DNA of 64,000 bases from Parcubacteria group bacterium M6-OD1-3 (lineage in GTDB: Bacteria > Patescibacteriota > Minisyncoccia > Moranbacterales > UBA9337), in NCBI GenBank assembly GCA_003056165.1, contig LSNR01000014.1, positions 6,408-70,407 of the forward strand, in the 5' to 3' direction. The notes below the pieces were generated by a model. That model had not been told where the DNA came from and did not search any database. It saw only the letters and a list, made by a program, of their open reading frames with translations. Shown piece after piece: positions 1 through 64,000 of this stretch; within the stretch, counting starts at the first letter, position 1, and each line of letters opens with the position of its first letter. The position numbers and the translations under genes were made by a program.

Positions 1-236
1 TTTGCCCCAATTTCGTAGGTGTGTATGTAAAGTGTAGTTTAGAAGAATGCAAAAGAAGAGATGTCAAGGGAATGTATGCAAAAGCGGAAAGAGGAGAAAT
101 AGGGGATTTTACTGGAATAAATGATCCATATGAAAAACCGAGCAGAGCAGAGGTTGTAATTGACACAGAAAAAGGAAATATAAAAAACAGTCTGAAAAAA
201 CTAAAAAAGTTATTAGGTCAGTCAATTAAAGATTAA
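1..236 (+). CDS. cysC: adenylylsulfate (APS) kinase, C-terminal fragment (5' end outside window)
   Basis: Translation DVKGMYAKAERGEIGDFTGINDPYEKP matches the conserved C-terminal motif of APS kinases. The ORF is open to the window edge. Confidence 0.65.
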   Translation, partial: CPNFVGVYVKCSLEECKRRDVKGMYAKAERGEIGDFTGINDPYEKPSRAEVVIDTEKGNIKNSLKKLKKLLGQSIKD

Positions 237-970
237 TTATAGTTGTATGTATCGATGATGTTTCTTAAGTGATTCTCTATTAGTGTTATTTGTTCTTTTG
301 TTAAATCTTCTTTATAGCTATCAATAGAGCCCTTTCTGAAGGCTCCTTTTATAACTACTTTTGTTTTATTATTATTTTCCGAGATGGCATTGTCTATTTC
401 TACTTGAGAAGTTGTTACTTTTAAAAACCTTAATATTTTCTCTATTTCTTTTGTTGCGTTTGTATGCAAATCTTCATATTTTATGCAATGGATATTTGGA
501 TGTGACAAAAAAGGATATATCGCATCCATATATTGTTTGTATTTTTTAATTGCGTCATCCAATGAGTTGGCAAAATTAAAAAAAGTTGAATGAATCATTG
601 ATGATATTACAGCCCTTGGATCCCGTTGAATATATATAATTTTAGCGTTTGGAAATAGTTTTAAAATTTTATCAATGTGTAAAATATGTAGGGGTGTTTT
701 TTCTATCAATATTTTGTTGGGGAATTTTTTTTGTTTTTCTTCTATAACTTTTTTTATCGTAGTGTTGTCGTAATTTATAAATGCTCCGGTTTCAGATGTT
801 TTAAATTTGCCATTGTGGCTAATTTTGATTGTGGGTTCAAAATCTTCCTTAAGTAATGGTACTATGTTAGAAAAAGATGTTAACAGTCCCCAAAGCCAAG
901 TTGTTCCACTTCGAGGAGCACCAATTATAAAAACGGGAGATTTGTTTTTTTTAAATATTTTTAAAAACAT
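233..970 (-). CDS. PAPS-dependent sulfotransferase family protein
   Basis: N-terminal FIIGAPRSGTTW is a 5'-PSB-like PAPS-binding motif. The gene is convergent with the APS kinase gene and overlaps its stop by 4 nt. Confidence 0.65.
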   Translation of the reverse strand: MFLKIFKKNKSPVFIIGAPRSGTTWLWGLLTSFSNIVPLLKEDFEPTIKISHNGKFKTSETGAFINYDNTTIKKVIEEKQKKFPNKILIEKTPLHILHIDKILKLFPNAKIIYIQRDPRAVISSMIHSTFFNFANSLDDAIKKYKQYMDAIYPFLSHPNIHCIKYEDLHTNATKEIEKILRFLKVTTSQVEIDNAISENNNKTKVVIKGAFRKGSIDSYKEDLTKEQITLIENHLRNIIDTYNYN

Positions 971-1052
971 AGCTAAACTGATTATGCCTCGTATAGTATT
1001 TTAACTGTATTAAACAAAGTATAACACACTATTTTTTTTTGCAATAGTATGT

Positions 1053-1090
1053 TTCAGGGCTTATTTGCTAGCTAGCAAATAAGCCCTGAA
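1053..1090. terminator. perfect 38-bp palindrome (ttcagggcttatttgctagctagcaaataagccctgaa); hairpin, possibly a terminator or operator
   Basis: The sequence is identical to its own reverse complement. It lies between the sulfotransferase start and the end of the FG-GAP gene. Confidence 0.5.
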
Positions 1091-1256
1091 TGTACAGTAG
1101 ATATTATTATTCATTACTTAAGAACTGCCACTCTTTTTTGTACGATGAAAAAATACAAAGCAGTCCAATGTCCGAATTTTTTTCCGGTTAAACCTATTTT
1201 TCAAAAAAATAGGCAGGTCGCACATTGTGCATACCTGCCTATAAAATAGATTGAGG

Positions 1257-2561
1257 TCAATAAAGATCATAGCTTGTGTTAAGCCAAATCTTCTCTGACT
1301 TAAACGGTGCTGTGTCGCCTGAACCATTTGGTTCATATTTAAATACGACGAAGTTTCCTGTGGAATGTTGGGCATGGATGCCAAACTCTATCTTTTTGTT
1401 ATTGAAAATATCAAAGTCTTTAACCAGGACATAATCAAATGCTCCAGCTGTGAAATACTGGACAACTTCATTCACAAAAGATGTTCCAGTTGATTTGAAA
1501 GCGGAAAATGCTCCACCAGTGAAGTTGAAAAACATTAGATCAACCTTCTTATCCCCATTATAATCAATAGCCTCTGGATAGGCATCAGAACTGCCTCCTT
1601 GACACCACACGCCTCTATTTCTCCATGTGGTGCCGTCCGATTCCCAAACAACTAAGTTTTTTGTACTAGAAGCATATAGTGCCAAATCTTCATATCCATT
1701 CCCTGTGAAATCTCCAGTAAGACTTTTCTGGAAAATATTGTTTCCAGAAAATGTTCCAAATCCTCCATTAGGAATTGATGTAGAATTAAAACTACTTCCA
1801 TTATTGAGAAAAACCTTAATAATGCCGTTCGTATAGTCGATAACGGCGATGTCGTCTTTCGCTCTGTCGCCTCCGGTTTCGTCCGCCTTATTAAAGTTTA
1901 AAGCAATAATATCGTCGATATTTTGCATATCGACTGATACTAGCCACTCTTGTTTCGGCAGAAATGATCCGACAAAGGTTGAACTATCTTGAGGTATTAC
2001 CCAAACTTTCCCAGTTGTTTTACCGATAACTACAAACTCCTCATATGAAGAGCTGAACCTTCCTGATGCAAATATTACTGGCTCATCAAAGATATAGTCT
2101 TTGTTTGCAACAATATTTTCCAAGTAATTTGTATCGGTAATGCTCAGGTTTCGAGCACTCTTGAGAGACAGCGTTGTCTCACTTGTTTGCGTTTCAATCA
2201 GAGCTGGCACAAGAGTTATCTCATTTGAAGAACCAGATTCTTCACCATTTGTATTGTAGCTTTTTATGACGCAGTAACAATTTTTTTCCGTTGCTGTGTC
2301 TAATGTGACGGAAATAGTGTACTCGATATTGGACATATCGGTTATATTTCCTGTCGGAATATCTAAGGGATTACCCCCCGTGATGTCTATTCCTGTATAT
2401 GGTCCACCACGAGTTTTTCCACAGTACACTTTGAAACCTTCAACTCCTGTGGTACTGCTTATGTCCCATTGGAACGATACATCGATTGTTTTTAGTTCTG
2501 CAAATGAATTTGTTGCAGAAAGAAAAAGAATGAATGTTGCGATGATGATCAGTGTTCTCAT
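1257..2561 (-). CDS. secreted protein with FG-GAP/VCBS-like repeats (signal peptide MRTLIIIATFILFLSATNSFA)
   Basis: N-terminal signal peptide. Repeated DxxGDGxxD-like motifs (DFTGNGYEDLAL, DYNGDKKVDLMFFN). Confidence 0.45.
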   Translation of the reverse strand: MRTLIIIATFILFLSATNSFAELKTIDVSFQWDISSTTGVEGFKVYCGKTRGGPYTGIDITGGNPLDIPTGNITDMSNIEYTISVTLDTATEKNCYCVIKSYNTNGEESGSSNEITLVPALIETQTSETTLSLKSARNLSITDTNYLENIVANKDYIFDEPVIFASGRFSSSYEEFVVIGKTTGKVWVIPQDSSTFVGSFLPKQEWLVSVDMQNIDDIIALNFNKADETGGDRAKDDIAVIDYTNGIIKVFLNNGSSFNSTSIPNGGFGTFSGNNIFQKSLTGDFTGNGYEDLALYASSTKNLVVWESDGTTWRNRGVWCQGGSSDAYPEAIDYNGDKKVDLMFFNFTGGAFSAFKSTGTSFVNEVVQYFTAGAFDYVLVKDFDIFNNKKIEFGIHAQHSTGNFVVFKYEPNGSGDTAPFKSEKIWLNTSYDLY

Positions 2562-2691
2562 TTTGTCCTCCTAGTATTATTTTTTGTCAAGATGCTGGTT
2601 GTTGTAAATATAACAAAGAATGTTTTATTTTACAATACCTTGCTTATTTAGTATAATTAAATCATTGAAAAATATAGCATAAATAACTCAT

Positions 2692-3984
2692 ATGAATATA
2701 TTAATAACAAATCATCATTTGCACGATTTTGCTGGTTCGGAATTATTTACTTTCAATTTGGCTATAGAATTAAGGAAAAGAGGTCATCATATTTTTTGTT
2801 TTTCTCCATTGCTGGGTAATATTGCTGATAAAATTAAAGAAAATGGAATAACTGTAATAGATAATATTCGTGATATTGAAAATAAAAAAATAGACATCAT
2901 TCATGCTCAACATAATACGACAGCAATTCTCGCCAGATCAATTTTCCCCAATGTTCCGATTGTTTTTACAGTGCATGGTATTCTACCAGAGTTGGAACAG
3001 CCACCATCTATTGATTTAGATATTGCCAAATTTGCGGTTATTAGTGAGGAAATTAAAGATTATTTGATAAATAATTATTCCATAAAAAAAGAAAAAATCA
3101 GATTGATAAGAAATTTTGTTGACTTCAATCGTTTTAAGCCGACGAAAATTATAAACAAATCCCCAAAAAATCTTCTTGTTTTAAGTAACCACTACATAGA
3201 CAAGACAAAAAACATCATAGAGAATGCCTGTAATGAGTTTAATATAAAATTTGAACATATCGGTTTACCGGAAAATTCGGTTGAAAATGTTGAGGATTAT
3301 ATAAACAATGTGGATATCGTAGTTACTCTGGGGCGAGGAGCTATTGAGGCTATGGCTTGTGAGAGGAATGTGATTGTATATGACATGCATGGAGGAGATG
3401 GTTATATTGATGAAGATAATTTTTTTGAAATTAGAAAAAATAATTTTTCCGGCAGAAGATTTAAAAAAGAATATTCGGTGGAGGATTTTAAAAAAGAAAT
3501 TTTAAAATATAATCCATTAACTGCCAAAAAATTAAGGGAAATTGTGTTAAAAGAGAATTCGGTAAAAAATATTGTTGATAATCTAGAATCAATTTATAAG
3601 GAAGTTTTGAAAACTGGAAAACAAATAAATTCTCAAATAAAACGGGGGGAACTTTTTTTGGAGATTCATTTTTTGGAGCAACTTTTCGCTAGAAACAATA
3701 AAGAGAAAATAAAACAGATGAATGAATCCAATCGATTAATTGAAGTGAGGGATAATGAGATAAATAAATTAAATCAAATAATCCAGCAGAAAAATTTGGA
3801 AATTCAAAAAAATGGTCAAATAGCCGATTTAGACCAAATAATTAAACAATTAAATGAAGAAAATAAAAAATTGAATTATGTGATTCAGCAAAAAGAACAA
3901 GAAATTGAAAATATGAAAAAGTCTAAATTTTGGAAATTGAGAAATAAATATTTGAAATTGAAAAAATATGCAAAAAGAAAATAG
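2692..3984 (+). CDS. glycosyltransferase family 4 (GT1/GT4 fold) with C-terminal coiled coil
   Basis: N-terminal GT4-like Rossmann region. The C-terminal 100 aa are heptad-rich (IQQKNLEIQKNGQIADLDQIIKQLNEENKKL). Confidence 0.65.
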   Translation: MNILITNHHLHDFAGSELFTFNLAIELRKRGHHIFCFSPLLGNIADKIKENGITVIDNIRDIENKKIDIIHAQHNTTAILARSIFPNVPIVFTVHGILPELEQPPSIDLDIAKFAVISEEIKDYLINNYSIKKEKIRLIRNFVDFNRFKPTKIINKSPKNLLVLSNHYIDKTKNIIENACNEFNIKFEHIGLPENSVENVEDYINNVDIVVTLGRGAIEAMACERNVIVYDMHGGDGYIDEDNFFEIRKNNFSGRRFKKEYSVEDFKKEILKYNPLTAKKLREIVLKENSVKNIVDNLESIYKEVLKTGKQINSQIKRGELFLEIHFLEQLFARNNKEKIKQMNESNRLIEVRDNEINKLNQIIQQKNLEIQKNGQIADLDQIIKQLNEENKKLNYVIQQKEQEIENMKKSKFWKLRNKYLKLKKYAKRK

Positions 3985-4002
3985 AAAATACATATTGGTT
4001 TT

Positions 4003-6348
4003 TTGACTGAAAGAATGTTACGTGGTTTTGGTGTTGATGTTGTAGTTGATAAAACCGCTAGAGAGTTAGTGAAAAATGGTTTCAGAGTAACGGTTTTTTG
4101 TATTAATGCAGATGGAAACTTTAATAATGATGAATATCAAATTGTGCAAGTTAAGTCATCACTGCATCATAATCCGTTTAAAACTGAACGAAGTGCGAAA
4201 AAGGCCTTGGAAAGATTAAATATTGAGGAAGATATTGATATTTGGATTGCAGAAACATATCCATTTTTTATGGCAACACAAATAATGGATAGGCCGGTTA
4301 TTGTAATTGATCATGGAGTAGCACAAACAAAAGGATTTAATATTATTAGACGAATTATTTTTGCTTATATAAAATTTGCTCATAATTATATCTACTTTAA
4401 AAAAGCAGATAGGTTAGTACATATATCAAAGTTTATTCGCTCTCTCACGCCAACTTTTTTAAGAAAAAAACAGTTGGTAGTTTATAATGGAGCTGATAAT
4501 TATAAGCACCCTACAAAAGACGAGATTTTAAGATTTAAAATGAAAAATAACATCAAAAATGATGATAAGATATTACTTTATGTAGGGAGAATAAATTCTA
4601 ATGATCAACCCTATAAAGGAACTGAGGAATTAGTCGGTGTTTTCAAAAAATTAAGAAAGAAATATCCAAGTTTAAAATTAATTATGGCTGGTTTCGGCAA
4701 TAAGAAAGATGGTATGTGGTTGAAAAGTGCAGGCATAATTCCGTTTTTAAATGCTGACGATAAGGACATTGCATTATTGTATTCAATAACTGATTGTTAT
4801 GTAACAGCATCAAAGTGGGAGGGATTTAATTTGCCATTAGTGGAGGCTGGACACTTTAGTGTCCCTTATGTTGCATATAACATTGGTGCCCATAAGGAGG
4901 TTGTAAATGATAAGTCTGGTTTTTTGGTTAATACTAAGAAAGATTTTATTTCTAGTATAGAAAAAATTATTTCAAATGAGAATTTAAGAAATAATATGTC
5001 TGAAAATGCCAGAAAAAATGCTGAAAGATTTATGTGGAAAAAAACGGGTTTGCGTTATAGTAATCTTATAAAAGAAGTTGTTGGTAAAAATAAGAAAAAA
5101 TATTCACAATATGATAAAGGAATGGTTGATATTATCACGCTTAATTATAATGGAAAAAAACACTTGAAACCATTATTTAATTCTTTGAAGGAACAAACAT
5201 ACGAGAATATACGAGTTACTATGGTTGATAATGGATCGAGCGATGGTTCATGTGAGTATGTTAAAAAAGAATTTCCATGGGTGAATTTAATAAGATCAGA
5301 TACAAATCTTTTTTTTAGTAGAGGAAATAATCTTGCTGTTAATAAAACTAAGGGGGAATATATATTCTTTGTGAATAATGATATTGTTGTTGAACCGGAT
5401 GCTATTCAAAATCTAGTTAATACGATTAATAAAAAAGGGAAATATAATATTGCTTCAGTGGCGGCAAAAATGCTTTTATTTAATAATAGGCGAGTTTTTG
5501 ATTCAACTGGTGTGGTTATCTTAAGTAATGGCGCGCCGTTTAATCGTGGAATTGGACAGATAGATATAGGTCAATATGACAAAGTAGAAGAAATATTTGG
5601 AGCTTGTTTTGGAGCGGTTTTAATAAGGAGAAATGTTTATGAAAAGTCAGTCGGACCATTAGATAACTCGTATTTTGGATATTTTGAAGATGTCGATTGG
5701 AATTACCGTGCTAGAATTTTTGGTTATAAATCTTATTTCTGTCCAAAAGCTGTTGTTTATCATGACCATTCAGCGACAAGTAAGAAAATGGGCTATGAGT
5801 GGAAATACTACTTAATTCATAGAAATTTTTTAAAAACTATTATAAAAAACTTTCAATTTAAGCGAATGATTTTGAAGGGTGGATATAAAACACTTGAGCT
5901 AATAAATCATTTGCGAAAAACCAAAGATAGGGAAAGAAAATTATCAATATTGAAAATATTACTTCATGTAACATATTCAATGCCACTTCTAATTTTTAAA
6001 CGATTTAGAATACAAAGAAAGCGCTGTGCTCCTGATATTGAATGTGTAAAGTTTAGTCAAGGTGAGCAATCTTTTTTTGATGCTGTTAATTATAGTCCAA
6101 TATTAACATTGGATACATTGCAAGCTATGTTTGCCAGATTAGATATGATTAAAAAATTTAACAATTTTGAAATATCAGATATCGTCTCACAAATAGCTTA
6201 TTTGAATGAAAGAAAAATGATGATGAATGAAAAAAATTGGGATACTCAAACAGAAAAGCTTATAAAATCTTTAGAAAGATATATTGGAAAAAGATATGTG
6301 GATAAGTTCATAAAAGCGGTTGTAATAGATAAAATTTGGAAAAAATAG
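4003..6348 (+). CDS. bifunctional glycosyltransferase: N-terminal GT4-like domain fused to a GT2 (family 2) domain
   Basis: GT4-like block (YVGRINSNDQ...EGFNLPLVEAGHFSVPYVA) followed by GT2 hallmarks (DIITLNYNGKKHL...MVDNGSSDGS...FVNNDIVVE). Confidence 0.7.
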   Translation: MTERMLRGFGVDVVVDKTARELVKNGFRVTVFCINADGNFNNDEYQIVQVKSSLHHNPFKTERSAKKALERLNIEEDIDIWIAETYPFFMATQIMDRPVIVIDHGVAQTKGFNIIRRIIFAYIKFAHNYIYFKKADRLVHISKFIRSLTPTFLRKKQLVVYNGADNYKHPTKDEILRFKMKNNIKNDDKILLYVGRINSNDQPYKGTEELVGVFKKLRKKYPSLKLIMAGFGNKKDGMWLKSAGIIPFLNADDKDIALLYSITDCYVTASKWEGFNLPLVEAGHFSVPYVAYNIGAHKEVVNDKSGFLVNTKKDFISSIEKIISNENLRNNMSENARKNAERFMWKKTGLRYSNLIKEVVGKNKKKYSQYDKGMVDIITLNYNGKKHLKPLFNSLKEQTYENIRVTMVDNGSSDGSCEYVKKEFPWVNLIRSDTNLFFSRGNNLAVNKTKGEYIFFVNNDIVVEPDAIQNLVNTINKKGKYNIASVAAKMLLFNNRRVFDSTGVVILSNGAPFNRGIGQIDIGQYDKVEEIFGACFGAVLIRRNVYEKSVGPLDNSYFGYFEDVDWNYRARIFGYKSYFCPKAVVYHDHSATSKKMGYEWKYYLIHRNFLKTIIKNFQFKRMILKGGYKTLELINHLRKTKDRERKLSILKILLHVTYSMPLLIFKRFRIQRKRCAPDIECVKFSQGEQSFFDAVNYSPILTLDTLQAMFARLDMIKKFNNFEISDIVSQIAYLNERKMMMNEKNWDTQTEKLIKSLERYIGKRYVDKFIKAVVIDKIWKK

Positions 6349-6387
6349 AATCTCTTAAGAAAACTTTTATTAGTTTCTATTCTTCTA

Positions 6388-7347
6388 TTAGCTTGGGACG
6401 TAATAGGCAATTCCTTCATAATCCCATGTGCCCGAAAGATTATTAATAATATTATCTCTTTCTGTTGTGCTGGTTGTATAAAAATGATTACCCTGAATTT
6501 TATTAAAAAATCTGTAGACAGCTGTAGAGTTACTTTGACTACTGGAAAATATATAGTAAGCAATTCCTTCATAATTCCAAGTAGGAAGATTGTTAATTAT
6601 ATTATCTTTTTCTGTGGAACTTGCGGTGTAAAAATGAAAACCGGTGTTGGTATTAAAAAAGCGATAAAGTGGTGTTGTATTATAAGCTTGATTCTGGTAA
6701 GCGTTGTAGGTAATTCCTTCATAATTCCATGTATTTGAAAGATTATTTATAATAGTATCTCTTTCTGTAGAGCTCATGGTGTAAAAATGGTTTCCTTGAA
6801 TTTTATTAAAAAATCTGTAGATAGAAACTTCGTGTGCATAAGTAACAGTTGCTCCAGTTATTGTTCCGGGAGTAAGAGCTACTGATAATTCATCCAAAAG
6901 TTCATTGACTCTTAGGGATAAATTTGTTGTTCCAGAGGTAAATCCGGAAGTTGTTTTGGCGTGAATTGTGGCTATATGGACATCGTTTCCGTTGATACCT
7001 GTTGCATTTGCACCAGTAAACCACAAATGGCCATTAGTTATATCAGTGCTGTTAACCGTCAATGGGTCGAAAATTGAAGCATCATCCCCGACACTGACAC
7101 CTTCAGTTCCTTGAGTAGTATCAACTGTTACATAGGAAGCAGTAAAATCAAAATACATATTAAATCCGCCCAAATTTTTTCCTCCAGTATCTACATGGAC
7201 TTCAATATCGAAATTGGTGCTTGCGTCAACGTTTTGATTTGTTGGTGTAATCCAAACATCTCCCTCAGATGCTTGGGTAATACTAAAAATTCCAAGCGTT
7301 GATATTATTGATATTACAACAATTGCAATAGTGTATATCCTTTTCAT
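6388..7347 (-). CDS. secreted protein: cohesin-like N-terminal domain plus three copies of a roughly 50-aa YRFFN...HFYT...ER repeat (DUF5648-like)
   Basis: Signal peptide MKRIYTIAIVVISIISTLGIFSITQA. Three near-identical repeats YRFFNKIQGNHFYT[MT]S[ST]TERD.IINNLS.TW.YEGI. Confidence 0.45.
   Translation of the reverse strand: MKRIYTIAIVVISIISTLGIFSITQASEGDVWITPTNQNVDASTNFDIEVHVDTGGKNLGGFNMYFDFTASYVTVDTTQGTEGVSVGDDASIFDPLTVNSTDITNGHLWFTGANATGINGNDVHIATIHAKTTSGFTSGTTNLSLRVNELLDELSVALTPGTITGATVTYAHEVSIYRFFNKIQGNHFYTMSSTERDTIINNLSNTWNYEGITYNAYQNQAYNTTPLYRFFNTNTGFHFYTASSTEKDNIINNLPTWNYEGIAYYIFSSSQSNSTAVYRFFNKIQGNHFYTTSTTERDNIINNLSGTWDYEGIAYYVPS
6400..6840. repeat. three tandem 150-bp DNA repeats inside the CDS (the repeat units above)
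   Basis: Near-identical stretches such as cc[ct]tgaattttattaaaaaatctgtaga recur at about 6494 and 6793. Confidence 0.7.
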
Positions 7348-7597
7348 ATTTTTTGTATGTTATTTTTTTTATTGACATTTAATATTTCTATATTGTCCTT
7401 CTTGCAACATAATAACACATTAATATTATAGCATAGTTTAAATTATCTACAATTTTTTAAATACTTACAAAAATGTCATATCTTAAATTTAAAAAATTTA
7501 AGTTCAAAAAGCTTGAAATTTTAAATTAATAATGGTATGGTTATAGTTAATATTGAAAAAATGTAGTTCTTATAAAATAAATTTAGGAGGATGTATA

Positions 7598-9133
7598 ATG
7601 GAATTTAGTCAGTTGATGAAAGAAGTTGGAGCAGTCGGTATTCATTTTGAAAAAATGATGCCGGAGATAGAAATAAAGGCAATGACCGGTTTCCCTATTT
7701 TGATAGTTGGCGAAACCGGAACAGGAAAGGAACTTGTCGCAAAACTCATTCATAGGATGAGTAAAAGAAGCGATAAGCCTTTACAATTTGTAAATGTTCC
7801 CGCTATTAATAATGGTGTATTTGAAAGCGAACTATTTGGTCACGAAAAAGGTGCTTTCACGGATGCATCTAAAGCACGAAAGGGTGTTATTAGAGAAATT
7901 CACGGTGGAACTATCGTCTTGGATGAAATTGGCGATATGTCGCTAGAAACTCAAGCCAAAATTCTTCGCTGGCTGGAAAGTGGAGAGATTAAACCAGTTG
8001 GTTCTGATAGAGTGTTATTTGTAGATGTCAGAGTTATTGCCTCCACAAATAAAAAATTGGAGAATCTAATTGAGTCTGGTTTATTTAGACAAGACTTATA
8101 TTATAGACTAAGTTCATTGTCTATAGAAGTATCGCCTCTTAGAAAAAGTCAGGAGGCAATACTTGATCTAACAAAGTATTTTGTGGATAAAAATAAGAAA
8201 CATTTCGTTGATTTTCGTGGGAATTCCCTAGATGATCCGAGCGGAAGTGAACTCGCTAAGTTATTTAGCGAGTTGATTGAAGCAAATGCTCATTGTTCTA
8301 ATTTCTTATCTGGTAATGCCAGGGAATTGGAAAGTGTGGTGAAAGAATGGCTATTCAAGAGAGCTCTTAACTATAATAAAGAGAAAAATGCAGAAAGTCT
8401 TTTATCTACATATTATCTTGATAATAATAGTAGGTCTTCATCGAAACCAGAGTCGTCAAATGATGATAATACTAAAGTCTGTTGTGCAGATGAAGAGTCT
8501 GCTCTTGTAACTAATATTCGCAAAGCACTTATTTTATGTAAATGGAATACGAAAAATGCAGCTATATTACTGGAGTGTTCTGAAGAAGAGTTGCAAAAAA
8601 TAATCGAGGATAATAACATTTTTGTTGAGGAGGGAGATAATTATTCCATTAGCAGAGAGGATGTGAAACCAATCAAATCTTTCTCAACAGATAATCAACA
8701 TCAAATAGATGTCTTTCAAAATGCTAGCTGGCTGAAAAAAATCAACTGCAATTTTGCTGCACCCTCCAATAATGAATTGAAGGAGATCCATGATATTTTA
8801 GAGCGGAAAATTGCAGAGGTGGAGAAAGAAGTCTTTCAGATGGCAATTAACCATTTTAATGGTAATCTAAGAAAGGCTACAAGAAGCTTGGGAATAGGAG
8901 ATAAAAGGTTGAAGGCAGGACTGGAAAAATATAACATTTCTGCGGTTTCAGGTGTTCAATTGGAGGCTAATCCTGGTCCGCTAAACGAAATTCTTCTTAC
9001 TGAGGAGAACAAGTTGATTAAATTTCTTTTGATAAAAAATATGACAGCCAAAAATATTGCAAAAATTCTTGGTTATCACATTAATGCGGTTTATTGTAGG
9101 ATAAAGAGATATAATCTTAAGGAGGAAGAGTAG
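7598..9133 (+). CDS. sigma-54 interaction-domain (bEBP-like) AAA+ transcriptional regulator without a receiver domain
   Basis: Walker A GETGTGKE, then ESELFGHEKGAFTDAS (a variant of the GAFTGA loop), an arginine finger region, and a C-terminal Fis-type HTH plus a second HTH-like segment. RBS AGGAGG sits 8 nt upstream of the ATG at 7598; the ORF track start at 7553 lacks an RBS. Confidence 0.7.
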   Translation: MEFSQLMKEVGAVGIHFEKMMPEIEIKAMTGFPILIVGETGTGKELVAKLIHRMSKRSDKPLQFVNVPAINNGVFESELFGHEKGAFTDASKARKGVIREIHGGTIVLDEIGDMSLETQAKILRWLESGEIKPVGSDRVLFVDVRVIASTNKKLENLIESGLFRQDLYYRLSSLSIEVSPLRKSQEAILDLTKYFVDKNKKHFVDFRGNSLDDPSGSELAKLFSELIEANAHCSNFLSGNARELESVVKEWLFKRALNYNKEKNAESLLSTYYLDNNSRSSSKPESSNDDNTKVCCADEESALVTNIRKALILCKWNTKNAAILLECSEEELQKIIEDNNIFVEEGDNYSISREDVKPIKSFSTDNQHQIDVFQNASWLKKINCNFAAPSNNELKEIHDILERKIAEVEKEVFQMAINHFNGNLRKATRSLGIGDKRLKAGLEKYNISAVSGVQLEANPGPLNEILLTEENKLIKFLLIKNMTAKNIAKILGYHINAVYCRIKRYNLKEEE

Positions 9134-9254
9134 TATTCTCTTGCTGAGTATAATAAAAACAAAAGGGTTAAACTGTTAAGTCAGTTTAGTCCTTTTTTAA
9201 TTTCAAAATATAAAATGATGCAAAGGATAATACTAGATAATAGTTGGCAAAAAT

Positions 9255-9280
9255 AAAACCGCTATAAATAGCGGTTTTTT
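9255..9280. terminator. bidirectional rho-independent terminator (aaaaccgctataaatagcggtttttt)
   Basis: GC-rich stem flanked by an A-run and a T-run. It lies between convergent genes (the regulator and rpmE). Confidence 0.7.
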
Positions 9281-9332
9281 GCAAATATTTTAACAACAAC
9301 TGTAAACATTTTGATAGTGTGGTTGTGCGAAA

Positions 9333-9644
9333 TTATTTTGCAGTTTTTTTAATTGAGCTAAGATTTTTTTTAGCGGAAGATTTGAGTACTTTAGTTTTTT
9401 TGACCGGTTTAGCTGATTTTTTTAAAGCTTTCCTTACTTTGTCCGATTTTTCAGTAATTTTTTGGAAGCGTTCCATTCGTCCAGCTGTGTCAATTACTTT
9501 TTTATCTCCAGTGAAGTACGGGTGACACATTGAGCAAATTTCTGTCTCAATTTTTTCTTGTGTAGATCCAGTTTCAAGAACTGCTCCGCAAGCACATTTA
9601 ATTTTTGCTTTTGGATAATAATTCGGATGAGTATCTTTTTTCAT
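9333..9644 (-). CDS. rpmE: 50S ribosomal protein L31 with K-rich C-terminal extension
   Basis: MKKDTHPNYYPKAKIKCACGAVLETGS...CSMCHPYFTG. Confidence 0.85.
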   Translation of the reverse strand: MKKDTHPNYYPKAKIKCACGAVLETGSTQEKIETEICSMCHPYFTGDKKVIDTAGRMERFQKITEKSDKVRKALKKSAKPVKKTKVLKSSAKKNLSSIKKTAK

Positions 9645-9719
9645 AGTATTTTTGAATTACAATTTTTTATAATATATATTCCTTAATCAATGGAGAAATA
9701 CTAGCACATAAAAAAATAA

Positions 9720-9747
9720 TTGACAAGTGTTGCAGTTCTGATATACT
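9720..9747 (+). promoter_or_regulatory. sigma-70-like promoter TTGACA-16-TATACT, about 400 nt upstream of rpsB (long leader)
   Basis: Match to the -35/-10 consensus seen directly in the sequence. Confidence 0.45.
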
Positions 9748-10143
9748 GTTTTATGTAGTTCATATTGCTTTTGGCATATGGATTGCTCAGACCCTATCCA
9801 AAAACTCACCACACTTATTAAAAATTAAGTTTGCCAATTAAACATCGAAATTTCTGTAAAAAATTATTCAAAACTCGTCAGAATATATTAATATTCTTTC
9901 TCATTTTTTACAATTTTTTCCTAGAAATTTTTTCGTTTTAACCAGGCATGAATTTTCGGATAGGTTCTTAAAAAATAAACATGTTTTTCTAGACTCATTC
10001 CTGTCCGAATCTTGTTTAGGTCGGATTATGAGTTTTGGCTTTGATAAAATATATTAATATTATTATTAAAGATTGAAAAACAGGTGTTAATAATAGATTT
10101 TATTATGGAAGGAATTCCTAGAAATCTTTAATAAGGAAAAAAT

Positions 10144-10911
10144 ATGATTAAAGAAAAAAAGACGTCTCCTGCGGGAGAAAAGAAAGGTTTGAAAAAAAAA
10201 CCTAAAAAAGATAAAGGAGCTGTTAATGTGGACTTAACAAAAACAGAGATAGACATTCGAGAAATGTTAAAATGCGGTGTTCACTTTGGACACAGTAAAT
10301 CACGCAAAGATCCTCGAATGGATAAATACATATTTGGATTAAAGCAAGGAATAAATATTATTGATTTGCAAAAAACCGAAGAGAAATTAAAATCAGCTAT
10401 CGATTTTATTGAAAAACTTAAAAAAAATCAAAAGCAAATTCTTTTTGTGGGAACAAAAAAGCAAGCAAAACTTTTAGTTAGGGCTGTTGCTAAAGAGGCT
10501 GAAATGCCCTACATTGAAGAGCGTTGGTTGGGCGGAACATTTACAAATTTTTCAGTTATTAGAAGAAGGGCGCAATACTTGAAAGATTCTCAAGAAAAAA
10601 TGAAAAAAGGAGGATTTAATAAGTATACTAAACTGGAGAAATTAAAAAAGAGCGAAGAATTGGAAAAATTGGAAAAGAGAATGGGGGGAATCAAGGCTAT
10701 GCGAGAATTGCCTGGGGCGGTTTTTATTGTAGACATTAAAGCTGATGAAATAGCTTTAAAAGAGGCTATCAGTGCTAATATTCCAGTTGTTGCATTAGTA
10801 GATACAAATGTAAATCCAGAAAGGGTTGATTATCCAATTCCGGCAAATGATGATGCTACTTCCTCAGTAAAATTAATGTTGGAATACATTGGAGCGACAA
10901 TTGTTAAGTAA
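10144..10911 (+). CDS. rpsB: 30S ribosomal protein S2
   Basis: CGVHFGHSKSRKDPRMDKYIFG...IIDLQKT and the rest of the S2 core. Confidence 0.9.
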   Translation: MIKEKKTSPAGEKKGLKKKPKKDKGAVNVDLTKTEIDIREMLKCGVHFGHSKSRKDPRMDKYIFGLKQGINIIDLQKTEEKLKSAIDFIEKLKKNQKQILFVGTKKQAKLLVRAVAKEAEMPYIEERWLGGTFTNFSVIRRRAQYLKDSQEKMKKGGFNKYTKLEKLKKSEELEKLEKRMGGIKAMRELPGAVFIVDIKADEIALKEAISANIPVVALVDTNVNPERVDYPIPANDDATSSVKLMLEYIGATIVK

Positions 10912-10970
10912 ACAAAAAATAATCAATAGCAAGAGTTCTTAAAAAAGAAACCCCCTATTATTTATTGTAA

Positions 10971-11564
10971 TTGTTAATTAAAAATATGTTAGAATTAATT
11001 AAAAAAATAAGACAACAAACAGGTGCTGGGATGGTTGATATTAAGAAAGCCTTAGAAGAAGCTGGTAATGATGAGAAAAAAGCGATTGAAATTCTTCGTA
11101 AAAAGGGTCAAAGCAAGGCTGTTAAAAAAGCTGAACGAGAAGCTAGTGAAGGAGTAATCGGTTCGTATATTCACTCCAACGGAAAAATTGGAGCGATGGT
11201 AAAAGTTTATTGTGAGACTGATTTTGTCGCACGTAATGAAGAATTTCAAAAATTAGCAAAAGATATGGCAATGCATATCAGTGCGATGAATCCACAAGTT
11301 TTAGATCCGAAAGATGTATCGGACAAATTGGTTGACAAAGAACGAGAAATTTGGGTAGAACAATTGAAAAATGAAGGAAAACCAAAAGAAATTATGCAAA
11401 AAATTATGGAAGGAAAAGAAAAGAAATTTAGAGAGGAAATTTCTTTAATGACACAACCTTTTGTTAAAAATCCGGAAATGACAATCCAAGATTTGGTTAC
11501 TGAGGAAATTGGAAAAATTGGAGAAAATATTAAAGTTGGAGATTTTTCCAGATTTGAATTGTAA
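10971..11564 (+). CDS. tsf: elongation factor Ts
   Basis: LIKKIRQQTGAGMVDIKKALEEAGNDEKKAIEILRKKG (UBA-like N-terminus) plus the EF-Ts core. Sits in the conserved rpsB-tsf arrangement. Confidence 0.9.
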   Translation: MLIKNMLELIKKIRQQTGAGMVDIKKALEEAGNDEKKAIEILRKKGQSKAVKKAEREASEGVIGSYIHSNGKIGAMVKVYCETDFVARNEEFQKLAKDMAMHISAMNPQVLDPKDVSDKLVDKEREIWVEQLKNEGKPKEIMQKIMEGKEKKFREEISLMTQPFVKNPEMTIQDLVTEEIGKIGENIKVGDFSRFEL

Positions 11565-11615
11565 AATATTATTGGCAGGAGACGGTAAAATGAAAATAGC
11601 TTAAATCAAACAAAT

Positions 11616-12422
11616 ATGTTTAAATATTTAGTTAATTTATATGGTTGGGGAGATGCCAGCATTTGTTCTAGTCGAGCGGAATATAAAAAAGGTAACCAAA
11701 TAATAGCAGAAGATGAAGGTGGAAAAATGTTAGGAAAAATTAGCAAAGAAATAAGTTCAGATGTTGAACAAAAAAGATATCAACTATATGATAAGGGTGA
11801 ACGATTGACAGTTGTTAGATTAGCAACAGAGAAAGATTTAGAAAAATTTGAAAAAAATTCTAAAAAGAGAAATAGCATTTTAAAGCGTTGCCGGAAAGAA
11901 GCAAAGAGAATGAATTTAGAAATGAAATTTGTAGATACTTGTATTACTTTGGGAAAGGGTGTGGTGATTATTTCGTTTATTGCTGATGGGCGAGTTGATT
12001 TTAGGCAGTTGGTTAAAAATTTATCCAGAGTATTTCATTGTTCCATTAAAATGCATCAAATTGGTTCCAGAGATGAAGCGAGAAAATTGGGTGGGTGTGG
12101 TGTTTGTGGAAAGGAATTGTGTTGTTCAAGTTTTTTGGGAGAAATTCCAAGTATTTCCACTGAAATGGCAAAAATTCAGCAGGTGTCGCAAAGAGGATCG
12201 GATAGAATATCAGGAGTTTGTGGTCGGTTGCTTTGTTGTTTGTCTTATGAAGTGGGTCAATATCGGGAAATGATGAAAGGAATGCCAGAAATTGGTAGTA
12301 AAATTAAAACGGAAAAAGGTGAAGGAAAAGTTGTAGAAATTAATCCATTAAAGCAAGAGATTAGGATTAGATTGGAAGATGTGAATGAATATGTGACTAT
12401 TAAAAAAGAAGATTTTAAATAA
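11616..12422 (+). CDS. PSP1 C-terminal domain protein (RicT/YaaT-like)
   Basis: Cys-rich conserved block GGCGVCGKELCCSSFLG...GVCGRLLCCLSYE. Confidence 0.65.
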   Translation: MFKYLVNLYGWGDASICSSRAEYKKGNQIIAEDEGGKMLGKISKEISSDVEQKRYQLYDKGERLTVVRLATEKDLEKFEKNSKKRNSILKRCRKEAKRMNLEMKFVDTCITLGKGVVIISFIADGRVDFRQLVKNLSRVFHCSIKMHQIGSRDEARKLGGCGVCGKELCCSSFLGEIPSISTEMAKIQQVSQRGSDRISGVCGRLLCCLSYEVGQYREMMKGMPEIGSKIKTEKGEGKVVEINPLKQEIRIRLEDVNEYVTIKKEDFK

Positions 12423-12443
12423 TAGTAGATTAGATTTGAAAGA

Positions 12444-13181
12444 ATGTTTTATTTATATTTTGTTTTACCGCCAGTTATAATTGTTGTTAGCTTAGCACTG
12501 ATAATATTTTTGGTGTCTAGAAAATCACTGGAAATCGAAAGAAAAATAACAGAAGATAAAGCCAATGCAATAAATAATGAAAGTCAACTAAGTATGGAAG
12601 TTAAAAGCAGAGGGTTATATTTTTTGGAAAAACTGGCTCATTGGTTTAAAATATTCTCATTAAAAATGCACAATTGGCTTGAGGAAAAATTAAAATTTAT
12701 AAAACAGAGAAAAGTTAAGATTGATTCAGATAAAAAAAGAAATGGTCAGGAGCATATTGATGACAAACAAAATATACAGAGAGAAGAAATTGAAAAAGAA
12801 AATGTTCGTCCAGAAGTTAAAAAGAAAAAACTGATTGAAAAGATATTTCAAAACATTAATGAAAAAAGAAAATTAAAAAAGGATGCGAAAAGAGCCAATG
12901 AAGCTGATGCTGAAAAGAAGGAAAGAATAGAAATTTTTAAACAGAAGGCGATGATTAGCAAAGAGGTTACCTACCCAGAAGAAAAAAAAGAAGAATTGGA
13001 AAATATTTTAATAGAAAGAATCGCTATTGATCCTCGTGATATAGAGGCTTATGAAAGACTGGGAGATTATTATATTAGTCAAAAAAATTATAAGGATGCG
13101 AAAGAATGCTATCGTCAGGTTTTGAAATTAAATCCCCGAAGTGTGACTATAAAGAAAAAGTTGGAAAATCTTATTAGATAA
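12444..13181 (+). CDS. membrane-anchored K/E-rich protein with C-terminal TPR-like repeat
   Basis: N-terminal TM helix, charged low-complexity middle, C-terminal YERLGDYYISQKNYKDAKECYRQVLKLNP. Confidence 0.35.
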   Translation: MFYLYFVLPPVIIVVSLALIIFLVSRKSLEIERKITEDKANAINNESQLSMEVKSRGLYFLEKLAHWFKIFSLKMHNWLEEKLKFIKQRKVKIDSDKKRNGQEHIDDKQNIQREEIEKENVRPEVKKKKLIEKIFQNINEKRKLKKDAKRANEADAEKKERIEIFKQKAMISKEVTYPEEKKEELENILIERIAIDPRDIEAYERLGDYYISQKNYKDAKECYRQVLKLNPRSVTIKKKLENLIR

Positions 13182-13254
13182 GCCGAAATAGCTCAATTGG
13201 TAGAGCAATTGTTTTGTAAACAATAGGTTACCGGTTCAAGTCCGGTTTTCGGCT
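13182..13254 (+). tRNA. tRNA-Thr (anticodon TGT)
   Basis: Manual cloverleaf: acceptor gccgaaa/tttcggc, anticodon loop tttgtaa, T-loop ttcaagt. Confidence 0.8.
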
Positions 13255-13264
13255 CAAGAAAGAT

Positions 13265-13292
13265 TGATAAAAAGTTGAAAGTGAGTATAATT
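13265..13292 (+). promoter_or_regulatory. promoter TTGATA-16-TATAAT driving the tRNA-Tyr/Thr block
   Basis: Consensus-like -35/-10 about 18 nt upstream of the partial tRNA copy. Confidence 0.5.
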
Positions 13293-13309
13293 AAAATATT
13301 GGGTCGGTG

Positions 13310-13325
13310 GCAGAGTTCATCCAAA
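13310..13325 (+). other. 16-nt duplicate of the tRNA-Tyr 5' end (gggtcggtggcagagt) followed by unrelated sequence; partial pseudo-tRNA
   Basis: Exact match to the first 16 nt of the full tRNA-Tyr 81 nt downstream. No T-arm follows. Confidence 0.6.
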
Positions 13326-13390
13326 GGCTGATATAGGTCATGCCCAGAAAGATTATCTTAAAATTAAGATTGGTTAGGTTAATTGAATAT

Positions 13391-13474
13391 GGGTCGGTGG
13401 CAGAGTGGTCAAATGCATCAGACTGTAAATCTGACGACTTCGGTCTACGGCGGTTCAAATCCGTCCCGGCCCAC
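13391..13474 (+). tRNA. tRNA-Tyr (anticodon GTA), long variable arm
   Basis: Anticodon stem-loop tcaga-ctgtaaa-tctga, long variable arm, T-arm ggcggttcaaatccgtc. Confidence 0.85.
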
Positions 13475-13482
13475 ATAAACCC

Positions 13483-13555
13483 GCCCGGGTAGCTCAGCTG
13501 GTAGAGCATTTCCATGGTAAGGAAAAGGTCACCGGTCCAAGTCCGGTCTCGGGCT
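13483..13555 (+). tRNA. tRNA-Thr (anticodon GGT)
   Basis: Acceptor gcccggg/ctcgggc, anticodon loop atggtaa. Confidence 0.85.
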
Positions 13556-13616
13556 CAGTAAATATTAAAAAGGTAGCTTATGGATAGTATAACTGTTCAA
13601 ATGTTACGACAATAAA

Positions 13617-13775
13617 ATGGCAAATGAAAAATTAGTTAGAATGAAATGTACAGAATGCAATAATATCAATTATTATACGAATCGAAACAAGAAAAAACTT
13701 AAAGAAAAATTGGAGTTAAAAAAATATTGTAAATTTTGCAGAAAACATACCGTTCATAAAGAATTGAAAAAATAA
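13617..13775 (+). CDS. rpmG: 50S ribosomal protein L33 (52 aa; below the ORF-track size cutoff)
   Basis: Translation [52 protein letters not shown] has the L33 zinc-ribbon CxxC...CxxC pattern. Confidence 0.85.
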
Positions 13776-13798
13776 ATTTTGCAAGAAGGCTGTTTTGC

Positions 13799-13906
13799 AG
13801 TGGAAAGTTAGAGTCAAGGCGGACCTGTCAAACTTTCTGTTAGTTTAATTGTAAGTTAGTGAAAAGTTAGATACAGGCGGGCTTGTCCGACGAAGCGAAG
13901 CGTAGG
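13799..13906 (+). repeat. conserved pre-tRNA element, copy 1 (gtggaaagttaga...caaggcggacctgtcaaactttctgttagtttaat...taagttagtgaaaagttaga)
   Basis: About 80% identical to the element at 47016..47100. Both immediately precede tRNAs that share an identical 19-nt 5' end. Confidence 0.6.
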
Positions 13907-13976
13907 CGGGTGTCGTATAGTGGTAGTACAGGAGTCTCCAAAACTTCTAGCGGGAGTTCGATTCTCTCCACCCGTG
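13907..13976 (+). tRNA. tRNA-Trp (anticodon CCA)
   Basis: Anticodon stem-loop ggagt-ctccaaa-acttc, T-arm gggagttcgattctctc. G1-U72 wobble in the acceptor stem. Confidence 0.7.
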
Positions 13977-13984
13977 CGGATTAA

Positions 13985-14011
13985 AAAAATCGCTTGATTG
14001 AGCGATTTTTT
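13985..14011 (+). terminator. rho-independent terminator (aaaaatcgcttgattgagcgatttttt)
   Basis: Hairpin followed by a T-run directly after tRNA-Trp. Confidence 0.7.
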
Positions 14012-14084
14012 GGTAGGCAATTTAATAAGACTGAGTGGAGATTAGAACTTTTTAGCATATTTTTGCAGGTATGACATTTCTAAA

Positions 14085-15140
14085 TGTAATTGACAGTAAG
14101 AATTTTTGTTTTAGGCACATACATTTGTCGGTTCTTGTATTTCATTTAAACTATAATCTTTTAAAAATTTATTAGGACTTTTTCCATTTAAACTACAATG
14201 TCTTAAATTATTGTAATACATATTCCATAACCTAACACGATATTTCAATTCTTCCACATTAGCAAATTTCTCTCGAGAGTATAATCTTCTTTGATCACTA
14301 CCATGACTTCTTTCAACTGTTCCATTTTGAGTTGGACTACCTTTATCAATTAAGTAATGCATAATATTAAGTTTAGCACAAAATACATCCAATTGATGCA
14401 ATTTAGGATTCATTGGATCAGAACTTTTTAAATAGCCAGTATATCTATTAGTAAAAATAGCATGATTATCTGTTTTGATAGCCTTAATTTTAAAAGGAGC
14501 TTTCTTGAGTATTTTTTTTAAAAATATAATTGAATAATGATTAGATTGTCCATCATATATTTCTAAATGTCTCCATCTGCTAGATAAATCTATAGCTGTA
14601 AACTGATAATATCGCTTACCAGCAATCTTTCCTGGTACATATTTAACATCTATTTTTATCATTTCTCCGGGATTCAGTTTACTTCTAATATATTTGTATC
14701 TAATCCTTTTTCTTCTATATTTCTTAACTAAACTTTCCGCTTTTAATATTTTACCAATTGTTCTTTCATGAATATTAATACCTTCTTCTTCTAAATCCCA
14801 CTTTATCTTTAAAGCACACTCTTTCTTTTCTTTTCTTTTCTAATTTCAATAATTTTTTCTTTGATTCGAATAGAAATTTCCCTGGGATGTGTTTTAGGTC
14901 TAGTCGATTTAGATTCTAAACCTTTTTCTCTATATCTCCTATAGCTACTTAACCACCTTTCCAAACTTCTTTTACTATATGGACATATTTTAGAAACATC
15001 TACCAACTTAACTTCTTTTTTATAGATAGGAAGTATCCATCTTAATCTTTCCTCTTTAATTGTTTTTGACATATTTATACACATACATCAGAATATCTCT
15101 ATTCTGGGAAAACCGCCAGATGTTTGTGCATATTACATTT
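14085..15140 (-). mobile_element. IS481-like insertion sequence (boundaries approximate; only a weak 9-bp inverted match aaatgtaat/attacattt seen at the ends)
   Basis: Contains an HTH plus DDE (rve) transposase. It sits where secE-nusG would be expected after rpmG and tRNA-Trp. Confidence 0.45.
14111..15084 (-). CDS. IS481-family transposase in two frames (orfA 14809..15084 HTH; orfB 14111..14839 DDE integrase core), joined by a -1 frameshift within the GA-rich tract 14812..14839
   Basis: orfA has an HTH (KICPYSKRSLERWL). orfB has rve-like motifs (QFTAIDLSSR..., NGTVERSHGSDQRRLY, LNGKSP). The -1 frame is open across the agaaaagaaaagaaaagaaag tract. Confidence 0.6.
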
Positions 15141-15281
15141 TGTTATTGACTATATCGCTTTTTAATGTTATTATAAATTATCGTAATCTTACGATGAAGG
15201 TAGTTCTATCACAATTGAATAATAAAGATTTTTTGATATTAAAGCTTTTTATTAATAATTGCAAAATGAAGGAGGATAGCT

Positions 15282-15632
15282 ATGTCGAAACAAACTAATA
15301 TTTGCTTAAGGTATGGTTGCAGTGCGTGTTGTAACCCCGTTAAGATACGGAGCTTAGTTATTATTAATACAAAGGATGAGAGATTACCTTTTGTTGATTT
15401 AAGCATGATTTATGCTCCAAAAATGCATCCAGATTCTGTAAAATTGAAAACATATAAGTGCAAGTTTTTTAATGAGGAAACTGGTCTATGTGTTGATTAT
15501 AATGGCAGACCAAATATTTGTAGAAACACACAATGTTCTGCATTCGATACAGACAATGAAGATGAAATCGCTAAGATAATTGAGAATATTAAAAAGGAAG
15601 AGTTTATAAAAATTCCTATAAAGAGAGGTTGA
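15282..15632 (+). CDS. YkgJ/UPF0153-family CxxCxxCC putative Fe-S/zinc-binding protein
   Basis: CLRYGCSACCNP near the N-terminus with further Cys later. RBS GAAGGAGG upstream. Confidence 0.55.
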   Translation: MSKQTNICLRYGCSACCNPVKIRSLVIINTKDERLPFVDLSMIYAPKMHPDSVKLKTYKCKFFNEETGLCVDYNGRPNICRNTQCSAFDTDNEDEIAKIIENIKKEEFIKIPIKRG

Positions 15633-15633
15633 T

Positions 15634-16413
15634 ATGTTGGATAAATTTGTATTACAGTATGCACGCTTTAAAACATTATGGGCATATAAATATGGAGATT
15701 GGAAAAAACTCCTAATAGAAGAGGGCGGGGAATCCTTAATAGAGGTTCCGGTCAACATAACTTTTCCATATTATGCTCAGGAAATGGCATTGATAAACGA
15801 CACTAGAATTTTTTTGCGTCAAACTGTTCTTGAAAAAGTTCTCGTGGCTAGACAATGGCTGAGTCAACAAGACTTAGATTTAAAGGTGTATGATGGATGG
15901 CGATCAATGACATTGCAAGAAAATCTTTTTTGGTATTATATGAAGTTATATACTTCTAAAAAATTTGGGATGCATGAAGAATTTGATAAGTTAGATGCGT
16001 TTCAAGATATCAAGAATTTTTTCGAAAGTTTGTCTCAGTCGTTGAAAATACAGATGGATGCTGCCAATAAAATATTTGTTAGCTGGCCGTCTAGCAATAT
16101 TCTTTGTCCAAGTCCTCATACAACGGGCGGAGCTGTGGACGTTTGGCTTTTCAAGAATGGCAAACCTCTTGGCTTGGGCGTTCCATTCGATTGGATGTAT
16201 GAAAATGCTGGTGCCTTCTATCATCTCAAATTGTTTAGAGAACAATTTTCCAATGATAAGGATGTTTGTAAATATCGTAACATACTTTTGTTGGCAATGC
16301 TAAAAGCAGGCTTTTCATGTTATGGTCCTGAGATTTGGCATTTTAATTATGGAAATCAAATGGACTCTCTTGTGACAAAGAAAATAGCTCAATATTCATA
16401 TATTGAGCCTTAG
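15634..16413 (+). CDS. peptidase M15 family D-Ala-D-Ala dipeptidase/carboxypeptidase (VanX/VanY-like)
   Basis: SPHTTGGAVDV (the SxHxxGxAxD zinc site) and EIWHF motifs. Confidence 0.6.
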   Translation: MLDKFVLQYARFKTLWAYKYGDWKKLLIEEGGESLIEVPVNITFPYYAQEMALINDTRIFLRQTVLEKVLVARQWLSQQDLDLKVYDGWRSMTLQENLFWYYMKLYTSKKFGMHEEFDKLDAFQDIKNFFESLSQSLKIQMDAANKIFVSWPSSNILCPSPHTTGGAVDVWLFKNGKPLGLGVPFDWMYENAGAFYHLKLFREQFSNDKDVCKYRNILLLAMLKAGFSCYGPEIWHFNYGNQMDSLVTKKIAQYSYIEP

Positions 16414-16436
16414 ATTTTCAGTAATAATCTGATATT

Positions 16437-16468
16437 AGACAATCGTAGTAATATGATTGTCTTTTTTC
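16437..16468 (+). terminator. rho-independent terminator (agacaatcgtagtaatatgattgtcttttttc)
   Basis: 8-bp stem plus a T6 run after the M15 peptidase gene. Confidence 0.65.
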
Positions 16469-16497
16469 TTGCAAAAATACTTATTTGAAAGTATTAT
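16469..16497 (+). promoter_or_regulatory. promoter TTGCAA-17-TATTAT upstream of ddl
   Basis: Consensus-like -35/-10 elements. Confidence 0.4.
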
Positions 16498-16559
16498 TAT
16501 ATTGCAAAAAAATAAAAAATGTATGATTATATTTTAATGAGAAATTAATTTAAAATTTT

Positions 16560-17666
16560 ATGACAAAAATTAAAGCTGAGAAAAAAATAAACCTGACTAT
16601 TATTTTTGGAGGGAAGTCAGCTGAGCACGAGATTTCAATTCTCTCAGCTAAAAGTGTTGTGAAAGCGATTGATGAAGATAAATATAATATTTCTCTTGTG
16701 GGCATCAATAAAAAAGGTGGCTGGTCGGTCATTAGTAAAAAAGAATTACTGACAGGAAAGTTATCACTAGGGCAAGTTGAAATAAATAAAAATACTTCAA
16801 TTAAGAAATTTGCGTGCAGGGAAAATACTGACCTTTTGCAGGGAGTAAAATTCAATAAGAATAAAGTTGATGTAGTTTTTCCAATTTTACATGGTCCTTT
16901 TGGTGAAGATGGAACTATTCAGGGGCTTTTAAAGATGTTGGATGTAGCATTTGTGGGACCGAGCGTTTTAGGTTCGGCAATTAATATGGATAAAGATGTT
17001 TCCAAGAGATTATTAAAAGAGGCTGGTTTACCAATTCCTAAATTTTTAGTTTATCAAAATAACAAGAAAGAGGAAATTTCTTTTGTAAAAATTAAGGAAG
17101 AGTTGAGAATGCCATTTTTTGTGAAGCCAGCCAATTTAGGTTCGTCGGTTGGAATCAGTAAAGTGGAAAAAGAGGCTGATTTTAAAAAGGCTATGGAAGA
17201 AGCTTCTCTGTTTGATAATAAAATTGTTATCGAAGAAGCTATTGAGGGAAAAGAGATTGAGTGTTCTGTTTTGGGAAATGAAAATCCAATTGCCTCTGTG
17301 CCAGGGGAAATAATTCCGACACATGACTTTTATTCTTATAAGGCAAAATACTTTGATGAGAATGGTGCAAAAATGGCTATACCGGCAAATATCTCAAAAG
17401 ATGTTGCTGGGAAAATCCAAGAAATGGCCGTGAATGCTTTTAGAATTCTTTGTTGTGAAGGTATGGGTAGAGTTGATTTTTTCTTAACGAAAGATAATGA
17501 AATATTTGTAAATGAAATTAATACTATTCCGGGGTTTACGCCAATTAGTATGTATCCAAAGTTATGGAAGGAAAGCGGTATGGGTTATCCTGAATTAATA
17601 GATAGATTAATTAAGTTGGCGATGGATAAGCAGCGAAGAGAAAGAAAATTGAAAACCTCGGTGTAA
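16560..17666 (+). CDS. ddl: D-alanine--D-alanine ligase family (ATP-grasp)
   Basis: N-terminal IFGGKSAEHEISILSA plus the ATP-grasp core (GEDGTIQGLL, RVDFFLT...NEINTIPGFT). Confidence 0.85.
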   Translation: MTKIKAEKKINLTIIFGGKSAEHEISILSAKSVVKAIDEDKYNISLVGINKKGGWSVISKKELLTGKLSLGQVEINKNTSIKKFACRENTDLLQGVKFNKNKVDVVFPILHGPFGEDGTIQGLLKMLDVAFVGPSVLGSAINMDKDVSKRLLKEAGLPIPKFLVYQNNKKEEISFVKIKEELRMPFFVKPANLGSSVGISKVEKEADFKKAMEEASLFDNKIVIEEAIEGKEIECSVLGNENPIASVPGEIIPTHDFYSYKAKYFDENGAKMAIPANISKDVAGKIQEMAVNAFRILCCEGMGRVDFFLTKDNEIFVNEINTIPGFTPISMYPKLWKESGMGYPELIDRLIKLAMDKQRRERKLKTSV

Positions 17667-17756
17667 TTTAAGAAGATATTTTTAAAACATAACCTTTAAG
17701 ATACTCACCAAACAGGTTTTAATGCGGTCTATTACATCGTGCATCATATAGATACA

Positions 17757-19046
17757 TTATCTTCCAATGCCCTTGTAAATGACATTGAATTTTTTGATGT
17801 TGTTTTTATTTAGGCAATTTTTTCCATCAATAATCACTTTTACGCCGTTTTCTTTTAAGAGTTTTCCGTCGATAGTTTTAAATTCTTTATGATCTGTTAC
17901 TAAAATAATAGCATCTGATTTTTCTAGAAGTGTTTTTAATGATTTACAGGTGGATTTGTTTTTTAAATAAGGGTCAAAAGAGATTATTTCAGCTTTGTGT
18001 TTTTTGAGGGCATTAACAATTTCGTAATAAGGTGATTCGCGGTCATCGTCGACATTCGATTTGTAGGCAATGCCGGCAAGTCCGACAACGGTTCCGTTTA
18101 ATGGCATTTTTATTTCATTGAGTTTGTCTTGCAGTAATTCAACTGTATATTCCGGCATAGAATTATTTATTGTTCGAGATGTACGAAGAAATTTATGGTC
18201 AAATCCGGCTTGTTTGGCACGTTCAATTAGATAATAAGGGTCAACCGGAATGCAATGTCCGCCAATCCCACAGGAGGGATAATGTGCCATAAATGAAAAA
18301 GGTTTTGTTGCAGCTCCATCAATAACATCTTTGACATCAATATTCATCGCATCAAATGATTTTGCTAACTCGTTTACAAAAGCAATATTGATATCTCGAA
18401 AAGAATTTTCTACAACTTTACAAGCCTCTGCTTCGCGAATATGTTTCATCGGTTTTATTTTTCCATCAACAATCGACTCATAAAAACTCTGTGCTTTTTG
18501 CAAACCTTTTTTTGTAAACGCACCGACGACACGCGGAATATTTGTGACATTCCATTTTGGATCGCCGGGATTTATTCTTTCCGGGCAATGAGCGATGAAA
18601 ACATCTTGACCGATTTTATGTTTATGTTTTTCAAAAATTGGACGAACGACTTCTTCCGATACGCCTGGATTGACAGTTGATTCCAAGACAACAAGAGCTC
18701 CCTTTTTTAAATTTCCAGCAACCATTTCGCAAGCATTGCGAACTGGAGCAAGATTTGGATTATGAAAAGAATCAACCGGAGTAGGGACACAAATTAAAAC
18801 AATGTCTGCCTTTTTAATCTCTCGTTCATTTGTAGTGGCTTTGATTGGGAAAAGAGGAATTTTTTCTTTTAAAAAAGCATCTTCAATCGGTGATATTTTT
18901 TTATTAATTAATTCAACTTTATTCTTATCTAATTCAAGACCAATAACATCGTAACCTTGTTCTTTAGCTCGAATCGCTAACGGTAATCCTACATAGCCTA
19001 AACCGATGATACAAACAGTTTCTTTCTTTGAGTTTTTAGTTGACAT
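17757..19046 (-). CDS. nucleotide-sugar dehydrogenase (UDP-glucose/GDP-mannose dehydrogenase family; WecC/TviB-like)
   Basis: N-terminal NAD-binding CIIGLGYVGLPLA and the catalytic Cys region (FDAMNIDVKDVIDGAATKPFSFMAHYPSCGIGGHCIPVDP). Confidence 0.8.
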   Translation of the reverse strand: MSTKNSKKETVCIIGLGYVGLPLAIRAKEQGYDVIGLELDKNKVELINKKISPIEDAFLKEKIPLFPIKATTNEREIKKADIVLICVPTPVDSFHNPNLAPVRNACEMVAGNLKKGALVVLESTVNPGVSEEVVRPIFEKHKHKIGQDVFIAHCPERINPGDPKWNVTNIPRVVGAFTKKGLQKAQSFYESIVDGKIKPMKHIREAEACKVVENSFRDINIAFVNELAKSFDAMNIDVKDVIDGAATKPFSFMAHYPSCGIGGHCIPVDPYYLIERAKQAGFDHKFLRTSRTINNSMPEYTVELLQDKLNEIKMPLNGTVVGLAGIAYKSNVDDDRESPYYEIVNALKKHKAEIISFDPYLKNKSTCKSLKTLLEKSDAIILVTDHKEFKTIDGKLLKENGVKVIIDGKNCLNKNNIKKFNVIYKGIGR

Positions 19047-19319
19047 ATTTTTTTAAATTAAATTCATTATATTTCGATAATAATATACTATATCTTTAAA
19101 ACAAATATTGCAATGAAATAATTGATATTGATAATTTTTTGACAAAATGCTTTTAATTTGACATTGTTAAATAAGCTATTGATTATACGAACTAAGGTTT
19201 TTAGTTATGCAAATTACTTTAAGCAATATTATAGTTATTGACAAAATATTATTATCTTGCTACTCTAAAGTTAAGGTATATTTGAATTTTAGAGTAATTG
19301 AACAAACTAAGTTAAACTT

Positions 19320-20567
19320 ATGTATATTAAGCGAAAAATAGAAGCAGAAATTAAAGAATATTTACATACGGAAGAAATATTGGCTCTTATAGGCCCACGA
19401 CAATCAGGAAAAACAACTGTTCTGAAGAAAGTTTTTAATGAGCTTACCAAAAGTAATAAATTAAAAAACGGCGCTAATTTCATTAGCTTTGAAGATAGAG
19501 AAGCTTTATCGTTATTTAATTCTGATATAAGAAATTTTGCAGAAACCTATATTCAAGGGAATGATTATTTATTCATTGATGAGTTTCAGTATGCAAGAGA
19601 AGGAGGAAAAAACTTGAAATATTTATTTGATTCTTTTGATACTAAAATAGTCATTTCAGGATCTTCAGCCATAGACTTAACGATTGAGGCTTTAAAATTT
19701 TTAGTCGGTAGGGTGTTTATTTTAGAAATGCATCCATTTGACTTTGAAGAATTTTTGCTGTTTAAAGATAAAAATTATCATCGATTATACTTGAAAAATA
19801 AAATTGATTTTTTAAGTACAAAATTTTCTATTAATAACTCGTTTGCTCCAGAACAAGTCAATATTTTCAGAAATTATTTTGAAGAATATGCTATTTGGGG
19901 CGGTTATCCTCGGGTAATTTTGGCAAAGAATAGAAGCGAAAAAGAAGTCGTTTTAAAAAATATTTATAATACTTATTTTTTACGAGAAGTAAAAACTTTA
20001 ATGGATATTGCTAACGATTATCAGCTGGAGAAGATGATAAAAATACTTGGATTGCAAATTAGCAATTTGGTAGAATATGAGAACCTCGGCAATGAAATTG
20101 ATATTTCTTTTGAAACTTTGAAAAAATATATTAATTTTTTAGAGAAAACTTACATTTGTAAATTAATAAGGCCATTTTATAAAAACAAAAGAAAAGAAGT
20201 CGTTAAAATGCCGAAAATATTTTTTTCTGATACAGGGTTGCGAAATATGGTTGTCAATGATTTTAGATTGCTTGATGAAAGGGTTGATGCTGGTGAGCTG
20301 TTAGAGAATGCCGTTTGGATGCAACTAAATAGGCAAGGGATAGATATGCAATATTGGCGTGATAAAAATAAAAATGAAATAGATTTGATTTTAAGTTTGA
20401 AAGAACAAAGAACGCTGGCAATTGAAGTTAAGAAAAATATAAAAAGATGCAAAGAAGCTCCAGTAGCATTCAGTAAATCACATCCAGATGTGGAAACATT
20501 CTGTGCCTATCTAGATAGTAATAAAGGTGTAAAGTTTAAAAAAAGTATTTTAATTCCAACATTATAA
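19320..20567 (+). CDS. AAA+ ATPase with DUF4143-type C-terminal domain
   Basis: Walker A LIGPRQSGKTT, Walker B LFIDEFQ. Confidence 0.65.
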   Translation: MYIKRKIEAEIKEYLHTEEILALIGPRQSGKTTVLKKVFNELTKSNKLKNGANFISFEDREALSLFNSDIRNFAETYIQGNDYLFIDEFQYAREGGKNLKYLFDSFDTKIVISGSSAIDLTIEALKFLVGRVFILEMHPFDFEEFLLFKDKNYHRLYLKNKIDFLSTKFSINNSFAPEQVNIFRNYFEEYAIWGGYPRVILAKNRSEKEVVLKNIYNTYFLREVKTLMDIANDYQLEKMIKILGLQISNLVEYENLGNEIDISFETLKKYINFLEKTYICKLIRPFYKNKRKEVVKMPKIFFSDTGLRNMVVNDFRLLDERVDAGELLENAVWMQLNRQGIDMQYWRDKNKNEIDLILSLKEQRTLAIEVKKNIKRCKEAPVAFSKSHPDVETFCAYLDSNKGVKFKKSILIPTL

Positions 20568-20571
20568 ATTT

Positions 20572-21540
20572 ATGTTAGTTGATGATGTAACAATTGAAGT
20601 TAGTGCTGGAAAAGGTGGCGATGGAATGTCGACTTTTTCAAAAGTGGTAATGACGAATGGTCCAACCGGTGGTGATGGTGGTCGTGGTGGCGATATCATT
20701 GTTAAGGGTGTGGCGGACCTAGGTGCTTTACGACAATTTAAAACTAAAAAAATAGTGCGTGCCAAGAATGGACAAGGTGGTGGACAAAATACAAAAACTG
20801 GAGCAGATGGAAAAAATGGAGTGGTCTTGGTCCCAGTAGGTACTATTGTTCACAATTTGACTACAGATAAAAAATATGAAATTACAAAAATAGGTGAAGA
20901 AATTATGATCGCTAAAGGAGGAAATGGCGGTTTTGGCAATTATCATTATCGTTCCAGTCGCAATACCTCGCCTGAGCGATCAAATCCGGGTGAACCGGGA
21001 GAAAAGATTTCTGTTCGCTTGGAATTAAAGTTGATTGCTGATGTTGGTTTTATCGGCTATCCGAATGTTGGGAAGTCCAGCCTACTTAATGAACTAACTA
21101 ATGCTTCTAGTCGAGTTGCCAATTATCAATTTACAACCTTGGAACCGCATTTGGGAGTCTATTATGAGCTTATTTTGGCTGATATTCCCGGAATTATTGA
21201 AGGAGCATCAAGCGGTAAGGGCTTAGGACATAAATTTCTGCGACACATTGAACGAACTAAAGTTTTATTTCATTTTGTGTCGGCAGACAGCGAAAATCCT
21301 CTTGAAGATTACAAAATAATTCGCGCGGAGTTAGGAGAATTTAATTTGAAACTTCTAAAAAAACCAGAATGGATAATTGTCAGCAAATCCGATGAACGAA
21401 CTCCGAAAGAAATTGAAAAAATAGTGAATATTTTAAAAAAGGAAAATAAGCAAATAGAAGCACTTTCTTTATTAGATGATGATAGTATTGTTAGAATAAA
21501 GAAACTTTTGAATAAAATTAAGGATAATAAGAGTGAATAG
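20572..21540 (+). CDS. obg: GTPase Obg (short form)
   Basis: Glycine-rich Obg fold GKGGDGMSTF...GGDGGRGGDI, G-domain GYPNVGKSSLL, DIPGIIEGA. Confidence 0.85.
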   Translation: MLVDDVTIEVSAGKGGDGMSTFSKVVMTNGPTGGDGGRGGDIIVKGVADLGALRQFKTKKIVRAKNGQGGGQNTKTGADGKNGVVLVPVGTIVHNLTTDKKYEITKIGEEIMIAKGGNGGFGNYHYRSSRNTSPERSNPGEPGEKISVRLELKLIADVGFIGYPNVGKSSLLNELTNASSRVANYQFTTLEPHLGVYYELILADIPGIIEGASSGKGLGHKFLRHIERTKVLFHFVSADSENPLEDYKIIRAELGEFNLKLLKKPEWIIVSKSDERTPKEIEKIVNILKKENKQIEALSLLDDDSIVRIKKLLNKIKDNKSE

Positions 21541-21546
21541 AAATGT

Positions 21547-21957
21547 ATGGCAAAAAAGAAAGTAATGGTCTTTGGTACATTTGATATTTTTCATCCGGGT
21601 CATAAGAATTTTTTAAAACAGGCAAAATCTTTCGGAGATTTTTTAATTGTGGTGATTGCTAGAGATGAAACTGTCTTAAAAGTTAAAAAACGAAAATCGT
21701 TAAATAATGAAAAAGAGAGGTTGTTTGCTATTAAAAATAGTGGTCTGGCGGATGAGGTGGCTTTAGGTGGTTTAAAAAATAAATATGCGATTATTGAAAA
21801 ATATAAACCGGAGGTCATTTGTCTAGGCTACGATCAGAAATTTTTCATTGATGAATTGAAAGATAAATTGATGGAAATGGGATTGGATGGAATTAAAATA
21901 AGAAGATTGAAATCTTATCATCCGGAAATTTATAAATCCTCTAAACTAATAATGTAA
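21547..21957 (+). CDS. cytidylyltransferase-like (HxGH) nucleotidyltransferase, TagD/RibL-like
   Basis: VFGTFDIFHPGHKNFLKQAK (HIGH-type motif) and the fold of small nucleotidyltransferases. Confidence 0.55.
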   Translation: MAKKKVMVFGTFDIFHPGHKNFLKQAKSFGDFLIVVIARDETVLKVKKRKSLNNEKERLFAIKNSGLADEVALGGLKNKYAIIEKYKPEVICLGYDQKFFIDELKDKLMEMGLDGIKIRRLKSYHPEIYKSSKLIM

Positions 21958-21962
21958 ACTTA

Positions 21963-21988
21963 AAACCCCGGTCGTTGCCGGGGTTTTT
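21963..21988 (+). terminator. rho-independent terminator (aaccccggtcgttgccggggttttt)
   Basis: 8-bp GC stem plus a T-run. Confidence 0.8.
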
Positions 21989-22027
21989 ATATAGAAAGTG
22001 CTTTATTTTGAATTTTGTATTGACTAC

Positions 22028-22771
22028 TTAAAATTGAACATTAACTGCATATTTATGTAGATTATTCAATTGAGTATTATTCAAATTCTTTGAAGCGTCA
22101 ATAGCATTTTTTATGAGACTTTTAGAAAATTCAACTGATGTTCCAACATAAACTCTTCCATTGAAATTTGCATTTTTTCGCAAATAATCTTCAATGTAAA
22201 TTTTATGTTCAGGTGTAAGTGTAGAATCAGGATTTTTTTCTAAATAGTGCGCCAATGCTTTTCTTGCCAACTTAGTAAGACTATCTCCTTGGGAAGCACT
22301 TTCAATGAAAGAACTTTCGGTTTCTTGAGAAGGAGTTTTCTCGACTGTTTGTTCCGGAGATTGTTTTTGTTCAGAAACGGTATCCGCTTTCGGTTCCTCT
22401 GATGCACTGGCATCAGTTTCTTTGGTAGCTTCATCAGTTTCATCGGCTGGCGAATTATCATTAGACTTTTCCTCGGCAGATTTATCCGTTGTTTCTGCAG
22501 TATCAGAAACTGTCGCATCAGTTTCATCAGCTTTTTTATCTTTATCGGAAGATAAATCGCTTAAAATTTTCTCAACATCATTATTCTTATCGACGGTGGC
22601 AGTTTGTTGGTCACCTCTTTTAGAATAAGAATATATTGAGGATGCAATTAGAAAAACTATCAGAACACTTACGATAATTCGGAGATTTTCCTGAGTCCAA
22701 TTTCTAATTTTTTGTAGAGTAGTCTCATCTTGTTCATCATTCATTTCATCATTTTTAAATTCATCATTCAT
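22028..22771 (-). CDS. membrane-anchored acidic low-complexity protein (hypothetical)
   Basis: A single TM helix after an acidic N-terminus. D/E/S/T-rich linker. Conserved C-terminal 90 aa. Confidence 0.35.
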   Translation of the reverse strand: MNDEFKNDEMNDEQDETTLQKIRNWTQENLRIIVSVLIVFLIASSIYSYSKRGDQQTATVDKNNDVEKILSDLSSDKDKKADETDATVSDTAETTDKSAEEKSNDNSPADETDEATKETDASASEEPKADTVSEQKQSPEQTVEKTPSQETESSFIESASQGDSLTKLARKALAHYLEKNPDSTLTPEHKIYIEDYLRKNANFNGRVYVGTSVEFSKSLIKNAIDASKNLNNTQLNNLHKYAVNVQF

Positions 22772-22940
22772 AAGTTTTCACCTCTCTTTCTAGTTATATC
22801 ATCATCTGAGATGATGTTACTGTTAATTGTTAAGGAACAACTTACATTGAAGTTGAAAACAACTCGACCAATTTCGTATTTGTTTTTATATTGTAAATGA
22901 GCACACTTTTTTCGTCAACTAGACAAAAATCAATTTTATT

Positions 22941-23849
22941 TTATAATGTTATTTTACACATTCGCCACTTGCCAGATAAATCTTTTTTGAAATAAGTATT
23001 AGCTTGTGAAAAATATTTTTTAATTAGTTTTTCAATTGGTATTTTTTGCTCGGGAGAGATTTCGAAATAGCAAGCAGTGTGGGATAAATAATATTTAGGG
23101 AGGAGTGTTTTTAATTGTTGAAGTAATTTTTCGTAATGAGCTAGTCCAGCATTAGTACTGTATAAAGCGGATTTCGGTTCAAAGTTTTTAACATTTTTCG
23201 CGCAAGAGTTATAAATTTCGTCGGAGAGGTAAGGGAGGTTTGCAACAACTACCAGCTTTTCAATTTGTAGCTCCGTTAGTTTTTTAGGTTCTTTAAATTT
23301 GAAATTATTCAATAAGTCGCTTTGTAAAAAGGTTATTTTGTTAGTAAGATTATGTTTTTTAGCGTTTTGCTTAGCGATTTTTAAGGCAGAAGGAGAAATG
23401 TCGGTAGCGAATAGTTGGCAATTGTTAGATTGTATAGTTTTAATATTTTTGGCAATTGAAATTGCTATATTTCCGGAACCGGTACCGATATCTAATATGG
23501 TGGTGCTTTGTGCCTTGTGCCTTGTATTTTGTATTTCTCTTAAAACCTCATCAACTATTAGCTCAGTTTCTGGGCGAGGGATGAGCGTATGTTTGTTTAC
23601 TATAAAATCTAGGCCATAAAATTCTTTGTGTCTAGTAAGATAGGCAATTGGCTCGTTTTGCTGGCGTCTTTGAATTTGAGATTTAAGTTTTAAAATCTGA
23701 GTTTTAGTCAGTTTATATTCAGGATGTGCCAAAACAAACTCTCTGGACTTTCCAATCGTATCTGCCATCAAAATTTCTAAATCAGATTGATTAGTGCTAT
23801 ATTGATATTTCTGCAAAATTCTATTGATTGTATTGCTAATAATTCCCAT
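22941..23849 (-). CDS. prmC: release-factor glutamine N5-methyltransferase (HemK/PrmC) with C-terminal extension
   Basis: TLIPRPETE, SAM-binding LDIGTGSGNIAI, and an NPPY-type motif VVANLPY. Confidence 0.75.
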   Translation of the reverse strand: MGIISNTINRILQKYQYSTNQSDLEILMADTIGKSREFVLAHPEYKLTKTQILKLKSQIQRRQQNEPIAYLTRHKEFYGLDFIVNKHTLIPRPETELIVDEVLREIQNTRHKAQSTTILDIGTGSGNIAISIAKNIKTIQSNNCQLFATDISPSALKIAKQNAKKHNLTNKITFLQSDLLNNFKFKEPKKLTELQIEKLVVVANLPYLSDEIYNSCAKNVKNFEPKSALYSTNAGLAHYEKLLQQLKTLLPKYYLSHTACYFEISPEQKIPIEKLIKKYFSQANTYFKKDLSGKWRMCKITL

Positions 23850-24079
23850 AAGATAATATTTGTTAAAGAAGTTTAGTTTGTTAACAAGTTATATAGATAG
23901 TTAAACATATAAAGGACTAAATAAGCAAATTATAGATTATATTAAGTAGTTGTTTAAATTTGTTATAAGGATTATTTTTTTGTTTGACAAATTATTGTAA
24001 CACTATATAATTAAATTGAAACGATGAGGTTTAAAAAATAAGCATCGTTTTGGTTAATTAGTAAGAAAAGAATAAAAGT

Positions 24080-24448
24080 ATGACAGAAGCAACAAAAACA
24101 GATGCGGAATTCATCGAGCAAATTGTAAAGGTGCTTGTTGATAACCCAGATGCTGTAAAAGTAGAAAGAAAAGTTGATGAAATGGGAGTTCTTGTTAGCT
24201 TGGATGTTGATCCGAGTGATATGGGGATTGTCATTGGACGAGAAGGTCAAACAGCCAAAGCGCTTAGGACTCTTTTGAGAGTTATTGGAGCAAAAAATAA
24301 TGCTCGTGTAAATTTGAAAATCAATGAACCAGAAGGTTCTGAAAGAGCTCCAAGAAGTGAAGCTCCAGCTACAGAAGCTCCTACTGCAGAAGCTCCAGCT
24401 GAAAAGAAAAGTATTGATGAAGTTGTAGAAGATATTGAAAAAATGTAA
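24080..24448 (+). CDS. KH-domain RNA-binding protein (KhpA-like) with EAPA-repeat tail
   Basis: GIVIGREGQTAKALRTLLRVIG (GxxG KH motif). C-terminal APATEAPTAEAPAEKK repeats. Locally higher GC. Confidence 0.65.
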   Translation: MTEATKTDAEFIEQIVKVLVDNPDAVKVERKVDEMGVLVSLDVDPSDMGIVIGREGQTAKALRTLLRVIGAKNNARVNLKINEPEGSERAPRSEAPATEAPTAEAPAEKKSIDEVVEDIEKM

Positions 24449-24469
24449 GCTACTCTTTATTTTAAATTT

Positions 24470-24500
24470 AAACCGCCCGCTAAACGGGCGGTTTTTTTTA
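24470..24500 (+). terminator. rho-independent terminator (aaaccgcccgctaaacgggcggtttttttt)
   Basis: Perfect 7-bp GC stem plus a T8 run. Confidence 0.85.
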
Positions 24501-24586
24501 TTTTGTCAGGGGATGGTTTGTTTTTGGTTTTTTGAAATAAAAATAGCGACTTGGTCGATAGTTTATATCTGAAAGTGGTAACGTAC

Positions 24587-24614
24587 CAAGTAACGTACCA
24601 TGGTACGTTACTTG
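24587..24614. promoter_or_regulatory. perfect 28-bp palindrome caagtaacgtaccatggtacgttacttg (candidate operator), preceded by direct repeat gtaacgtacca
   Basis: Identical to its own reverse complement. Located 50 nt upstream of CIRCE. Confidence 0.4.
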
Positions 24615-24665
24615 AAAGCGAATTGAATATTTTAAAAGTAAGTTTCAAGATAGTTATTTATTTTT

Positions 24666-24692
24666 TAGCACTCGGACTTGACGAGTGCCAAG
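24666..24692 (+). promoter_or_regulatory. CIRCE operator (TTAGCACTC-N9-GAGTGCCAA), HrcA binding site
   Basis: Matches the CIRCE consensus TTAGCACTC-N9-GAGTGCTAA with one mismatch. Immediately upstream of hrcA. Confidence 0.85.
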
Positions 24693-24711
24693 AGTATGAT
24701 ATAATGCAAAT

Positions 24712-25452
24712 ATGAATACAAGACAAGAAAAAATTTTGGGAAGTATTATTGAGGAATATACGCTAAACGCCGTTCCTGTTGGTTCTAAAGTTTTGGTTGG
24801 GAAATACAAAATTGATGCCAGTTCGGCAACTATTAGAAATGAAATGGCAGAATTGGAAAAGGAAAAATATTTGTATCAACCGCACATTAGTGCCGGCAGA
24901 ATTCCTACTGATAAGGGTTATAGGTATTTCGTGGAAGAATTGATGAAAAATAAAGAATTGACAAGACGGGAGCAAAACAAAATGCAAGAAGAGCTATTAA
25001 AGTTGAAAGCTAAAAATACAAGAATGGCAAAGACAACGGCAAAGTTATTGTCGGGATTGAGTGGAAATTTGGCGGTTAGTGGGAATTTGGATAATAATGA
25101 ATTTGTTGATTTTGGGATGAAAGAACTTTTCGAGGAGCCGGAATTTCAAGGATTAGACGAAGTTTGTCGTTTGGCAGAAACACTAGATTATGTTGATGAA
25201 ATGTTTGATAAAATTATCGGAGAGATTGAAAACGGAGAAACGAAAATTTTCATCGGTGAAGAAAATCCAGTTAAAAAGTTTTCAAATTGTTCGATGATTG
25301 TGTCTCCGTATAAATTAAAATCAGGAGAAAAAGGAATATTGGCATTGATTGGTCCAAAGAGAATGAAATATGCAAGAAATAAATCGTTATTGGAATATGT
25401 TAGAAAGATATTGGGTGGAGCAGGAATGATTTTATTGGTTGTTATGGTGTAA
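24712..25452 (+). CDS. hrcA: heat-inducible transcription repressor HrcA (short, 246 aa)
   Basis: N-terminal winged-helix region ILGSIIEEYTLNAVPVGSKVL. Sits in the hrcA-grpE-dnaK context behind CIRCE. Confidence 0.75.
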   Translation: MNTRQEKILGSIIEEYTLNAVPVGSKVLVGKYKIDASSATIRNEMAELEKEKYLYQPHISAGRIPTDKGYRYFVEELMKNKELTRREQNKMQEELLKLKAKNTRMAKTTAKLLSGLSGNLAVSGNLDNNEFVDFGMKELFEEPEFQGLDEVCRLAETLDYVDEMFDKIIGEIENGETKIFIGEENPVKKFSNCSMIVSPYKLKSGEKGILALIGPKRMKYARNKSLLEYVRKILGGAGMILLVVMV

Positions 25453-25498
25453 ATATGAATTAGAATATTTAATTTAAAATTTAAAGTTAATATAATTT

Positions 25499-26407
25499 AT
25501 GAATAAAGAAAATAATAAAAAATATAAAAAGCCAAAGGCTTGGTTGATGTTGCTCACTGCTAAAGCTGTAATAGTCAATAAAAATAATGATGTTCTATTA
25601 TTAAAAAGAGCAAGTAAAGAGCGAATGCATGCTGGAAAATATGACTTGCCAGGAGGAACAATGGAGCAGGGAGAGACTGTTGAACAAGCTTTAATAAGAG
25701 AGGTTAGGGAGGAAACTGGATTAGAAATAGCTAATGCGGAATTAATAAAGATTAGTGAATATCCCGAAGGACACGAGAGATCAGATGAGTTAAAGGCATT
25801 AAGGTTTGTTGTTAAATATAATGGTGATGATTTCAAGGATGTAGTATTAAATGAAGCAGAACATACTAAATTTGAATGGTTATCGATTGATAAAGCAATT
25901 GAGAAATTATCCGATGAAGGATTTGAAAAAGAAAAAAAAGAAACTCTGATTGAAGCAAAAAAATATTTGGAAATGAAAAATAGTTTGGAGAACTGGAAGC
26001 GATGTTTAGCAGAGTTTGATAATTATAAGAAGCAACAAGAAGAAGCAAGAAAGGATACTGTGAAATATGCGACGGAAAATATTGTAATGCAGGTTCTACC
26101 AGTGATTGATAATTTTACTAGTTCAGTAGCGCATATTCCAGAAGATGAAAAAGACGGAGCTTGGGTGCAGGGAATAATGTTTATTAAAAAACAGCTAGAG
26201 GATGTTTTACGAGAGAATGGTGTAGAGGAAATTAAAGTAAAAATTGGTGATAGGTTTGATACTCAACTTTGTGAGGCGGTAGAAGACAATAGCTGTAGTG
26301 ATTGTAAGACAAAAAAGAAATTTAAGAATAAAATCAAAAAAGTTGTTTTGCAGGGATATAAAATTGGAGATAAAGTTGTGAGACCGGCGAGAGTGATAGT
26401 TGAGTAG
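25499..26407 (+). CDS. grpE: NUDIX hydrolase domain fused to nucleotide exchange factor GrpE
   Basis: N-terminal Nudix box with every GX5EX7REUXEEXGU position matched (GTMEQGETVEQALIREVREETGL). C-terminal GrpE (VLPVIDNF...GVEEIKVKIGDRFDTQLCEA...GYKIGDKVVRPARV). Confidence 0.8.
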   Translation: MNKENNKKYKKPKAWLMLLTAKAVIVNKNNDVLLLKRASKERMHAGKYDLPGGTMEQGETVEQALIREVREETGLEIANAELIKISEYPEGHERSDELKALRFVVKYNGDDFKDVVLNEAEHTKFEWLSIDKAIEKLSDEGFEKEKKETLIEAKKYLEMKNSLENWKRCLAEFDNYKKQQEEARKDTVKYATENIVMQVLPVIDNFTSSVAHIPEDEKDGAWVQGIMFIKKQLEDVLRENGVEEIKVKIGDRFDTQLCEAVEDNSCSDCKTKKKFKNKIKKVVLQGYKIGDKVVRPARVIVE

Positions 26408-26799
26408 TTCACAGTTTACGATATATATCGTCTCGGAAGACTGAATTTTACCAAGAGCAAAGCGATTGGATAAAATTCTTCTATCTCTGTCTATTAGTAG
26501 GTAGGTGTAATTTCGAAAAGGTTTAGAATAAACTTTTATTAAAGAATTTTTAAAATTTACTGAGATCACGGATAGATTATTTTTCTAATATTCGCTACTA
26601 GCTCATATTGAAAAATATATCTTCCGAGATGACAGGCGTTAACCGAGATGATAGGCATTGATTGAGATCACACGCTAGGACCGACAGACAGATGCTGGGA
26701 ACGAAGAAAAATGGAGATTTAAAATTTAAATAAATTAATAAATAATTTAAAATAATCATTGTCTAGTGATTACTAATCATTATTCAATGATAAAAAAAT

Positions 26800-28779
26800 A
26801 TGTCAAAAATATTAGGAATTGACCTTGGAACAACAAACAGCGCGATGGCTGTCGTTCAAGGAGGTAAACCGGAAATTATTGAAAATAAAGAGGGTAATAG
26901 AACAACCCCTTCAATGGTGGCGGTTAATAAAAATGGTGAAAGATTAGTTGGTCTTTTGGCAAAAAGACAAGCAGTGGCTAATCCGGAGAACACTTTGTTT
27001 TCTGTAAAAAGATTAATTGGAAGAAATTTTGATGATGCAGAAGTACAGGAAGACATTAAATTGATGCCATACAAGATTGTCAAAGGTGGAAAAGGTGAAA
27101 CAAAAGTGAAAATGGGAGACAAGGAATATACTCCGCGAGAAATTTCCGCAATGATTTTGCAAAAACTAAAAGCGGATGCTGAAGATAAATTGGGAGAAAA
27201 AATTGAAGAAGCGGTAATTACTGTGCCGGCATATTTTGATGATTCTCAAAGAAAAGCGACTAAGGAGGCTGGAGAAATTGCCGGGTTAAAGGTGAAAAGA
27301 ATTATTAATGAACCGACTGCCGCTGCCTTAGCGTACGGTTTTGATAAAAAGAAAAACGAAAAAATTGCCGTTTATGATTTAGGTGGTGGAACATTTGATA
27401 TCTCCATCTTAGAAGTTGGTGATGATACGGTTGAAGTAATATCAACAAATGGAGATACTCATTTGGGTGGAGATGATTTTGATCAAGTTCTTATTAATTG
27501 GATTATTGATGAATTTAAAAAGCAGGAAGGAATTGATTTGAGTAACGATAACTTAGCTTTACAAAGAATTAAAGAGTCTGCGGAAAAAGCGAAAATTGAG
27601 CTTTCTACCGCACAAGAAACTGAGATTAATCAACCATTTATTACTACTGATGACTCCGGTCCAAAACATTTAGTAATGACATTAAGTAGAGCTAAACTGC
27701 AAGAATTAGTCAGTGATCTATCTGCAAAAACAATGGAGCCGGTTAAAAAAGCTTTGGCGGATGCGAAACTGGAAACTAAGGATATTAATGAAGTGATTAT
27801 GGTTGGTGGAATGACAAGAATGCCTTTAATTCAAGAAGAAGTTGAAAAATTCTTTGGTAAAAAACCAAATGCAACGATGAATCCTGACGAGGTAGTGGCG
27901 ATGGGAGCAGCTATTCAAGGTGGAGTTTTGACTGGTGATGTAAAAGATGTATTATTGCTTGATGTAACACCATTGACTTTAGGATTGGAAACAATGGGCG
28001 GAATTTCTACTCCATTGATTGAACGAAACACAACTATTCCAACGAAGAAATCGCAAATTTTCTCAACAGCAGTTGAAAATCAGCCAAGTGTGGAAATTCA
28101 TGTTTTACAAGGTGAGCGAGAAATGGCGGAAGGAAATAAAAGTTTAGGAAGATTTATTCTTGATGGAATTGCCCCGGCTCCGCGTGGAGTGCCACAAGTT
28201 GAAGTAACATTTGACATTGATGCTAATGGAATTTTAAATGTTTCTGCTAAGGATAAAGCAACTGGAAAAGAGCAGTCTATACGAATTGAAGCTTCCAGTG
28301 GAGTAAGTGAAGAAGAGATTGAAAAGATGAAAAAAGACGCCGAGACTCATGCCGAAGAAGATAAAAAGAAAAAGGAAGCGGTTGAAACTAGAAATGTGGC
28401 GGAAAGTTTAATTAGCACTACCGAAAAAGCAATTAAAGAGGCTGGTGATAAAATTTCTGCGGACAAGAAAAAACCGGTTGAAGAAAAAATGGAAGCTTTA
28501 AAGAAAACTCTTAAAGATGAAAAAGCTGATACTGAGGCAATTAAAAAAGCGACGGAAGAATTTTCAACCGAAGCCCAAAAGATTGGCGAAGAGCTTTATA
28601 AAGCAACTGCTCCAGAAGGTGGAGATCCTGCTAGCCAAGCCGAAGCTTCAGCGAAGGCTGGGAGTGAAGGTCAAGCCGGAACTAAAGAAGCTCCAAAGGA
28701 TGCTGAGACAGAGCCGGCTAAAGAGGAAGAAAAGAAAAAAGACGATAGTGGAGATAAAAAAGACGAAGAGAAGAAATAG
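26800..28779 (+). CDS. dnaK: molecular chaperone DnaK (Hsp70)
   Basis: [28 protein letters not shown]-like motifs over the full-length protein. Confidence 0.95.
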
Positions 28780-28805
28780 ATAGAGGAAATAAATAGAAAA
28801 TAATC

Positions 28806-28832
28806 AAGCGGGGCTTACGCCCCGCTTTATTA
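28806..28832 (+). terminator. rho-independent terminator (aagcggggcttacgccccgcttt)
   Basis: Stem gcggggc/gccccgc plus a T-run. Confidence 0.8.
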
Positions 28833-28869
28833 TGATAGAAATGCACGCTATTATGTGATGTAGACAGAA

Positions 28870-29301
28870 ATTTCTAACTATTACGCACAACTTTCCCAGA
28901 CCACGCTTTTGTGATTTCATCAATCAAAATGGCAAATTCCAAACCTTCTTTTACCCCTCTTTCTTGCCATTCATCCGTAAGGCTTAAAAGGTTCAGCTTT
29001 TGGCGATGGAATTGATTGAATTATACGCAATAAATTTTGAGTTGAAAAACAATCGGTAGAGTATTTCTTTTTTCTATCAGAAGAAATTAATTTCAGTTGT
29101 ACGATTTTTTCGTATACCTCGCTTCCTTCTTTTCTTAATTTATTTTTTAAATTACTCCAATATCTTTTTGGGATAGTGGAATCAGTTAAAATTCCAATAA
29201 CATCAATGATTGAAAAATACCAAAGCTCATTTTCTTCAGCCTAAATACGATGAACTTGTTTTTCGTGAAATAACACGATTGAATTATCTTTTTTTAGTCA
29301 T
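28870..29301 (-). pseudogene. decayed Bro-N/DinD-like (phage antirepressor-type) gene with an A7-run frameshift, a TGG-to-TAG nonsense and a second frameshift
   Basis: Stitched frames read MTKKDNSIVLFHEKQVHRI*AEENELWYFSIIDVIGILTDS...SIPSPKAEPFKPYG, a recognisable Bro-N-like family. No intact ORF appears in the track. Confidence 0.45.
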
Positions 29302-29598
29302 ATTTTTTAATCTTTTTGGAAAATTTTTTTATCTTTAATATATTAATTTCTATTAAATTTTCAATTTCCTTTTCTCCTCATTAAAATTAGAAAAAATAAA
29401 AATTTCATTCCTTATTTAAATTCTTCAATAAAATTTCTTAATTGAGAAAGATTATTGAAAAATATGTCGCACAATGTTTGTGTATATCTGAATTTTTTTA
29501 TTTCTCTTCCTTATTATATCTTAAACAAGAGAGAAATAAAAATTTGGGTGAAGTGAAAGAGAAAAATTAAATAATTTATCCTATATTAAAGTTTTTTT

Positions 29599-30462
29599 TT
29601 ATTTTTTTGCTAACGGGTAGCTTACTATTAAAAGCATCTTGCCACAATTTGGGCAAGAAACATCGAATAGGTCATCATAATATTCGATATTATTCTCTGG
29701 CTTTCCTTTCCATTTGCAGGCAGAGCACTCTAAGATAAGATTTTTATTATAATCCTTGTATTTAATAATTTTCACTGGTACTTCAGGTATAAATTTTGTT
29801 TCTACCATTTGTGCAAATTTTGTTGATATAACTTGTAGATCTTGTGTTAGCGGACTTTCTGGATATTTATTAATTAAGATAGTTATTGTTTCAAGATAGT
29901 TTTTTAGTAATTTTACTTTTGAAGCGTTAAACCTTACAAAAATTTGATCCCCGTCTTTTTTGTAATCTTCAATAATTTCATTTGTGTTTGCAAGGATGTC
30001 CGCTGATTTTACGAGAATAGCTTCATTAGAAAATTCTTTTATGTGTTCCTTCGCTAGCATTTTTCGTTCTTCCCATGACAATGATTTATCTGTTTCTGTT
30101 ACAGCAAGTACTAAATTTGCGACATCTTCGCCAAACCGCTCTTTTAACATTTCAAGACTGACTTTTTTCCTCTCGATGCTATCTTCTATTGTGTCATGAA
30201 GAATCCCCGCACAAATAACATCATCTTTTGCATTTGCATGAGCCAAAATTAATCCTACTGTTAGAGGGTGAGTTATATAGGGAATGTCTTTACCTTTACG
30301 CTTTTGTTTTTGATAAATTTCATGGGTCTTGGTGGCAAATTTAATTGCTTTTTGAATTTTGAAGAGGTGTTTCATATTATTATGGTAACAATAAAATAAA
30401 GAAATTTGAAATTTTTTTAAGACAACCGGGTGATATCTCGTAGAAGAAAAGAGATAACTCAA
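29599..30462 (-). CDS. HD-domain (RelA/SpoT-type) hydrolase with C-terminal zinc ribbon
   Basis: HD motif ITHPLTVGLILA...ILHDTIEDS. C-terminal CSACKWKG...CPNCGK. Confidence 0.6.
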   Translation of the reverse strand: MSYLFSSTRYHPVVLKKFQISLFYCYHNNMKHLFKIQKAIKFATKTHEIYQKQKRKGKDIPYITHPLTVGLILAHANAKDDVICAGILHDTIEDSIERKKVSLEMLKERFGEDVANLVLAVTETDKSLSWEERKMLAKEHIKEFSNEAILVKSADILANTNEIIEDYKKDGDQIFVRFNASKVKLLKNYLETITILINKYPESPLTQDLQVISTKFAQMVETKFIPEVPVKIIKYKDYNKNLILECSACKWKGKPENNIEYYDDLFDVSCPNCGKMLLIVSYPLAKK

Positions 30463-30498
30463 CTAACAATGTTGGGTATATTTGTTTTTTCTCTTTAA

Positions 30499-30750
30499 TT
30501 ATTTTAGTACTTTATTATCATGGTTTTTAAAATAATCAAATAACATTCCCAATAATTCTGTGCTAAATCCAAGTAAAGTCGATATTGTTGCCACTTTAAT
30601 AACGGCATACCAATCAATTTCGCCAAAAATTTTCCATAGCACGCCTACGATAATCCCCAACATTAAACCACCCCAAACTGCATTTCTACTATTCCAATAT
30701 ATTGCCAGCAAAATTAGAGCTATAATAGATAAAAATATCCAAATATGCAT
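30499..30750 (-). CDS. small membrane protein (3 TM), hypothetical
   Basis: Hydrophobic 83-aa ORF. Confidence 0.3.
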   Translation of the reverse strand: MHIWIFLSIIALILLAIYWNSRNAVWGGLMLGIIVGVLWKIFGEIDWYAVIKVATISTLLGFSTELLGMLFDYFKNHDNKVLK

Positions 30751-31212
30751 AGTTTATTATTTATTATCTTTGTTAAAATGTTCTGGTAATAAATGTTTAT
30801 TTTTTATCGGAGACAACTTTAATTTTTGGCGAAATAATAATGCATATTATTATCGTTAAGGGGACCATTACTAATTCTCAAATATTAACTCTGCTCAAAA
30901 TTCATTTCACAATAAAAACGACATTTTATAAATACCCTTTCTTATTAAAATAATATCACGCAAAGTTAGTGAAAGCAAATTAAATTATTGCACCAACTTT
31001 TTAACTTTTGCTTCTGACTATAATGATCCCATAAATCTATACATCAAATTATTATTAAAAAATAAATTAGAATTAAATATCCATTTAAATGGATATTTCT
31101 TTTAATGATAAAAAGATTGTTTCAATGCCATTATTAATAAATATTTTTCAAAAATAAAACCGACTATCCAATTAGCGAAAAGGTGCCGGTTTTTTTGATA
31201 AGTTATTATAAG

Positions 31213-31791
31213 TTAATTCTCTGTATTCTCTGCATTGACGGCGTTACGAAAGCCAAAGAATGAAATAAATATTAACATAATGCCAAGCAGTGATATAACA
31301 GCGAAGAATATACCCGGTATATTGCTGGGTTGAAAATTAAAGACAATTTTTCCAGTGGCAGTATCTATGTCAGACACTGAAGTTATCAATGTAATTATAT
31401 CTGGAGTAATTGGTTTGCTGGAGTTGTAGACTATTATCTTAAAGAGGTATTGTTGCTGACCAAGAAAGTTGATTTCATTGTTTCTCCAAAAATAATAAAC
31501 TTTTAGGAGCGGAGGTAGCCCGCTGGATGATTGATAATAATAGATGCCAATAGGATATTCAGATTTCAGCATTGCATTGAAATCTTCGTCTGTAGCTTCT
31601 TTAAGGATGATTGTATCTTTAAGGACTCGGTATACCTCGCTGTTAATCACCTCATATTTCTTTGGTAGCTTAACCTGCACCACCTGATCTGGCACAGGTT
31701 TAAAAGTGAACCATATATATAAAGGTTTGACGCTAAGAAACAGCGCCAACCCAATGACAAATACTGCTAAATAAAAAAACTTTTTCATCAT
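31213..31791 (-). CDS. membrane protein (N- and C-terminal TM), hypothetical
   Basis: Its ORF overlaps the upstream gene by 4 nt, suggesting an operon. Confidence 0.35.
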   Translation of the reverse strand: MMKKFFYLAVFVIGLALFLSVKPLYIWFTFKPVPDQVVQVKLPKKYEVINSEVYRVLKDTIILKEATDEDFNAMLKSEYPIGIYYYQSSSGLPPLLKVYYFWRNNEINFLGQQQYLFKIIVYNSSKPITPDIITLITSVSDIDTATGKIVFNFQPSNIPGIFFAVISLLGIMLIFISFFGFRNAVNAENTEN

Positions 31792-32054
31792 TCTTCCTCC
31801 AGTTCTTGGTTATTTGACGCAGTCCAATCAACTTCATCGCAGTGTTCATAGAATGCGATGATTTGTTTGGCTTCGGATAGTTTTTGCCTGAGTTCAATGA
31901 TTTCATTTTGGAGGGATTGAACCCTTTTTTGTAAAATGGCAACATTGGTGAACTGTGATGCTTTTATCCGATCATCTATCGAATATGTTGGGTGCTTAAT
32001 TTCTTTCATTTCCTCCCTCCAAAGTTTCAAGTTCAGTGAGTAAGTTGCCGACAT
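31788..32054 (-). CDS. small coiled-coil protein, hypothetical
   Basis: Heptad-rich 88-aa ORF. Confidence 0.3.
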   Translation of the reverse strand: MSATYSLNLKLWREEMKEIKHPTYSIDDRIKASQFTNVAILQKRVQSLQNEIIELRQKLSEAKQIIAFYEHCDEVDWTASNNQELEEE

Positions 32055-32376
32055 AGCAACATTGCTTGTGAACTTTATTTAAAAGAAAAAATTCTTCCTC
32101 AGTTAATTTGAATTTGTCTTCAAGCTCCGAAGAAGACATTTTGTAAATATAATCAATGATTTCTTCGATATACATATTAAACCAGAAAGATGTCATATCT
32201 ATTATAAGCTGTTTATTATCAGCAGTTTCAAGAGTAAGAATCATTGCGTTGTCTTCACTTGAGTTAAGAATATCGAGTAAGCTTCTTAACTCTGCGCTAT
32301 CTAATAACATTTGAAGTAGAATATTTTGTTGATTTTCAAGAATATGTTCCAAATTCCCAAATTGCAATAGTTTCAT
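31996..32376 (-). CDS. acidic helical protein, hypothetical
   Basis: 126-aa ORF overlapping the next gene by 59 nt. Confidence 0.3.
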   Translation of the reverse strand: MKLLQFGNLEHILENQQNILLQMLLDSAELRSLLDILNSSEDNAMILTLETADNKQLIIDMTSFWFNMYIEEIIDYIYKMSSSELEDKFKLTEEEFFLLNKVHKQCCYVGNLLTELETLEGGNERN

Positions 32377-32538
32377 TAAAGTAATCCTCCTGAAAAATAT
32401 TTATTTCACAAAAAATTTTTGTGAAAGATTATGTCAAAGTACTTTGGATTATATTAGGTTGAAAAATGTTAAAAGTCAAGGAAAATTCCCGTTTACAGAG
32501 TTCCCTCTAGGGGCGGATAAAAATCTCGTAGTTTTATT

Positions 32539-32567
32539 TTGACATAAATGTCTAAATTGAGTAGTAT
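32539..32567 (+). promoter_or_regulatory. sigma-70-like promoter TTGACA-17-TAGTAT for the mreB operon
   Basis: Perfect -35 hexamer and a good -10, about 80 nt upstream of mreB. Confidence 0.55.
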
Positions 32568-32646
32568 ATACAACAAGCAAGGAAATAAAACAAAAATACT
32601 TATTTTTTAAAGAGTCTCTAAAATTGATTAGAGGAATATTGTTTTT

Positions 32647-33735
32647 ATGTTTAAAAAAATTAAAAATATCTATCGGAAATTAACGGGGAAAATTTTTGGA
32701 AATATTTCCAAGGACATTGGAATTGATTTAGGGACAGCAAATACTTTGGTTTATGTTAGTGGAAAGGGAATTGTTATTAATGAACCCTCTGTGGTGGCGA
32801 TAAATAAAAAAACCGGACAAATTTTGGCAATTGGCAAAAAGGCCAAAGAAATGGTCGGGAAGACTCCTAGTCATATTGTGGCAACCCGTCCGTTGTTAGA
32901 CGGGGTGGTTAACGACTTCGAAGTGACAGAACAAATGTTACGATATTTTATAGATAAAATTCACCAAGATTCATTTTCTATTTTACCACGTCCGCGAGTT
33001 TTAGTTGGAATTCCTTCTGAAGTAACAGAGGTTGAAAAACGAGCGGTAATTGATGCGACAATTAATGCTGGAGCTCGAGAAGCATACATTATCGACGAGC
33101 CGATGGCGGCGGCAATTGGGGCACACTTACCGGTAACAACGGCGGCGGGAAGTATGATTGTTGATATTGGTGGAGGAACTTCAGAAATTGCAGTTATTTC
33201 TTTGGGAGGAGTTGTTTCTTCGCGAAGTCTACGAGTTGCTGGTGATGAAATGAATGAAGATATTGTTCGATATTGTCGAGACGAATTTAATTTATTGATT
33301 GGAGAAAGAACAGCTGAGGAAATTAAAATTGCTATAGGTAGTGCCTATCCACAAAAAAAGAGATTATTTATGATGATGCGGGGACGAGATTTGGTAAGCG
33401 GTTTACCTAAAGAAGTTAAGGTTAATGATGAGCAAATTCGAGAAGCAATTTCTCGCTCAATAAGAATAATTGTTAATAATATCAAAACGATAATTGAGGA
33501 TACACCACCAGAATTGGTTTCAGATATTATGCAGAAAGGAATTATTTTAGCAGGGGGCGGTAGTTTAATCCGTGGCTTAGATAAACTTATTGCTAATCAA
33601 TCTGGGATATCTGTGCGAACGATGGAAGATCCGCTGACAGCTGTTGCGCGTGGAACTGGTATTGTTTTGGAAGATTTGGAAAATCTAAAAGAAATTTTAG
33701 TGGCAAATCAATATGATGAAAGCCCCTTAAAATAA
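32647..33735 (+). CDS. mreB: rod shape-determining protein MreB
   Basis: DLGTANTLVYV, actin-fold motifs, IVLAGGGSL. Confidence 0.9.
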   Translation: MFKKIKNIYRKLTGKIFGNISKDIGIDLGTANTLVYVSGKGIVINEPSVVAINKKTGQILAIGKKAKEMVGKTPSHIVATRPLLDGVVNDFEVTEQMLRYFIDKIHQDSFSILPRPRVLVGIPSEVTEVEKRAVIDATINAGAREAYIIDEPMAAAIGAHLPVTTAAGSMIVDIGGGTSEIAVISLGGVVSSRSLRVAGDEMNEDIVRYCRDEFNLLIGERTAEEIKIAIGSAYPQKKRLFMMMRGRDLVSGLPKEVKVNDEQIREAISRSIRIIVNNIKTIIEDTPPELVSDIMQKGIILAGGGSLIRGLDKLIANQSGISVRTMEDPLTAVARGTGIVLEDLENLKEILVANQYDESPLK

Positions 33736-33899
33736 AAAAATATAAGACTTCTCATAAAACAGTTCTTCTATTTCGGCTTCTGAATTTTGAATATAAGTTA
33801 TAAAATTGAAACAATGAGTTTCTATAAATTTTTATAAATTGTATCTAAAATTTAAAAATATCGTAACGAATCTCATTTTACAAAAAATCTAAAAATTTT

Positions 33900-34706
33900 A
33901 TGTTTAAAAAAAATTTTTCTAGTAAAATAATTAAAGTAGGATTTATTTTTGTGATGGTAATTTTAGTTATGGTCTGGAATCCACGGTCTGTTTTTGATGG
34001 TCTGGGAAATGTTTTTTTCACTGCAACTTATCCAATACAAAAAATTTTTTCCAGTTCGGCAAATAAGATTTCTTTCTTCGCTAAAACAATTTCATCTATA
34101 GGAAAACTCAAAAGTGAGAATGAGAAGCTTTTATATGAAAACATTTCTTTAAAATCGGATAATGCTAAACTTAAAGATGTTTCCAAAGAAAATGATATTT
34201 TGAGAAATGAAATAGAACTATTACCGAAAGAAAAATTTGATTTAACAGCTGTTCATATTATTGGGCGTGATTTTTATGAAAACAATGATTGGCTGTTAGT
34301 TGACAAAGGGGAGCGAGATGGTTTGAGAAAAGGTATGCCAGTAATTGTTGGTAAAGGTGTCTTAATAGGAAGAATTTCTCAAGTTTTTCCATATAACGCG
34401 AAAATTGTTACTATCACAAATCCTGAAAGCAATATTAATGCAACGACTGTTGAGACTGGAGCTATGGGAATTGTTAAAAGCAAATACGGACTAGGTGTTA
34501 TCTTGGATATGGTATTACAAACTGATTATTTGAAAGTTGGAGATGATGTTATCACTTCTGAAATTAGCCAAAATATTCCTCGAGGTCTATTGATTGGAAA
34601 AATTAAAGAAATTCATCTATCTGAAGATAAACTTTTTCAAACAGCAATTATATCTATGCCAATTGATTTTTCTAAATTGCGATTTGTTTTTGTAATAAAA
34701 AAATAA
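33900..34706 (+). CDS. mreC: rod shape-determining protein MreC
   Basis: TM helix, coiled coil (LKSENEKLLYENISLKSDNAKLK), then a beta-rich domain. Sits in the mreBCD order. Confidence 0.75.
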   Translation: MFKKNFSSKIIKVGFIFVMVILVMVWNPRSVFDGLGNVFFTATYPIQKIFSSSANKISFFAKTISSIGKLKSENEKLLYENISLKSDNAKLKDVSKENDILRNEIELLPKEKFDLTAVHIIGRDFYENNDWLLVDKGERDGLRKGMPVIVGKGVLIGRISQVFPYNAKIVTITNPESNINATTVETGAMGIVKSKYGLGVILDMVLQTDYLKVGDDVITSEISQNIPRGLLIGKIKEIHLSEDKLFQTAIISMPIDFSKLRFVFVIKK

Positions 34707-35248
34707 TGAAATCTTTTTTAATAAGAAGTTCAATAATAATAGTAATAATCTTGTTGCAAATTAATTTTTTAAATTTAATTTTTCCATCCAGTTATACTTT
34801 AAACGTAATTCCTTTAATGGTCATTGCTTGGGTAACCGTAACAAAGTTTGAAAAAATTTGGATATGGATTTTGTTGTTGGGTGCAATGACTGACATTGCC
34901 GAAATGGAAAAATTTGGAAAAAATATTTTATTTTTTGTTGTATTAGCATATTTAGTGAGTTTTTTGTCAAAAAGATTTTTAATTGAGCGTCGTCTGTATG
35001 GGACAATATTGTTAATTCTTTTTATTATAACTATATCATTCATTACAAATTTTAACGGGATTTTAAATTTTGGTAATTTTAGTTTAGATATAATCGTAGA
35101 TAATATTGTAAATAATCTGTTTGCTTGGAAAAGACTGTTGACGGAGTTAGTTTTTGGAATAAGTGTTTTTTATTTAATGTACAATATCCTTAATAAAATA
35201 GAGATGTATTTATCAAAATATGATGATAAATTATTAGGCAATCTTTGA
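34706..35248 (+). CDS. mreD: MreD-like polytopic membrane protein
   Basis: Hydrophobic 180-aa ORF overlapping the mreC stop (TAATG), in the position of mreD. Confidence 0.5.
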   Translation: MKSFLIRSSIIIVIILLQINFLNLIFPSSYTLNVIPLMVIAWVTVTKFEKIWIWILLLGAMTDIAEMEKFGKNILFFVVLAYLVSFLSKRFLIERRLYGTILLILFIITISFITNFNGILNFGNFSLDIIVDNIVNNLFAWKRLLTELVFGISVFYLMYNILNKIEMYLSKYDDKLLGNL

Positions 35249-35269
35249 TGTTGATTTTTTTTAATTCAT

Positions 35270-37138
35270 ATGAGCTACAATAAAAAATACAAGATAAAAG
35301 GTCGTGCAGGCATTGAGGAGATTAGCGATTCAGTAATAATGTCCGGAGATGCTGTCGCTAAAATAGAAACACCTTTTAATAAAAAATTTTTAAATATATT
35401 TTGGTTTTTTATTGTGGGTATGATAGTAGTCTTATTCAGCAGAGTCCTATACCTGACTATTTTTAAGGGAAACTATTACAATACTATTTCTGAGAAAAAT
35501 AGGACCAGAACATTGATTGTAAAAGCCCCTCGCGGGAAAATTTATGACCGCTTTGGCGAAATATTAGTATATAATATTCCTAGTCTAGATTTAATAATGA
35601 TTGCTGACAGCTCAATGAGGCAAAATATCAATAGAAATAAATTGTTACAAAAATTAAAAAAATTGTTTCCAGAAAAATATAATGAGATGGTTGAAAATTT
35701 TAACAATATTTCTGAGACAGATAGTTTTGTTGTTTTATTGAGAGATATGACGCAACGAGAAGCTTTGCTATTTTTAGAGAATAAGGTTGATTTGCCTGGA
35801 TTACAGGTTAGAAAAACTGCTAGGCGTGATTATACTGATGGATTAATCTTTTCCCATATTTTAGGTTATGAGGGCAAGATAAAGAAAAAAGAGCTTGAGA
35901 ATAATGAAGATTATTCATTGACAGATTCTATTGGGAAGCAGGGTTTAGAAAAATATTATGAAAAATATTTACGAGGTATTCCAGGGAAAATAAATTTGGA
36001 AGTGAATTCACGAGGGAAGGTTATCAGGGAGATGGAAATTATCAGTCCAAAACAAGGTAGTGATTTGGTTTTAAATATTGATGCGCAGTTGCAGAAGAAA
36101 ATATTTGATAGTTTATCTGAAACTCTTGAAAAAGAAAATTTAAAGGCTGGAGTAGCAGTGGCAATAAATCCAAAAAACGGGGAGGTGTTGGCGCTGGTAA
36201 GTCTGCCAAGTTATGATAATAATTTATTTTCTAGAGGAATTTCCAGAGAAGATTATGCTCATTTAATTTCTGATCCAAATAAACCAATGTTTGATAGGGC
36301 AATTGCCGGAGAATATCCACCGGGCTCAACATTTAAACCGCTAATGGCTGTTGGTGCTCTTACTGAAGGTGTTATAACTGAGCACACACAGATAGAAAGT
36401 CGTGGTGGAATAAGTGTTGGTAGTTGGTATTTTGGAGATTGGAAAGCTCATGGTTTTACTGATGTCCGAAAAGCAATTGCTGTTTCCAGTGATGTATTTT
36501 TCTATTCAGTTGGAGGAGGCTATGGTGGTATTCGGGGAATTGGAATGAAAAAAATCAAAGAGTATAGCAGTGAATTTGGATTAGGTTCTCCAACAGGAAT
36601 TGATTTGCCTGGAGAGGCGAGTGGGTTTATTCCAACATCGGAATGGAAAAAGAAAAAATTAAATGAAAGATGGTATATTGGCAATACTTATCATGCTTCA
36701 ATTGGGCAAGGTTATGTAACAGCTACCCCCTTGCAATTGGCAGATTATATTGCTACTATCGCCAACGGGGGAACATTATATCAGCCACGAATAGTTTCGC
36801 AAATTAAAAAAGATGGGGAGACTATTTATAACAAAGCAAAAGTAATTAGAAGTGTTTTTGCCAATTCAAAAATAATTAAAATTGTTCAAGAGGGAATGCG
36901 AATGACAGTAACGGATGGAACGGCAAAGATGTTGAATGATTTGCCTGTAGCTGTAGCTGGGAAAACGGGAACGGCACAATATGGAAGAGATGATAAAACT
37001 TTTGGTTGGTTTGTTTCTTATGCCCCTTATGACAATCCAGAGATTGTTTTAGTTATTTTGGTTGAGGGACAAGAAGGTCACGGGTATTATGCTGTGCCAA
37101 TTACGAAAGATATTTATGAATATTATTTTTCTAGGTAG
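35270..37138 (+). CDS. mrdA: penicillin-binding protein 2 (peptidoglycan D,D-transpeptidase)
   Basis: Dimerization domain followed by a transpeptidase with STFKP, SSD, KTGTA motifs. Confidence 0.85.
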   Translation: MSYNKKYKIKGRAGIEEISDSVIMSGDAVAKIETPFNKKFLNIFWFFIVGMIVVLFSRVLYLTIFKGNYYNTISEKNRTRTLIVKAPRGKIYDRFGEILVYNIPSLDLIMIADSSMRQNINRNKLLQKLKKLFPEKYNEMVENFNNISETDSFVVLLRDMTQREALLFLENKVDLPGLQVRKTARRDYTDGLIFSHILGYEGKIKKKELENNEDYSLTDSIGKQGLEKYYEKYLRGIPGKINLEVNSRGKVIREMEIISPKQGSDLVLNIDAQLQKKIFDSLSETLEKENLKAGVAVAINPKNGEVLALVSLPSYDNNLFSRGISREDYAHLISDPNKPMFDRAIAGEYPPGSTFKPLMAVGALTEGVITEHTQIESRGGISVGSWYFGDWKAHGFTDVRKAIAVSSDVFFYSVGGGYGGIRGIGMKKIKEYSSEFGLGSPTGIDLPGEASGFIPTSEWKKKKLNERWYIGNTYHASIGQGYVTATPLQLADYIATIANGGTLYQPRIVSQIKKDGETIYNKAKVIRSVFANSKIIKIVQEGMRMTVTDGTAKMLNDLPVAVAGKTGTAQYGRDDKTFGWFVSYAPYDNPEIVLVILVEGQEGHGYYAVPITKDIYEYYFSR

Positions 37139-37202
37139 AAATTATTTATAATAGAATTTAGGTTTTGTGCAATTATAATCAATCTGTAATTTTATATAAT
37201 TT

Positions 37203-38270
37203 ATGAATATTAAACAAGAGCTAAAAAATTTTAAAAAAGAATTTGACCCGATATTAGTGGATTTTTTTAATAATGCAATTTATGAAGCTGAGGAAAGCGA
37301 TAAACTTATGGCTGGAGCCTTGAAGCATATTAAAAAAATAACTATGTCTGGAGGAAAAAGATTGCGACCAGCGTTGATGTATTATAGCTATATTGGTGTT
37401 GGCGGTAAAAGAAAAAAAGAACTTTTGAGGGCGTCAATAAGTGTGGAATTAATTCATACTTTTCTTTTAATTCATGATGACATTATTGATCGTGATGACA
37501 AAAGGCATGGTGTTATGACAACACATTTGAAGTACAAAGAAATGCATGAAAAGTTTTTTTGGCAGGATAATTCGACACACTTTGGTACATCAATGGCAAT
37601 AATAATTGGTGATATGGTGGCAGCATTAGGAAATCAAGCTTTGTATAGTTCTAAATTTAAAGCAGAAATTTTAATCAAGGCATTATATAAACTACAAAAA
37701 GTAGTAGCAAACACTGTCATCGGTGAAGCTAAAGATGTTTTAATAAGTTTCAAGGGCAGAGCAACAGAAGCGGAAATTTTAGATGTTTGTGAGTTAAAGA
37801 CGGCGAAATATACGATTGAAAGTCCTTTGCACTTAGGTGCAATTTTAGGTGAGGCGGATGATAATATTTTGGAAAAATTAACCAAGTTGGCAATACCGAT
37901 TGGAATTGCTTTTCAAATTCAGGATGACATTTTGGGAGTTTTTGGTTCGGAAGAAAAAATCGGCAAGCCAGTTGGCTCAGACATTGCCGAAGGCAAACAA
38001 ACTATTTTAGTTTCAGAGGCAAGGAAAAAAGCTAATGTCAAACAAACAGCAGTTTTAAAAAGTGTTTTAGGAAAAGAGGACCTAACACAAAAAGAAATTG
38101 AAAAATTTAGAGAGATAATTGTCGAAACTGGAGCGCTTGATTATGCTAAAAAATTGGCACAAAATTATATTGTCGAAGCTAAAAAAGAAATTATTAAAAT
38201 TAAATTAAAAAAAGAAGCCGAAGATTTTTTGATGAGTATTGCGGATTATATGTTGGAAAGAGAAGTTTAA
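37203..38270 (+). CDS. polyprenyl diphosphate synthase (IspA/GGPPS family)
   Basis: First aspartate-rich motif LLIHDDIIDRDD, second FQIQDDILG. Confidence 0.85.
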   Translation: MNIKQELKNFKKEFDPILVDFFNNAIYEAEESDKLMAGALKHIKKITMSGGKRLRPALMYYSYIGVGGKRKKELLRASISVELIHTFLLIHDDIIDRDDKRHGVMTTHLKYKEMHEKFFWQDNSTHFGTSMAIIIGDMVAALGNQALYSSKFKAEILIKALYKLQKVVANTVIGEAKDVLISFKGRATEAEILDVCELKTAKYTIESPLHLGAILGEADDNILEKLTKLAIPIGIAFQIQDDILGVFGSEEKIGKPVGSDIAEGKQTILVSEARKKANVKQTAVLKSVLGKEDLTQKEIEKFREIIVETGALDYAKKLAQNYIVEAKKEIIKIKLKKEAEDFLMSIADYMLEREV

Positions 38271-38388
38271 CTTTTTGGATTTTAGAAATTTTCAAAAATA
38301 TTTATTCTATGAAATAAATGTTAAAAGAGTCAATAACATTATACTAGATCAACTTATCAATAGAATGAATATATGATGTGATTAAAAT

Positions 38389-40242
38389 ATGAAAAAAAGT
38401 AAAACTAAAAAAATTTTGAATTTAATTGATGAACCAAAAGATTTGAAGAAACTTTCTGATAAAGAATTGGTTCAATTGTGTGATGAACTTCGTGATTTTG
38501 TTATTGAAAGTGTCTCGGAAACAGGTGGTCATTTTGGATCAAATTTGGGAGTAGTTGAACTTACTGTGGCTATTCATTATGTTTTTGATACACCGAAAGA
38601 TTTATTAGTTTGGGATGTTGGGCACCAATCTTATCCTCATAAAATTATTACCGGTCGAAAAAATAAAATGCGAACGATTAGGAAAAAAGGAGGATTAGCA
38701 CCTTTTCCTAAAAGAAGTGAAAGCGAATATGATGCATTTGGGGTTGGTCACTCGGCTACCTCCATTAGTGCGACGGTGGGAATGGCAGTCGCTAATAAAA
38801 ATAAAAATAAAAAAGTTGTGGCGGTAATTGGCGATGGAGCATTGACTGGGGGAATGGCATTTGAAGCACTCAACCATGCTGGCGACATCGAGGCTGATAT
38901 GCTGGTCATTCTCAATGACAATGAAATGTCAATTTCTCCCAATGTCGGAGGAATGAGCGAATATCTTACACGGTTAATATCGTCACCCGGCTACGTTCGC
39001 TTGCGTAAAAAGGGTAGAGAAATACTTGATAAAGTTCCGCCTGTCGGGAAATTTGCTCGTCGTGTGGAAACACATACCAAGGGAATGATTACGCCCGGGA
39101 CACTTTTTGAAGAACTCGGATTTGAATATTATGGTCCAGTTGATGGGCATGATGTCAATGCTTTGATTAAAATTTTAAATAATCTAAAGCAAGTTCGTGG
39201 ACCGAAATTTTTACATATAATAACCAAAAAAGGAAAGGGCTACAAACCGGCGGAAAAAGATAATTTTTCTTTACACGCCGTTAAACCATTCGATCCAGTT
39301 ACTGGAAAAGGAAATGGTAACAAAAAGAAAGTTATAACTTATACGAAAGTTTTTTCAGATTGGGTTTGCGATAAGGCGGAAAAAGATAAAAAATTGCAGG
39401 CGATTACTCCGGCGATGTGTGAAGGGTCTGGATTGGGAGAATTCAGTCACAGATTTGCCAGTCGTTATTATGATGTTGGAATTGCCGAACAACATGCTGT
39501 CACTTTTGCAGCGGGATTAGCTTGCGAAAATAAAAAGCCGGTGGTGGCAATTTATTCTTCGTTTTTACAGAGAGCTTACGATCAATTTATTCACGATGTG
39601 GCTTTACAAAAGTTAGATGTGTTATTTGCCGTTGACCGAGCGGGAATTGTTGGACCGGATGGGGCGACACATGCTGGAAGTTTTGATTTATCATTTGCCC
39701 GAGCTATTCCCAATGTTATGATTATGTCTCCGTCAAATGAAAATGAATGTTATGCAATGTTAGAAGTGGGGTACAATTATAAAGGACCGGCAATAGTTAG
39801 ATATCCTCGCGGAGGTGGAATTGGAAAGTATAATAAAGAAAAACATAATCCGTTAAAAATTGGTCAAGCAAAGGTTTTAAGAGAAGGAAGCAGTATCTCA
39901 ATATTGGCGTTTGGAGCGATGACTGCTGTCTGTGAAAAAGTTGCTGAAAACTTAAATGCAACATTAGTAGATATGCGTTTTGTGAAACCGTTAGATGAAA
40001 AATTACTTTTGGAATTATCCAGGAAACATAAGTATTTTATTACAGTGGAAGACAATGTAATTATTGGTGGTGCTGGTAGTAGTGTGAATGAATTTGTTTT
40101 AAATGAAAAATTAAATATACAAGTAAAAAATTTGGGATTGCCGGATAAATTTTTGCAACACGGTTTGCGTGAAGAAATCTTAATGGAAGCGGGATTAAGT
40201 GGAGAAAGAATTGAAGAATCAATTAATGTTTTTATCAGATAG
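38389..40242 (+). CDS. dxs: 1-deoxy-D-xylulose-5-phosphate synthase
   Basis: GGHFGSNLGVVELTVAIHYVFDTPKD..WDVGHQSYPHKIITGR plus transketolase-like TPP and pyrimidine domains. Confidence 0.9.
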   Translation: MKKSKTKKILNLIDEPKDLKKLSDKELVQLCDELRDFVIESVSETGGHFGSNLGVVELTVAIHYVFDTPKDLLVWDVGHQSYPHKIITGRKNKMRTIRKKGGLAPFPKRSESEYDAFGVGHSATSISATVGMAVANKNKNKKVVAVIGDGALTGGMAFEALNHAGDIEADMLVILNDNEMSISPNVGGMSEYLTRLISSPGYVRLRKKGREILDKVPPVGKFARRVETHTKGMITPGTLFEELGFEYYGPVDGHDVNALIKILNNLKQVRGPKFLHIITKKGKGYKPAEKDNFSLHAVKPFDPVTGKGNGNKKKVITYTKVFSDWVCDKAEKDKKLQAITPAMCEGSGLGEFSHRFASRYYDVGIAEQHAVTFAAGLACENKKPVVAIYSSFLQRAYDQFIHDVALQKLDVLFAVDRAGIVGPDGATHAGSFDLSFARAIPNVMIMSPSNENECYAMLEVGYNYKGPAIVRYPRGGGIGKYNKEKHNPLKIGQAKVLREGSSISILAFGAMTAVCEKVAENLNATLVDMRFVKPLDEKLLLELSRKHKYFITVEDNVIIGGAGSSVNEFVLNEKLNIQVKNLGLPDKFLQHGLREEILMEAGLSGERIEESINVFIR

Positions 40243-40257
40243 ATTTTATTTAAAAAT

Positions 40258-40986
40258 ATGCAAATTCCAAATTGGAAAACTGAAGAGAAATTATTAAAAG
40301 AAAAATGGGATTTTATTATTGGCGTGGATGAGGCGGGAAGAGGTCCGTTGGCAGGACCGGTAGTGGCGAGTGCTGTAATGTTGAAGAAGAATTTTCAATT
40401 TCCTTCTAATCATCAGATGGAAATTTCTAATGATGATACTTTGAATAAAAAAGAAAAAAAAGAGAATAGTAATTTATGGGATTTGGTAAGAGATTCAAAA
40501 ACTTTAAGTGAAAAACAACGAGAACAATCTTACAAATTTGTGGAAGAAAATTTTTATGTAGGCGTTGGAGTTTGTAATGAAAAAACTATTGATAGAATAA
40601 ATATTTTGGAAGCGAGTTTTTTGGCGATGAAGTCGGCTATAAACGATTTGCAAACCAAAAATCGTAATTTGAAATTTGGAAAGTGTAAAGTACTGGTTGA
40701 TGGAAATAAGCAAATTCCAAATTTTTCCGGAGAACAAGAGGCGATTGTACAGGGAGATAAAAAAGTGAAATCAATTGCGGCGGCATCGATTATTGCCAAG
40801 GTGACACGAGACAAAATTATGAAAGAATACGATATAAAATATCCCAGCTATGGTTTCGCTAAACACAAAGGGTATGGAACAAAAATTCATATGGAGGCTT
40901 TGCAAAAATTCGGTCCTTGTAAAATTCATCGTCAAAGTTTTAAGCCGGTTAAAAGATTATTGGAAATTAAAATTGGTAAAAAATGA
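40258..40986 (+). CDS. rnhB: ribonuclease HII
   Basis: IIGVDEAGRGPLAGPVVASAV catalytic motif. Confidence 0.85.
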   Translation: MQIPNWKTEEKLLKEKWDFIIGVDEAGRGPLAGPVVASAVMLKKNFQFPSNHQMEISNDDTLNKKEKKENSNLWDLVRDSKTLSEKQREQSYKFVEENFYVGVGVCNEKTIDRINILEASFLAMKSAINDLQTKNRNLKFGKCKVLVDGNKQIPNFSGEQEAIVQGDKKVKSIAAASIIAKVTRDKIMKEYDIKYPSYGFAKHKGYGTKIHMEALQKFGPCKIHRQSFKPVKRLLEIKIGKK

Positions 40987-41121
40987 AAAAGGCTTGCCAA
41001 AAAGTAAAAGTAGTGATAAATTAAAAAGTGTAAAGGATAATATTTTATTGTAAGTGATAGTTTTTCTAATTAAGTTATTGATTTACTGATTACGGAATAC
41101 TGTTTACTGATTATTAAAAAA

Positions 41122-41319
41122 ATGGCAGTTCCAAAACAACGGCAGAATAAAGCTCGTAAGGGTAGAAGAAGAGCCGGGCAATTAAATAAAAATAATATCG
41201 CTAATGTGCAAACGGTAAAATGTTCCAATTGCGGAGAGACTATTTTACCGCATAGAGTTTGTCCAAAATGTGGCTTCTATAAAGGCAAAGAAGTTATCAA
41301 AAATAAAGTTGTAAAATAA
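41122..41319 (+). CDS. rpmF: 50S ribosomal protein L32
   Basis: MAVPKQRQNKARKGRRRAG...CSNCGE...CPKCG. Confidence 0.85.
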   Translation: MAVPKQRQNKARKGRRRAGQLNKNNIANVQTVKCSNCGETILPHRVCPKCGFYKGKEVIKNKVVK

Positions 41320-41383
41320 CTGATATTAAATTGAACAAATCTTTGTATATTTTCAGTTTAAAGTTTTTAGATTATAAACAAAA

Positions 41384-41848
41384 ATGGCAAATAGACATCT
41401 TCAAAGATCAATAGCTATGCAATCCTTGTTTGAGTGGGATTTTAATGATGGAAATAAAGATGCTATTTTAGCAATAGTTGATAAAAATATCAGAGATTTA
41501 GCTGTGGGAATAGATGAAACTGATTTGATTTTAACTTTGGTTGAAGGTGTTATTAAAAATCAAAAGGATATTGATGAGTTAATAAAACAATGCGCACCGG
41601 ATTGGCCGTTAGATCAGATTACTGCAGTAGATAGAAATATTTTGCGAGTAGGAATTTTCGAACTTCTTTTTGGTGATTATGAAAAAGTTCCTCCAAAAGT
41701 CGCTATCAATGAAGCTATTGAGTTGGCTAAAACTTTTGGGGGTCCAAATTCCGCTAAATTTATTAATGGTGTATTAGGAACAATTTATCGAGAATTAGGA
41801 GAGCCGTTAAAAAATGATGGAAAGAAAAAAATAAAGGAAAAAAAATAA
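41384..41848 (+). CDS. nusB: transcription antitermination factor NusB
   Basis: [13 protein letters not shown]...[21 protein letters not shown]. Confidence 0.8.
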
Positions 41849-41958
41849 TTTTAGCACTCTCTAGGAAATGTGAATAATATAAATGTATAATTCTAATAAT
41901 TGTTTTGTTAGTTATATATTTGTAAAAATTTGTAATTCTTAGAGATTGTCATAATATA

Positions 41959-42642
41959 ATGATTGCAAAATTTGCTAAAAAGATTGGGATTAAGTTTAAA
42001 AATTTAGATTTATTGAAAGAGGCTTTAACTCATCGTTCTTATCTAAATGAAAATAAAAAAACAGGACAAAGGCACAACGAGCGGTTGGAATTTTTAGGTG
42101 ATGCTGTATTGGAACTAATAGTGACGGATTTTTTATTTAACAATTATAAAAATTCTGAAGGAGATTTGACTAGCTGGAGAGCAGCGTTAGTCAACGGCAT
42201 GACTCTAGCTGAAGTTTCTGGCGAGATGGGTGTAGGAGAATATTTACTAATGAGTAAAGGTGAAGCGAAGGATACTGGGCGAGCGCGTCAATATCTTTTG
42301 GCAAATGCAATGGAAGCGATTATTGGAGCAATTTATCTTGATCAGGGATATGATATTGCTAAGGATTTTATTTTAAAAAATATAGTTATCAAGATTGATG
42401 AAATCTTGGAAAAGAAACTTTATCTTGATCCGAAAAGTTATTTTCAAGAAAAAGCTCAACGACATGAGAAAATTACACCGTCATATAAAGTTATAAAAGA
42501 ATCTGGGCCGGACCACGATAGAGTTTTTACAGTTGGTGTATATTTGGAAAATGATTTGATTGCTAAAGGTGATGGTCCATCTAAACAGTCTGCGCAGAGA
42601 AATGCTGCTCAAGCTGGCTTGGATGCTAAAGGTTGGAAATAA
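41959..42642 (+). CDS. rnc: ribonuclease III
   Basis: ALTHRSY...NERLEFLGDAVLELIV signature plus a C-terminal dsRBD. Confidence 0.9.
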   Translation: MIAKFAKKIGIKFKNLDLLKEALTHRSYLNENKKTGQRHNERLEFLGDAVLELIVTDFLFNNYKNSEGDLTSWRAALVNGMTLAEVSGEMGVGEYLLMSKGEAKDTGRARQYLLANAMEAIIGAIYLDQGYDIAKDFILKNIVIKIDEILEKKLYLDPKSYFQEKAQRHEKITPSYKVIKESGPDHDRVFTVGVYLENDLIAKGDGPSKQSAQRNAAQAGLDAKGWK

Positions 42643-42971
42643 CTTTTAGAACTAAAGATTAAAGATATAAATAGTTAGTAAGTTCTCTTGAAATATATAT
42701 AATTAATATTTTTTCAAGAGAAAGGGTCGTTAACAATAAAAGATAAATAAGCATATTTATCAAAAACAATGGAGGTGTTATGAGAAGAACTAAGAGAAGT
42801 GCTCGTTTGTATAATGGGCACATTTTCTACATTGAGAGAAAGGCAAGGATTCGTCGAGTGGTAAATTATCTTGCAAATTTTTTTAAAATCTTTCTTGTGA
42901 TTTAAGGAGGTGATCCATGTATCGAACCGGTGCGTTTTTCTGCGGACCGTCAAAAATGTAAAGCATTTTTG

Positions 42972-43008
42972 TAAGGAGGGATGTTGTAAATACCCTCCTT
43001 TTTATTTC
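42972..43008 (+). terminator. hairpin aaggaggg-N12-ccctcctt followed by a T-run
   Basis: 8-bp stem. Contains an SD-like sequence in its 5' arm. Confidence 0.55.
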
Positions 43009-43077
43009 GTTAATTATTTTACTGAAAAAGAAAAATGAATTATACTAGAATAGTAATAAAGGAGGGCTGAGATTTTT

Positions 43078-45444
43078 ATGTATTTAAAAAAAATAGAAAT
43101 AGCAGGTTTTAAATCTTTTGCTAATAAAACTGTCGTAGATTTTATGCCACTCGACTCAAAAAATATCGAAAAAGGTGGTTTTGACAGTGGAGAAAAAAAA
43201 CAAAAACAAACAGGAATTACGGCGATTGTTGGCCCAAATGGTTCGGGAAAATCAAATATTGCCGACGCCATTCGTTGGGCAATGGGAGAACAGTCAATGA
43301 AAAATTTGCGAGGCAAAAAAATGGAAGATATTATTTTCGCTGGTTCCGGGAAAAAAGGTAAATTAAATTATGCGACAGTTTCTCTGCACTTTGATAATTC
43401 AGATAAACAAATTCCTTTAGATTTTTCCGAAGTAATAATTAGAAGAAAACTTTTTAGAAATGGTGATTCAGAATATGTTATTAACGGTTCTAAGGTTAGA
43501 TTGATAGATGTTGCTGATTTATTGGCAAAAGCTGGGGTTGGTAAAGATAGCTATAGTGTTCTTAATCAAGGAATGTCTGATGCGATGCTTAATGCTTCTC
43601 CTGCTGAAAGGCGAACAATTTTAGAGGATGCTGCTGGTGTAAAACAATATCAAATTAAAAAAAACAGAGCTTTGAAAAAGATGGAAACTACTCGCAAAAA
43701 TCTTGAACAAGTTGATGGATTGCTTAATGAAATTAGTCCACATCTACGAAGTTTGAAGCGTCAAGCTAGTAAAGCTCAGAAAGGCAAGGAATTGAAAATA
43801 GAATTAAGAAAATTGCAAGAAAAATATTATTCCTATCTTTGGAATGAATTTCAACAAGACCAGAAAAAATCTTCTGAACAAAAAGAAATTTTGGGAAATA
43901 AAATGATGCGATTACAAAAAGAAGTCGATAAATTAAATGACTTTGTTTTGACAGAATCGAAAAAGATGCGACAAAGTAAAAAACCGGATGAACTTAGAGC
44001 AAAAAGAGATAAAATCTATCAAGATATAAATAAGTTAGAAAGAGAACGAATGGTTACTGATGGAAAGTTAGAAATAACTTTAGAAAAAATAAAACAGCAA
44101 AATGTTATTCAAAGTATTCCGGTTGATAAAAAATATATTCAGACTGAATTAGCGCAACTCCATAATGAACAAAAAAAATTGATTGAAAAAATAAAAAATG
44201 TGGAAAAATTGGAAGAACTTCAAGATGTTAGAGAATTTGCTCAAGTTATTAAACAAAAAACATTTGAGCTGAGGGGTGATATTGAAAAAGGAAAAGTGGA
44301 AGGGCGAAAAACTACGGAACAAATTGCGGAAGAGAAAAAACTTGAGAAATTTATTTCTGAATTAGAGAAACAGCGAGATGTTATTATGCAAAAAATAACA
44401 ACTTTAAAACAAGAAATTTTAAAAATTACTAAAGAAATTGAAATAGAGATTGAAGAAGATGAAAAAGCAAGAGAAGATTTTTTTCGAATGGAAGATGAAT
44501 TGCGAGAAAAACAAAGAAAATTAAATTTTTTGAAAGATAAATTCAATGAGGCTAAAATTGCTTTGGCGAGAATTGAAGTTCGAGAAGAAGACCTAATTGA
44601 AGATATAAAAAATGATTTGGGAATAGAAGTTAAAAAACTGAAATATGTTGAGCAAGAAATTAATGTGCCTAATACGGAACAAAAAATATTTAGGATGAAA
44701 AACCAGCTAGAGCAAATAGGTGGAATTGATCCATTGATAATGGATGAATATCAAGAAACAAATCAACGATATGAAACTTTACAACAAGAATCTGCTGATT
44801 TGGAAAAAGCAATAGTTTCTTTAAAAGAAATTGCTAAAGAAATGGATAAAAAAATAGATAAGGTTTTCACAACAGCTTTTTTTAAAATTAATAAAGAATT
44901 TTCAAAATATTTTCGAATAATTTTCGGCGGAGGAAAGGCAACCCTTATTAAAACAAAAAATTTGAAGAAGAAAGTGCGAAATATTGCGGATAGAAATGAA
45001 ATTTCTAGTGAAGAACAATCCAAAATAGAAGAAAAAGATGATGTAGAAATTGTTGATAATGAAAATGAGAAGGATAATGTTGTCGGAAAAATGATAGCTG
45101 AGATTGGTGTTGATGTTTCAGCCTGCCCTCCAGGAAAAAAGATTTCTAATTTAACGATGCTTTCTGGTGGAGAGCGTTCATTAACATCACTGGCATTATT
45201 ATTTGCAATTATTTCTTATAATCCACCGCCATTCGCAGTTTTAGATGAAGTGGAGGCAGCATTAGATGAGGCAAATTCTCTCCGTTTTGGAAAAATTTTA
45301 CAAGAACTTTCTAATAACACGCAATTTATTGCCATCACACATAATAGGGAGACAATGCGTCAGGCTGCTTATCTTTACGGAGCAACAATGGGTGATGATG
45401 GAGTCACTAAATTATTATCGGTCAAACTTGATAAACATAAATAG
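43078..45444 (+). CDS. smc: SMC-family chromosome segregation ATPase, short (788 aa) with no evident hinge domain
   Basis: Walker A GPNGSGKSNIADAIRWAMGEQ, C-terminal ABC signature LSGGERSLTSLALLFAI and D-loop AVLDEVEAALD. The central region is continuous coiled coil. Confidence 0.75.
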   Translation: MYLKKIEIAGFKSFANKTVVDFMPLDSKNIEKGGFDSGEKKQKQTGITAIVGPNGSGKSNIADAIRWAMGEQSMKNLRGKKMEDIIFAGSGKKGKLNYATVSLHFDNSDKQIPLDFSEVIIRRKLFRNGDSEYVINGSKVRLIDVADLLAKAGVGKDSYSVLNQGMSDAMLNASPAERRTILEDAAGVKQYQIKKNRALKKMETTRKNLEQVDGLLNEISPHLRSLKRQASKAQKGKELKIELRKLQEKYYSYLWNEFQQDQKKSSEQKEILGNKMMRLQKEVDKLNDFVLTESKKMRQSKKPDELRAKRDKIYQDINKLERERMVTDGKLEITLEKIKQQNVIQSIPVDKKYIQTELAQLHNEQKKLIEKIKNVEKLEELQDVREFAQVIKQKTFELRGDIEKGKVEGRKTTEQIAEEKKLEKFISELEKQRDVIMQKITTLKQEILKITKEIEIEIEEDEKAREDFFRMEDELREKQRKLNFLKDKFNEAKIALARIEVREEDLIEDIKNDLGIEVKKLKYVEQEINVPNTEQKIFRMKNQLEQIGGIDPLIMDEYQETNQRYETLQQESADLEKAIVSLKEIAKEMDKKIDKVFTTAFFKINKEFSKYFRIIFGGGKATLIKTKNLKKKVRNIADRNEISSEEQSKIEEKDDVEIVDNENEKDNVVGKMIAEIGVDVSACPPGKKISNLTMLSGGERSLTSLALLFAIISYNPPPFAVLDEVEAALDEANSLRFGKILQELSNNTQFIAITHNRETMRQAAYLYGATMGDDGVTKLLSVKLDKHK

Positions 45445-45578
45445 TTCTATATACAGATGTTGACTAAATTAAAATAACAGTGTATTCTCTTAGGAGTAGA
45501 AGGTTAAATAATATTTAAATACGGATAATTAATATTCCGGGATAATTCCTCCGGTTTTTGATTTGCTGTTACAAAGAA

Positions 45579-46100
45579 ATGAATAATAAATTGATAAAAT
45601 TTAATTTAAGTCAACGAAAATCAGACAATATTCCAGAGATAAAGTCGGGAGATATCGTTAGGGTCCATAGAAAAATTAAGGAAGGTAGTAAGGAAAGAAT
45701 ACAAGTGTTTGAGGGTATAATAATCGCTATTAAAGGAAAACAAAGTAGTTCGCCAATGATTACTGTAAGAAAAGTTTCCAATGGTGTCGGTGTTGAGTTA
45801 GTTATACCAATATATTCTTCAGATGTAGATAAGATTGAGCTTGTGAAAAGAGCTGGTGTTAGACGATCAAAGCTTTATTATCTTAGAGATAAATCAGCGA
45901 AATCTATGCGATTAAAATATAAAGATATGGCTGATTTCGCTAAAGTTACTGAAGAGAAAAAAGAGAATATTATCGAGGAAAAGGCTGAGACTGAAACAAA
46001 GAAAGAGTCCTCTGCTGAGAAGGAGAATAAAAAAGAAGACAGAAAAGATAAAACTGGAAAAGACAACGGTGAAAAAGATGATAAAAAGAAGGAGAAATAA
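45579..46100 (+). CDS. rplS: 50S ribosomal protein L19 with K/E-rich C-terminal extension
   Basis: KSGDIVRVHRKIKEGSKERIQVFEGIIIA...ITVRKVSNGVGVE. The start is taken at the ATG for MNNKLIK rather than the upstream track start. Confidence 0.85.
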   Translation: MNNKLIKFNLSQRKSDNIPEIKSGDIVRVHRKIKEGSKERIQVFEGIIIAIKGKQSSSPMITVRKVSNGVGVELVIPIYSSDVDKIELVKRAGVRRSKLYYLRDKSAKSMRLKYKDMADFAKVTEEKKENIIEEKAETETKKESSAEKENKKEDRKDKTGKDNGEKDDKKKEK

Positions 46101-46157
46101 TTATTTTAGGTTGAGTTGTTTGCAGTATTTGAAAAAAATTATTTGTACGGTATAATA

Positions 46158-46251
46158 GCCGTGGTGCTGGAACTGGTAGACAGGCTAGCTTGAGGGGCTA
46201 GTGCTTGTAAAAGCGTGCGAGTTCAAATCTCGCTCACGGCACTTTATGGGT
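46158..46251 (+). tRNA. tRNA-Leu (anticodon GAG), class II
   Basis: Anticodon loop ttgaggg, long variable arm, T-arm gcgagttcaaatctcgc. Confidence 0.75.
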
Positions 46252-46348
46252 TTCTGGGTACAATATTTTATATTTTTTTAACTAAATAATGTAGAATATG
46301 TCAGACGATAATTTTTTAGATTTAAGCATTGTATCTATATACTAATAT

Positions 46349-46400
46349 GGACGATTAGCTCAGCTCCCGCCAAAAGAGGAGGCGGACAGGAGTTAGAGCG
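46349..46400 (+). other. partial or disrupted copy of the tRNA-Val 5' end (17 nt identical, then a 26-nt GC-rich insertion cccgccaaaagaggaggcggacagga, then tagagcg, then divergence)
   Basis: ggacgattagctcagct matches the full tRNA-Val at 46452. No anticodon or T arms follow. Confidence 0.55.
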
Positions 46401-46451
46401 GTCCGCAGTTGAAAAGATAATTGATTAAATTAAATTAGTGTTGTAAGTTAA

Positions 46452-46525
46452 GGACGATTAGCTCAGCTGGTTAGAGCGCTTCCCTTACAAGGAAGAAGTC
46501 ACTGGTTCGAATCCAGTATCGTCCA
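46452..46525 (+). tRNA. tRNA-Val (anticodon TAC)
   Basis: Anticodon stem-loop cttcc-cttacaa-ggaag, T-arm actggttcgaatccagt. Confidence 0.85.
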
Positions 46526-46760
46526 CTAAATATAAAGAAGCGACAAAGAAGTAATGAATTAAGGTAATTAGTCACAGCTAGCAAAGAGTCAAAAACTTTG
46601 TGTAGAGAGTTTATTCCCGATATAAACTTGCAGGGTATTGAGATACCCTATCGATACTGTGAGTCATTGCGGATTATATTTAGGATAACATTTGTCAGTT
46701 GGCTGATAGGCGGTTTGTTTAGCCATTAAGATTGAATGAAGTTTGAATAACTGTGATATA

Positions 46761-46832
46761 GGGACTATAGCTCAGTGGTAGAGCGCACGGCTCATAACCG
46801 TTTGGTCGTAGGTTCGAATCCTGCTAGTCCCA
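46761..46832 (+). tRNA. tRNA with CAT anticodon (elongator Met or Ile2/lysidine). G1-C72 paired, so not an initiator.
   Basis: Anticodon loop ctcataa, T-arm gtaggttcgaatcctgc. Confidence 0.7.
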
Positions 46833-46849
46833 CTAAATTGAAAGTTAAG

Positions 46850-46923
46850 AGGGCGTATAGCTCAGTTGGTTAGAGCGCAACACTGATAATGTTGAGGTCC
46901 CAGGTTCAAATCCTGGTACGCCC
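46850..46923 (+). tRNA. tRNA-Ile (anticodon GAT)
   Basis: Anticodon stem-loop caaca-ctgataa-tgttg, T-arm ccaggttcaaatcctgg. Confidence 0.85.
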
Positions 46924-47015
46924 ACAAGTAGTCGGCGAACTTGCCAAACTTTCTATTGAAGTATAAAATTTATATATTAATCGAAACGATATAAATATTT
47001 AGTGAGTTTAATAAT

Positions 47016-47100
47016 TATAAGTTAGTGGAAAGTTATGATCAAGGCAGGCCTGCCAAATTTTCTGTTAGTTTAATCTATAAGTTAATGGAAAGTTAGACAG
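47016..47100 (+). repeat. conserved pre-tRNA element, copy 2 (taagttagtggaaagtta...caaggcaggcctgccaaattttctgttagtttaat...taagttaatggaaagttagac)
   Basis: Homologous to 13799..13906. Contains internal direct repeats taagtta.tg.aaagtta and the palindrome gcaggcctgc. Confidence 0.6.
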
Positions 47101-47172
47101 GCGGGTGTCGTATAGTGGTTATTACACGTCCTTGCCAAGGATGAGACGGCGGTTCGATTCCGCTCACTCGCT
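47101..47172 (+). tRNA. tRNA-Gly (anticodon GCC)
   Basis: Anticodon stem-loop cgtcc-ttgccaa-ggatg, T-arm ggcggttcgattccgct. Its first 19 nt are identical to tRNA-Trp at 13907. Confidence 0.8.
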
Positions 47173-47252
47173 CAATTAAGAAAAATAAGGTAGAATATAT
47201 TAATAAAAGTCAATTTTTTTAAGTATTGACAAACTATCTAAAAAATTATAGT

Positions 47253-47465
47253 ATGAAGATTATTGTTATATCACAAATTATCGTATCAATTCTTTTAATA
47301 GTATCCATTTTAATGCAAAATCGTGGTTCGGGGTTGAGTGCTGCTCTTGGAGGAGGTATGGGAGGTTATCATACTAAAAGAGGTTTTGAAAAGTTTTTGA
47401 ATAATTCTGCAGTTGTTTTATCAGTAATGTTTATTTTGTTAGCGATAATAAGTGTCTTTCGTTAA
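47253..47465 (+). CDS. secG: preprotein translocase subunit SecG-like small membrane protein
   Basis: TM1, then LMQNRGSGLSAALGGGMGG (the SecG glycine-rich loop), then TM2. Confidence 0.55.
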   Translation: MKIIVISQIIVSILLIVSILMQNRGSGLSAALGGGMGGYHTKRGFEKFLNNSAVVLSVMFILLAIISVFR

Positions 47466-47503
47466 GATTTATAAATTTTAAAATTTAAAGTCGTATTAGT
47501 AAA

Positions 47504-49192
47504 TTGAGTATATTTGCAAAAAGAAATTGGCGTTATGTTTCGAGAGTATTAAACTTTAAAGAAAAAGTTATAATTTTTTCTTTAATATTTTTAGTGTTAG
47601 GCTCTTCTTTCTTTTGGATTGGAAAAATATATTTATCTATGACTAAAGAGGTTCCAAGTCTTGGAGGCACCTATGTCGAAGGAACGGTTGGACAACCAAT
47701 GTATATTAATCCACTTCTATCACAGACCAATGATGTTGATGGAGGTTTAACTCGCCTGATTTATAGTAGTTTGTTGAAATATGATAATGATGGAGAGTTA
47801 GTTGATGATTTGGCAGAAAGATATGATGTTTCGGAAGACGGCAAGGAATATATTTTTTATATTAAAAAAAATATTAAATGGCATGATGGAGAAACATTAA
47901 CGGCGAATGACATTGTGTTTACAATCAATACACTTAGAGATCCATTATTTAAAAGCCCTCTTCGTCAAAATTGGCAGGGAGTTACAATCGAAAAAGTTGA
48001 CGATTATACAGTTAAGTTTATTTTGGAAAAGCCATATTTTGGATTTTTGGAAAATTTAACGGTTGGAATATTGCCAGAACATATTTGGAATAATGTTAAT
48101 TCAGAAAAATTTCCTTTAGCAAAATATAATTTGGAGCCAATTGGAACTGGTCCATATAAGTTTGTTAATTTTCATAAAGATGCTGATGGAAATATTTTAG
48201 ATTATGAGTTAGTATCGTTCGCTGATTATTTTTTTGGAGAACCATATATTTCTAAACTGGCATTTAATTTCTATACGGATAAACAATCAGAGCGAGAAGC
48301 TTATAATAGAAAAGAAATTAATGGAATTAGTAATTTATCTCCAGATAAAAGTAATACCAATGATTTTAGAAAAAATACAAGTATCTATAAATTAGATATC
48401 CCATGGTCATTTACGGTATTTTTTAATAAAACAAAGAATATCGCCTTGGCAAATAAAGAAGTAAGGCTGGCACTTACCTTAGCTACTAATAAAAAAGAGA
48501 TAATTGGGAAGGTTTTGCATAACGAGGCAACAGTAATAAATTCCCCATTTTTTCCTGGAACAAAAGAATATGCTAATAATATCGAACGACCAAAATTTGA
48601 TATTGAAAAGGCGAAGAAATTACTGGAAGATAACGGTTGGAAAGTTGGAGAAAATAATGTACGAGAAAAAGATGAAGTAAAACTTCAATTTACTATATTT
48701 ACCATAAATTCGGCTGATTTAATAAAAACTGTCGATTTGCTGAAAGAGCAATGGAAAAAAATTGGGGCAGATGTTCGTGTAGAGGCCCTGTCATTTTCTG
48801 ATATTCAACAAAATCATATTAGACCAAGAGAATATGATGCTTTACTAGTTGGACAAGATGCTAGTTTTAATGTAGACCCATATTCATTTTGGCATTCTAG
48901 CCAAAAAAGGGATCCTGGATTGAATTGGTCATTATTTGATAATAGTGAAGCAGATAAAATGATTGAAGAAGCTAGGGAAGAAAAGGATAGAAATAAAAGG
49001 ATCGAAAAATATCACAAATTCCAAGAAATTATTGCTCAAGAAGTTCCAGCAATATTCTTATTTTCTCCAAAATATTTATATTTAGTAGAAAGTAATGTTA
49101 AAGGGATAGACATTAAGAAAATCAATTCTCCTCAATGGCGATTTGCTAATGTGGCTAAATGGTATATTGAAACAAAGAGAATTCGAAAATAA
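47504..49192 (+). CDS. ABC transporter substrate-binding protein, family 5 (peptide/nickel, OppA/DppA-like)
   Basis: N-terminal TM/signal anchor. Conserved family-5 SBP blocks (LLKYDNDGELV..LAE, WHDGE.LTA.D). Confidence 0.75.
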   Translation: MSIFAKRNWRYVSRVLNFKEKVIIFSLIFLVLGSSFFWIGKIYLSMTKEVPSLGGTYVEGTVGQPMYINPLLSQTNDVDGGLTRLIYSSLLKYDNDGELVDDLAERYDVSEDGKEYIFYIKKNIKWHDGETLTANDIVFTINTLRDPLFKSPLRQNWQGVTIEKVDDYTVKFILEKPYFGFLENLTVGILPEHIWNNVNSEKFPLAKYNLEPIGTGPYKFVNFHKDADGNILDYELVSFADYFFGEPYISKLAFNFYTDKQSEREAYNRKEINGISNLSPDKSNTNDFRKNTSIYKLDIPWSFTVFFNKTKNIALANKEVRLALTLATNKKEIIGKVLHNEATVINSPFFPGTKEYANNIERPKFDIEKAKKLLEDNGWKVGENNVREKDEVKLQFTIFTINSADLIKTVDLLKEQWKKIGADVRVEALSFSDIQQNHIRPREYDALLVGQDASFNVDPYSFWHSSQKRDPGLNWSLFDNSEADKMIEEAREEKDRNKRIEKYHKFQEIIAQEVPAIFLFSPKYLYLVESNVKGIDIKKINSPQWRFANVAKWYIETKRIRK

Positions 49193-49223
49193 GAGCTTGT
49201 AATAAAAAATAAAAAACAAAATT

Positions 49224-50252
49224 ATGAATGAACTTGATAAGTTTAATCTGAGGAAAGTTATTTTAGATGAGTATTTGCAAATTGAAGAGGGATTAAAATT
49301 GGGACAAGAAATTAAAATCGACGGTGATTTCAAGTCGATTACGGTTTCTGGAATGGGCGGATCGGCTTTACCTGCGGATGTTTTAAAAATTTTAATTGCT
49401 GACAATTTGCAAAGTGATGAAAAAAATGTTTCAAAAAAATATTTTCAAATATATCAAAACAGAAGTTATGGATTACCAATGGAGGCATATGATAATTCGT
49501 TGAATATAATTTGTTCTTACTCTGGAAATACAGAGGAAACAATTGCATCTTTTCAGGAGGCATTAAAAAATGATTTATTATGCGTGGGGATTTCTAACGG
49601 AGGAAAAATCGAAGAAATGTGCAAAGAAAATGGCGTTCCTCATATAAAAATTCCATATCCTTTTGAAAATTTTCAACCAAGAATGGCGACGGGATATTTT
49701 GTTTTTGCCATTTTCAAAATACTGGAAAATTTAGGTGTCGTTAAAAACAATGATGATAATTTTATAAAAGACGCTGATAAATTGAAGGAGAGAACTCTTG
49801 CAATGGAAGAAGATGGAAAAAAACTAGCTAAAAAACTAGTTGGAAAAACGCCGATTATTTATTCAACGGAGCAATTGAAGGCGTTAGCGATGATTTGGAA
49901 AATTAAATTTAATGAAAATTCCAAGACGCCAGCTTTTTGGAATTATTTTCCAGAAGTTAATCATAATGAAATGGTTGGATTTACCAATCCTCAAGCAGAC
50001 TTCTTTTTCATAATGCTTCGCGACAGAGATATTCATCCGCAGATGCTAAAGCGCTTTGAAACTATGTCGAAATTGATGAGTGAAAAGGGGCTGGAAACTG
50101 CGATTGTAAATATAGAAGGAAAGAATGTTTTAGAAAAAATATTCTCGACTCTTTATCTCGGTGATTGGACTTCATATTATTTGGCTTTAGAATACAATAT
50201 TGATCCAACGCCAGTTGAAATGGTTGAAAAATTTAAAAAATTAATTGCTTAA
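49224..50252 (+). CDS. bifunctional phosphoglucose/phosphomannose isomerase (SIS-domain PGI/PMI family)
   Basis: SIS motifs VSGMGGSALPADV and YSGNTEETIASF. Confidence 0.75.
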   Translation: MNELDKFNLRKVILDEYLQIEEGLKLGQEIKIDGDFKSITVSGMGGSALPADVLKILIADNLQSDEKNVSKKYFQIYQNRSYGLPMEAYDNSLNIICSYSGNTEETIASFQEALKNDLLCVGISNGGKIEEMCKENGVPHIKIPYPFENFQPRMATGYFVFAIFKILENLGVVKNNDDNFIKDADKLKERTLAMEEDGKKLAKKLVGKTPIIYSTEQLKALAMIWKIKFNENSKTPAFWNYFPEVNHNEMVGFTNPQADFFFIMLRDRDIHPQMLKRFETMSKLMSEKGLETAIVNIEGKNVLEKIFSTLYLGDWTSYYLALEYNIDPTPVEMVEKFKKLIA

Positions 50253-50361
50253 AACATAAACAATGTTCTGGAATCTAACATGATACGATTAACGTATTAT
50301 ATATGTGTTAGTCGAGTGCGTTTTTATTAATATAATAAAATCTTTAAAAAATTAAAAAACT

Positions 50362-52236
50362 ATGATAACAAAAGAAGAAAAAAAAGCTTTAGCGATAAAG
50401 CTTTTACAAAAAAATATGAATTATAAAAAAAATGAAGAAAGTAAGAATGGAAGAAACAGGAATAATGAAAACAAAAAGCGTAATTATGATTATAAAAACG
50501 CTAAAAATAATCAGCAACGAAATAATAATTTTCGAAATGAGTCTGGTGTAATTAAAACAAAAATTAAAGGATTGCGAATTATTCCTTTAGGCGGTCAAGA
50601 AGAAGTCGGTCGAAATATGACGGTTTTTGAATATAAGAATGACATTGTAATCTTGGATATGGGTTTACAATTTCCAGAAGAGGATATGTTGGGAGTTGAT
50701 TATATTGTACCTGATATTTCATATCTTAAAGGGAAAGAGAAAAATATTCGTGGAGTGATTTTTAGTCATGGACACTTAGATCACATCGGTGCGGCACCAA
50801 TTTTATTGCAACAGTTAAATTACCCGACAGTTGTTGGGCGAGATTTCACTTTGGCGTTGGTTAAACATAAAATGGAAGATCACGAAAAAGATTCAGCAAA
50901 ACGATTGAAAATTATTAATATCAAATCAATCGATCAGAAGATTAGATTGGGAGATTTTAAAATAAGTTTTTTCAAAATAGAACATTCTGTAATGGATGCA
51001 GTTGGTGTCATCTTTGAAACTTCAGAAGGAACGATAATTCATCCTGGGGATTGGACGGTTGGTCGGGACGAAAAAGGAGCTCGGACGATTTCTTATGAAA
51101 ATCTTTCCAAATTACCTCGTCCGACAATTTTAATGTTGGAAAGTCTCGGAGCAACGGATCACACTGAACCGCCATCGGAAAAAAAGATGTATGAAAATCT
51201 AACAGATATTATTGGCTCTGCCAAAGGTAAAACTATTATTGCAACATTTGCCTCACAAGTAGAAAGAATTGGGAAAATATTTGATATTTGTCAACGAGCT
51301 GGAAAGAAAGTTGCACTAGATGGATATAGTATGAAAATGAATGTAGAAATTGCCAGAAAACTGGGATACATTAAGCCAGCAAAAGAAATATTGATTGATA
51401 TTAGGGATATTCATAAATATTCGGATGACAAAGTTGTGGTTATTTGTACAGGGGCACAAGGTGAAGGTAATGCTGTTCTTTCTAGAATGGTGGCTGATAG
51501 CCATCGTTATGTAAGAATTAGTAAGAAAGATACAATAGTATTTTCTTCTTCCGTTATCCCAGGAAATGAGAGAACTATTCAAAGATTGAAAGATAACTTA
51601 TATCGCAAATGTGATAATGTTATTCATACTAATATGATGGATGTTCATATTAGCGGACATTGTAATGCTTCGGATATTCAAGAAATGATAAAACAAGTTA
51701 AACCTGATTACTATATCCCGGTTTATGCTAACCATTATTTCCTTAAAGAAGCTCAAAAACTTGCGATAAAAATTGGATTTAACCCAAAAAATATTTTCAT
51801 TTTGGATAATGGTAGTGTTTTTCAATTGCACAATAAAAAAGCTACATTGACAAAAGAAAGAATAAAAACGGATTACGTTTTTATTGATGGACTCGGTGTC
51901 GGTGATGTCGGACAGGTGGTTTTGAGGGATAGACAAATGTTGGCCGAAGATGGAATGTTTGTAATTACGGTTATTATTGATAGCAAAACTAAAAAAGTTA
52001 TTGGTAATATGCAGATAACTTCTCGAGGATTTATTTATGTAAAAGAAAATTTTGATCTGGTAAATGCCACTAAGGAAGTTGTCAAAAAAGTTGTAAACAA
52101 AAATACCTCTAAGGATAGAAAAGCCAAAATAAATTGGGTCTTAATAAACAATCAAGTTAGAGAAGAAGTTGGAAAATTTTTATTTAAAAAAACTCAGCGA
52201 CGCCCAATGGTCTTGCCGGTAATTGTAGAGGTCTAA
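50362..52236 (+). CDS. rnj: ribonuclease J (metallo-beta-lactamase/beta-CASP) with N/K/R-rich N-terminal extension
   Basis: IIPLGGQEEVGRNMTVFEY, HxHxDH motif VIFSHGHLDHIGAAP, beta-CASP and C-terminal domains. Confidence 0.85.
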   Translation: MITKEEKKALAIKLLQKNMNYKKNEESKNGRNRNNENKKRNYDYKNAKNNQQRNNNFRNESGVIKTKIKGLRIIPLGGQEEVGRNMTVFEYKNDIVILDMGLQFPEEDMLGVDYIVPDISYLKGKEKNIRGVIFSHGHLDHIGAAPILLQQLNYPTVVGRDFTLALVKHKMEDHEKDSAKRLKIINIKSIDQKIRLGDFKISFFKIEHSVMDAVGVIFETSEGTIIHPGDWTVGRDEKGARTISYENLSKLPRPTILMLESLGATDHTEPPSEKKMYENLTDIIGSAKGKTIIATFASQVERIGKIFDICQRAGKKVALDGYSMKMNVEIARKLGYIKPAKEILIDIRDIHKYSDDKVVVICTGAQGEGNAVLSRMVADSHRYVRISKKDTIVFSSSVIPGNERTIQRLKDNLYRKCDNVIHTNMMDVHISGHCNASDIQEMIKQVKPDYYIPVYANHYFLKEAQKLAIKIGFNPKNIFILDNGSVFQLHNKKATLTKERIKTDYVFIDGLGVGDVGQVVLRDRQMLAEDGMFVITVIIDSKTKKVIGNMQITSRGFIYVKENFDLVNATKEVVKKVVNKNTSKDRKAKINWVLINNQVREEVGKFLFKKTQRRPMVLPVIVEV

Positions 52237-52337
52237 TATGTCTGAAAAATTATTTGGTGTTTTTTAAATTCTATTGTAAAATGTTTACAGAGTTTTAAAA
52301 ATAAATATATTTTAAATAAGTATTTTGAAACAACCAA

Positions 52338-52901
52338 ATGAAAAATAAAGACAAACCTTTTGTTCAAGTTGAAAATAATTTTGTTGATCCAACAAAAATA
52401 GTAAAAACACTTGGAATAAAAACGGGGGATAAAATTGCTGACTTTGGCTGTGGTCCAGGATATTTTTCTATTCCAATTGCTAGAGTTGTTGGAGAGGATG
52501 GTGAAGTTTACGCCTTCGATGTGTTGCCTTCCGCATTAGAAGCTTTAGAAAGTCAAGCAAAAATACAAGGAATTGATAATATTGTAATTAAAAGAGTCAA
52601 TCTGGAAAAGTATCAAAGTTCTGAATTAACAGATGAAAGTGTTGATTGGGTTATCCTTAAAAATATTTTATTTCAAAACAATAAAAAGAAAAATATTATA
52701 AAAGAAGCTTATCGTGTATTAAAAAAGGGTGGAAAAGTTCTTATTATGGAGTGGGATAAAAATTTAGCTATGGGCCCAATTCAAAAAAAACGAATAGCCC
52801 CACAAGATTTAATAGAAATAATTGATGAAGAGGGTTTGATTTTTGAGAAACAGATGACTGCCGGTAATTATCACTATATTATAATTGCTGTAAAGCTATA
52901 A
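52338..52901 (+). CDS. class I SAM-dependent methyltransferase
   Basis: Motif I IADFGCGPGYFS, motif II VYAFDV. Confidence 0.7.
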   Translation: MKNKDKPFVQVENNFVDPTKIVKTLGIKTGDKIADFGCGPGYFSIPIARVVGEDGEVYAFDVLPSALEALESQAKIQGIDNIVIKRVNLEKYQSSELTDESVDWVILKNILFQNNKKKNIIKEAYRVLKKGGKVLIMEWDKNLAMGPIQKKRIAPQDLIEIIDEEGLIFEKQMTAGNYHYIIIAVKL

Positions 52902-52941
52902 TGTTTTTAAATTTCATAGAAAAATAAAAATAAAAATAAGT

Positions 52942-54327
52942 ATGCGCAAAATGAAAAAGAAATTTGTAAAAACAATCGTTATATTATTGATGTTTGTTTT
53001 GATAGTACCATTGTTTTCTGGTTGTTCTGAGAAATCATCTAATAAATATAAAATTGATCTTGAAATTTGGGGGGTATTTGATGATAATACCGATTTTGCG
53101 GAAGCTATAAGTGAATATAGAAATATTAATCCTTTTATAGATAAAATAACTTATAAAAAATTTCCAGTTGATGGATATAAAGATGAGATTATTAATGCTT
53201 TGGCTTCAGGAAACGGTCCGGATATTTTCTTGATTAATAACGCTTGGATGCCATCTTATGAAGATAAAGTTGCTTTAGCGCCAAAATATATTTTAAATGA
53301 GCAAGCTTTTCGAGAAAATTTTATTGATATAGTAGCTGATGATTTTATAGGTAAATCTGGTGAAATTTATGGAGCTCCGCTAAGTGTTGATTCTTTGGCC
53401 CTTTACTATAATAAAGATTTACTAAATGCCTCTGGTATAACAGCTCCGCCAGCGACTTGGAGTGAATTAATTGAAGATACTAGAAAAATAACTAAAGTAG
53501 ATGAATTTGGAACTATTTCACAGTCCGGTGTAGCGTTGGGGACAGCTTATAATATCAATAGATCAACGGACATTCTTGATTTATTAATGTTCCAGCAAGG
53601 AGCACAGATGCCCAATAAAAACAACATATCGTTTAAACCAGACTATAATATTGGTGAAAAGGTTATATCTTTCTATACTCAATTTGCTCGGTCTAGCTCG
53701 CCAGCATATTCGTGGAATAAGCAAATGCATTATTCCATAGATGCTTTTTATGAAGGAGATTTGGCAATGATGTTAAATTATTCTTGGCATATAAATACTA
53801 TCAAAAATAAAAATGCTAAATTAAACTTTGCGATTGCTCCAGTTCCACAAATATCAAAGGAGAATCCTGTTGATTATGCAAACTACTGGTCATTTGTGGT
53901 AAATAAAAACAAAAAAATCAAGCAATTGGATGAAAAAAGACCCATCACTGATGAGATTAGAATAGGTGAATCTTGGCAGTTTTTGAAGTTTCTAACTTTT
54001 AAAAATGATGGAAAGTTTCTTTTAATGAATATGAAATCTAAAAAAGTTAAAGAATATCCTGTAATGTTGGATCCAGCCGGAGTTTATTTAAAGGAAACTG
54101 GTAAATTAGCAGCTCGGCGTGATTTAATTGAAAAACAAAAAACAGATCCAGTATTAGGAGCTTTTGCTTATGGGAATTTAATAGCAAAAACTTGGTACAA
54201 AAAAGATTCTAGTCTCATAGAAACTATCTGGGCGAAAGTTATTGATGATGTAAATAATGGAGATATAACTCCTGGACAAGCATTTCAGTTAGTTGTTTCT
54301 AGGATAAGTCAGGTGAATAGAAAATAA
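52942..54327 (+). CDS. extracellular solute-binding lipoprotein (SBP family 1-like)
   Basis: Lipobox LFSGCS after a signal peptide. Periplasmic binding protein-like fold motifs. Confidence 0.55.
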   Translation: MRKMKKKFVKTIVILLMFVLIVPLFSGCSEKSSNKYKIDLEIWGVFDDNTDFAEAISEYRNINPFIDKITYKKFPVDGYKDEIINALASGNGPDIFLINNAWMPSYEDKVALAPKYILNEQAFRENFIDIVADDFIGKSGEIYGAPLSVDSLALYYNKDLLNASGITAPPATWSELIEDTRKITKVDEFGTISQSGVALGTAYNINRSTDILDLLMFQQGAQMPNKNNISFKPDYNIGEKVISFYTQFARSSSPAYSWNKQMHYSIDAFYEGDLAMMLNYSWHINTIKNKNAKLNFAIAPVPQISKENPVDYANYWSFVVNKNKKIKQLDEKRPITDEIRIGESWQFLKFLTFKNDGKFLLMNMKSKKVKEYPVMLDPAGVYLKETGKLAARRDLIEKQKTDPVLGAFAYGNLIAKTWYKKDSSLIETIWAKVIDDVNNGDITPGQAFQLVVSRISQVNRK

Positions 54328-54385
54328 TTATTTACTTATAATATTTAAAAATTTGAAATTTTTTATAGGATAAAAAAACAATAAA

Positions 54386-54889
54386 ATGAATAATAAAACG
54401 AAATTGTTAAATATAATAAAGAAAAGCAAATTGACAAATAAAGAACAGAATGATTTTGGTAAATATTTGAATAGTTTAAGGTTTGATAATTTAGAGCGAA
54501 TGATAAAAATGTTTGGAAATAAATCGAATGAATTAGCTGATTTTTGGTTGAGCTTGAGGACAAGAATTTTTTTACTCCAAGAAATAGATACAAGTAATAA
54601 AATTATAGAAGTAGAAAAAGAAAAAATCAAAAAAAGTATTATAGATATGAATGATGAGGAATTTTATGCTTGTGTCTATACGATGAAGATTGAGGCTAAT
54701 ACGACGAAAGTTGATTTAGATAGGAAAATCAAAAATTTATTAAAAGCAGAAAAAGAAAATCATCAGAAATTTGTAGAAATATCAAATAATTTATTAAGGG
54801 GTATTTTTAAAAAACAAGCAAAAAAAGTGAAGAAGAATGATGAACAAAGATATGAGAATGTACTTAATAAAATTAAAGGATTGAACTAG
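54386..54889 (+). CDS. hypothetical soluble helical protein
   Basis: ORF with no recognised motifs. First gene of a five-gene unknown block. Confidence 0.35.
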   Translation: MNNKTKLLNIIKKSKLTNKEQNDFGKYLNSLRFDNLERMIKMFGNKSNELADFWLSLRTRIFLLQEIDTSNKIIEVEKEKIKKSIIDMNDEEFYACVYTMKIEANTTKVDLDRKIKNLLKAEKENHQKFVEISNNLLRGIFKKQAKKVKKNDEQRYENVLNKIKGLN

Positions 54890-54893
54890 AAAT

Positions 54894-55820
54894 ATGAGAG
54901 ATGAAATAAAAGTTAATAATGATAGTGGCAGAAAATCTTTGGAGCAATTAAATTTTAGCTACCACAAAGAAGTCATCTTCAATCAGAAAATATCTTTAAT
55001 GGATAACAGAAGAATAGAGGAATATGGTATAATTAAAGAATTAAATCAGGAAGTGGAAAACAGTGGGAAAAGAAAAGGTATTATGCGTAGACTTGAAGAG
55101 GTTGCTGGTAAGAATAAACTTTTAAGAGGAGCTATCGTTGCTGGAATACTATTGACAACGGATTCAGCGATTGGTCGAACGGTTATAAATAATAAGGAAG
55201 TCAATAATGCAATGACAAATTTTATACAAGGAATTCGTGTTGAGAAAAAAACTAGTAATGAAGAAATTGATACTCAAAGAAGATTTGTGGAAGGAATAAA
55301 TAATCCAAATAAAGAGAATTTTACTGAAAAAACTGAAAAACAAGAGGAAATAAAGGAAAAATTTGTAGAACCAAAAAAGGGGACATCAGAATATTATCTT
55401 TGGAAGTTAATGCCAGGTACAAAAGAAGAAAAAGAGAAAATAATTAAAGAGCGTCGACGAGAGCAAGTGGAAAAACAATCAGCTAAAGCTTCAGACGAAG
55501 AACAATTAGGAAAAAAAATTAATATAAAAAACGGTAGATTTAATTTACGACCAAGCCAATCTATTCGTCGCATAGTTTCTCCCGAAACAACTTTATATAC
55601 AATTGAGATTCAAAAACAACAGCAAGATTTACGGCAAAAGTTATTAGATAGTAATAACTATAATTTTCCAAAATCTAATATCCACATCAATCCAGATGCT
55701 AGTGTCGGTAATGTAGACGCAAATTCTAGTGCCAGAGTAAGAATTGGTCCGAATGTTCAGGTGGGAAATATAGAAGCGGAAGATAATGCGGACATACAAA
55801 TTGGCACTGCAAGATATTAA
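54894..55820 (+). CDS. hypothetical protein with one TM-like segment and C-terminal V/G/N repeat (NVDANSSARVRIGPNVQVGNIEAEDNADIQIG)
   Basis: The ORF abuts the previous gene's stop, suggesting translational coupling. Confidence 0.35.
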   Translation: MRDEIKVNNDSGRKSLEQLNFSYHKEVIFNQKISLMDNRRIEEYGIIKELNQEVENSGKRKGIMRRLEEVAGKNKLLRGAIVAGILLTTDSAIGRTVINNKEVNNAMTNFIQGIRVEKKTSNEEIDTQRRFVEGINNPNKENFTEKTEKQEEIKEKFVEPKKGTSEYYLWKLMPGTKEEKEKIIKERRREQVEKQSAKASDEEQLGKKINIKNGRFNLRPSQSIRRIVSPETTLYTIEIQKQQQDLRQKLLDSNNYNFPKSNIHINPDASVGNVDANSSARVRIGPNVQVGNIEAEDNADIQIGTARY

Positions 55821-55825
55821 TCACT

Positions 55826-57346
55826 ATGAGTAATAAAAAAGAAAATTCGTTAGCTGAAGGAGATAATAAAGAAAAAGCATCAAAAAATAATTTGGTTGAT
55901 AAATTAAAAGAGATAGATGTAATTGGGAAAGAGGAGGAAAGTATATTGAAATTATTACAAGATGAATTAAACGATTTTAAAAGTGAAGAGTTAGATACGA
56001 AGAAAAAAGAAGGTGGTGTTTTGAGCAATTTGGCGGAAATATACAGGAATAATAAACTGTTAAAGGCTACAATAGTTGGATTAAATATATCAATAATTAT
56101 ACCTGAAGTAGCGATTGCAAAAAATTTAGTAGGAGCTAATGGTTCAATGTTGGAGCTTAAAAGTAGCGACAGTTTAAATTCTGCGACTAAATTGCTCTTG
56201 GAACAATTAAAAATTGGAAAAGTCGACAAGAATTTATTAAATGCCCAAATATCAAGTGTAGATGTTGATAATGTGGAAGCTAATAAGATAGAGGAAAAAC
56301 AAGGATATAAATCTGATGAAGAGGGAGCAAATACTCAAGAAATGCGTGCAGTTATTGATGCAGTTCTTCAACATAAAAAATATCAAGAAAAATTAGTTGA
56401 AAGATATGGTGAAGATGGGGCTAGAGAGTATATCAATAAAATAAAAGAGCAAGAGGATCGAATAATTGGACCAAATGGTGAAGATTGGTATAATGAAGAA
56501 GATGTAAAAAAAGGTGTAATTGTCAATGAACAAAGGAATAGTTCTGATTTTAGATTGGATAAAAGTAAAAAATATACAGTAGAACATACGAGAAAAGAAG
56601 TTATGCAACATATTGGTAGTGAAGATTATCTAAATAAACTAACAAAAGAATTCAATGGTGACGAGAATAGAGCCAGAAAAGAACAGAAAAAAAGAGTAAA
56701 TCGTGTCAAAAATGCCGAAGTGAATATTAAAGCTGAAAGGACTTCAGGAGAGATTTATAATATGCTGAGAAGACAAGCGAATGGAAATATCCCTAAAAAT
56801 ATAGTGGGAAAAGAAAGGAGAAAAATACTAACAAATATAGTTGAATATTATAAAAAATATTTTGCACGGAGAGAATTATACGGTTTTAGTATATTTGATA
56901 ATAGTGAAAAAATTTATATTTTTAAAGATACTCCTAAAGGAGAGAAGTTCGATAATAGTATTAGGCATGAGTTTTTGCATAGTAGCACCCGTGGTGATAA
57001 AAATATTTCAGAAAAGGTGAAAAATATTCTTAGCGAGACATTTCGGTCTAGTAATAGAAGGAAAGAGCGTGTAATGAATGATTATTTATTAGGTAGTTCG
57101 GAGAGACTTGTTAGGAAACAACAGTTAGATTATCAATTAGAAGAGTATGGAATTAAAAAATATGGAGAAAAATTTACTAGAAAGCACTATGATGCTATAA
57201 TGCAAATGTATAATATAGGTGCATTTAGTGAAGATGTAGAACAATTTATAAGAACAACAAAACCTGATTATAAAACATTTAAAGAGATTTTTGACGAAAT
57301 AGCAAAAAATGAAGATGAGAAAAAGCAACAGGAAGGGACAGTATAG
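55826..57346 (+). CDS. hypothetical protein with HExxH (HEFLH) motif; possible zincin-like metallopeptidase
   Basis: IRHEFLHSSTRGD at about aa 380. The N-terminal region is weakly similar to the preceding ORF (NKLL..IV.G segment). Confidence 0.35.
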   Translation: MSNKKENSLAEGDNKEKASKNNLVDKLKEIDVIGKEEESILKLLQDELNDFKSEELDTKKKEGGVLSNLAEIYRNNKLLKATIVGLNISIIIPEVAIAKNLVGANGSMLELKSSDSLNSATKLLLEQLKIGKVDKNLLNAQISSVDVDNVEANKIEEKQGYKSDEEGANTQEMRAVIDAVLQHKKYQEKLVERYGEDGAREYINKIKEQEDRIIGPNGEDWYNEEDVKKGVIVNEQRNSSDFRLDKSKKYTVEHTRKEVMQHIGSEDYLNKLTKEFNGDENRARKEQKKRVNRVKNAEVNIKAERTSGEIYNMLRRQANGNIPKNIVGKERRKILTNIVEYYKKYFARRELYGFSIFDNSEKIYIFKDTPKGEKFDNSIRHEFLHSSTRGDKNISEKVKNILSETFRSSNRRKERVMNDYLLGSSERLVRKQQLDYQLEEYGIKKYGEKFTRKHYDAIMQMYNIGAFSEDVEQFIRTTKPDYKTFKEIFDEIAKNEDEKKQQEGTV

Positions 57347-57400
57347 GATAAACGCAATACTATAAATAATAATTTTAAAAATTAAACAAAAATAAATACT

Positions 57401-58282
57401 ATGGAGAAAAACAATAAAGTCCCAATGGGGATAGTCGTTACATTAATAGTGTTAGTAATAGTACTTATCGGAGTTATGATCGCCTTAATGATAAAGATGA
57501 AAAGCGAAGTAAATAATAATAATATAAATTTTGGTAATGGAACAAGTAGTCTACCTAGAAATACTAAAAATGTTTACAATAATGATGATATGCCAATGAA
57601 CAAAAAAATTATTTTTAATAATTTTTTCAAAATTAAATCTGAAAAGCAAAATAATGCTATAACTAATGTGGCTGGTGAAGAGATATTTACAGGTCCTGAT
57701 CAGGAATATAACCAACCATCAAGTATAGTTTATAATTTTACAGATCCCAATAATCAAGAGAAATATCTTTTTATTGATTTAAATTTATATGATCTACAAT
57801 CTATCGAGAAGTATGAAAATAAAAAATGGGAATATTTTAATGTTCTAGAAGAAGTGAGGGATGTGTTGGGGGGAGAGTCAACACTAAATGAAGATAGTTT
57901 TCAGTCGTCAAATGATTTAATATTTCCATCTATTCCAGCTAGTTGTTCAACACCAACTCATAGTAAATTTATTAAAACAAATTTTTTATCTGGATTTAGA
58001 TTTACAACAAATTGTACTCAAGAATATGCACCTATTAAGACAGTTACATATTTTTTCGATGGATTGAGTAATAATGGTAAGTACCATATTACTTTTGAAT
58101 ATTCAGATCTGAAAGTAAAATCCATAGAACAATATTTTTCAGAAAATCCAGATGAAGAATCGAGTAATGAAGTTAATGTTATAGAAAAAACAACTAATTT
58201 ATTTGAAAATGAAAATGATAATAATTTTACGCCGTCATTACTTAAAATTGATAAATTTATAAAATCTATTCAGTATAAATAA
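57401..58282 (+). CDS. N-terminally membrane-anchored extracytoplasmic protein, hypothetical
   Basis: TM helix IVVTLIVLVIVLIGVMIALMI followed by an N-rich ectodomain. Confidence 0.35.
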   Translation: MEKNNKVPMGIVVTLIVLVIVLIGVMIALMIKMKSEVNNNNINFGNGTSSLPRNTKNVYNNDDMPMNKKIIFNNFFKIKSEKQNNAITNVAGEEIFTGPDQEYNQPSSIVYNFTDPNNQEKYLFIDLNLYDLQSIEKYENKKWEYFNVLEEVRDVLGGESTLNEDSFQSSNDLIFPSIPASCSTPTHSKFIKTNFLSGFRFTTNCTQEYAPIKTVTYFFDGLSNNGKYHITFEYSDLKVKSIEQYFSENPDEESSNEVNVIEKTTNLFENENDNNFTPSLLKIDKFIKSIQYK

Positions 58283-58310
58283 TAATCTTAAAAATTAAAC
58301 AAAAAATATT

Positions 58311-58775
58311 ATGGAAAAAGAAATGGTTATTAGTGATAAATCTGTTGAGAGTAGAATAAAACATTATGGAAAGCAACCGTCAGAGAAAATATTGACGCCT
58401 GAAAAGCAAAAAATTATGCAAGAAAACTTAATTAATGAGTTTAAGAAATTAGGAGAAAAAGATGATATTATGAAAATTGCAGAACAAGTCTTAAAGCCAA
58501 AGCCAATTTTAGAAGTTGAAGTTTTGGAAGATGAAGTTCTCCATATTATTTATGGAGAAGAAAAAGAAGGGGATGGAAAAGAAGATATAATAGTATCAAA
58601 AAATCAGGATGATAATTTCGTTGTAAAATCATTTTATTTTGATTACATTGCAAGATCAGATTATCCTAGTTTTTCTGAACTTTTGGAAAATCCTATTTCT
58701 AGAGAGGATGAACGAAATAGGACGGGAGGAAAACGAGGAAGTTTAGATTATCATGATAATAAAGATTATAAATAA
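58311..58775 (+). CDS. hypothetical acidic soluble protein
   Basis: ORF with no recognised motifs. Confidence 0.3.
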   Translation: MEKEMVISDKSVESRIKHYGKQPSEKILTPEKQKIMQENLINEFKKLGEKDDIMKIAEQVLKPKPILEVEVLEDEVLHIIYGEEKEGDGKEDIIVSKNQDDNFVVKSFYFDYIARSDYPSFSELLENPISREDERNRTGGKRGSLDYHDNKDYK

Positions 58776-58786
58776 AAATAAACAGT

Positions 58787-60283
58787 ATGAAGTTTGCAAA
58801 ATTGTTTTTTTTAGGTAGTTTTTTTTTAATTTTGTTTTTTCAGATTGAAATTGCTCAAGCATATATTTCAAGAGATGAAGCGAAAGATCTTTTAGGAACA
58901 CAATTTATTGAAGCATCAGATCAGAATGTTGATGCATATAGACAAAGTATCAATGTTGGGATGAGTAATGAACAAGCTGTAGATAATGTAAACCAAGCAA
59001 GTGCGCTAAGAAATAGCGATGGTTTGCCAACTTCTGATACTGTTTCTACTAATGAAGGAAGCTGGGCTTATAATGGTGATACTTTACTTTTTACGCCAAA
59101 TCAAAGCTATAGTCCATCAGTAAATGAATCTAAAAGAAACTTTGATTACACACAGCGAAGAGCAAAAGGAATTGAGGAGGTTGTAGATGAAGATAAACTT
59201 GGTGGTGAAGATTATAATGATGCTTTTTATGACTTTAAAAGTGAATTAAATAGATCAAATCTTGCAAATACAAATGTAGGTAATTTAATGTTGCAGGAAT
59301 ATAGAGAGACAGCAGATCCAGATGAATTTATGGGTCATGCAAAAAATAAAGCAGAAGCAGATGCAATGAATAATGCAGTAGCTTATGGATTATTTGACAA
59401 GGTGGAACAAACTGCAAAAGAAAACGATATTGATCTTAATGATATTGTTGGATATAGTACGCATTTACAAATTCCGGGTGGTTATGATGTAAAAATACAA
59501 ACTAAAGATGGAGAAATATATCCGCCACCACTAAATGATAATGGAGATAGCTCTGATAACTCTGCAAGTGGTGATGACGGTGGTGCTTCAAACGGAGGAA
59601 ATCAATCAGATGGTAGTGGAAATGGCACTTCTGTTGTTACTGGAGATACTGGTGGTCTCGTCCCTTGCGGACATGGGTCAGATCCCGCCAATCGTTGTAC
59701 TCTTTGTGATTTATTTGTGGGAGTTCAGAGAATTATCCAGTGGGGAAAGAATATTTTAGTAGCAGTAGCTTTAACAGCTATGGTTGTTGGTGGAATAATG
59801 TATATTGTTTCTGCTGGAAATCAACAAATGATGGAGTCGGCAAAAAATGTTATTAAACAAGCGTTAGTCGGGGTAATAATTGTATTGGGAGCATGGTTGA
59901 TTATTAATACGGTGATGTGGTTAATAGTCGTTAAAAATGATATGGGTGTTGGAGCAGGTGGAAGTTGGTACAATTTTAGTTGTGGAGGGGGTGGGACAGT
60001 AAATACCGATGTTTTAAATAACAGTGTCAACAATGCTTTTGATAATATGTTAAATGGTTCTATAAATAATACAAATAATACTTCAAGCGGGCAAAACTCT
60101 GGTCTTCCTAGCTCAGTTTCTACATCAACATCACAACCTGCATCAACTCAAAACACGCCTCCATCAAATACAAACCCATCAAGCACACCTCCATCAACTC
60201 AAGATAGTTGTCCAGTTGGCCAGCATAGTGTTAATATAATTGATATACAAGGAAATTTGACACCAACTTGTGTTTCTGATTAA
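58787..60283 (+). CDS. secreted protein whose C-terminal domain carries the pilin-like CxxC plus two-helix motif, with S/T/N/P-rich tails
   Basis: Signal peptide MKFAKLFFLGSFFLILFFQIEIAQA. C-terminus CGHGSDPANRCTLCDLF...VVGGIMYIVSAGNQQMMESAKNVIKQALVGVIIVLGAWLI matches the downstream paralogs. Confidence 0.5.
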   Translation: MKFAKLFFLGSFFLILFFQIEIAQAYISRDEAKDLLGTQFIEASDQNVDAYRQSINVGMSNEQAVDNVNQASALRNSDGLPTSDTVSTNEGSWAYNGDTLLFTPNQSYSPSVNESKRNFDYTQRRAKGIEEVVDEDKLGGEDYNDAFYDFKSELNRSNLANTNVGNLMLQEYRETADPDEFMGHAKNKAEADAMNNAVAYGLFDKVEQTAKENDIDLNDIVGYSTHLQIPGGYDVKIQTKDGEIYPPPLNDNGDSSDNSASGDDGGASNGGNQSDGSGNGTSVVTGDTGGLVPCGHGSDPANRCTLCDLFVGVQRIIQWGKNILVAVALTAMVVGGIMYIVSAGNQQMMESAKNVIKQALVGVIIVLGAWLIINTVMWLIVVKNDMGVGAGGSWYNFSCGGGGTVNTDVLNNSVNNAFDNMLNGSINNTNNTSSGQNSGLPSSVSTSTSQPASTQNTPPSNTNPSSTPPSTQDSCPVGQHSVNIIDIQGNLTPTCVSD

Positions 60284-60332
60284 ATAAAGGCTGGATAAAC
60301 TTAATAGGTTCTTATTTTTTAACTTATATTAT

Positions 60333-60605
60333 ATGAAAGTAATAGAAACAGCTTATGCACAAACAATTGCCAATGCACCGACATTTGCTAGTATTTTTGG
60401 TTCAACATTAAATTTTTTGTTGCGAGCATTTACAATTATTGCTATAATTGGGTTAGTGGTTTCCGGAATGATTTATTTAACTGCGGGAGGAAATGAAGAA
60501 AGAATTTCTTTGGCGAAAAAAGCGTTTATGTATTCAATAGTTGGTATTTTGGTAGTTTTGGGAGCTAATATAATTATAAAACAAATTGGTAATTTATTAT
60601 TTTAA
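60333..60605 (+). CDS. pilin-like two-helix membrane protein (T4SS/VirB2-type pilin-like family), paralog 1
   Basis: IIGLVVSGMIYLTAGGNEERISLAKKAFMYSIVGILVVLGANII. Confidence 0.5.
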   Translation: MKVIETAYAQTIANAPTFASIFGSTLNFLLRAFTIIAIIGLVVSGMIYLTAGGNEERISLAKKAFMYSIVGILVVLGANIIIKQIGNLLF

Positions 60606-60635
60606 ATTGTGAATAAAAAGGAAGGAGGTGGAAAT

Positions 60636-60983
60636 ATGAAAATGAAAAAAATATTATATTCAGTATTGTCGATGGGGCTGATTGCTCCGGTTTCAATTTT
60701 TGCTTATAATCCACCAGCGAATACAACTCTTCCAGCGGGTTCGGTAACGGGAATTATTGGTAATATTATGACTTGGATGTTGGGATTGGTTGGTTTTCTG
60801 GGCGTTATTGGTTTTGCAATTTCTGGAATATTGTACCTTACTGCGGCTGGTGATGAAGATAGAATTACTACAGCAAAGAGAGCAATGACTTGGTCAATTG
60901 TCGGAGTGATTGTGGCGCTTCTTGGTGTAGTAATTATTAAAGCAGCTAACTCTATGCTTGGTGGACAAAATAGTGATTTTTAA
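60636..60983 (+). CDS. pilin-like two-helix protein, paralog 2 (signal peptide)
   Basis: RBS AAGGAGGTGG upstream of the ATG at 60636. Motif VIGFAISGILYLTAAGDEDRITTAKRAMTWSIVGVIVALLG. Confidence 0.55.
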   Translation: MKMKKILYSVLSMGLIAPVSIFAYNPPANTTLPAGSVTGIIGNIMTWMLGLVGFLGVIGFAISGILYLTAAGDEDRITTAKRAMTWSIVGVIVALLGVVIIKAANSMLGGQNSDF

Positions 60984-61125
60984 GTTTTATTCTGGAAAGG
61001 AGAATATCTTTTTAAGGATATTATCTCCTTTCCAACCAAGTGTTATTAACTAATATAAACTTTAAAAACAAAAATATTTCGAAAAATTAACCTAATGAAA
61101 TAGTTTGTTGTATAAAATTAGAATA

Positions 61126-61488
61126 ATGAAAAATAAAAAATATTTGTACAGTTTTTTGGCAATTATTTTCTCAACATTGCCAACAGTTGCTTTAGCTCAA
61201 TGGAATATGTCTAATGTCGCTACTCAGTCTAATCTACCAACTGGTACAATTTATCAAATAATCACAAATATAATGTTGTGGTTATTAGGAATTGTTGGCG
61301 TGATTGGAGTAATTGGTTTTGTTATTGCTGGTATTCTATACTTAACGGCTGCTGGTGATGAAGGAAAAATGGAATTGGGCAAGAATGCAATGACTTGGTC
61401 AATCATTGGTGTAATTGTTGCATTAATGGGTTATGTAATTATTCAGGCCGTAAATAGTATGTTAGGTGGAACAAATACCATTTTTTAG
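61126..61488 (+). CDS. pilin-like two-helix protein, paralog 3 (signal peptide)
   Basis: VIGFVIAGILYLTAAGDEGKMELGKNAMTWSIIGVIVALMG. Start is either 61105 or 61126. Confidence 0.55.
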   Translation: MKNKKYLYSFLAIIFSTLPTVALAQWNMSNVATQSNLPTGTIYQIITNIMLWLLGIVGVIGVIGFVIAGILYLTAAGDEGKMELGKNAMTWSIIGVIVALMGYVIIQAVNSMLGGTNTIF

Positions 61489-61520
61489 GTTTGCTGTCTT
61501 GAATATAATAAATAAAAATT

Positions 61521-62162
61521 GTGAAAAAAATGCTTAATAAAAAAATAATTCTGGTAATTGTGATTAGTTTTGTTTTTACAATTGGTTTTAATTTTAATAC
61601 TTTGGCAGTTACTTGTCCGGATACTGTTAACTGGGATAATTCTACTGGAGTTTGTATTCCGATTAATACTGGACTTCCCCAAGGAGCAACAACTGACCCA
61701 ATAATTGCTGTAGCGGAAGCAGTAATGCTATGGTTATTGAGAATTGTTGGAATAATAGCGGTAATAGCTTTCGTTGTTTCTGGAATTCAATATTTAACTT
61801 CTGCTGGTAGCGAGAGTCAAATTGAAACTGCTAAACGAAATATGAAATGGTCAATTGTTGGTGTTATCGTAGCATTGATGGGATTAATAATTTTAAATTT
61901 TGTTGATGATATGCTAAATGGTAATCTTTCTGGAAGAGGAATAGGGAGTGGCGGAGGCGGGGGCGGGGGAAATTCTGTGACCACCCCTGGAACAAATCCG
62001 TCAGGGACATGGATAAATCCTGATACAGGTTTACCATACAATAATAATAATACTACATCTGCCAGTAGAGGAGAAAATATTGTTAATTCGGCGATTAATA
62101 ATAGTGCTACTACAGTGCCAAATTCACCAGTGAATAATACCGATTTACCAATAGTGAATTAA
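61521..62162 (+). CDS. pilin-like two-helix protein, paralog 4, with Cys pair and G/N/S/T-rich C-terminal tail
   Basis: VTCPDTVNWDNSTGVCIP...VIAFVVSGIQYLTSAGSESQIETAKRNMKWSIVGVIVALMG, then GSGGGGGGGN. Confidence 0.55.
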   Translation: MKKMLNKKIILVIVISFVFTIGFNFNTLAVTCPDTVNWDNSTGVCIPINTGLPQGATTDPIIAVAEAVMLWLLRIVGIIAVIAFVVSGIQYLTSAGSESQIETAKRNMKWSIVGVIVALMGLIILNFVDDMLNGNLSGRGIGSGGGGGGGNSVTTPGTNPSGTWINPDTGLPYNNNNTTSASRGENIVNSAINNSATTVPNSPVNNTDLPIVN

Positions 62163-62190
62163 GAATTGTAAAAAATTTTTTTATAAAAAT

Positions 62191-62823
62191 ATGACAAAAA
62201 AATTTAAAATTATATTAATAGGAGGAATATTTAGTTTTTTAATGCTAATGAATTTTGTTCCGAATAATATTGTTTCAGCACAGTGTCCTTCTGGGGTTGG
62301 TGGTGGAGGTGATATATGTTTTAATAATCCATTGGGTTATAATACAGTGGATGCACTTTTACCAGCACTACTTAATAGACTACAAGGTGTAATTGTAGTA
62401 TTGGCGTTAGTATTTATTGTTATTGGAGCCTTGTTATACATAACTTCTGCTGGAAATGAGAGTAGGATGACTATGGCAAAAAGTGCTATTGTCGCATCGG
62501 TGATTGGTTTAGCAGTTGGAATTGCCGCACCGTCATTCTTGCGAGAAATATATGGTGCGTTAGGAGCTAATATTCCTGGTGAAGTGGCTCAATCTTTGAC
62601 AATTTCACAAATAGCTTTAAATGTCCTTAATTTTTTGCTGGGAATAGTTGGGACAATTTCAATTATTATGTTGGTGGTGGCGGGAATTATGTATTTAACT
62701 TCTGCTGGTAGCGAAAGTCAAATTGAAACTGCTAAAGCAATGACTAAATGGTCTATTGTAGGAATTATTATTGCTTTGGCGGCAATTATTATTGTTAGGC
62801 AAGTTGCTGGATTATTAACATAA
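62191..62823 (+). CDS. pilin-like protein, paralog 5, with Cys pair and two tandem copies of the two-helix domain
   Basis: AQCPSGVGGGGDIC...LLYITSAGNESRMTMAKSAIVASVIG, then a second copy MYLTSAGSESQIETAKAMTKWSIVGIIIAL. Confidence 0.55.
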   Translation: MTKKFKIILIGGIFSFLMLMNFVPNNIVSAQCPSGVGGGGDICFNNPLGYNTVDALLPALLNRLQGVIVVLALVFIVIGALLYITSAGNESRMTMAKSAIVASVIGLAVGIAAPSFLREIYGALGANIPGEVAQSLTISQIALNVLNFLLGIVGTISIIMLVVAGIMYLTSAGSESQIETAKAMTKWSIVGIIIALAAIIIVRQVAGLLT

Positions 62824-62906
62824 TCTGACATTGTTATTTAATAAATTACTTAACATTCTAAAATTGAAATTCTTTTATACTTAGAAATTTTTTTAAAAAA
62901 GTATTT

Positions 62907-62944
62907 AAAAACAGGTGGCTTGACAAGGCAAGCACACCTGTTTT
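62907..62944 (+). terminator. rho-independent terminator (aaaacaggtg...cacctgtttt, with nested gcttg/caagc)
   Basis: 10-bp stem plus a T-run after the pilin array. Also lies just 3' of the convergent minus-strand gene. Confidence 0.65.
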
Positions 62945-62946
62945 GT

Positions 62947-64000
62947 TTACTCATTCAATATCCTCCTTCTCTCAATTTTTATTGAGAGATTTTTGTTTTT
63001 GAGCTTAAAGCCAAGCTCCGGTGTATGATATTCGCCAAGCTCGCGATTAATGTTGAGCTCGGCAAATATCTTTTCTGCCGTTTTTACTCGGCAGAAAATG
63101 TTAGCGTTTTTTGTCGGAAAGACATTTGCCTTCCCTATTCGGAGCACAAGTGCTCCATAGGGTAGATTAAATGGTTTACGGACATTCTGTCCAGCGACAG
63201 AATTATCGCCTTGCCATCCGATTGTTTCCCAGGGGAGGTGCCAGAATAATTTCTGATACTCTCCGGAAAATGTTATCCGATATTCCCATCCTGGGAGGAG
63301 AATATACGGAATCCAAATTTCTCCGGTTCCCGCCTTCTCTCCATTTTCTCCTGGAACGAGATTCAGTGTTCGTTCTGAAAGCGGAACGGGGAATGTTTCA
63401 ACATCTCCCCATTTCCCGAATTTTTTCTCCACCGCCTTTTTCGGTTTGGGCGGAGGAGGGGACTCCTTCTCTCGCAGGAGTTCCACTCTGATTTCCGCCA
63501 AAGTTTTCTGAGAGCCGTTTTGAGAACTCTCCAAAAATCTGGCGTAATCTTTCGGACAAGGAGTGTTAGGATGTTCCAATACCCAAATTCTAACTTCCTC
63601 CAAATCGCTTTTGATTTGCGTCACTCTTTGTTGCTGACGCAACTTGGAGATGGCGTTGATTGAATCGGCAAGTTCATTCGGCAAAACTCTATTTAAAAGT
63701 CCGCTGAGATGAAGTTGGGTATCAATCTGCGGAAAGGTAGCGCTTAGCACAGTTGCAATTACGAAAAGCAACATTGTGATGCTGACTACTCGCAGAATTG
63801 TTCGCCCAAGTGTGCCGAATAAAATCCCAACGAGAATAAACAATGTTGGCCAAGCGATTGCCAGCCACCATTCTCGTTGGAGTGGTAGATGTGGAACAAG
63901 CAGACAAAAGCCAGCTATAAAAATGAAAAGCTGGACTGCTATGTCCCAATATAAAGCGATAAGTTTGTTGGCAGTTATTCCTTCTTCAGTCGGAATAACG
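62947..64000 (-). CDS. polytopic membrane protein with GC-rich C-terminal soluble domain; the ORF continues past the window edge (the track's TTG start at 63843 is internal)
   Basis: The same reading frame stays open from 63843 to 64000 (…VIPTEEGITANKLIALYWDIAVQLFIFIAGFCLLVPHLPLQREWWLAIAWPTL-FILVGILFG…). Several TM helices. The C-terminal 200 aa are about 47% GC against a 30% background. Confidence 0.5.
   Translation of the reverse strand, partial: VIPTEEGITANKLIALYWDIAVQLFIFIAGFCLLVPHLPLQREWWLAIAWPTLFILVGILFGTLGRTILRVVSITMLLFVIATVLSATFPQIDTQLHLSGLLNRVLPNELADSINAISKLRQQQRVTQIKSDLEEVRIWVLEHPNTPCPKDYARFLESSQNGSQKTLAEIRVELLREKESPPPPKPKKAVEKKFGKWGDVETFPVPLSERTLNLVPGENGEKAGTGEIWIPYILLPGWEYRITFSGEYQKLFWHLPWETIGWQGDNSVAGQNVRKPFNLPYGALVLRIGKANVFPTKNANIFCRVKTAEKIFAELNINRELGEYHTPELGFKLKNKNLSIKIERRRILNE

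What the first reader, a model, noticed from the sequence alone, without database searches (positions are those of the whole stretch)
58787..62823. Tandem array of six paralogous pilin-like proteins sharing a CxxC plus two-helix hairpin motif
Six consecutive + strand genes (498, 90, 115, 120, 213 and 210 aa) share a conserved core.
- The shared core reads hydrophobic helix, G(I/M)(L/Q)Y(L/I)T(A/S)(A/G)G(D/S/N)E, x(I/M)(E/T)xAK, then a second hydrophobic helix.
- Four paralogs have signal peptides.
- Three carry a Cys pair just before helix 1 (CGHGSDPANRC, CPDTVNWDNSTGVC, CPSGVGGGGDIC), which could form a disulfide.
- One paralog contains two tandem copies of the domain.
- One is a large secreted protein with the motif only at its C-terminus.
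- Two paralogs have G/S/T/N/P-rich tails.

This architecture (short, signal peptide, two TM helices) is that of VirB2/TrbC-type conjugative pilins and of the small T4SS-pilin-like proteins common in CPR genomes. Such a dense, diversified array suggests a variable surface filament or DNA-uptake/attachment organelle. No VirB4, VirD4 or T4P ATPase gene is visible in the window.
Basis: partly seen in the sequence, partly recalled or inferred. Interest (0 to 1): 0.7.

Follow-up and report, generated by a model that had tools for sequence, protein, structure and literature searches.

The report
VirB2-like pilin gene array, Moranbacteria
Six neighbouring genes of an ultrasmall (Patescibacteria/Moranbacteria) bacterium encode members of the known "T4SS_pilin" family of two-helix membrane proteins. 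Such arrays are already described in this phylum, so the locus is a well-preserved example and not a new kind of system.

Summary
Six consecutive + strand genes (58787-62823) carry seven copies of one two-helix hairpin domain.

The window is chromosomal DNA of a Candidatus Moranbacteria (Patescibacteria) genome. No VirB4, VirD4 or PilB gene lies in the window or within 8 kb downstream. Tandem arrays of 2-11 divergent VirB2-like pilin genes in Patescibacteria are already published (PMC12102498; PMC10633639), so this is a new member of a known kind.

Three things are added here:
- **Conserved order.** The array is syntenic across about 80 Moranbacteria species: a four-cysteine head protein, a leaderless 90-aa member, short secreted members, a Cys-loop member, then a tandem-hairpin protein.
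- **Conservation, not variability.** Each paralog has positional orthologs as conserved as the flanking housekeeping genes. That argues for specialised subunits and against a "variable" filament.
- **Modular head protein.** The 498-aa protein belongs to a subfamily with an invariant C-x9-C-x2-C...C frame around the hairpin, fused to swappable extracellular domains. In 11 of 48 relatives that domain is an SLT lytic transglycosylase.

Whether a filament is actually formed remains untested.

The parts
58787..60283 (+). Head protein, 498 aa. Signal peptide (aa 1-25), lineage-restricted N-terminal passenger domain (aa ~30-250), G/S/D/N linker, four-Cys-framed T4SS_pilin hairpin, S/T/N/P-rich tail with a terminal Cys-bracketed beta-hairpin.
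   Evidence: PF18895 27.1 bits. AF2 model with pLDDT 85-97 over most of aa 30-250, helices 305-344 and 346-382. The N-domain has only 3 real homologs among 1.84 billion representatives and no PDB fold match.
59666..59983 (+). Four-Cys hairpin module of the head protein (aa 294-399): C294-x9-C304-x2-C307, helix 1, loop YIVSAGNQQMMESAK, helix 2, C399.
   Evidence: C294 and C304 are invariant; C307 and C399 are >=90% conserved in 48 homologs (A3). 41/48 homologs hit PF18895 and 11/48 carry SLT PF01464. The nearest species has the module at 78% identity without the passenger.
60333..60605 (+). Leaderless 90-aa hairpin protein (no hydrophobic signal segment; N-terminus MKVIETAYAQTIANAPTF).
   Evidence: PF18895 32.1 bits and TrbC 22.0 bits, sub-threshold. 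Hydropathy. 90-aa positional orthologs in L008, L009, L010 and L012 at 58-63% identity.
60636..60983 (+). Short secreted hairpin protein, 115 aa (class 'YxPPxxTxLPxG').
   Evidence: PF18895 39.7 bits. It is the most conserved member: 70-83% identity to positional orthologs.
61126..61488 (+). Short secreted hairpin protein, 120 aa (class 'AQW...'). It is 68% identical in the core to the preceding gene, and this class is present in 1-3 copies in relatives.
   Evidence: PF18895 47.4 bits.
61530..62162 (+). Cys-loop hairpin protein, 210 aa: signal peptide, C-x12-C loop, hairpin, then a Gly-run and an N/S/T/P-rich tail.
   Evidence: PF18895 36.9 bits. The Cys pair is conserved in the gene at this position in 66/74 species loci. 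Tail length varies among orthologs, 127-213 aa. An in-frame 6-nt indel in the Gly run at 61961 separates two strains.
62191..62823 (+). Tandem-hairpin protein, 210 aa: signal peptide, C-x10-C loop, hairpin A (aa 53-124, nt 62347-62562), hairpin B (aa 138-209, nt 62602-62817).
   Evidence: PF18895 64.0 bits in two stretches. AF2 pLDDT 79.8 with four long helices: 53-85, 90-124, 138-170, 175-209. More than 120 ortholog clusters with E<1e-49. It is the last pilin-domain gene in 79/84 species loci.

Best explanation
The locus is the chromosomal 'pilin array' of a Candidatus Moranbacteria (Patescibacteria) genome. It holds six genes and seven copies of the PF18895 T4SS_pilin hairpin, the Patescibacterial counterpart of the VirB2/TrbC conjugative pilins.

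**Shown**
- Family membership of all six proteins.
- The predicted parts of each hairpin: two hydrophobic helices joined by a polar loop (Y-x-T-S-A-G-N-E...A-K), preceded in five of the six proteins by a signal-peptide-like N-terminus.
- Conserved gene order across about 80 species.
- Conservation of each paralog at the same level as the flanking housekeeping proteins.

**Inferred topology**
- N-terminus outside, helix 1 crossing inwards, the polar loop (followed by K/R at the start of helix 2) on the cytoplasmic side, helix 2 crossing outwards, C-terminus outside. This rests on the signal peptides and on where the charged residues lie; it was not tested.

**Inferred from what is known of VirB2-type pilins and of the Patescibacterial T4SS**
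- The proteins insert into the membrane through Sec, or independently of Sec for the leaderless 90-aa member, and form a membrane pool.
- A VirB4-type T4SS encoded elsewhere in the genome extracts them and assembles them into a heteromeric, lipid-associated filament or short conduit on the cell surface.

**Inferred roles of the subunits.** Because order and orthology are fixed, the subunits are specialised and not interchangeable.
- The short secreted members (genes 3 and 4) are the bulk subunits.
- The Cys-loop member with its variable tail (gene 5) and the head protein display material on the outside.
- The head protein's hairpin is probably stapled by disulfides between the pre-helix-1 Cys cluster and the Cys after helix 2.
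- The head protein carries an exchangeable extracellular passenger. In relatives this is often an SLT lytic transglycosylase, the VirB1-type activity. Here it is a rare domain of unknown fold.
- The tandem-hairpin protein is a covalent dimer, a candidate cap or adaptor.
For: **Family**
- All six proteins exceed the PF18895 gathering score.
- PF04956 TrbC/VirB2 hits are sub-threshold here, but PF04956 is among the Pfam families on record for several orthologs.
- NCBIfam's Mycoplasma-ICE 'pilin-like conjugal transfer protein' NF045849 scores 33-35 bits, E about 1e-8, for four proteins.
- AF2 gives helix hairpins. Hydropathy and signal peptides fit.

**Taxon and context**
- Homologs and 80 genome loci are almost all Candidatus Moranbacteria/Moraniibacteriota.
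- Synteny is L19-SecG-SBP5-PGI-RNase J-methyltransferase-SBP1-array.

**Order and conservation**
- The tandem-hairpin gene is last in 79/84 loci.
- 450 of 513 hairpins are closer to another species' array than to their own: median 79% against 53%.
- Positional orthologs are 54-83% identical; flanking housekeeping proteins are 58-77%.
- There are no substitutions in genes 1-4 between two strains.

**Head module**
- Four conserved Cys. SLT in 11/48 relatives. The passenger is swapped between close species.

**Link to T4SS at family level (literature)**
- VirB2-like genes lie near virB4 in 1135 of 1948 Patescibacteria assemblies, and 441 arrays of 2-11 genes are reported (PMC12102498).
- The pilin array of Southlakia epibionticum lies inside the T4SS cluster and is essential (PMC10633639; PMC12857230).
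- 13 of the 15 Moranbacteria assemblies listed in part 1 of that paper's Table S1 have VirB4.
Against: - No VirB4, VirD4, VirB6 or any other T4SS gene is in the 64-kb window or 8 kb downstream.
- None was found among Walker-A ORFs of >=500 aa within +-10 kb of 80 related loci. The local link to a T4SS is therefore missing, and it is missing across the order.
- One array-bearing assembly, GW2011_GWF2_35_54 (locus L021), is listed without VirB4 in Table S1. It is a draft genome.
- No filament of this family has been seen in any organism.
- Fold searches return only generic helical bundles. A hairpin fold cannot discriminate between a pilin and other two-helix membrane proteins.
- A profile search of PDB sequences finds no solved pilin.
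- The assignment of roles to individual paralogs and the disulfide staple are inference only.
Confidence: 0.6

Rival explanations
1. The hairpin proteins are membrane-resident parts of a monoderm T4SS channel and do not form an extended pilus. The analogue is the small signal-peptide-plus-two-helix protein TraB/TrsB ('CagC family') of Gram-positive plasmids such as pIP501 and pRE25. That protein is essential for transfer, although those systems make no known pilus.
For: - Patescibacteria are monoderm and their VirB4 clusters with the monoderm MPF-FATA class (PMC12102498).
- TraB of pIP501 has the same mature topology and is essential (PMC9083827).
- The NCBIfam near-hits are to a Mycoplasma ICE protein, from an organism without a wall.
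- No pilus of this family has been observed.
Against: - hhalign of the short-pilin profile against pRE25 TrsB gives probability 0.16%. NCBIfam gave no CagC-family hit.
- Six to nine specialised paralogs, long extracellular tails and large extracellular passengers fit a surface-exposed polymer better than a buried channel lining.
Confidence: 0.2
2. The array has nothing to do with a T4SS. The hairpin is a generic two-helix membrane anchor or oligomerisation module of a Moranbacteria envelope complex. That complex positions wall-acting enzymes such as SLT, and other surface domains, for the cell's own wall remodelling or for adhesion.
For: - No T4SS gene lies near the array in about 80 species.
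- The array sits among housekeeping and solute-binding genes.
- The head subfamily uses the hairpin as an anchor for SLT, PG-binding-type and other domains.
Against: - At family level the PF18895/VirB2-like genes are near virB4 in more than half of VirB4-positive assemblies, and are essential within the T4SS cluster of S. epibionticum.
- There is remote sequence similarity to TrbC/VirB2 and to an ICE pilin-like protein.
- Four of the six proteins carry no passenger to anchor.
Confidence: 0.12
3. The array is a set of interchangeable, rapidly diversifying pilin variants that change surface specificity or evade recognition, as proposed for the VirB2 paralogs of Bartonella and Anaplasma.
For: - Low identity among paralogs, 21-68%.
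- The literature suggests this for Patescibacterial arrays.
- Tail-length variation and a Gly-run indel in gene 5, and swapping of the head passenger.
Against: - 88% of hairpins have their nearest relative in another species, not in their own array.
- Positional orthologs are as conserved as RNase J or PGI.
- Gene order is fixed.
- There are no substitutions in genes 1-4 between strains.
- Variation is confined to the passenger and tail regions.
Confidence: 0.05
4. They are type IV pilus (T4P) pilins, or holin-like lysis proteins.
For: Small hydrophobic secreted proteins. Weak sub-threshold holin hits, E 0.04-0.13.
Against: - There is no class III (prepilin peptidase) leader and no G/FTLxE motif in any of the six sequences (read directly).
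- T4P pilins have one N-terminal helix plus a beta-sheet head, not a two-helix hairpin.
- There are no phage relatives or PHROG hits. The holin scores are far below the cut-offs.
Confidence: 0.02

Closest known systems
Patescibacterial VirB2-like pilin arrays (Pfam PF18895 T4SS_pilin), for example the six-gene essential array in the T4SS cluster of Southlakia epibionticum ML1 and the 441 arrays catalogued by Quinonero-Coronel et al. 2025
   Same: Same Pfam family. The genes are in tandem, number six, and show low identity between paralogs (about 25% on average in the literature, 21-68% here). The setting is chromosomal in a Patescibacterium, with no relaxase context.
   Different: - In Saccharimonadia the array lies inside the T4SS cluster. 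Here and in about 80 Moranbacteria species it lies away from any T4SS gene, in a conserved housekeeping neighbourhood.
- In the papers read, I found no mention of the fixed order of the array.
- I also found no mention of the four-Cys head protein with its swappable passenger (often SLT), or of the terminal tandem-hairpin protein.
VirB2/TrbC/TraA conjugative pilins of Gram-negative T4SSs (Pfam PF04956)
   Same: Signal peptide, two hydrophobic helices joined by a short polar loop, both termini outside, small size for genes 2-4. Weak sequence similarity: 16-22 bits to PF04956.
   Different: - The scores are below the family cut-off.
- The organism is monoderm.
- There are multiple specialised paralogs, a tandem-hairpin fusion and large passenger domains.
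- A disulfide frame stands where TrbC and VirB2 are cyclised head to tail. Both the cyclisation (my own knowledge) and the staple (inference) are untested here.
- No adjacent virB genes.
TraB(pIP501)/TrsB 'CagC family' proteins and the Mycoplasma ICE 'Mbov_0395 family pilin-like conjugal transfer protein' (NCBIfam NF045849) of monoderm T4SSs
   Same: Small proteins with a signal peptide and a two-helix hairpin, belonging to monoderm conjugation systems. NF045849 gives E about 1e-8 for four of the six proteins.
   Different: NF045849 scores (33-35 bits) are below its 40-bit cut-off. There is no detectable similarity to pRE25 TrsB (hhalign probability 0.16%). Those proteins are single-copy and lie inside transfer operons.

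Membership tests
Pfam PF18895 T4SS_pilin | Whole-protein HMM score at or above the curated gathering score (26.6 bits) | tested here: met
   27.1, 32.1, 39.7, 47.4, 36.9 and 64.0 bits for the six proteins. The last matches in two stretches.
Pfam PF18895 T4SS_pilin | Two hydrophobic helices joined by a short conserved polar loop | tested here: met
   Alignment A1, hydropathy, AF2 helices 53-85/90-124 and 138-170/175-209 and 305-344/346-382.
Patescibacterial VirB2-like pilin array (as defined in PMC12102498) | Two or more pilin genes in tandem, or separated by one non-pilin gene, with low identity between paralogs | tested here: met
   Six adjacent genes with core identities of 21-68%.
Patescibacterial VirB2-like pilin array (as defined in PMC12102498) | VirB4 present in the same genome, often nearby | tested here: not met
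   - Nearby: not met. There is none in the 64-kb window, 8 kb downstream, or among Walker-A ORFs of >=500 aa within +-10 kb of 80 related loci.
- Same genome: not testable with these tools.
- 13 of the 15 Moranbacteria assemblies in part 1 of Table S1 have VirB4.
VirB2/TrbC pilins (Pfam PF04956) | HMM score at or above the gathering score (27.9 bits) | tested here: not met
   22.0, 22.1 and 16.4 bits for three proteins and none for the others. PF04956 is among the Pfam families on record for some orthologs.
VirB2/TrbC pilins (Pfam PF04956) | Encoded within a virB/trb/tra operon with VirB3, VirB4 and VirB6 | tested here: not met
   The neighbours are solute-binding proteins, RNase J, a methyltransferase, unknown ORFs and GreA.
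VirB2/TrbC pilins (Pfam PF04956) | Polymerises into an extracellular pilus with bound phospholipid; processing or cyclisation of the propilin | not testable with these tools
   This needs microscopy and mass spectrometry. Fold search of a hairpin is uninformative.
Type IV pilus (T4P) pilins | Class III leader ending in G followed by F/M-T-L-x-E; a single N-terminal helix plus a globular head | tested here: not met
   None of the six sequences has the motif. The predicted fold is a two-helix hairpin.
CagC-family / TraB(pIP501)-TrsB proteins of Gram-positive T4SSs | Detectable sequence or profile similarity to TraB/TrsB | tested here: not met
   hhalign of A4 against pRE25 TrsB gives probability 0.16%, E 0.37. 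There is no NCBIfam CagC hit. The test is weak because the template is a single sequence.
NCBIfam NF045849 Mbov_0395 family pilin-like conjugal transfer protein | Score at or above the 40-bit equivalog cut-off | tested here: not met
   33.5, 35.0, 32.6 and 33.1 bits (E 1e-8 to 5e-8) for proteins 3-6; 15.9 and 17.8 for proteins 1 and 2. This indicates related but not equivalent proteins.

The most novel reading that the evidence does not exclude
In Moranbacteria the array encodes a fixed-composition, heteromeric surface filament assembled from six or more specialised VirB2-like subunits. One disulfide-stapled subunit carries exchangeable enzymes or adhesins on the filament. In many species this is a VirB1-type lytic transglycosylase, so the filament would act as a wall-piercing tool against the host cell. 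Its genetic separation from virB4 in a whole order could even mean that assembly does not depend on the classical T4SS.
Probability: 0.12. Interest if true: 0.7.

Novelty: new member of a known kind. Interest (0 to 1): 0.3.

Why it matters
The role of the T4SS and its pilin arrays in Patescibacteria is an acknowledged open question. A 2024 perspective calls the role of the T4SS in Saccharibacteria 'completely unknown' (PMC11665869), although the array is essential in the one species tested.

This locus does not answer that question. It does show that, in one large order, the paralogs are old, ordered and individually conserved. That points to a defined multi-subunit structure and away from antigenic variation.

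The fusion of a VirB1-type lytic transglycosylase to a pilin hairpin in relatives is independent domain-fusion evidence linking the family to T4SS-like wall penetration. It may also explain why free-standing VirB1 homologs look rare in these genomes. These are useful refinements for annotation and for choosing targets in cultivable relatives, not a new biological principle.

Tried and rejected
- **PDB sequence profile.** The tandem-hairpin profile found no pilin.
- **Passenger domain.** An exhaustive HMMER search of the passenger (aa 25-290) against 1.84 billion representatives gave only three real homologs. The domain is lineage-restricted and its function stays open.
- **Mobile elements.** tblastn of the 120-aa pilin against plasmids and phages and a viral-contig scan with the tandem-hairpin alignment found no matches. 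The array is not carried by a known mobile element.
- **Promoters and terminators.** The scan of 54-64 kb found no more sites than in shuffled sequence, so the operon structure is not resolved.
- **Unknown neighbours.** Pfam found no significant hit (E <= 0.001) for the five upstream ORFs or the downstream ORF. NCBIfam, run on the first four upstream ORFs, gave only one far-sub-threshold FliL hit (16 bits against a 187-bit cut-off). PHROGs found nothing for the five upstream ORFs and two downstream minus-strand ORFs.
- **90-aa member.** A homolog search returned only 10 close relatives because of the word-index limit. It could not be used to look for virB4-linked copies in other classes.
- **VirB4 near related loci.** The Walker-A ORFs turned out to be IF-2, FtsK, tRNA synthetase, Mg chelatase, PhoH and, in two loci, a PilB-type ATPase 8-10 kb away, judged coincidental.
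- **Gram-positive TraB/TrsB.** hhalign was negative.
- **Considered and rejected:** T4P pilins, holins and an antigenic-variation cassette array. See the rival explanations.

Full report
**1. What is in the sequence**

Between 58787 and 62823 there are six closely spaced + strand ORFs of 498, 90, 115, 120, 210 and 210 aa, counted from ATG starts. Gaps between them are 28-142 nt.

Aligning the seven copies of the shared core gives invariant Y, G, K and G in the motif Y-[LI]-[TV]-[SA]-[AG]-G-x-[EQ]...K...G, flanked by two hydrophobic stretches (A1). A Kyte-Doolittle scan finds two strongly hydrophobic segments per copy, and four in the last protein. It also finds an N-terminal signal-peptide-like segment with an AxA-type site in five of the six proteins. 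The 90-aa protein has none.

Cys pairs precede helix 1 in proteins 1, 5 and 6, as stated. The 'CxxC' exists only in protein 1. There it belongs to a four-Cys frame, C294-x9-C304-x2-C307...C399, whose last Cys follows helix 2.

**2. Family**

All six proteins exceed the curated cut-off of Pfam PF18895 'T4SS_pilin': 27.1 to 64.0 bits against 26.6. The last protein matches twice.

- Three proteins give sub-threshold hits to TrbC/VirB2 PF04956 (E about 2e-4). Several orthologs have PF04956 among the Pfam families on record for them.
- NCBIfam's only hit shared by all six is NF045849, the Mycoplasma-ICE 'Mbov_0395 family pilin-like conjugal transfer protein'. It scores 33-35 bits for four proteins, below its 40-bit cut-off.
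- AlphaFold2 with a 69-sequence alignment folds the tandem protein into four long helices (pLDDT 79.8). It folds the hairpin of the 498-aa protein into helices 305-344 and 346-382.
There is a significant pilin-family HMM hit and the predicted fold is a hairpin.

**3. Organism and surroundings**

- The rest of the window is ordinary chromosome: SMC, L19, RNase J, PGI, DnaK/GrpE/HrcA, MreBC, PBP2, DXS, S2/EF-Ts, Ddl, glycosyltransferases and tRNA clusters.
- The same locus occurs in NCBI assembly GCA_003056105.1 and in several Logan assemblies. Eight kilobases further downstream hold GreA and secreted surface proteins, again with no T4SS gene.
- Homologs are named Candidatus Moranbacteria, Moraniibacteriota or Parcubacteria, some of them 'pilin'.
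- A scan of one genome per species returned 80 loci, almost all from that lineage.

**4. The array is a conserved, ordered cluster**

In relatives the neighbourhood is L19-SecG-SBP5-PGI-RNase J-methyltransferase-SBP1, followed directly by the array. A hairpin HMM run over all ORFs of 84 species-level loci gives these results:

- The median is five pilin-domain genes per locus.
- The recurring order is head protein(s) of 200-500 aa, a ~90-aa member, two to five members of 110-150 aa, then a tandem-hairpin protein.
- The tandem-hairpin protein is the last pilin gene in 79 of 84 loci.

Each window paralog has its best match in the positionally equivalent gene of other species. Core identity there is 60-88%, against 21-68% among the window's own paralogs. 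Full-length positional orthologs are 54-83% identical, the same range as the flanking housekeeping proteins at 58-77%.

Over all loci, 450 of 513 hairpins are closer to a hairpin of another species than to any in their own array. The medians are 79% and 53%.

Between the window and a second strain, genes 1-4 are identical. Gene 5 differs by an in-frame 6-nt indel in its Gly run, and gene 6 by two substitutions.

The paralogs are therefore old, vertically inherited and under purifying selection. The 'variable filament' idea is not supported for the hairpin cores, and neither is the antigenic-variation analogy offered in the literature. Variation sits in the tails and in the head passenger.

**5. 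The head protein**

The 48 homologs of the 498-aa protein share only the four-Cys hairpin module. C294 and C304 are invariant; C307 and C399 are at least 90% conserved.

- In most homologs the module follows the signal peptide directly, and extracellular domains follow it.
- 11 of 48 carry an SLT lytic-transglycosylase domain, and 41 of 48 hit PF18895.
- In the window protein the order is reversed: a ~225-residue passenger precedes the module.
- That passenger is confidently modelled (pLDDT 85-97 over most of it). It has three real homologs among 1.84 billion representatives and no solved structural relative.
- The nearest species has the module at 78% identity but no such passenger. Another relative has the passenger.

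So the module is a conserved anchor or subunit with exchangeable cargo. All four Cys would lie on the outer face, three before helix 1 and one after helix 2. I therefore infer disulfides that tie the two ends of the hairpin together. This would be functionally reminiscent of the head-to-tail cyclisation of TrbC and VirB2 pilins (my own knowledge; untested here).

**6. What is known**

- Tandem arrays of 2-11 VirB2-like pilin genes with about 25% mean identity are reported in 383 Patescibacteria assemblies. They were detected with the same Pfam model, and the pilin genes lie near virB4 in 1135 of 1948 VirB4-positive assemblies (PMC12102498).
- In Southlakia epibionticum a series of predicted pilins lies within the T4SS cluster and is essential (PMC10633639). 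A review describes it as six VirB2-like pilins (PMC12857230).
- The function of the system is unknown (PMC11665869).
- Of the 15 Moranbacteria assemblies listed in part 1 of Table S1 of the first paper, 13 have VirB4.

The finding is thus a further member of a described kind. In the papers read I found no mention of three things: the fixed order and orthology of the array, the four-Cys head subfamily with SLT fusions, and the systematic separation from virB4 in this order. That paper in fact infers that VirB1 is mostly dispensable, because free-standing VirB1 homologs are rare.

**7. Mechanism, best estimate**

Shown: family membership, the parts of each hairpin, order and conservation.

Inferred:
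- Topology: termini outside, polar loop on the cytoplasmic side.
- The proteins form a membrane pool.
- A VirB4-type T4SS encoded elsewhere assembles them into a heteromeric surface filament or short conduit.
- Genes 3 and 4 provide the bulk subunits.
- Gene 5 and the head protein display cargo on the outside.
- The tandem hairpin is a covalent dimer with a capping or adaptor role.

I put this at about 0.6.

The main rival, at about 0.2, is that they are membrane-resident channel parts like TraB of pIP501. That protein has the same topology and is essential in a pilus-less Gram-positive system. No sequence relationship to it was detectable.

A T4SS-independent envelope scaffold is the next rival, at about 0.12. 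The complete lack of local T4SS linkage in about 80 species keeps it alive.

**8. Verdict**

The locus is a new member of a known kind, of modest interest. Its value lies in the refinements above, not in novelty of kind.

Noticed in passing
window 54386-58775: Five + strand ORFs (167, 308, 506, 293 and 154 aa) with no significant Pfam or PHROG hit (NCBIfam, run on the first four, gave only one far-sub-threshold FliL hit) sit between the SBP_bac_1 gene and the array. Syntenic relatives (L008-L012) have nothing there, so this is a lineage-specific insertion. The 506-aa protein contains an HExxH-like motif (HEFLH). The 308- and 506-aa proteins share a short hydrophobic motif (NKLL[RK].[AT]IVG).
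   Followed up: partly
window 62850-64000 (minus-strand gene from 62947, 436 aa in L004:14167-15477): G+C rises to 0.386, against about 0.31 elsewhere. Divergence between the window and strain GCA_003056105.1 jumps from about 0 over the preceding 14 kb to about 6.5% in this gene. This looks like a recombination or replacement boundary just after the array. The protein has no family hit.
   Followed up: partly
window 61961 (gene 5): An in-frame 6-nt length difference in the codons of a Gly run (GGGGGGG) separates strains, giving 210 and 212 aa. The tail after the hairpin in this paralog class ranges from almost none to about 90 residues among species.
   Followed up: partly
P0014 / L010:10001-11266 and 10 further homologs of the head protein: These proteins fuse the four-Cys T4SS_pilin hairpin to an SLT lytic transglycosylase (PF01464), that is VirB2-like plus VirB1-like in one polypeptide. 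The Patescibacterial T4SS survey I read does not mention them. They could account for 'missing' VirB1 homologs.
   Followed up: partly
window proteins 3-6 against NCBIfam NF045849: There are near-threshold matches (E about 1e-8) to a Mycoplasma ICE 'pilin-like conjugal transfer protein'. This suggests that monoderm MPF-FATA-type elements do have relatives of this hairpin, whereas the published survey treats VirB2 homologs as absent from that class.
   Followed up: no
loci L012, L022, L025, L027, L031 and others: Many MAG contigs that carry the typical Moranbacteria array and synteny are titled 'uncultured Bdellovibrionales' or 'Pseudobdellovibrionaceae', and one 'Candidatus Fimivivens'. These record titles are probably wrong.
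   Followed up: no
window 7553-9133: A 526-aa protein has a strong Sigma54_activat domain (E 3e-58) plus an HTH_8 domain. From my own recollection, not checked here, this would be an unusual regulator for a reduced Patescibacterial genome. No rpoN gene was looked for.
   Followed up: no
window 13182-14662 and 46452-47172: There are two tRNA clusters of four genes each. The first is followed by a 183-aa integrase-core (rve) fragment on the minus strand (14111-14662), probably an IS remnant.
   Followed up: no
L021 (Candidatus Moranbacteria GW2011_GWF2_35_54): This assembly carries the pilin array but is listed as lacking VirB4 in Table S1 of PMC12102498. Either the draft is incomplete or the array occurs without VirB4.
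   Followed up: no
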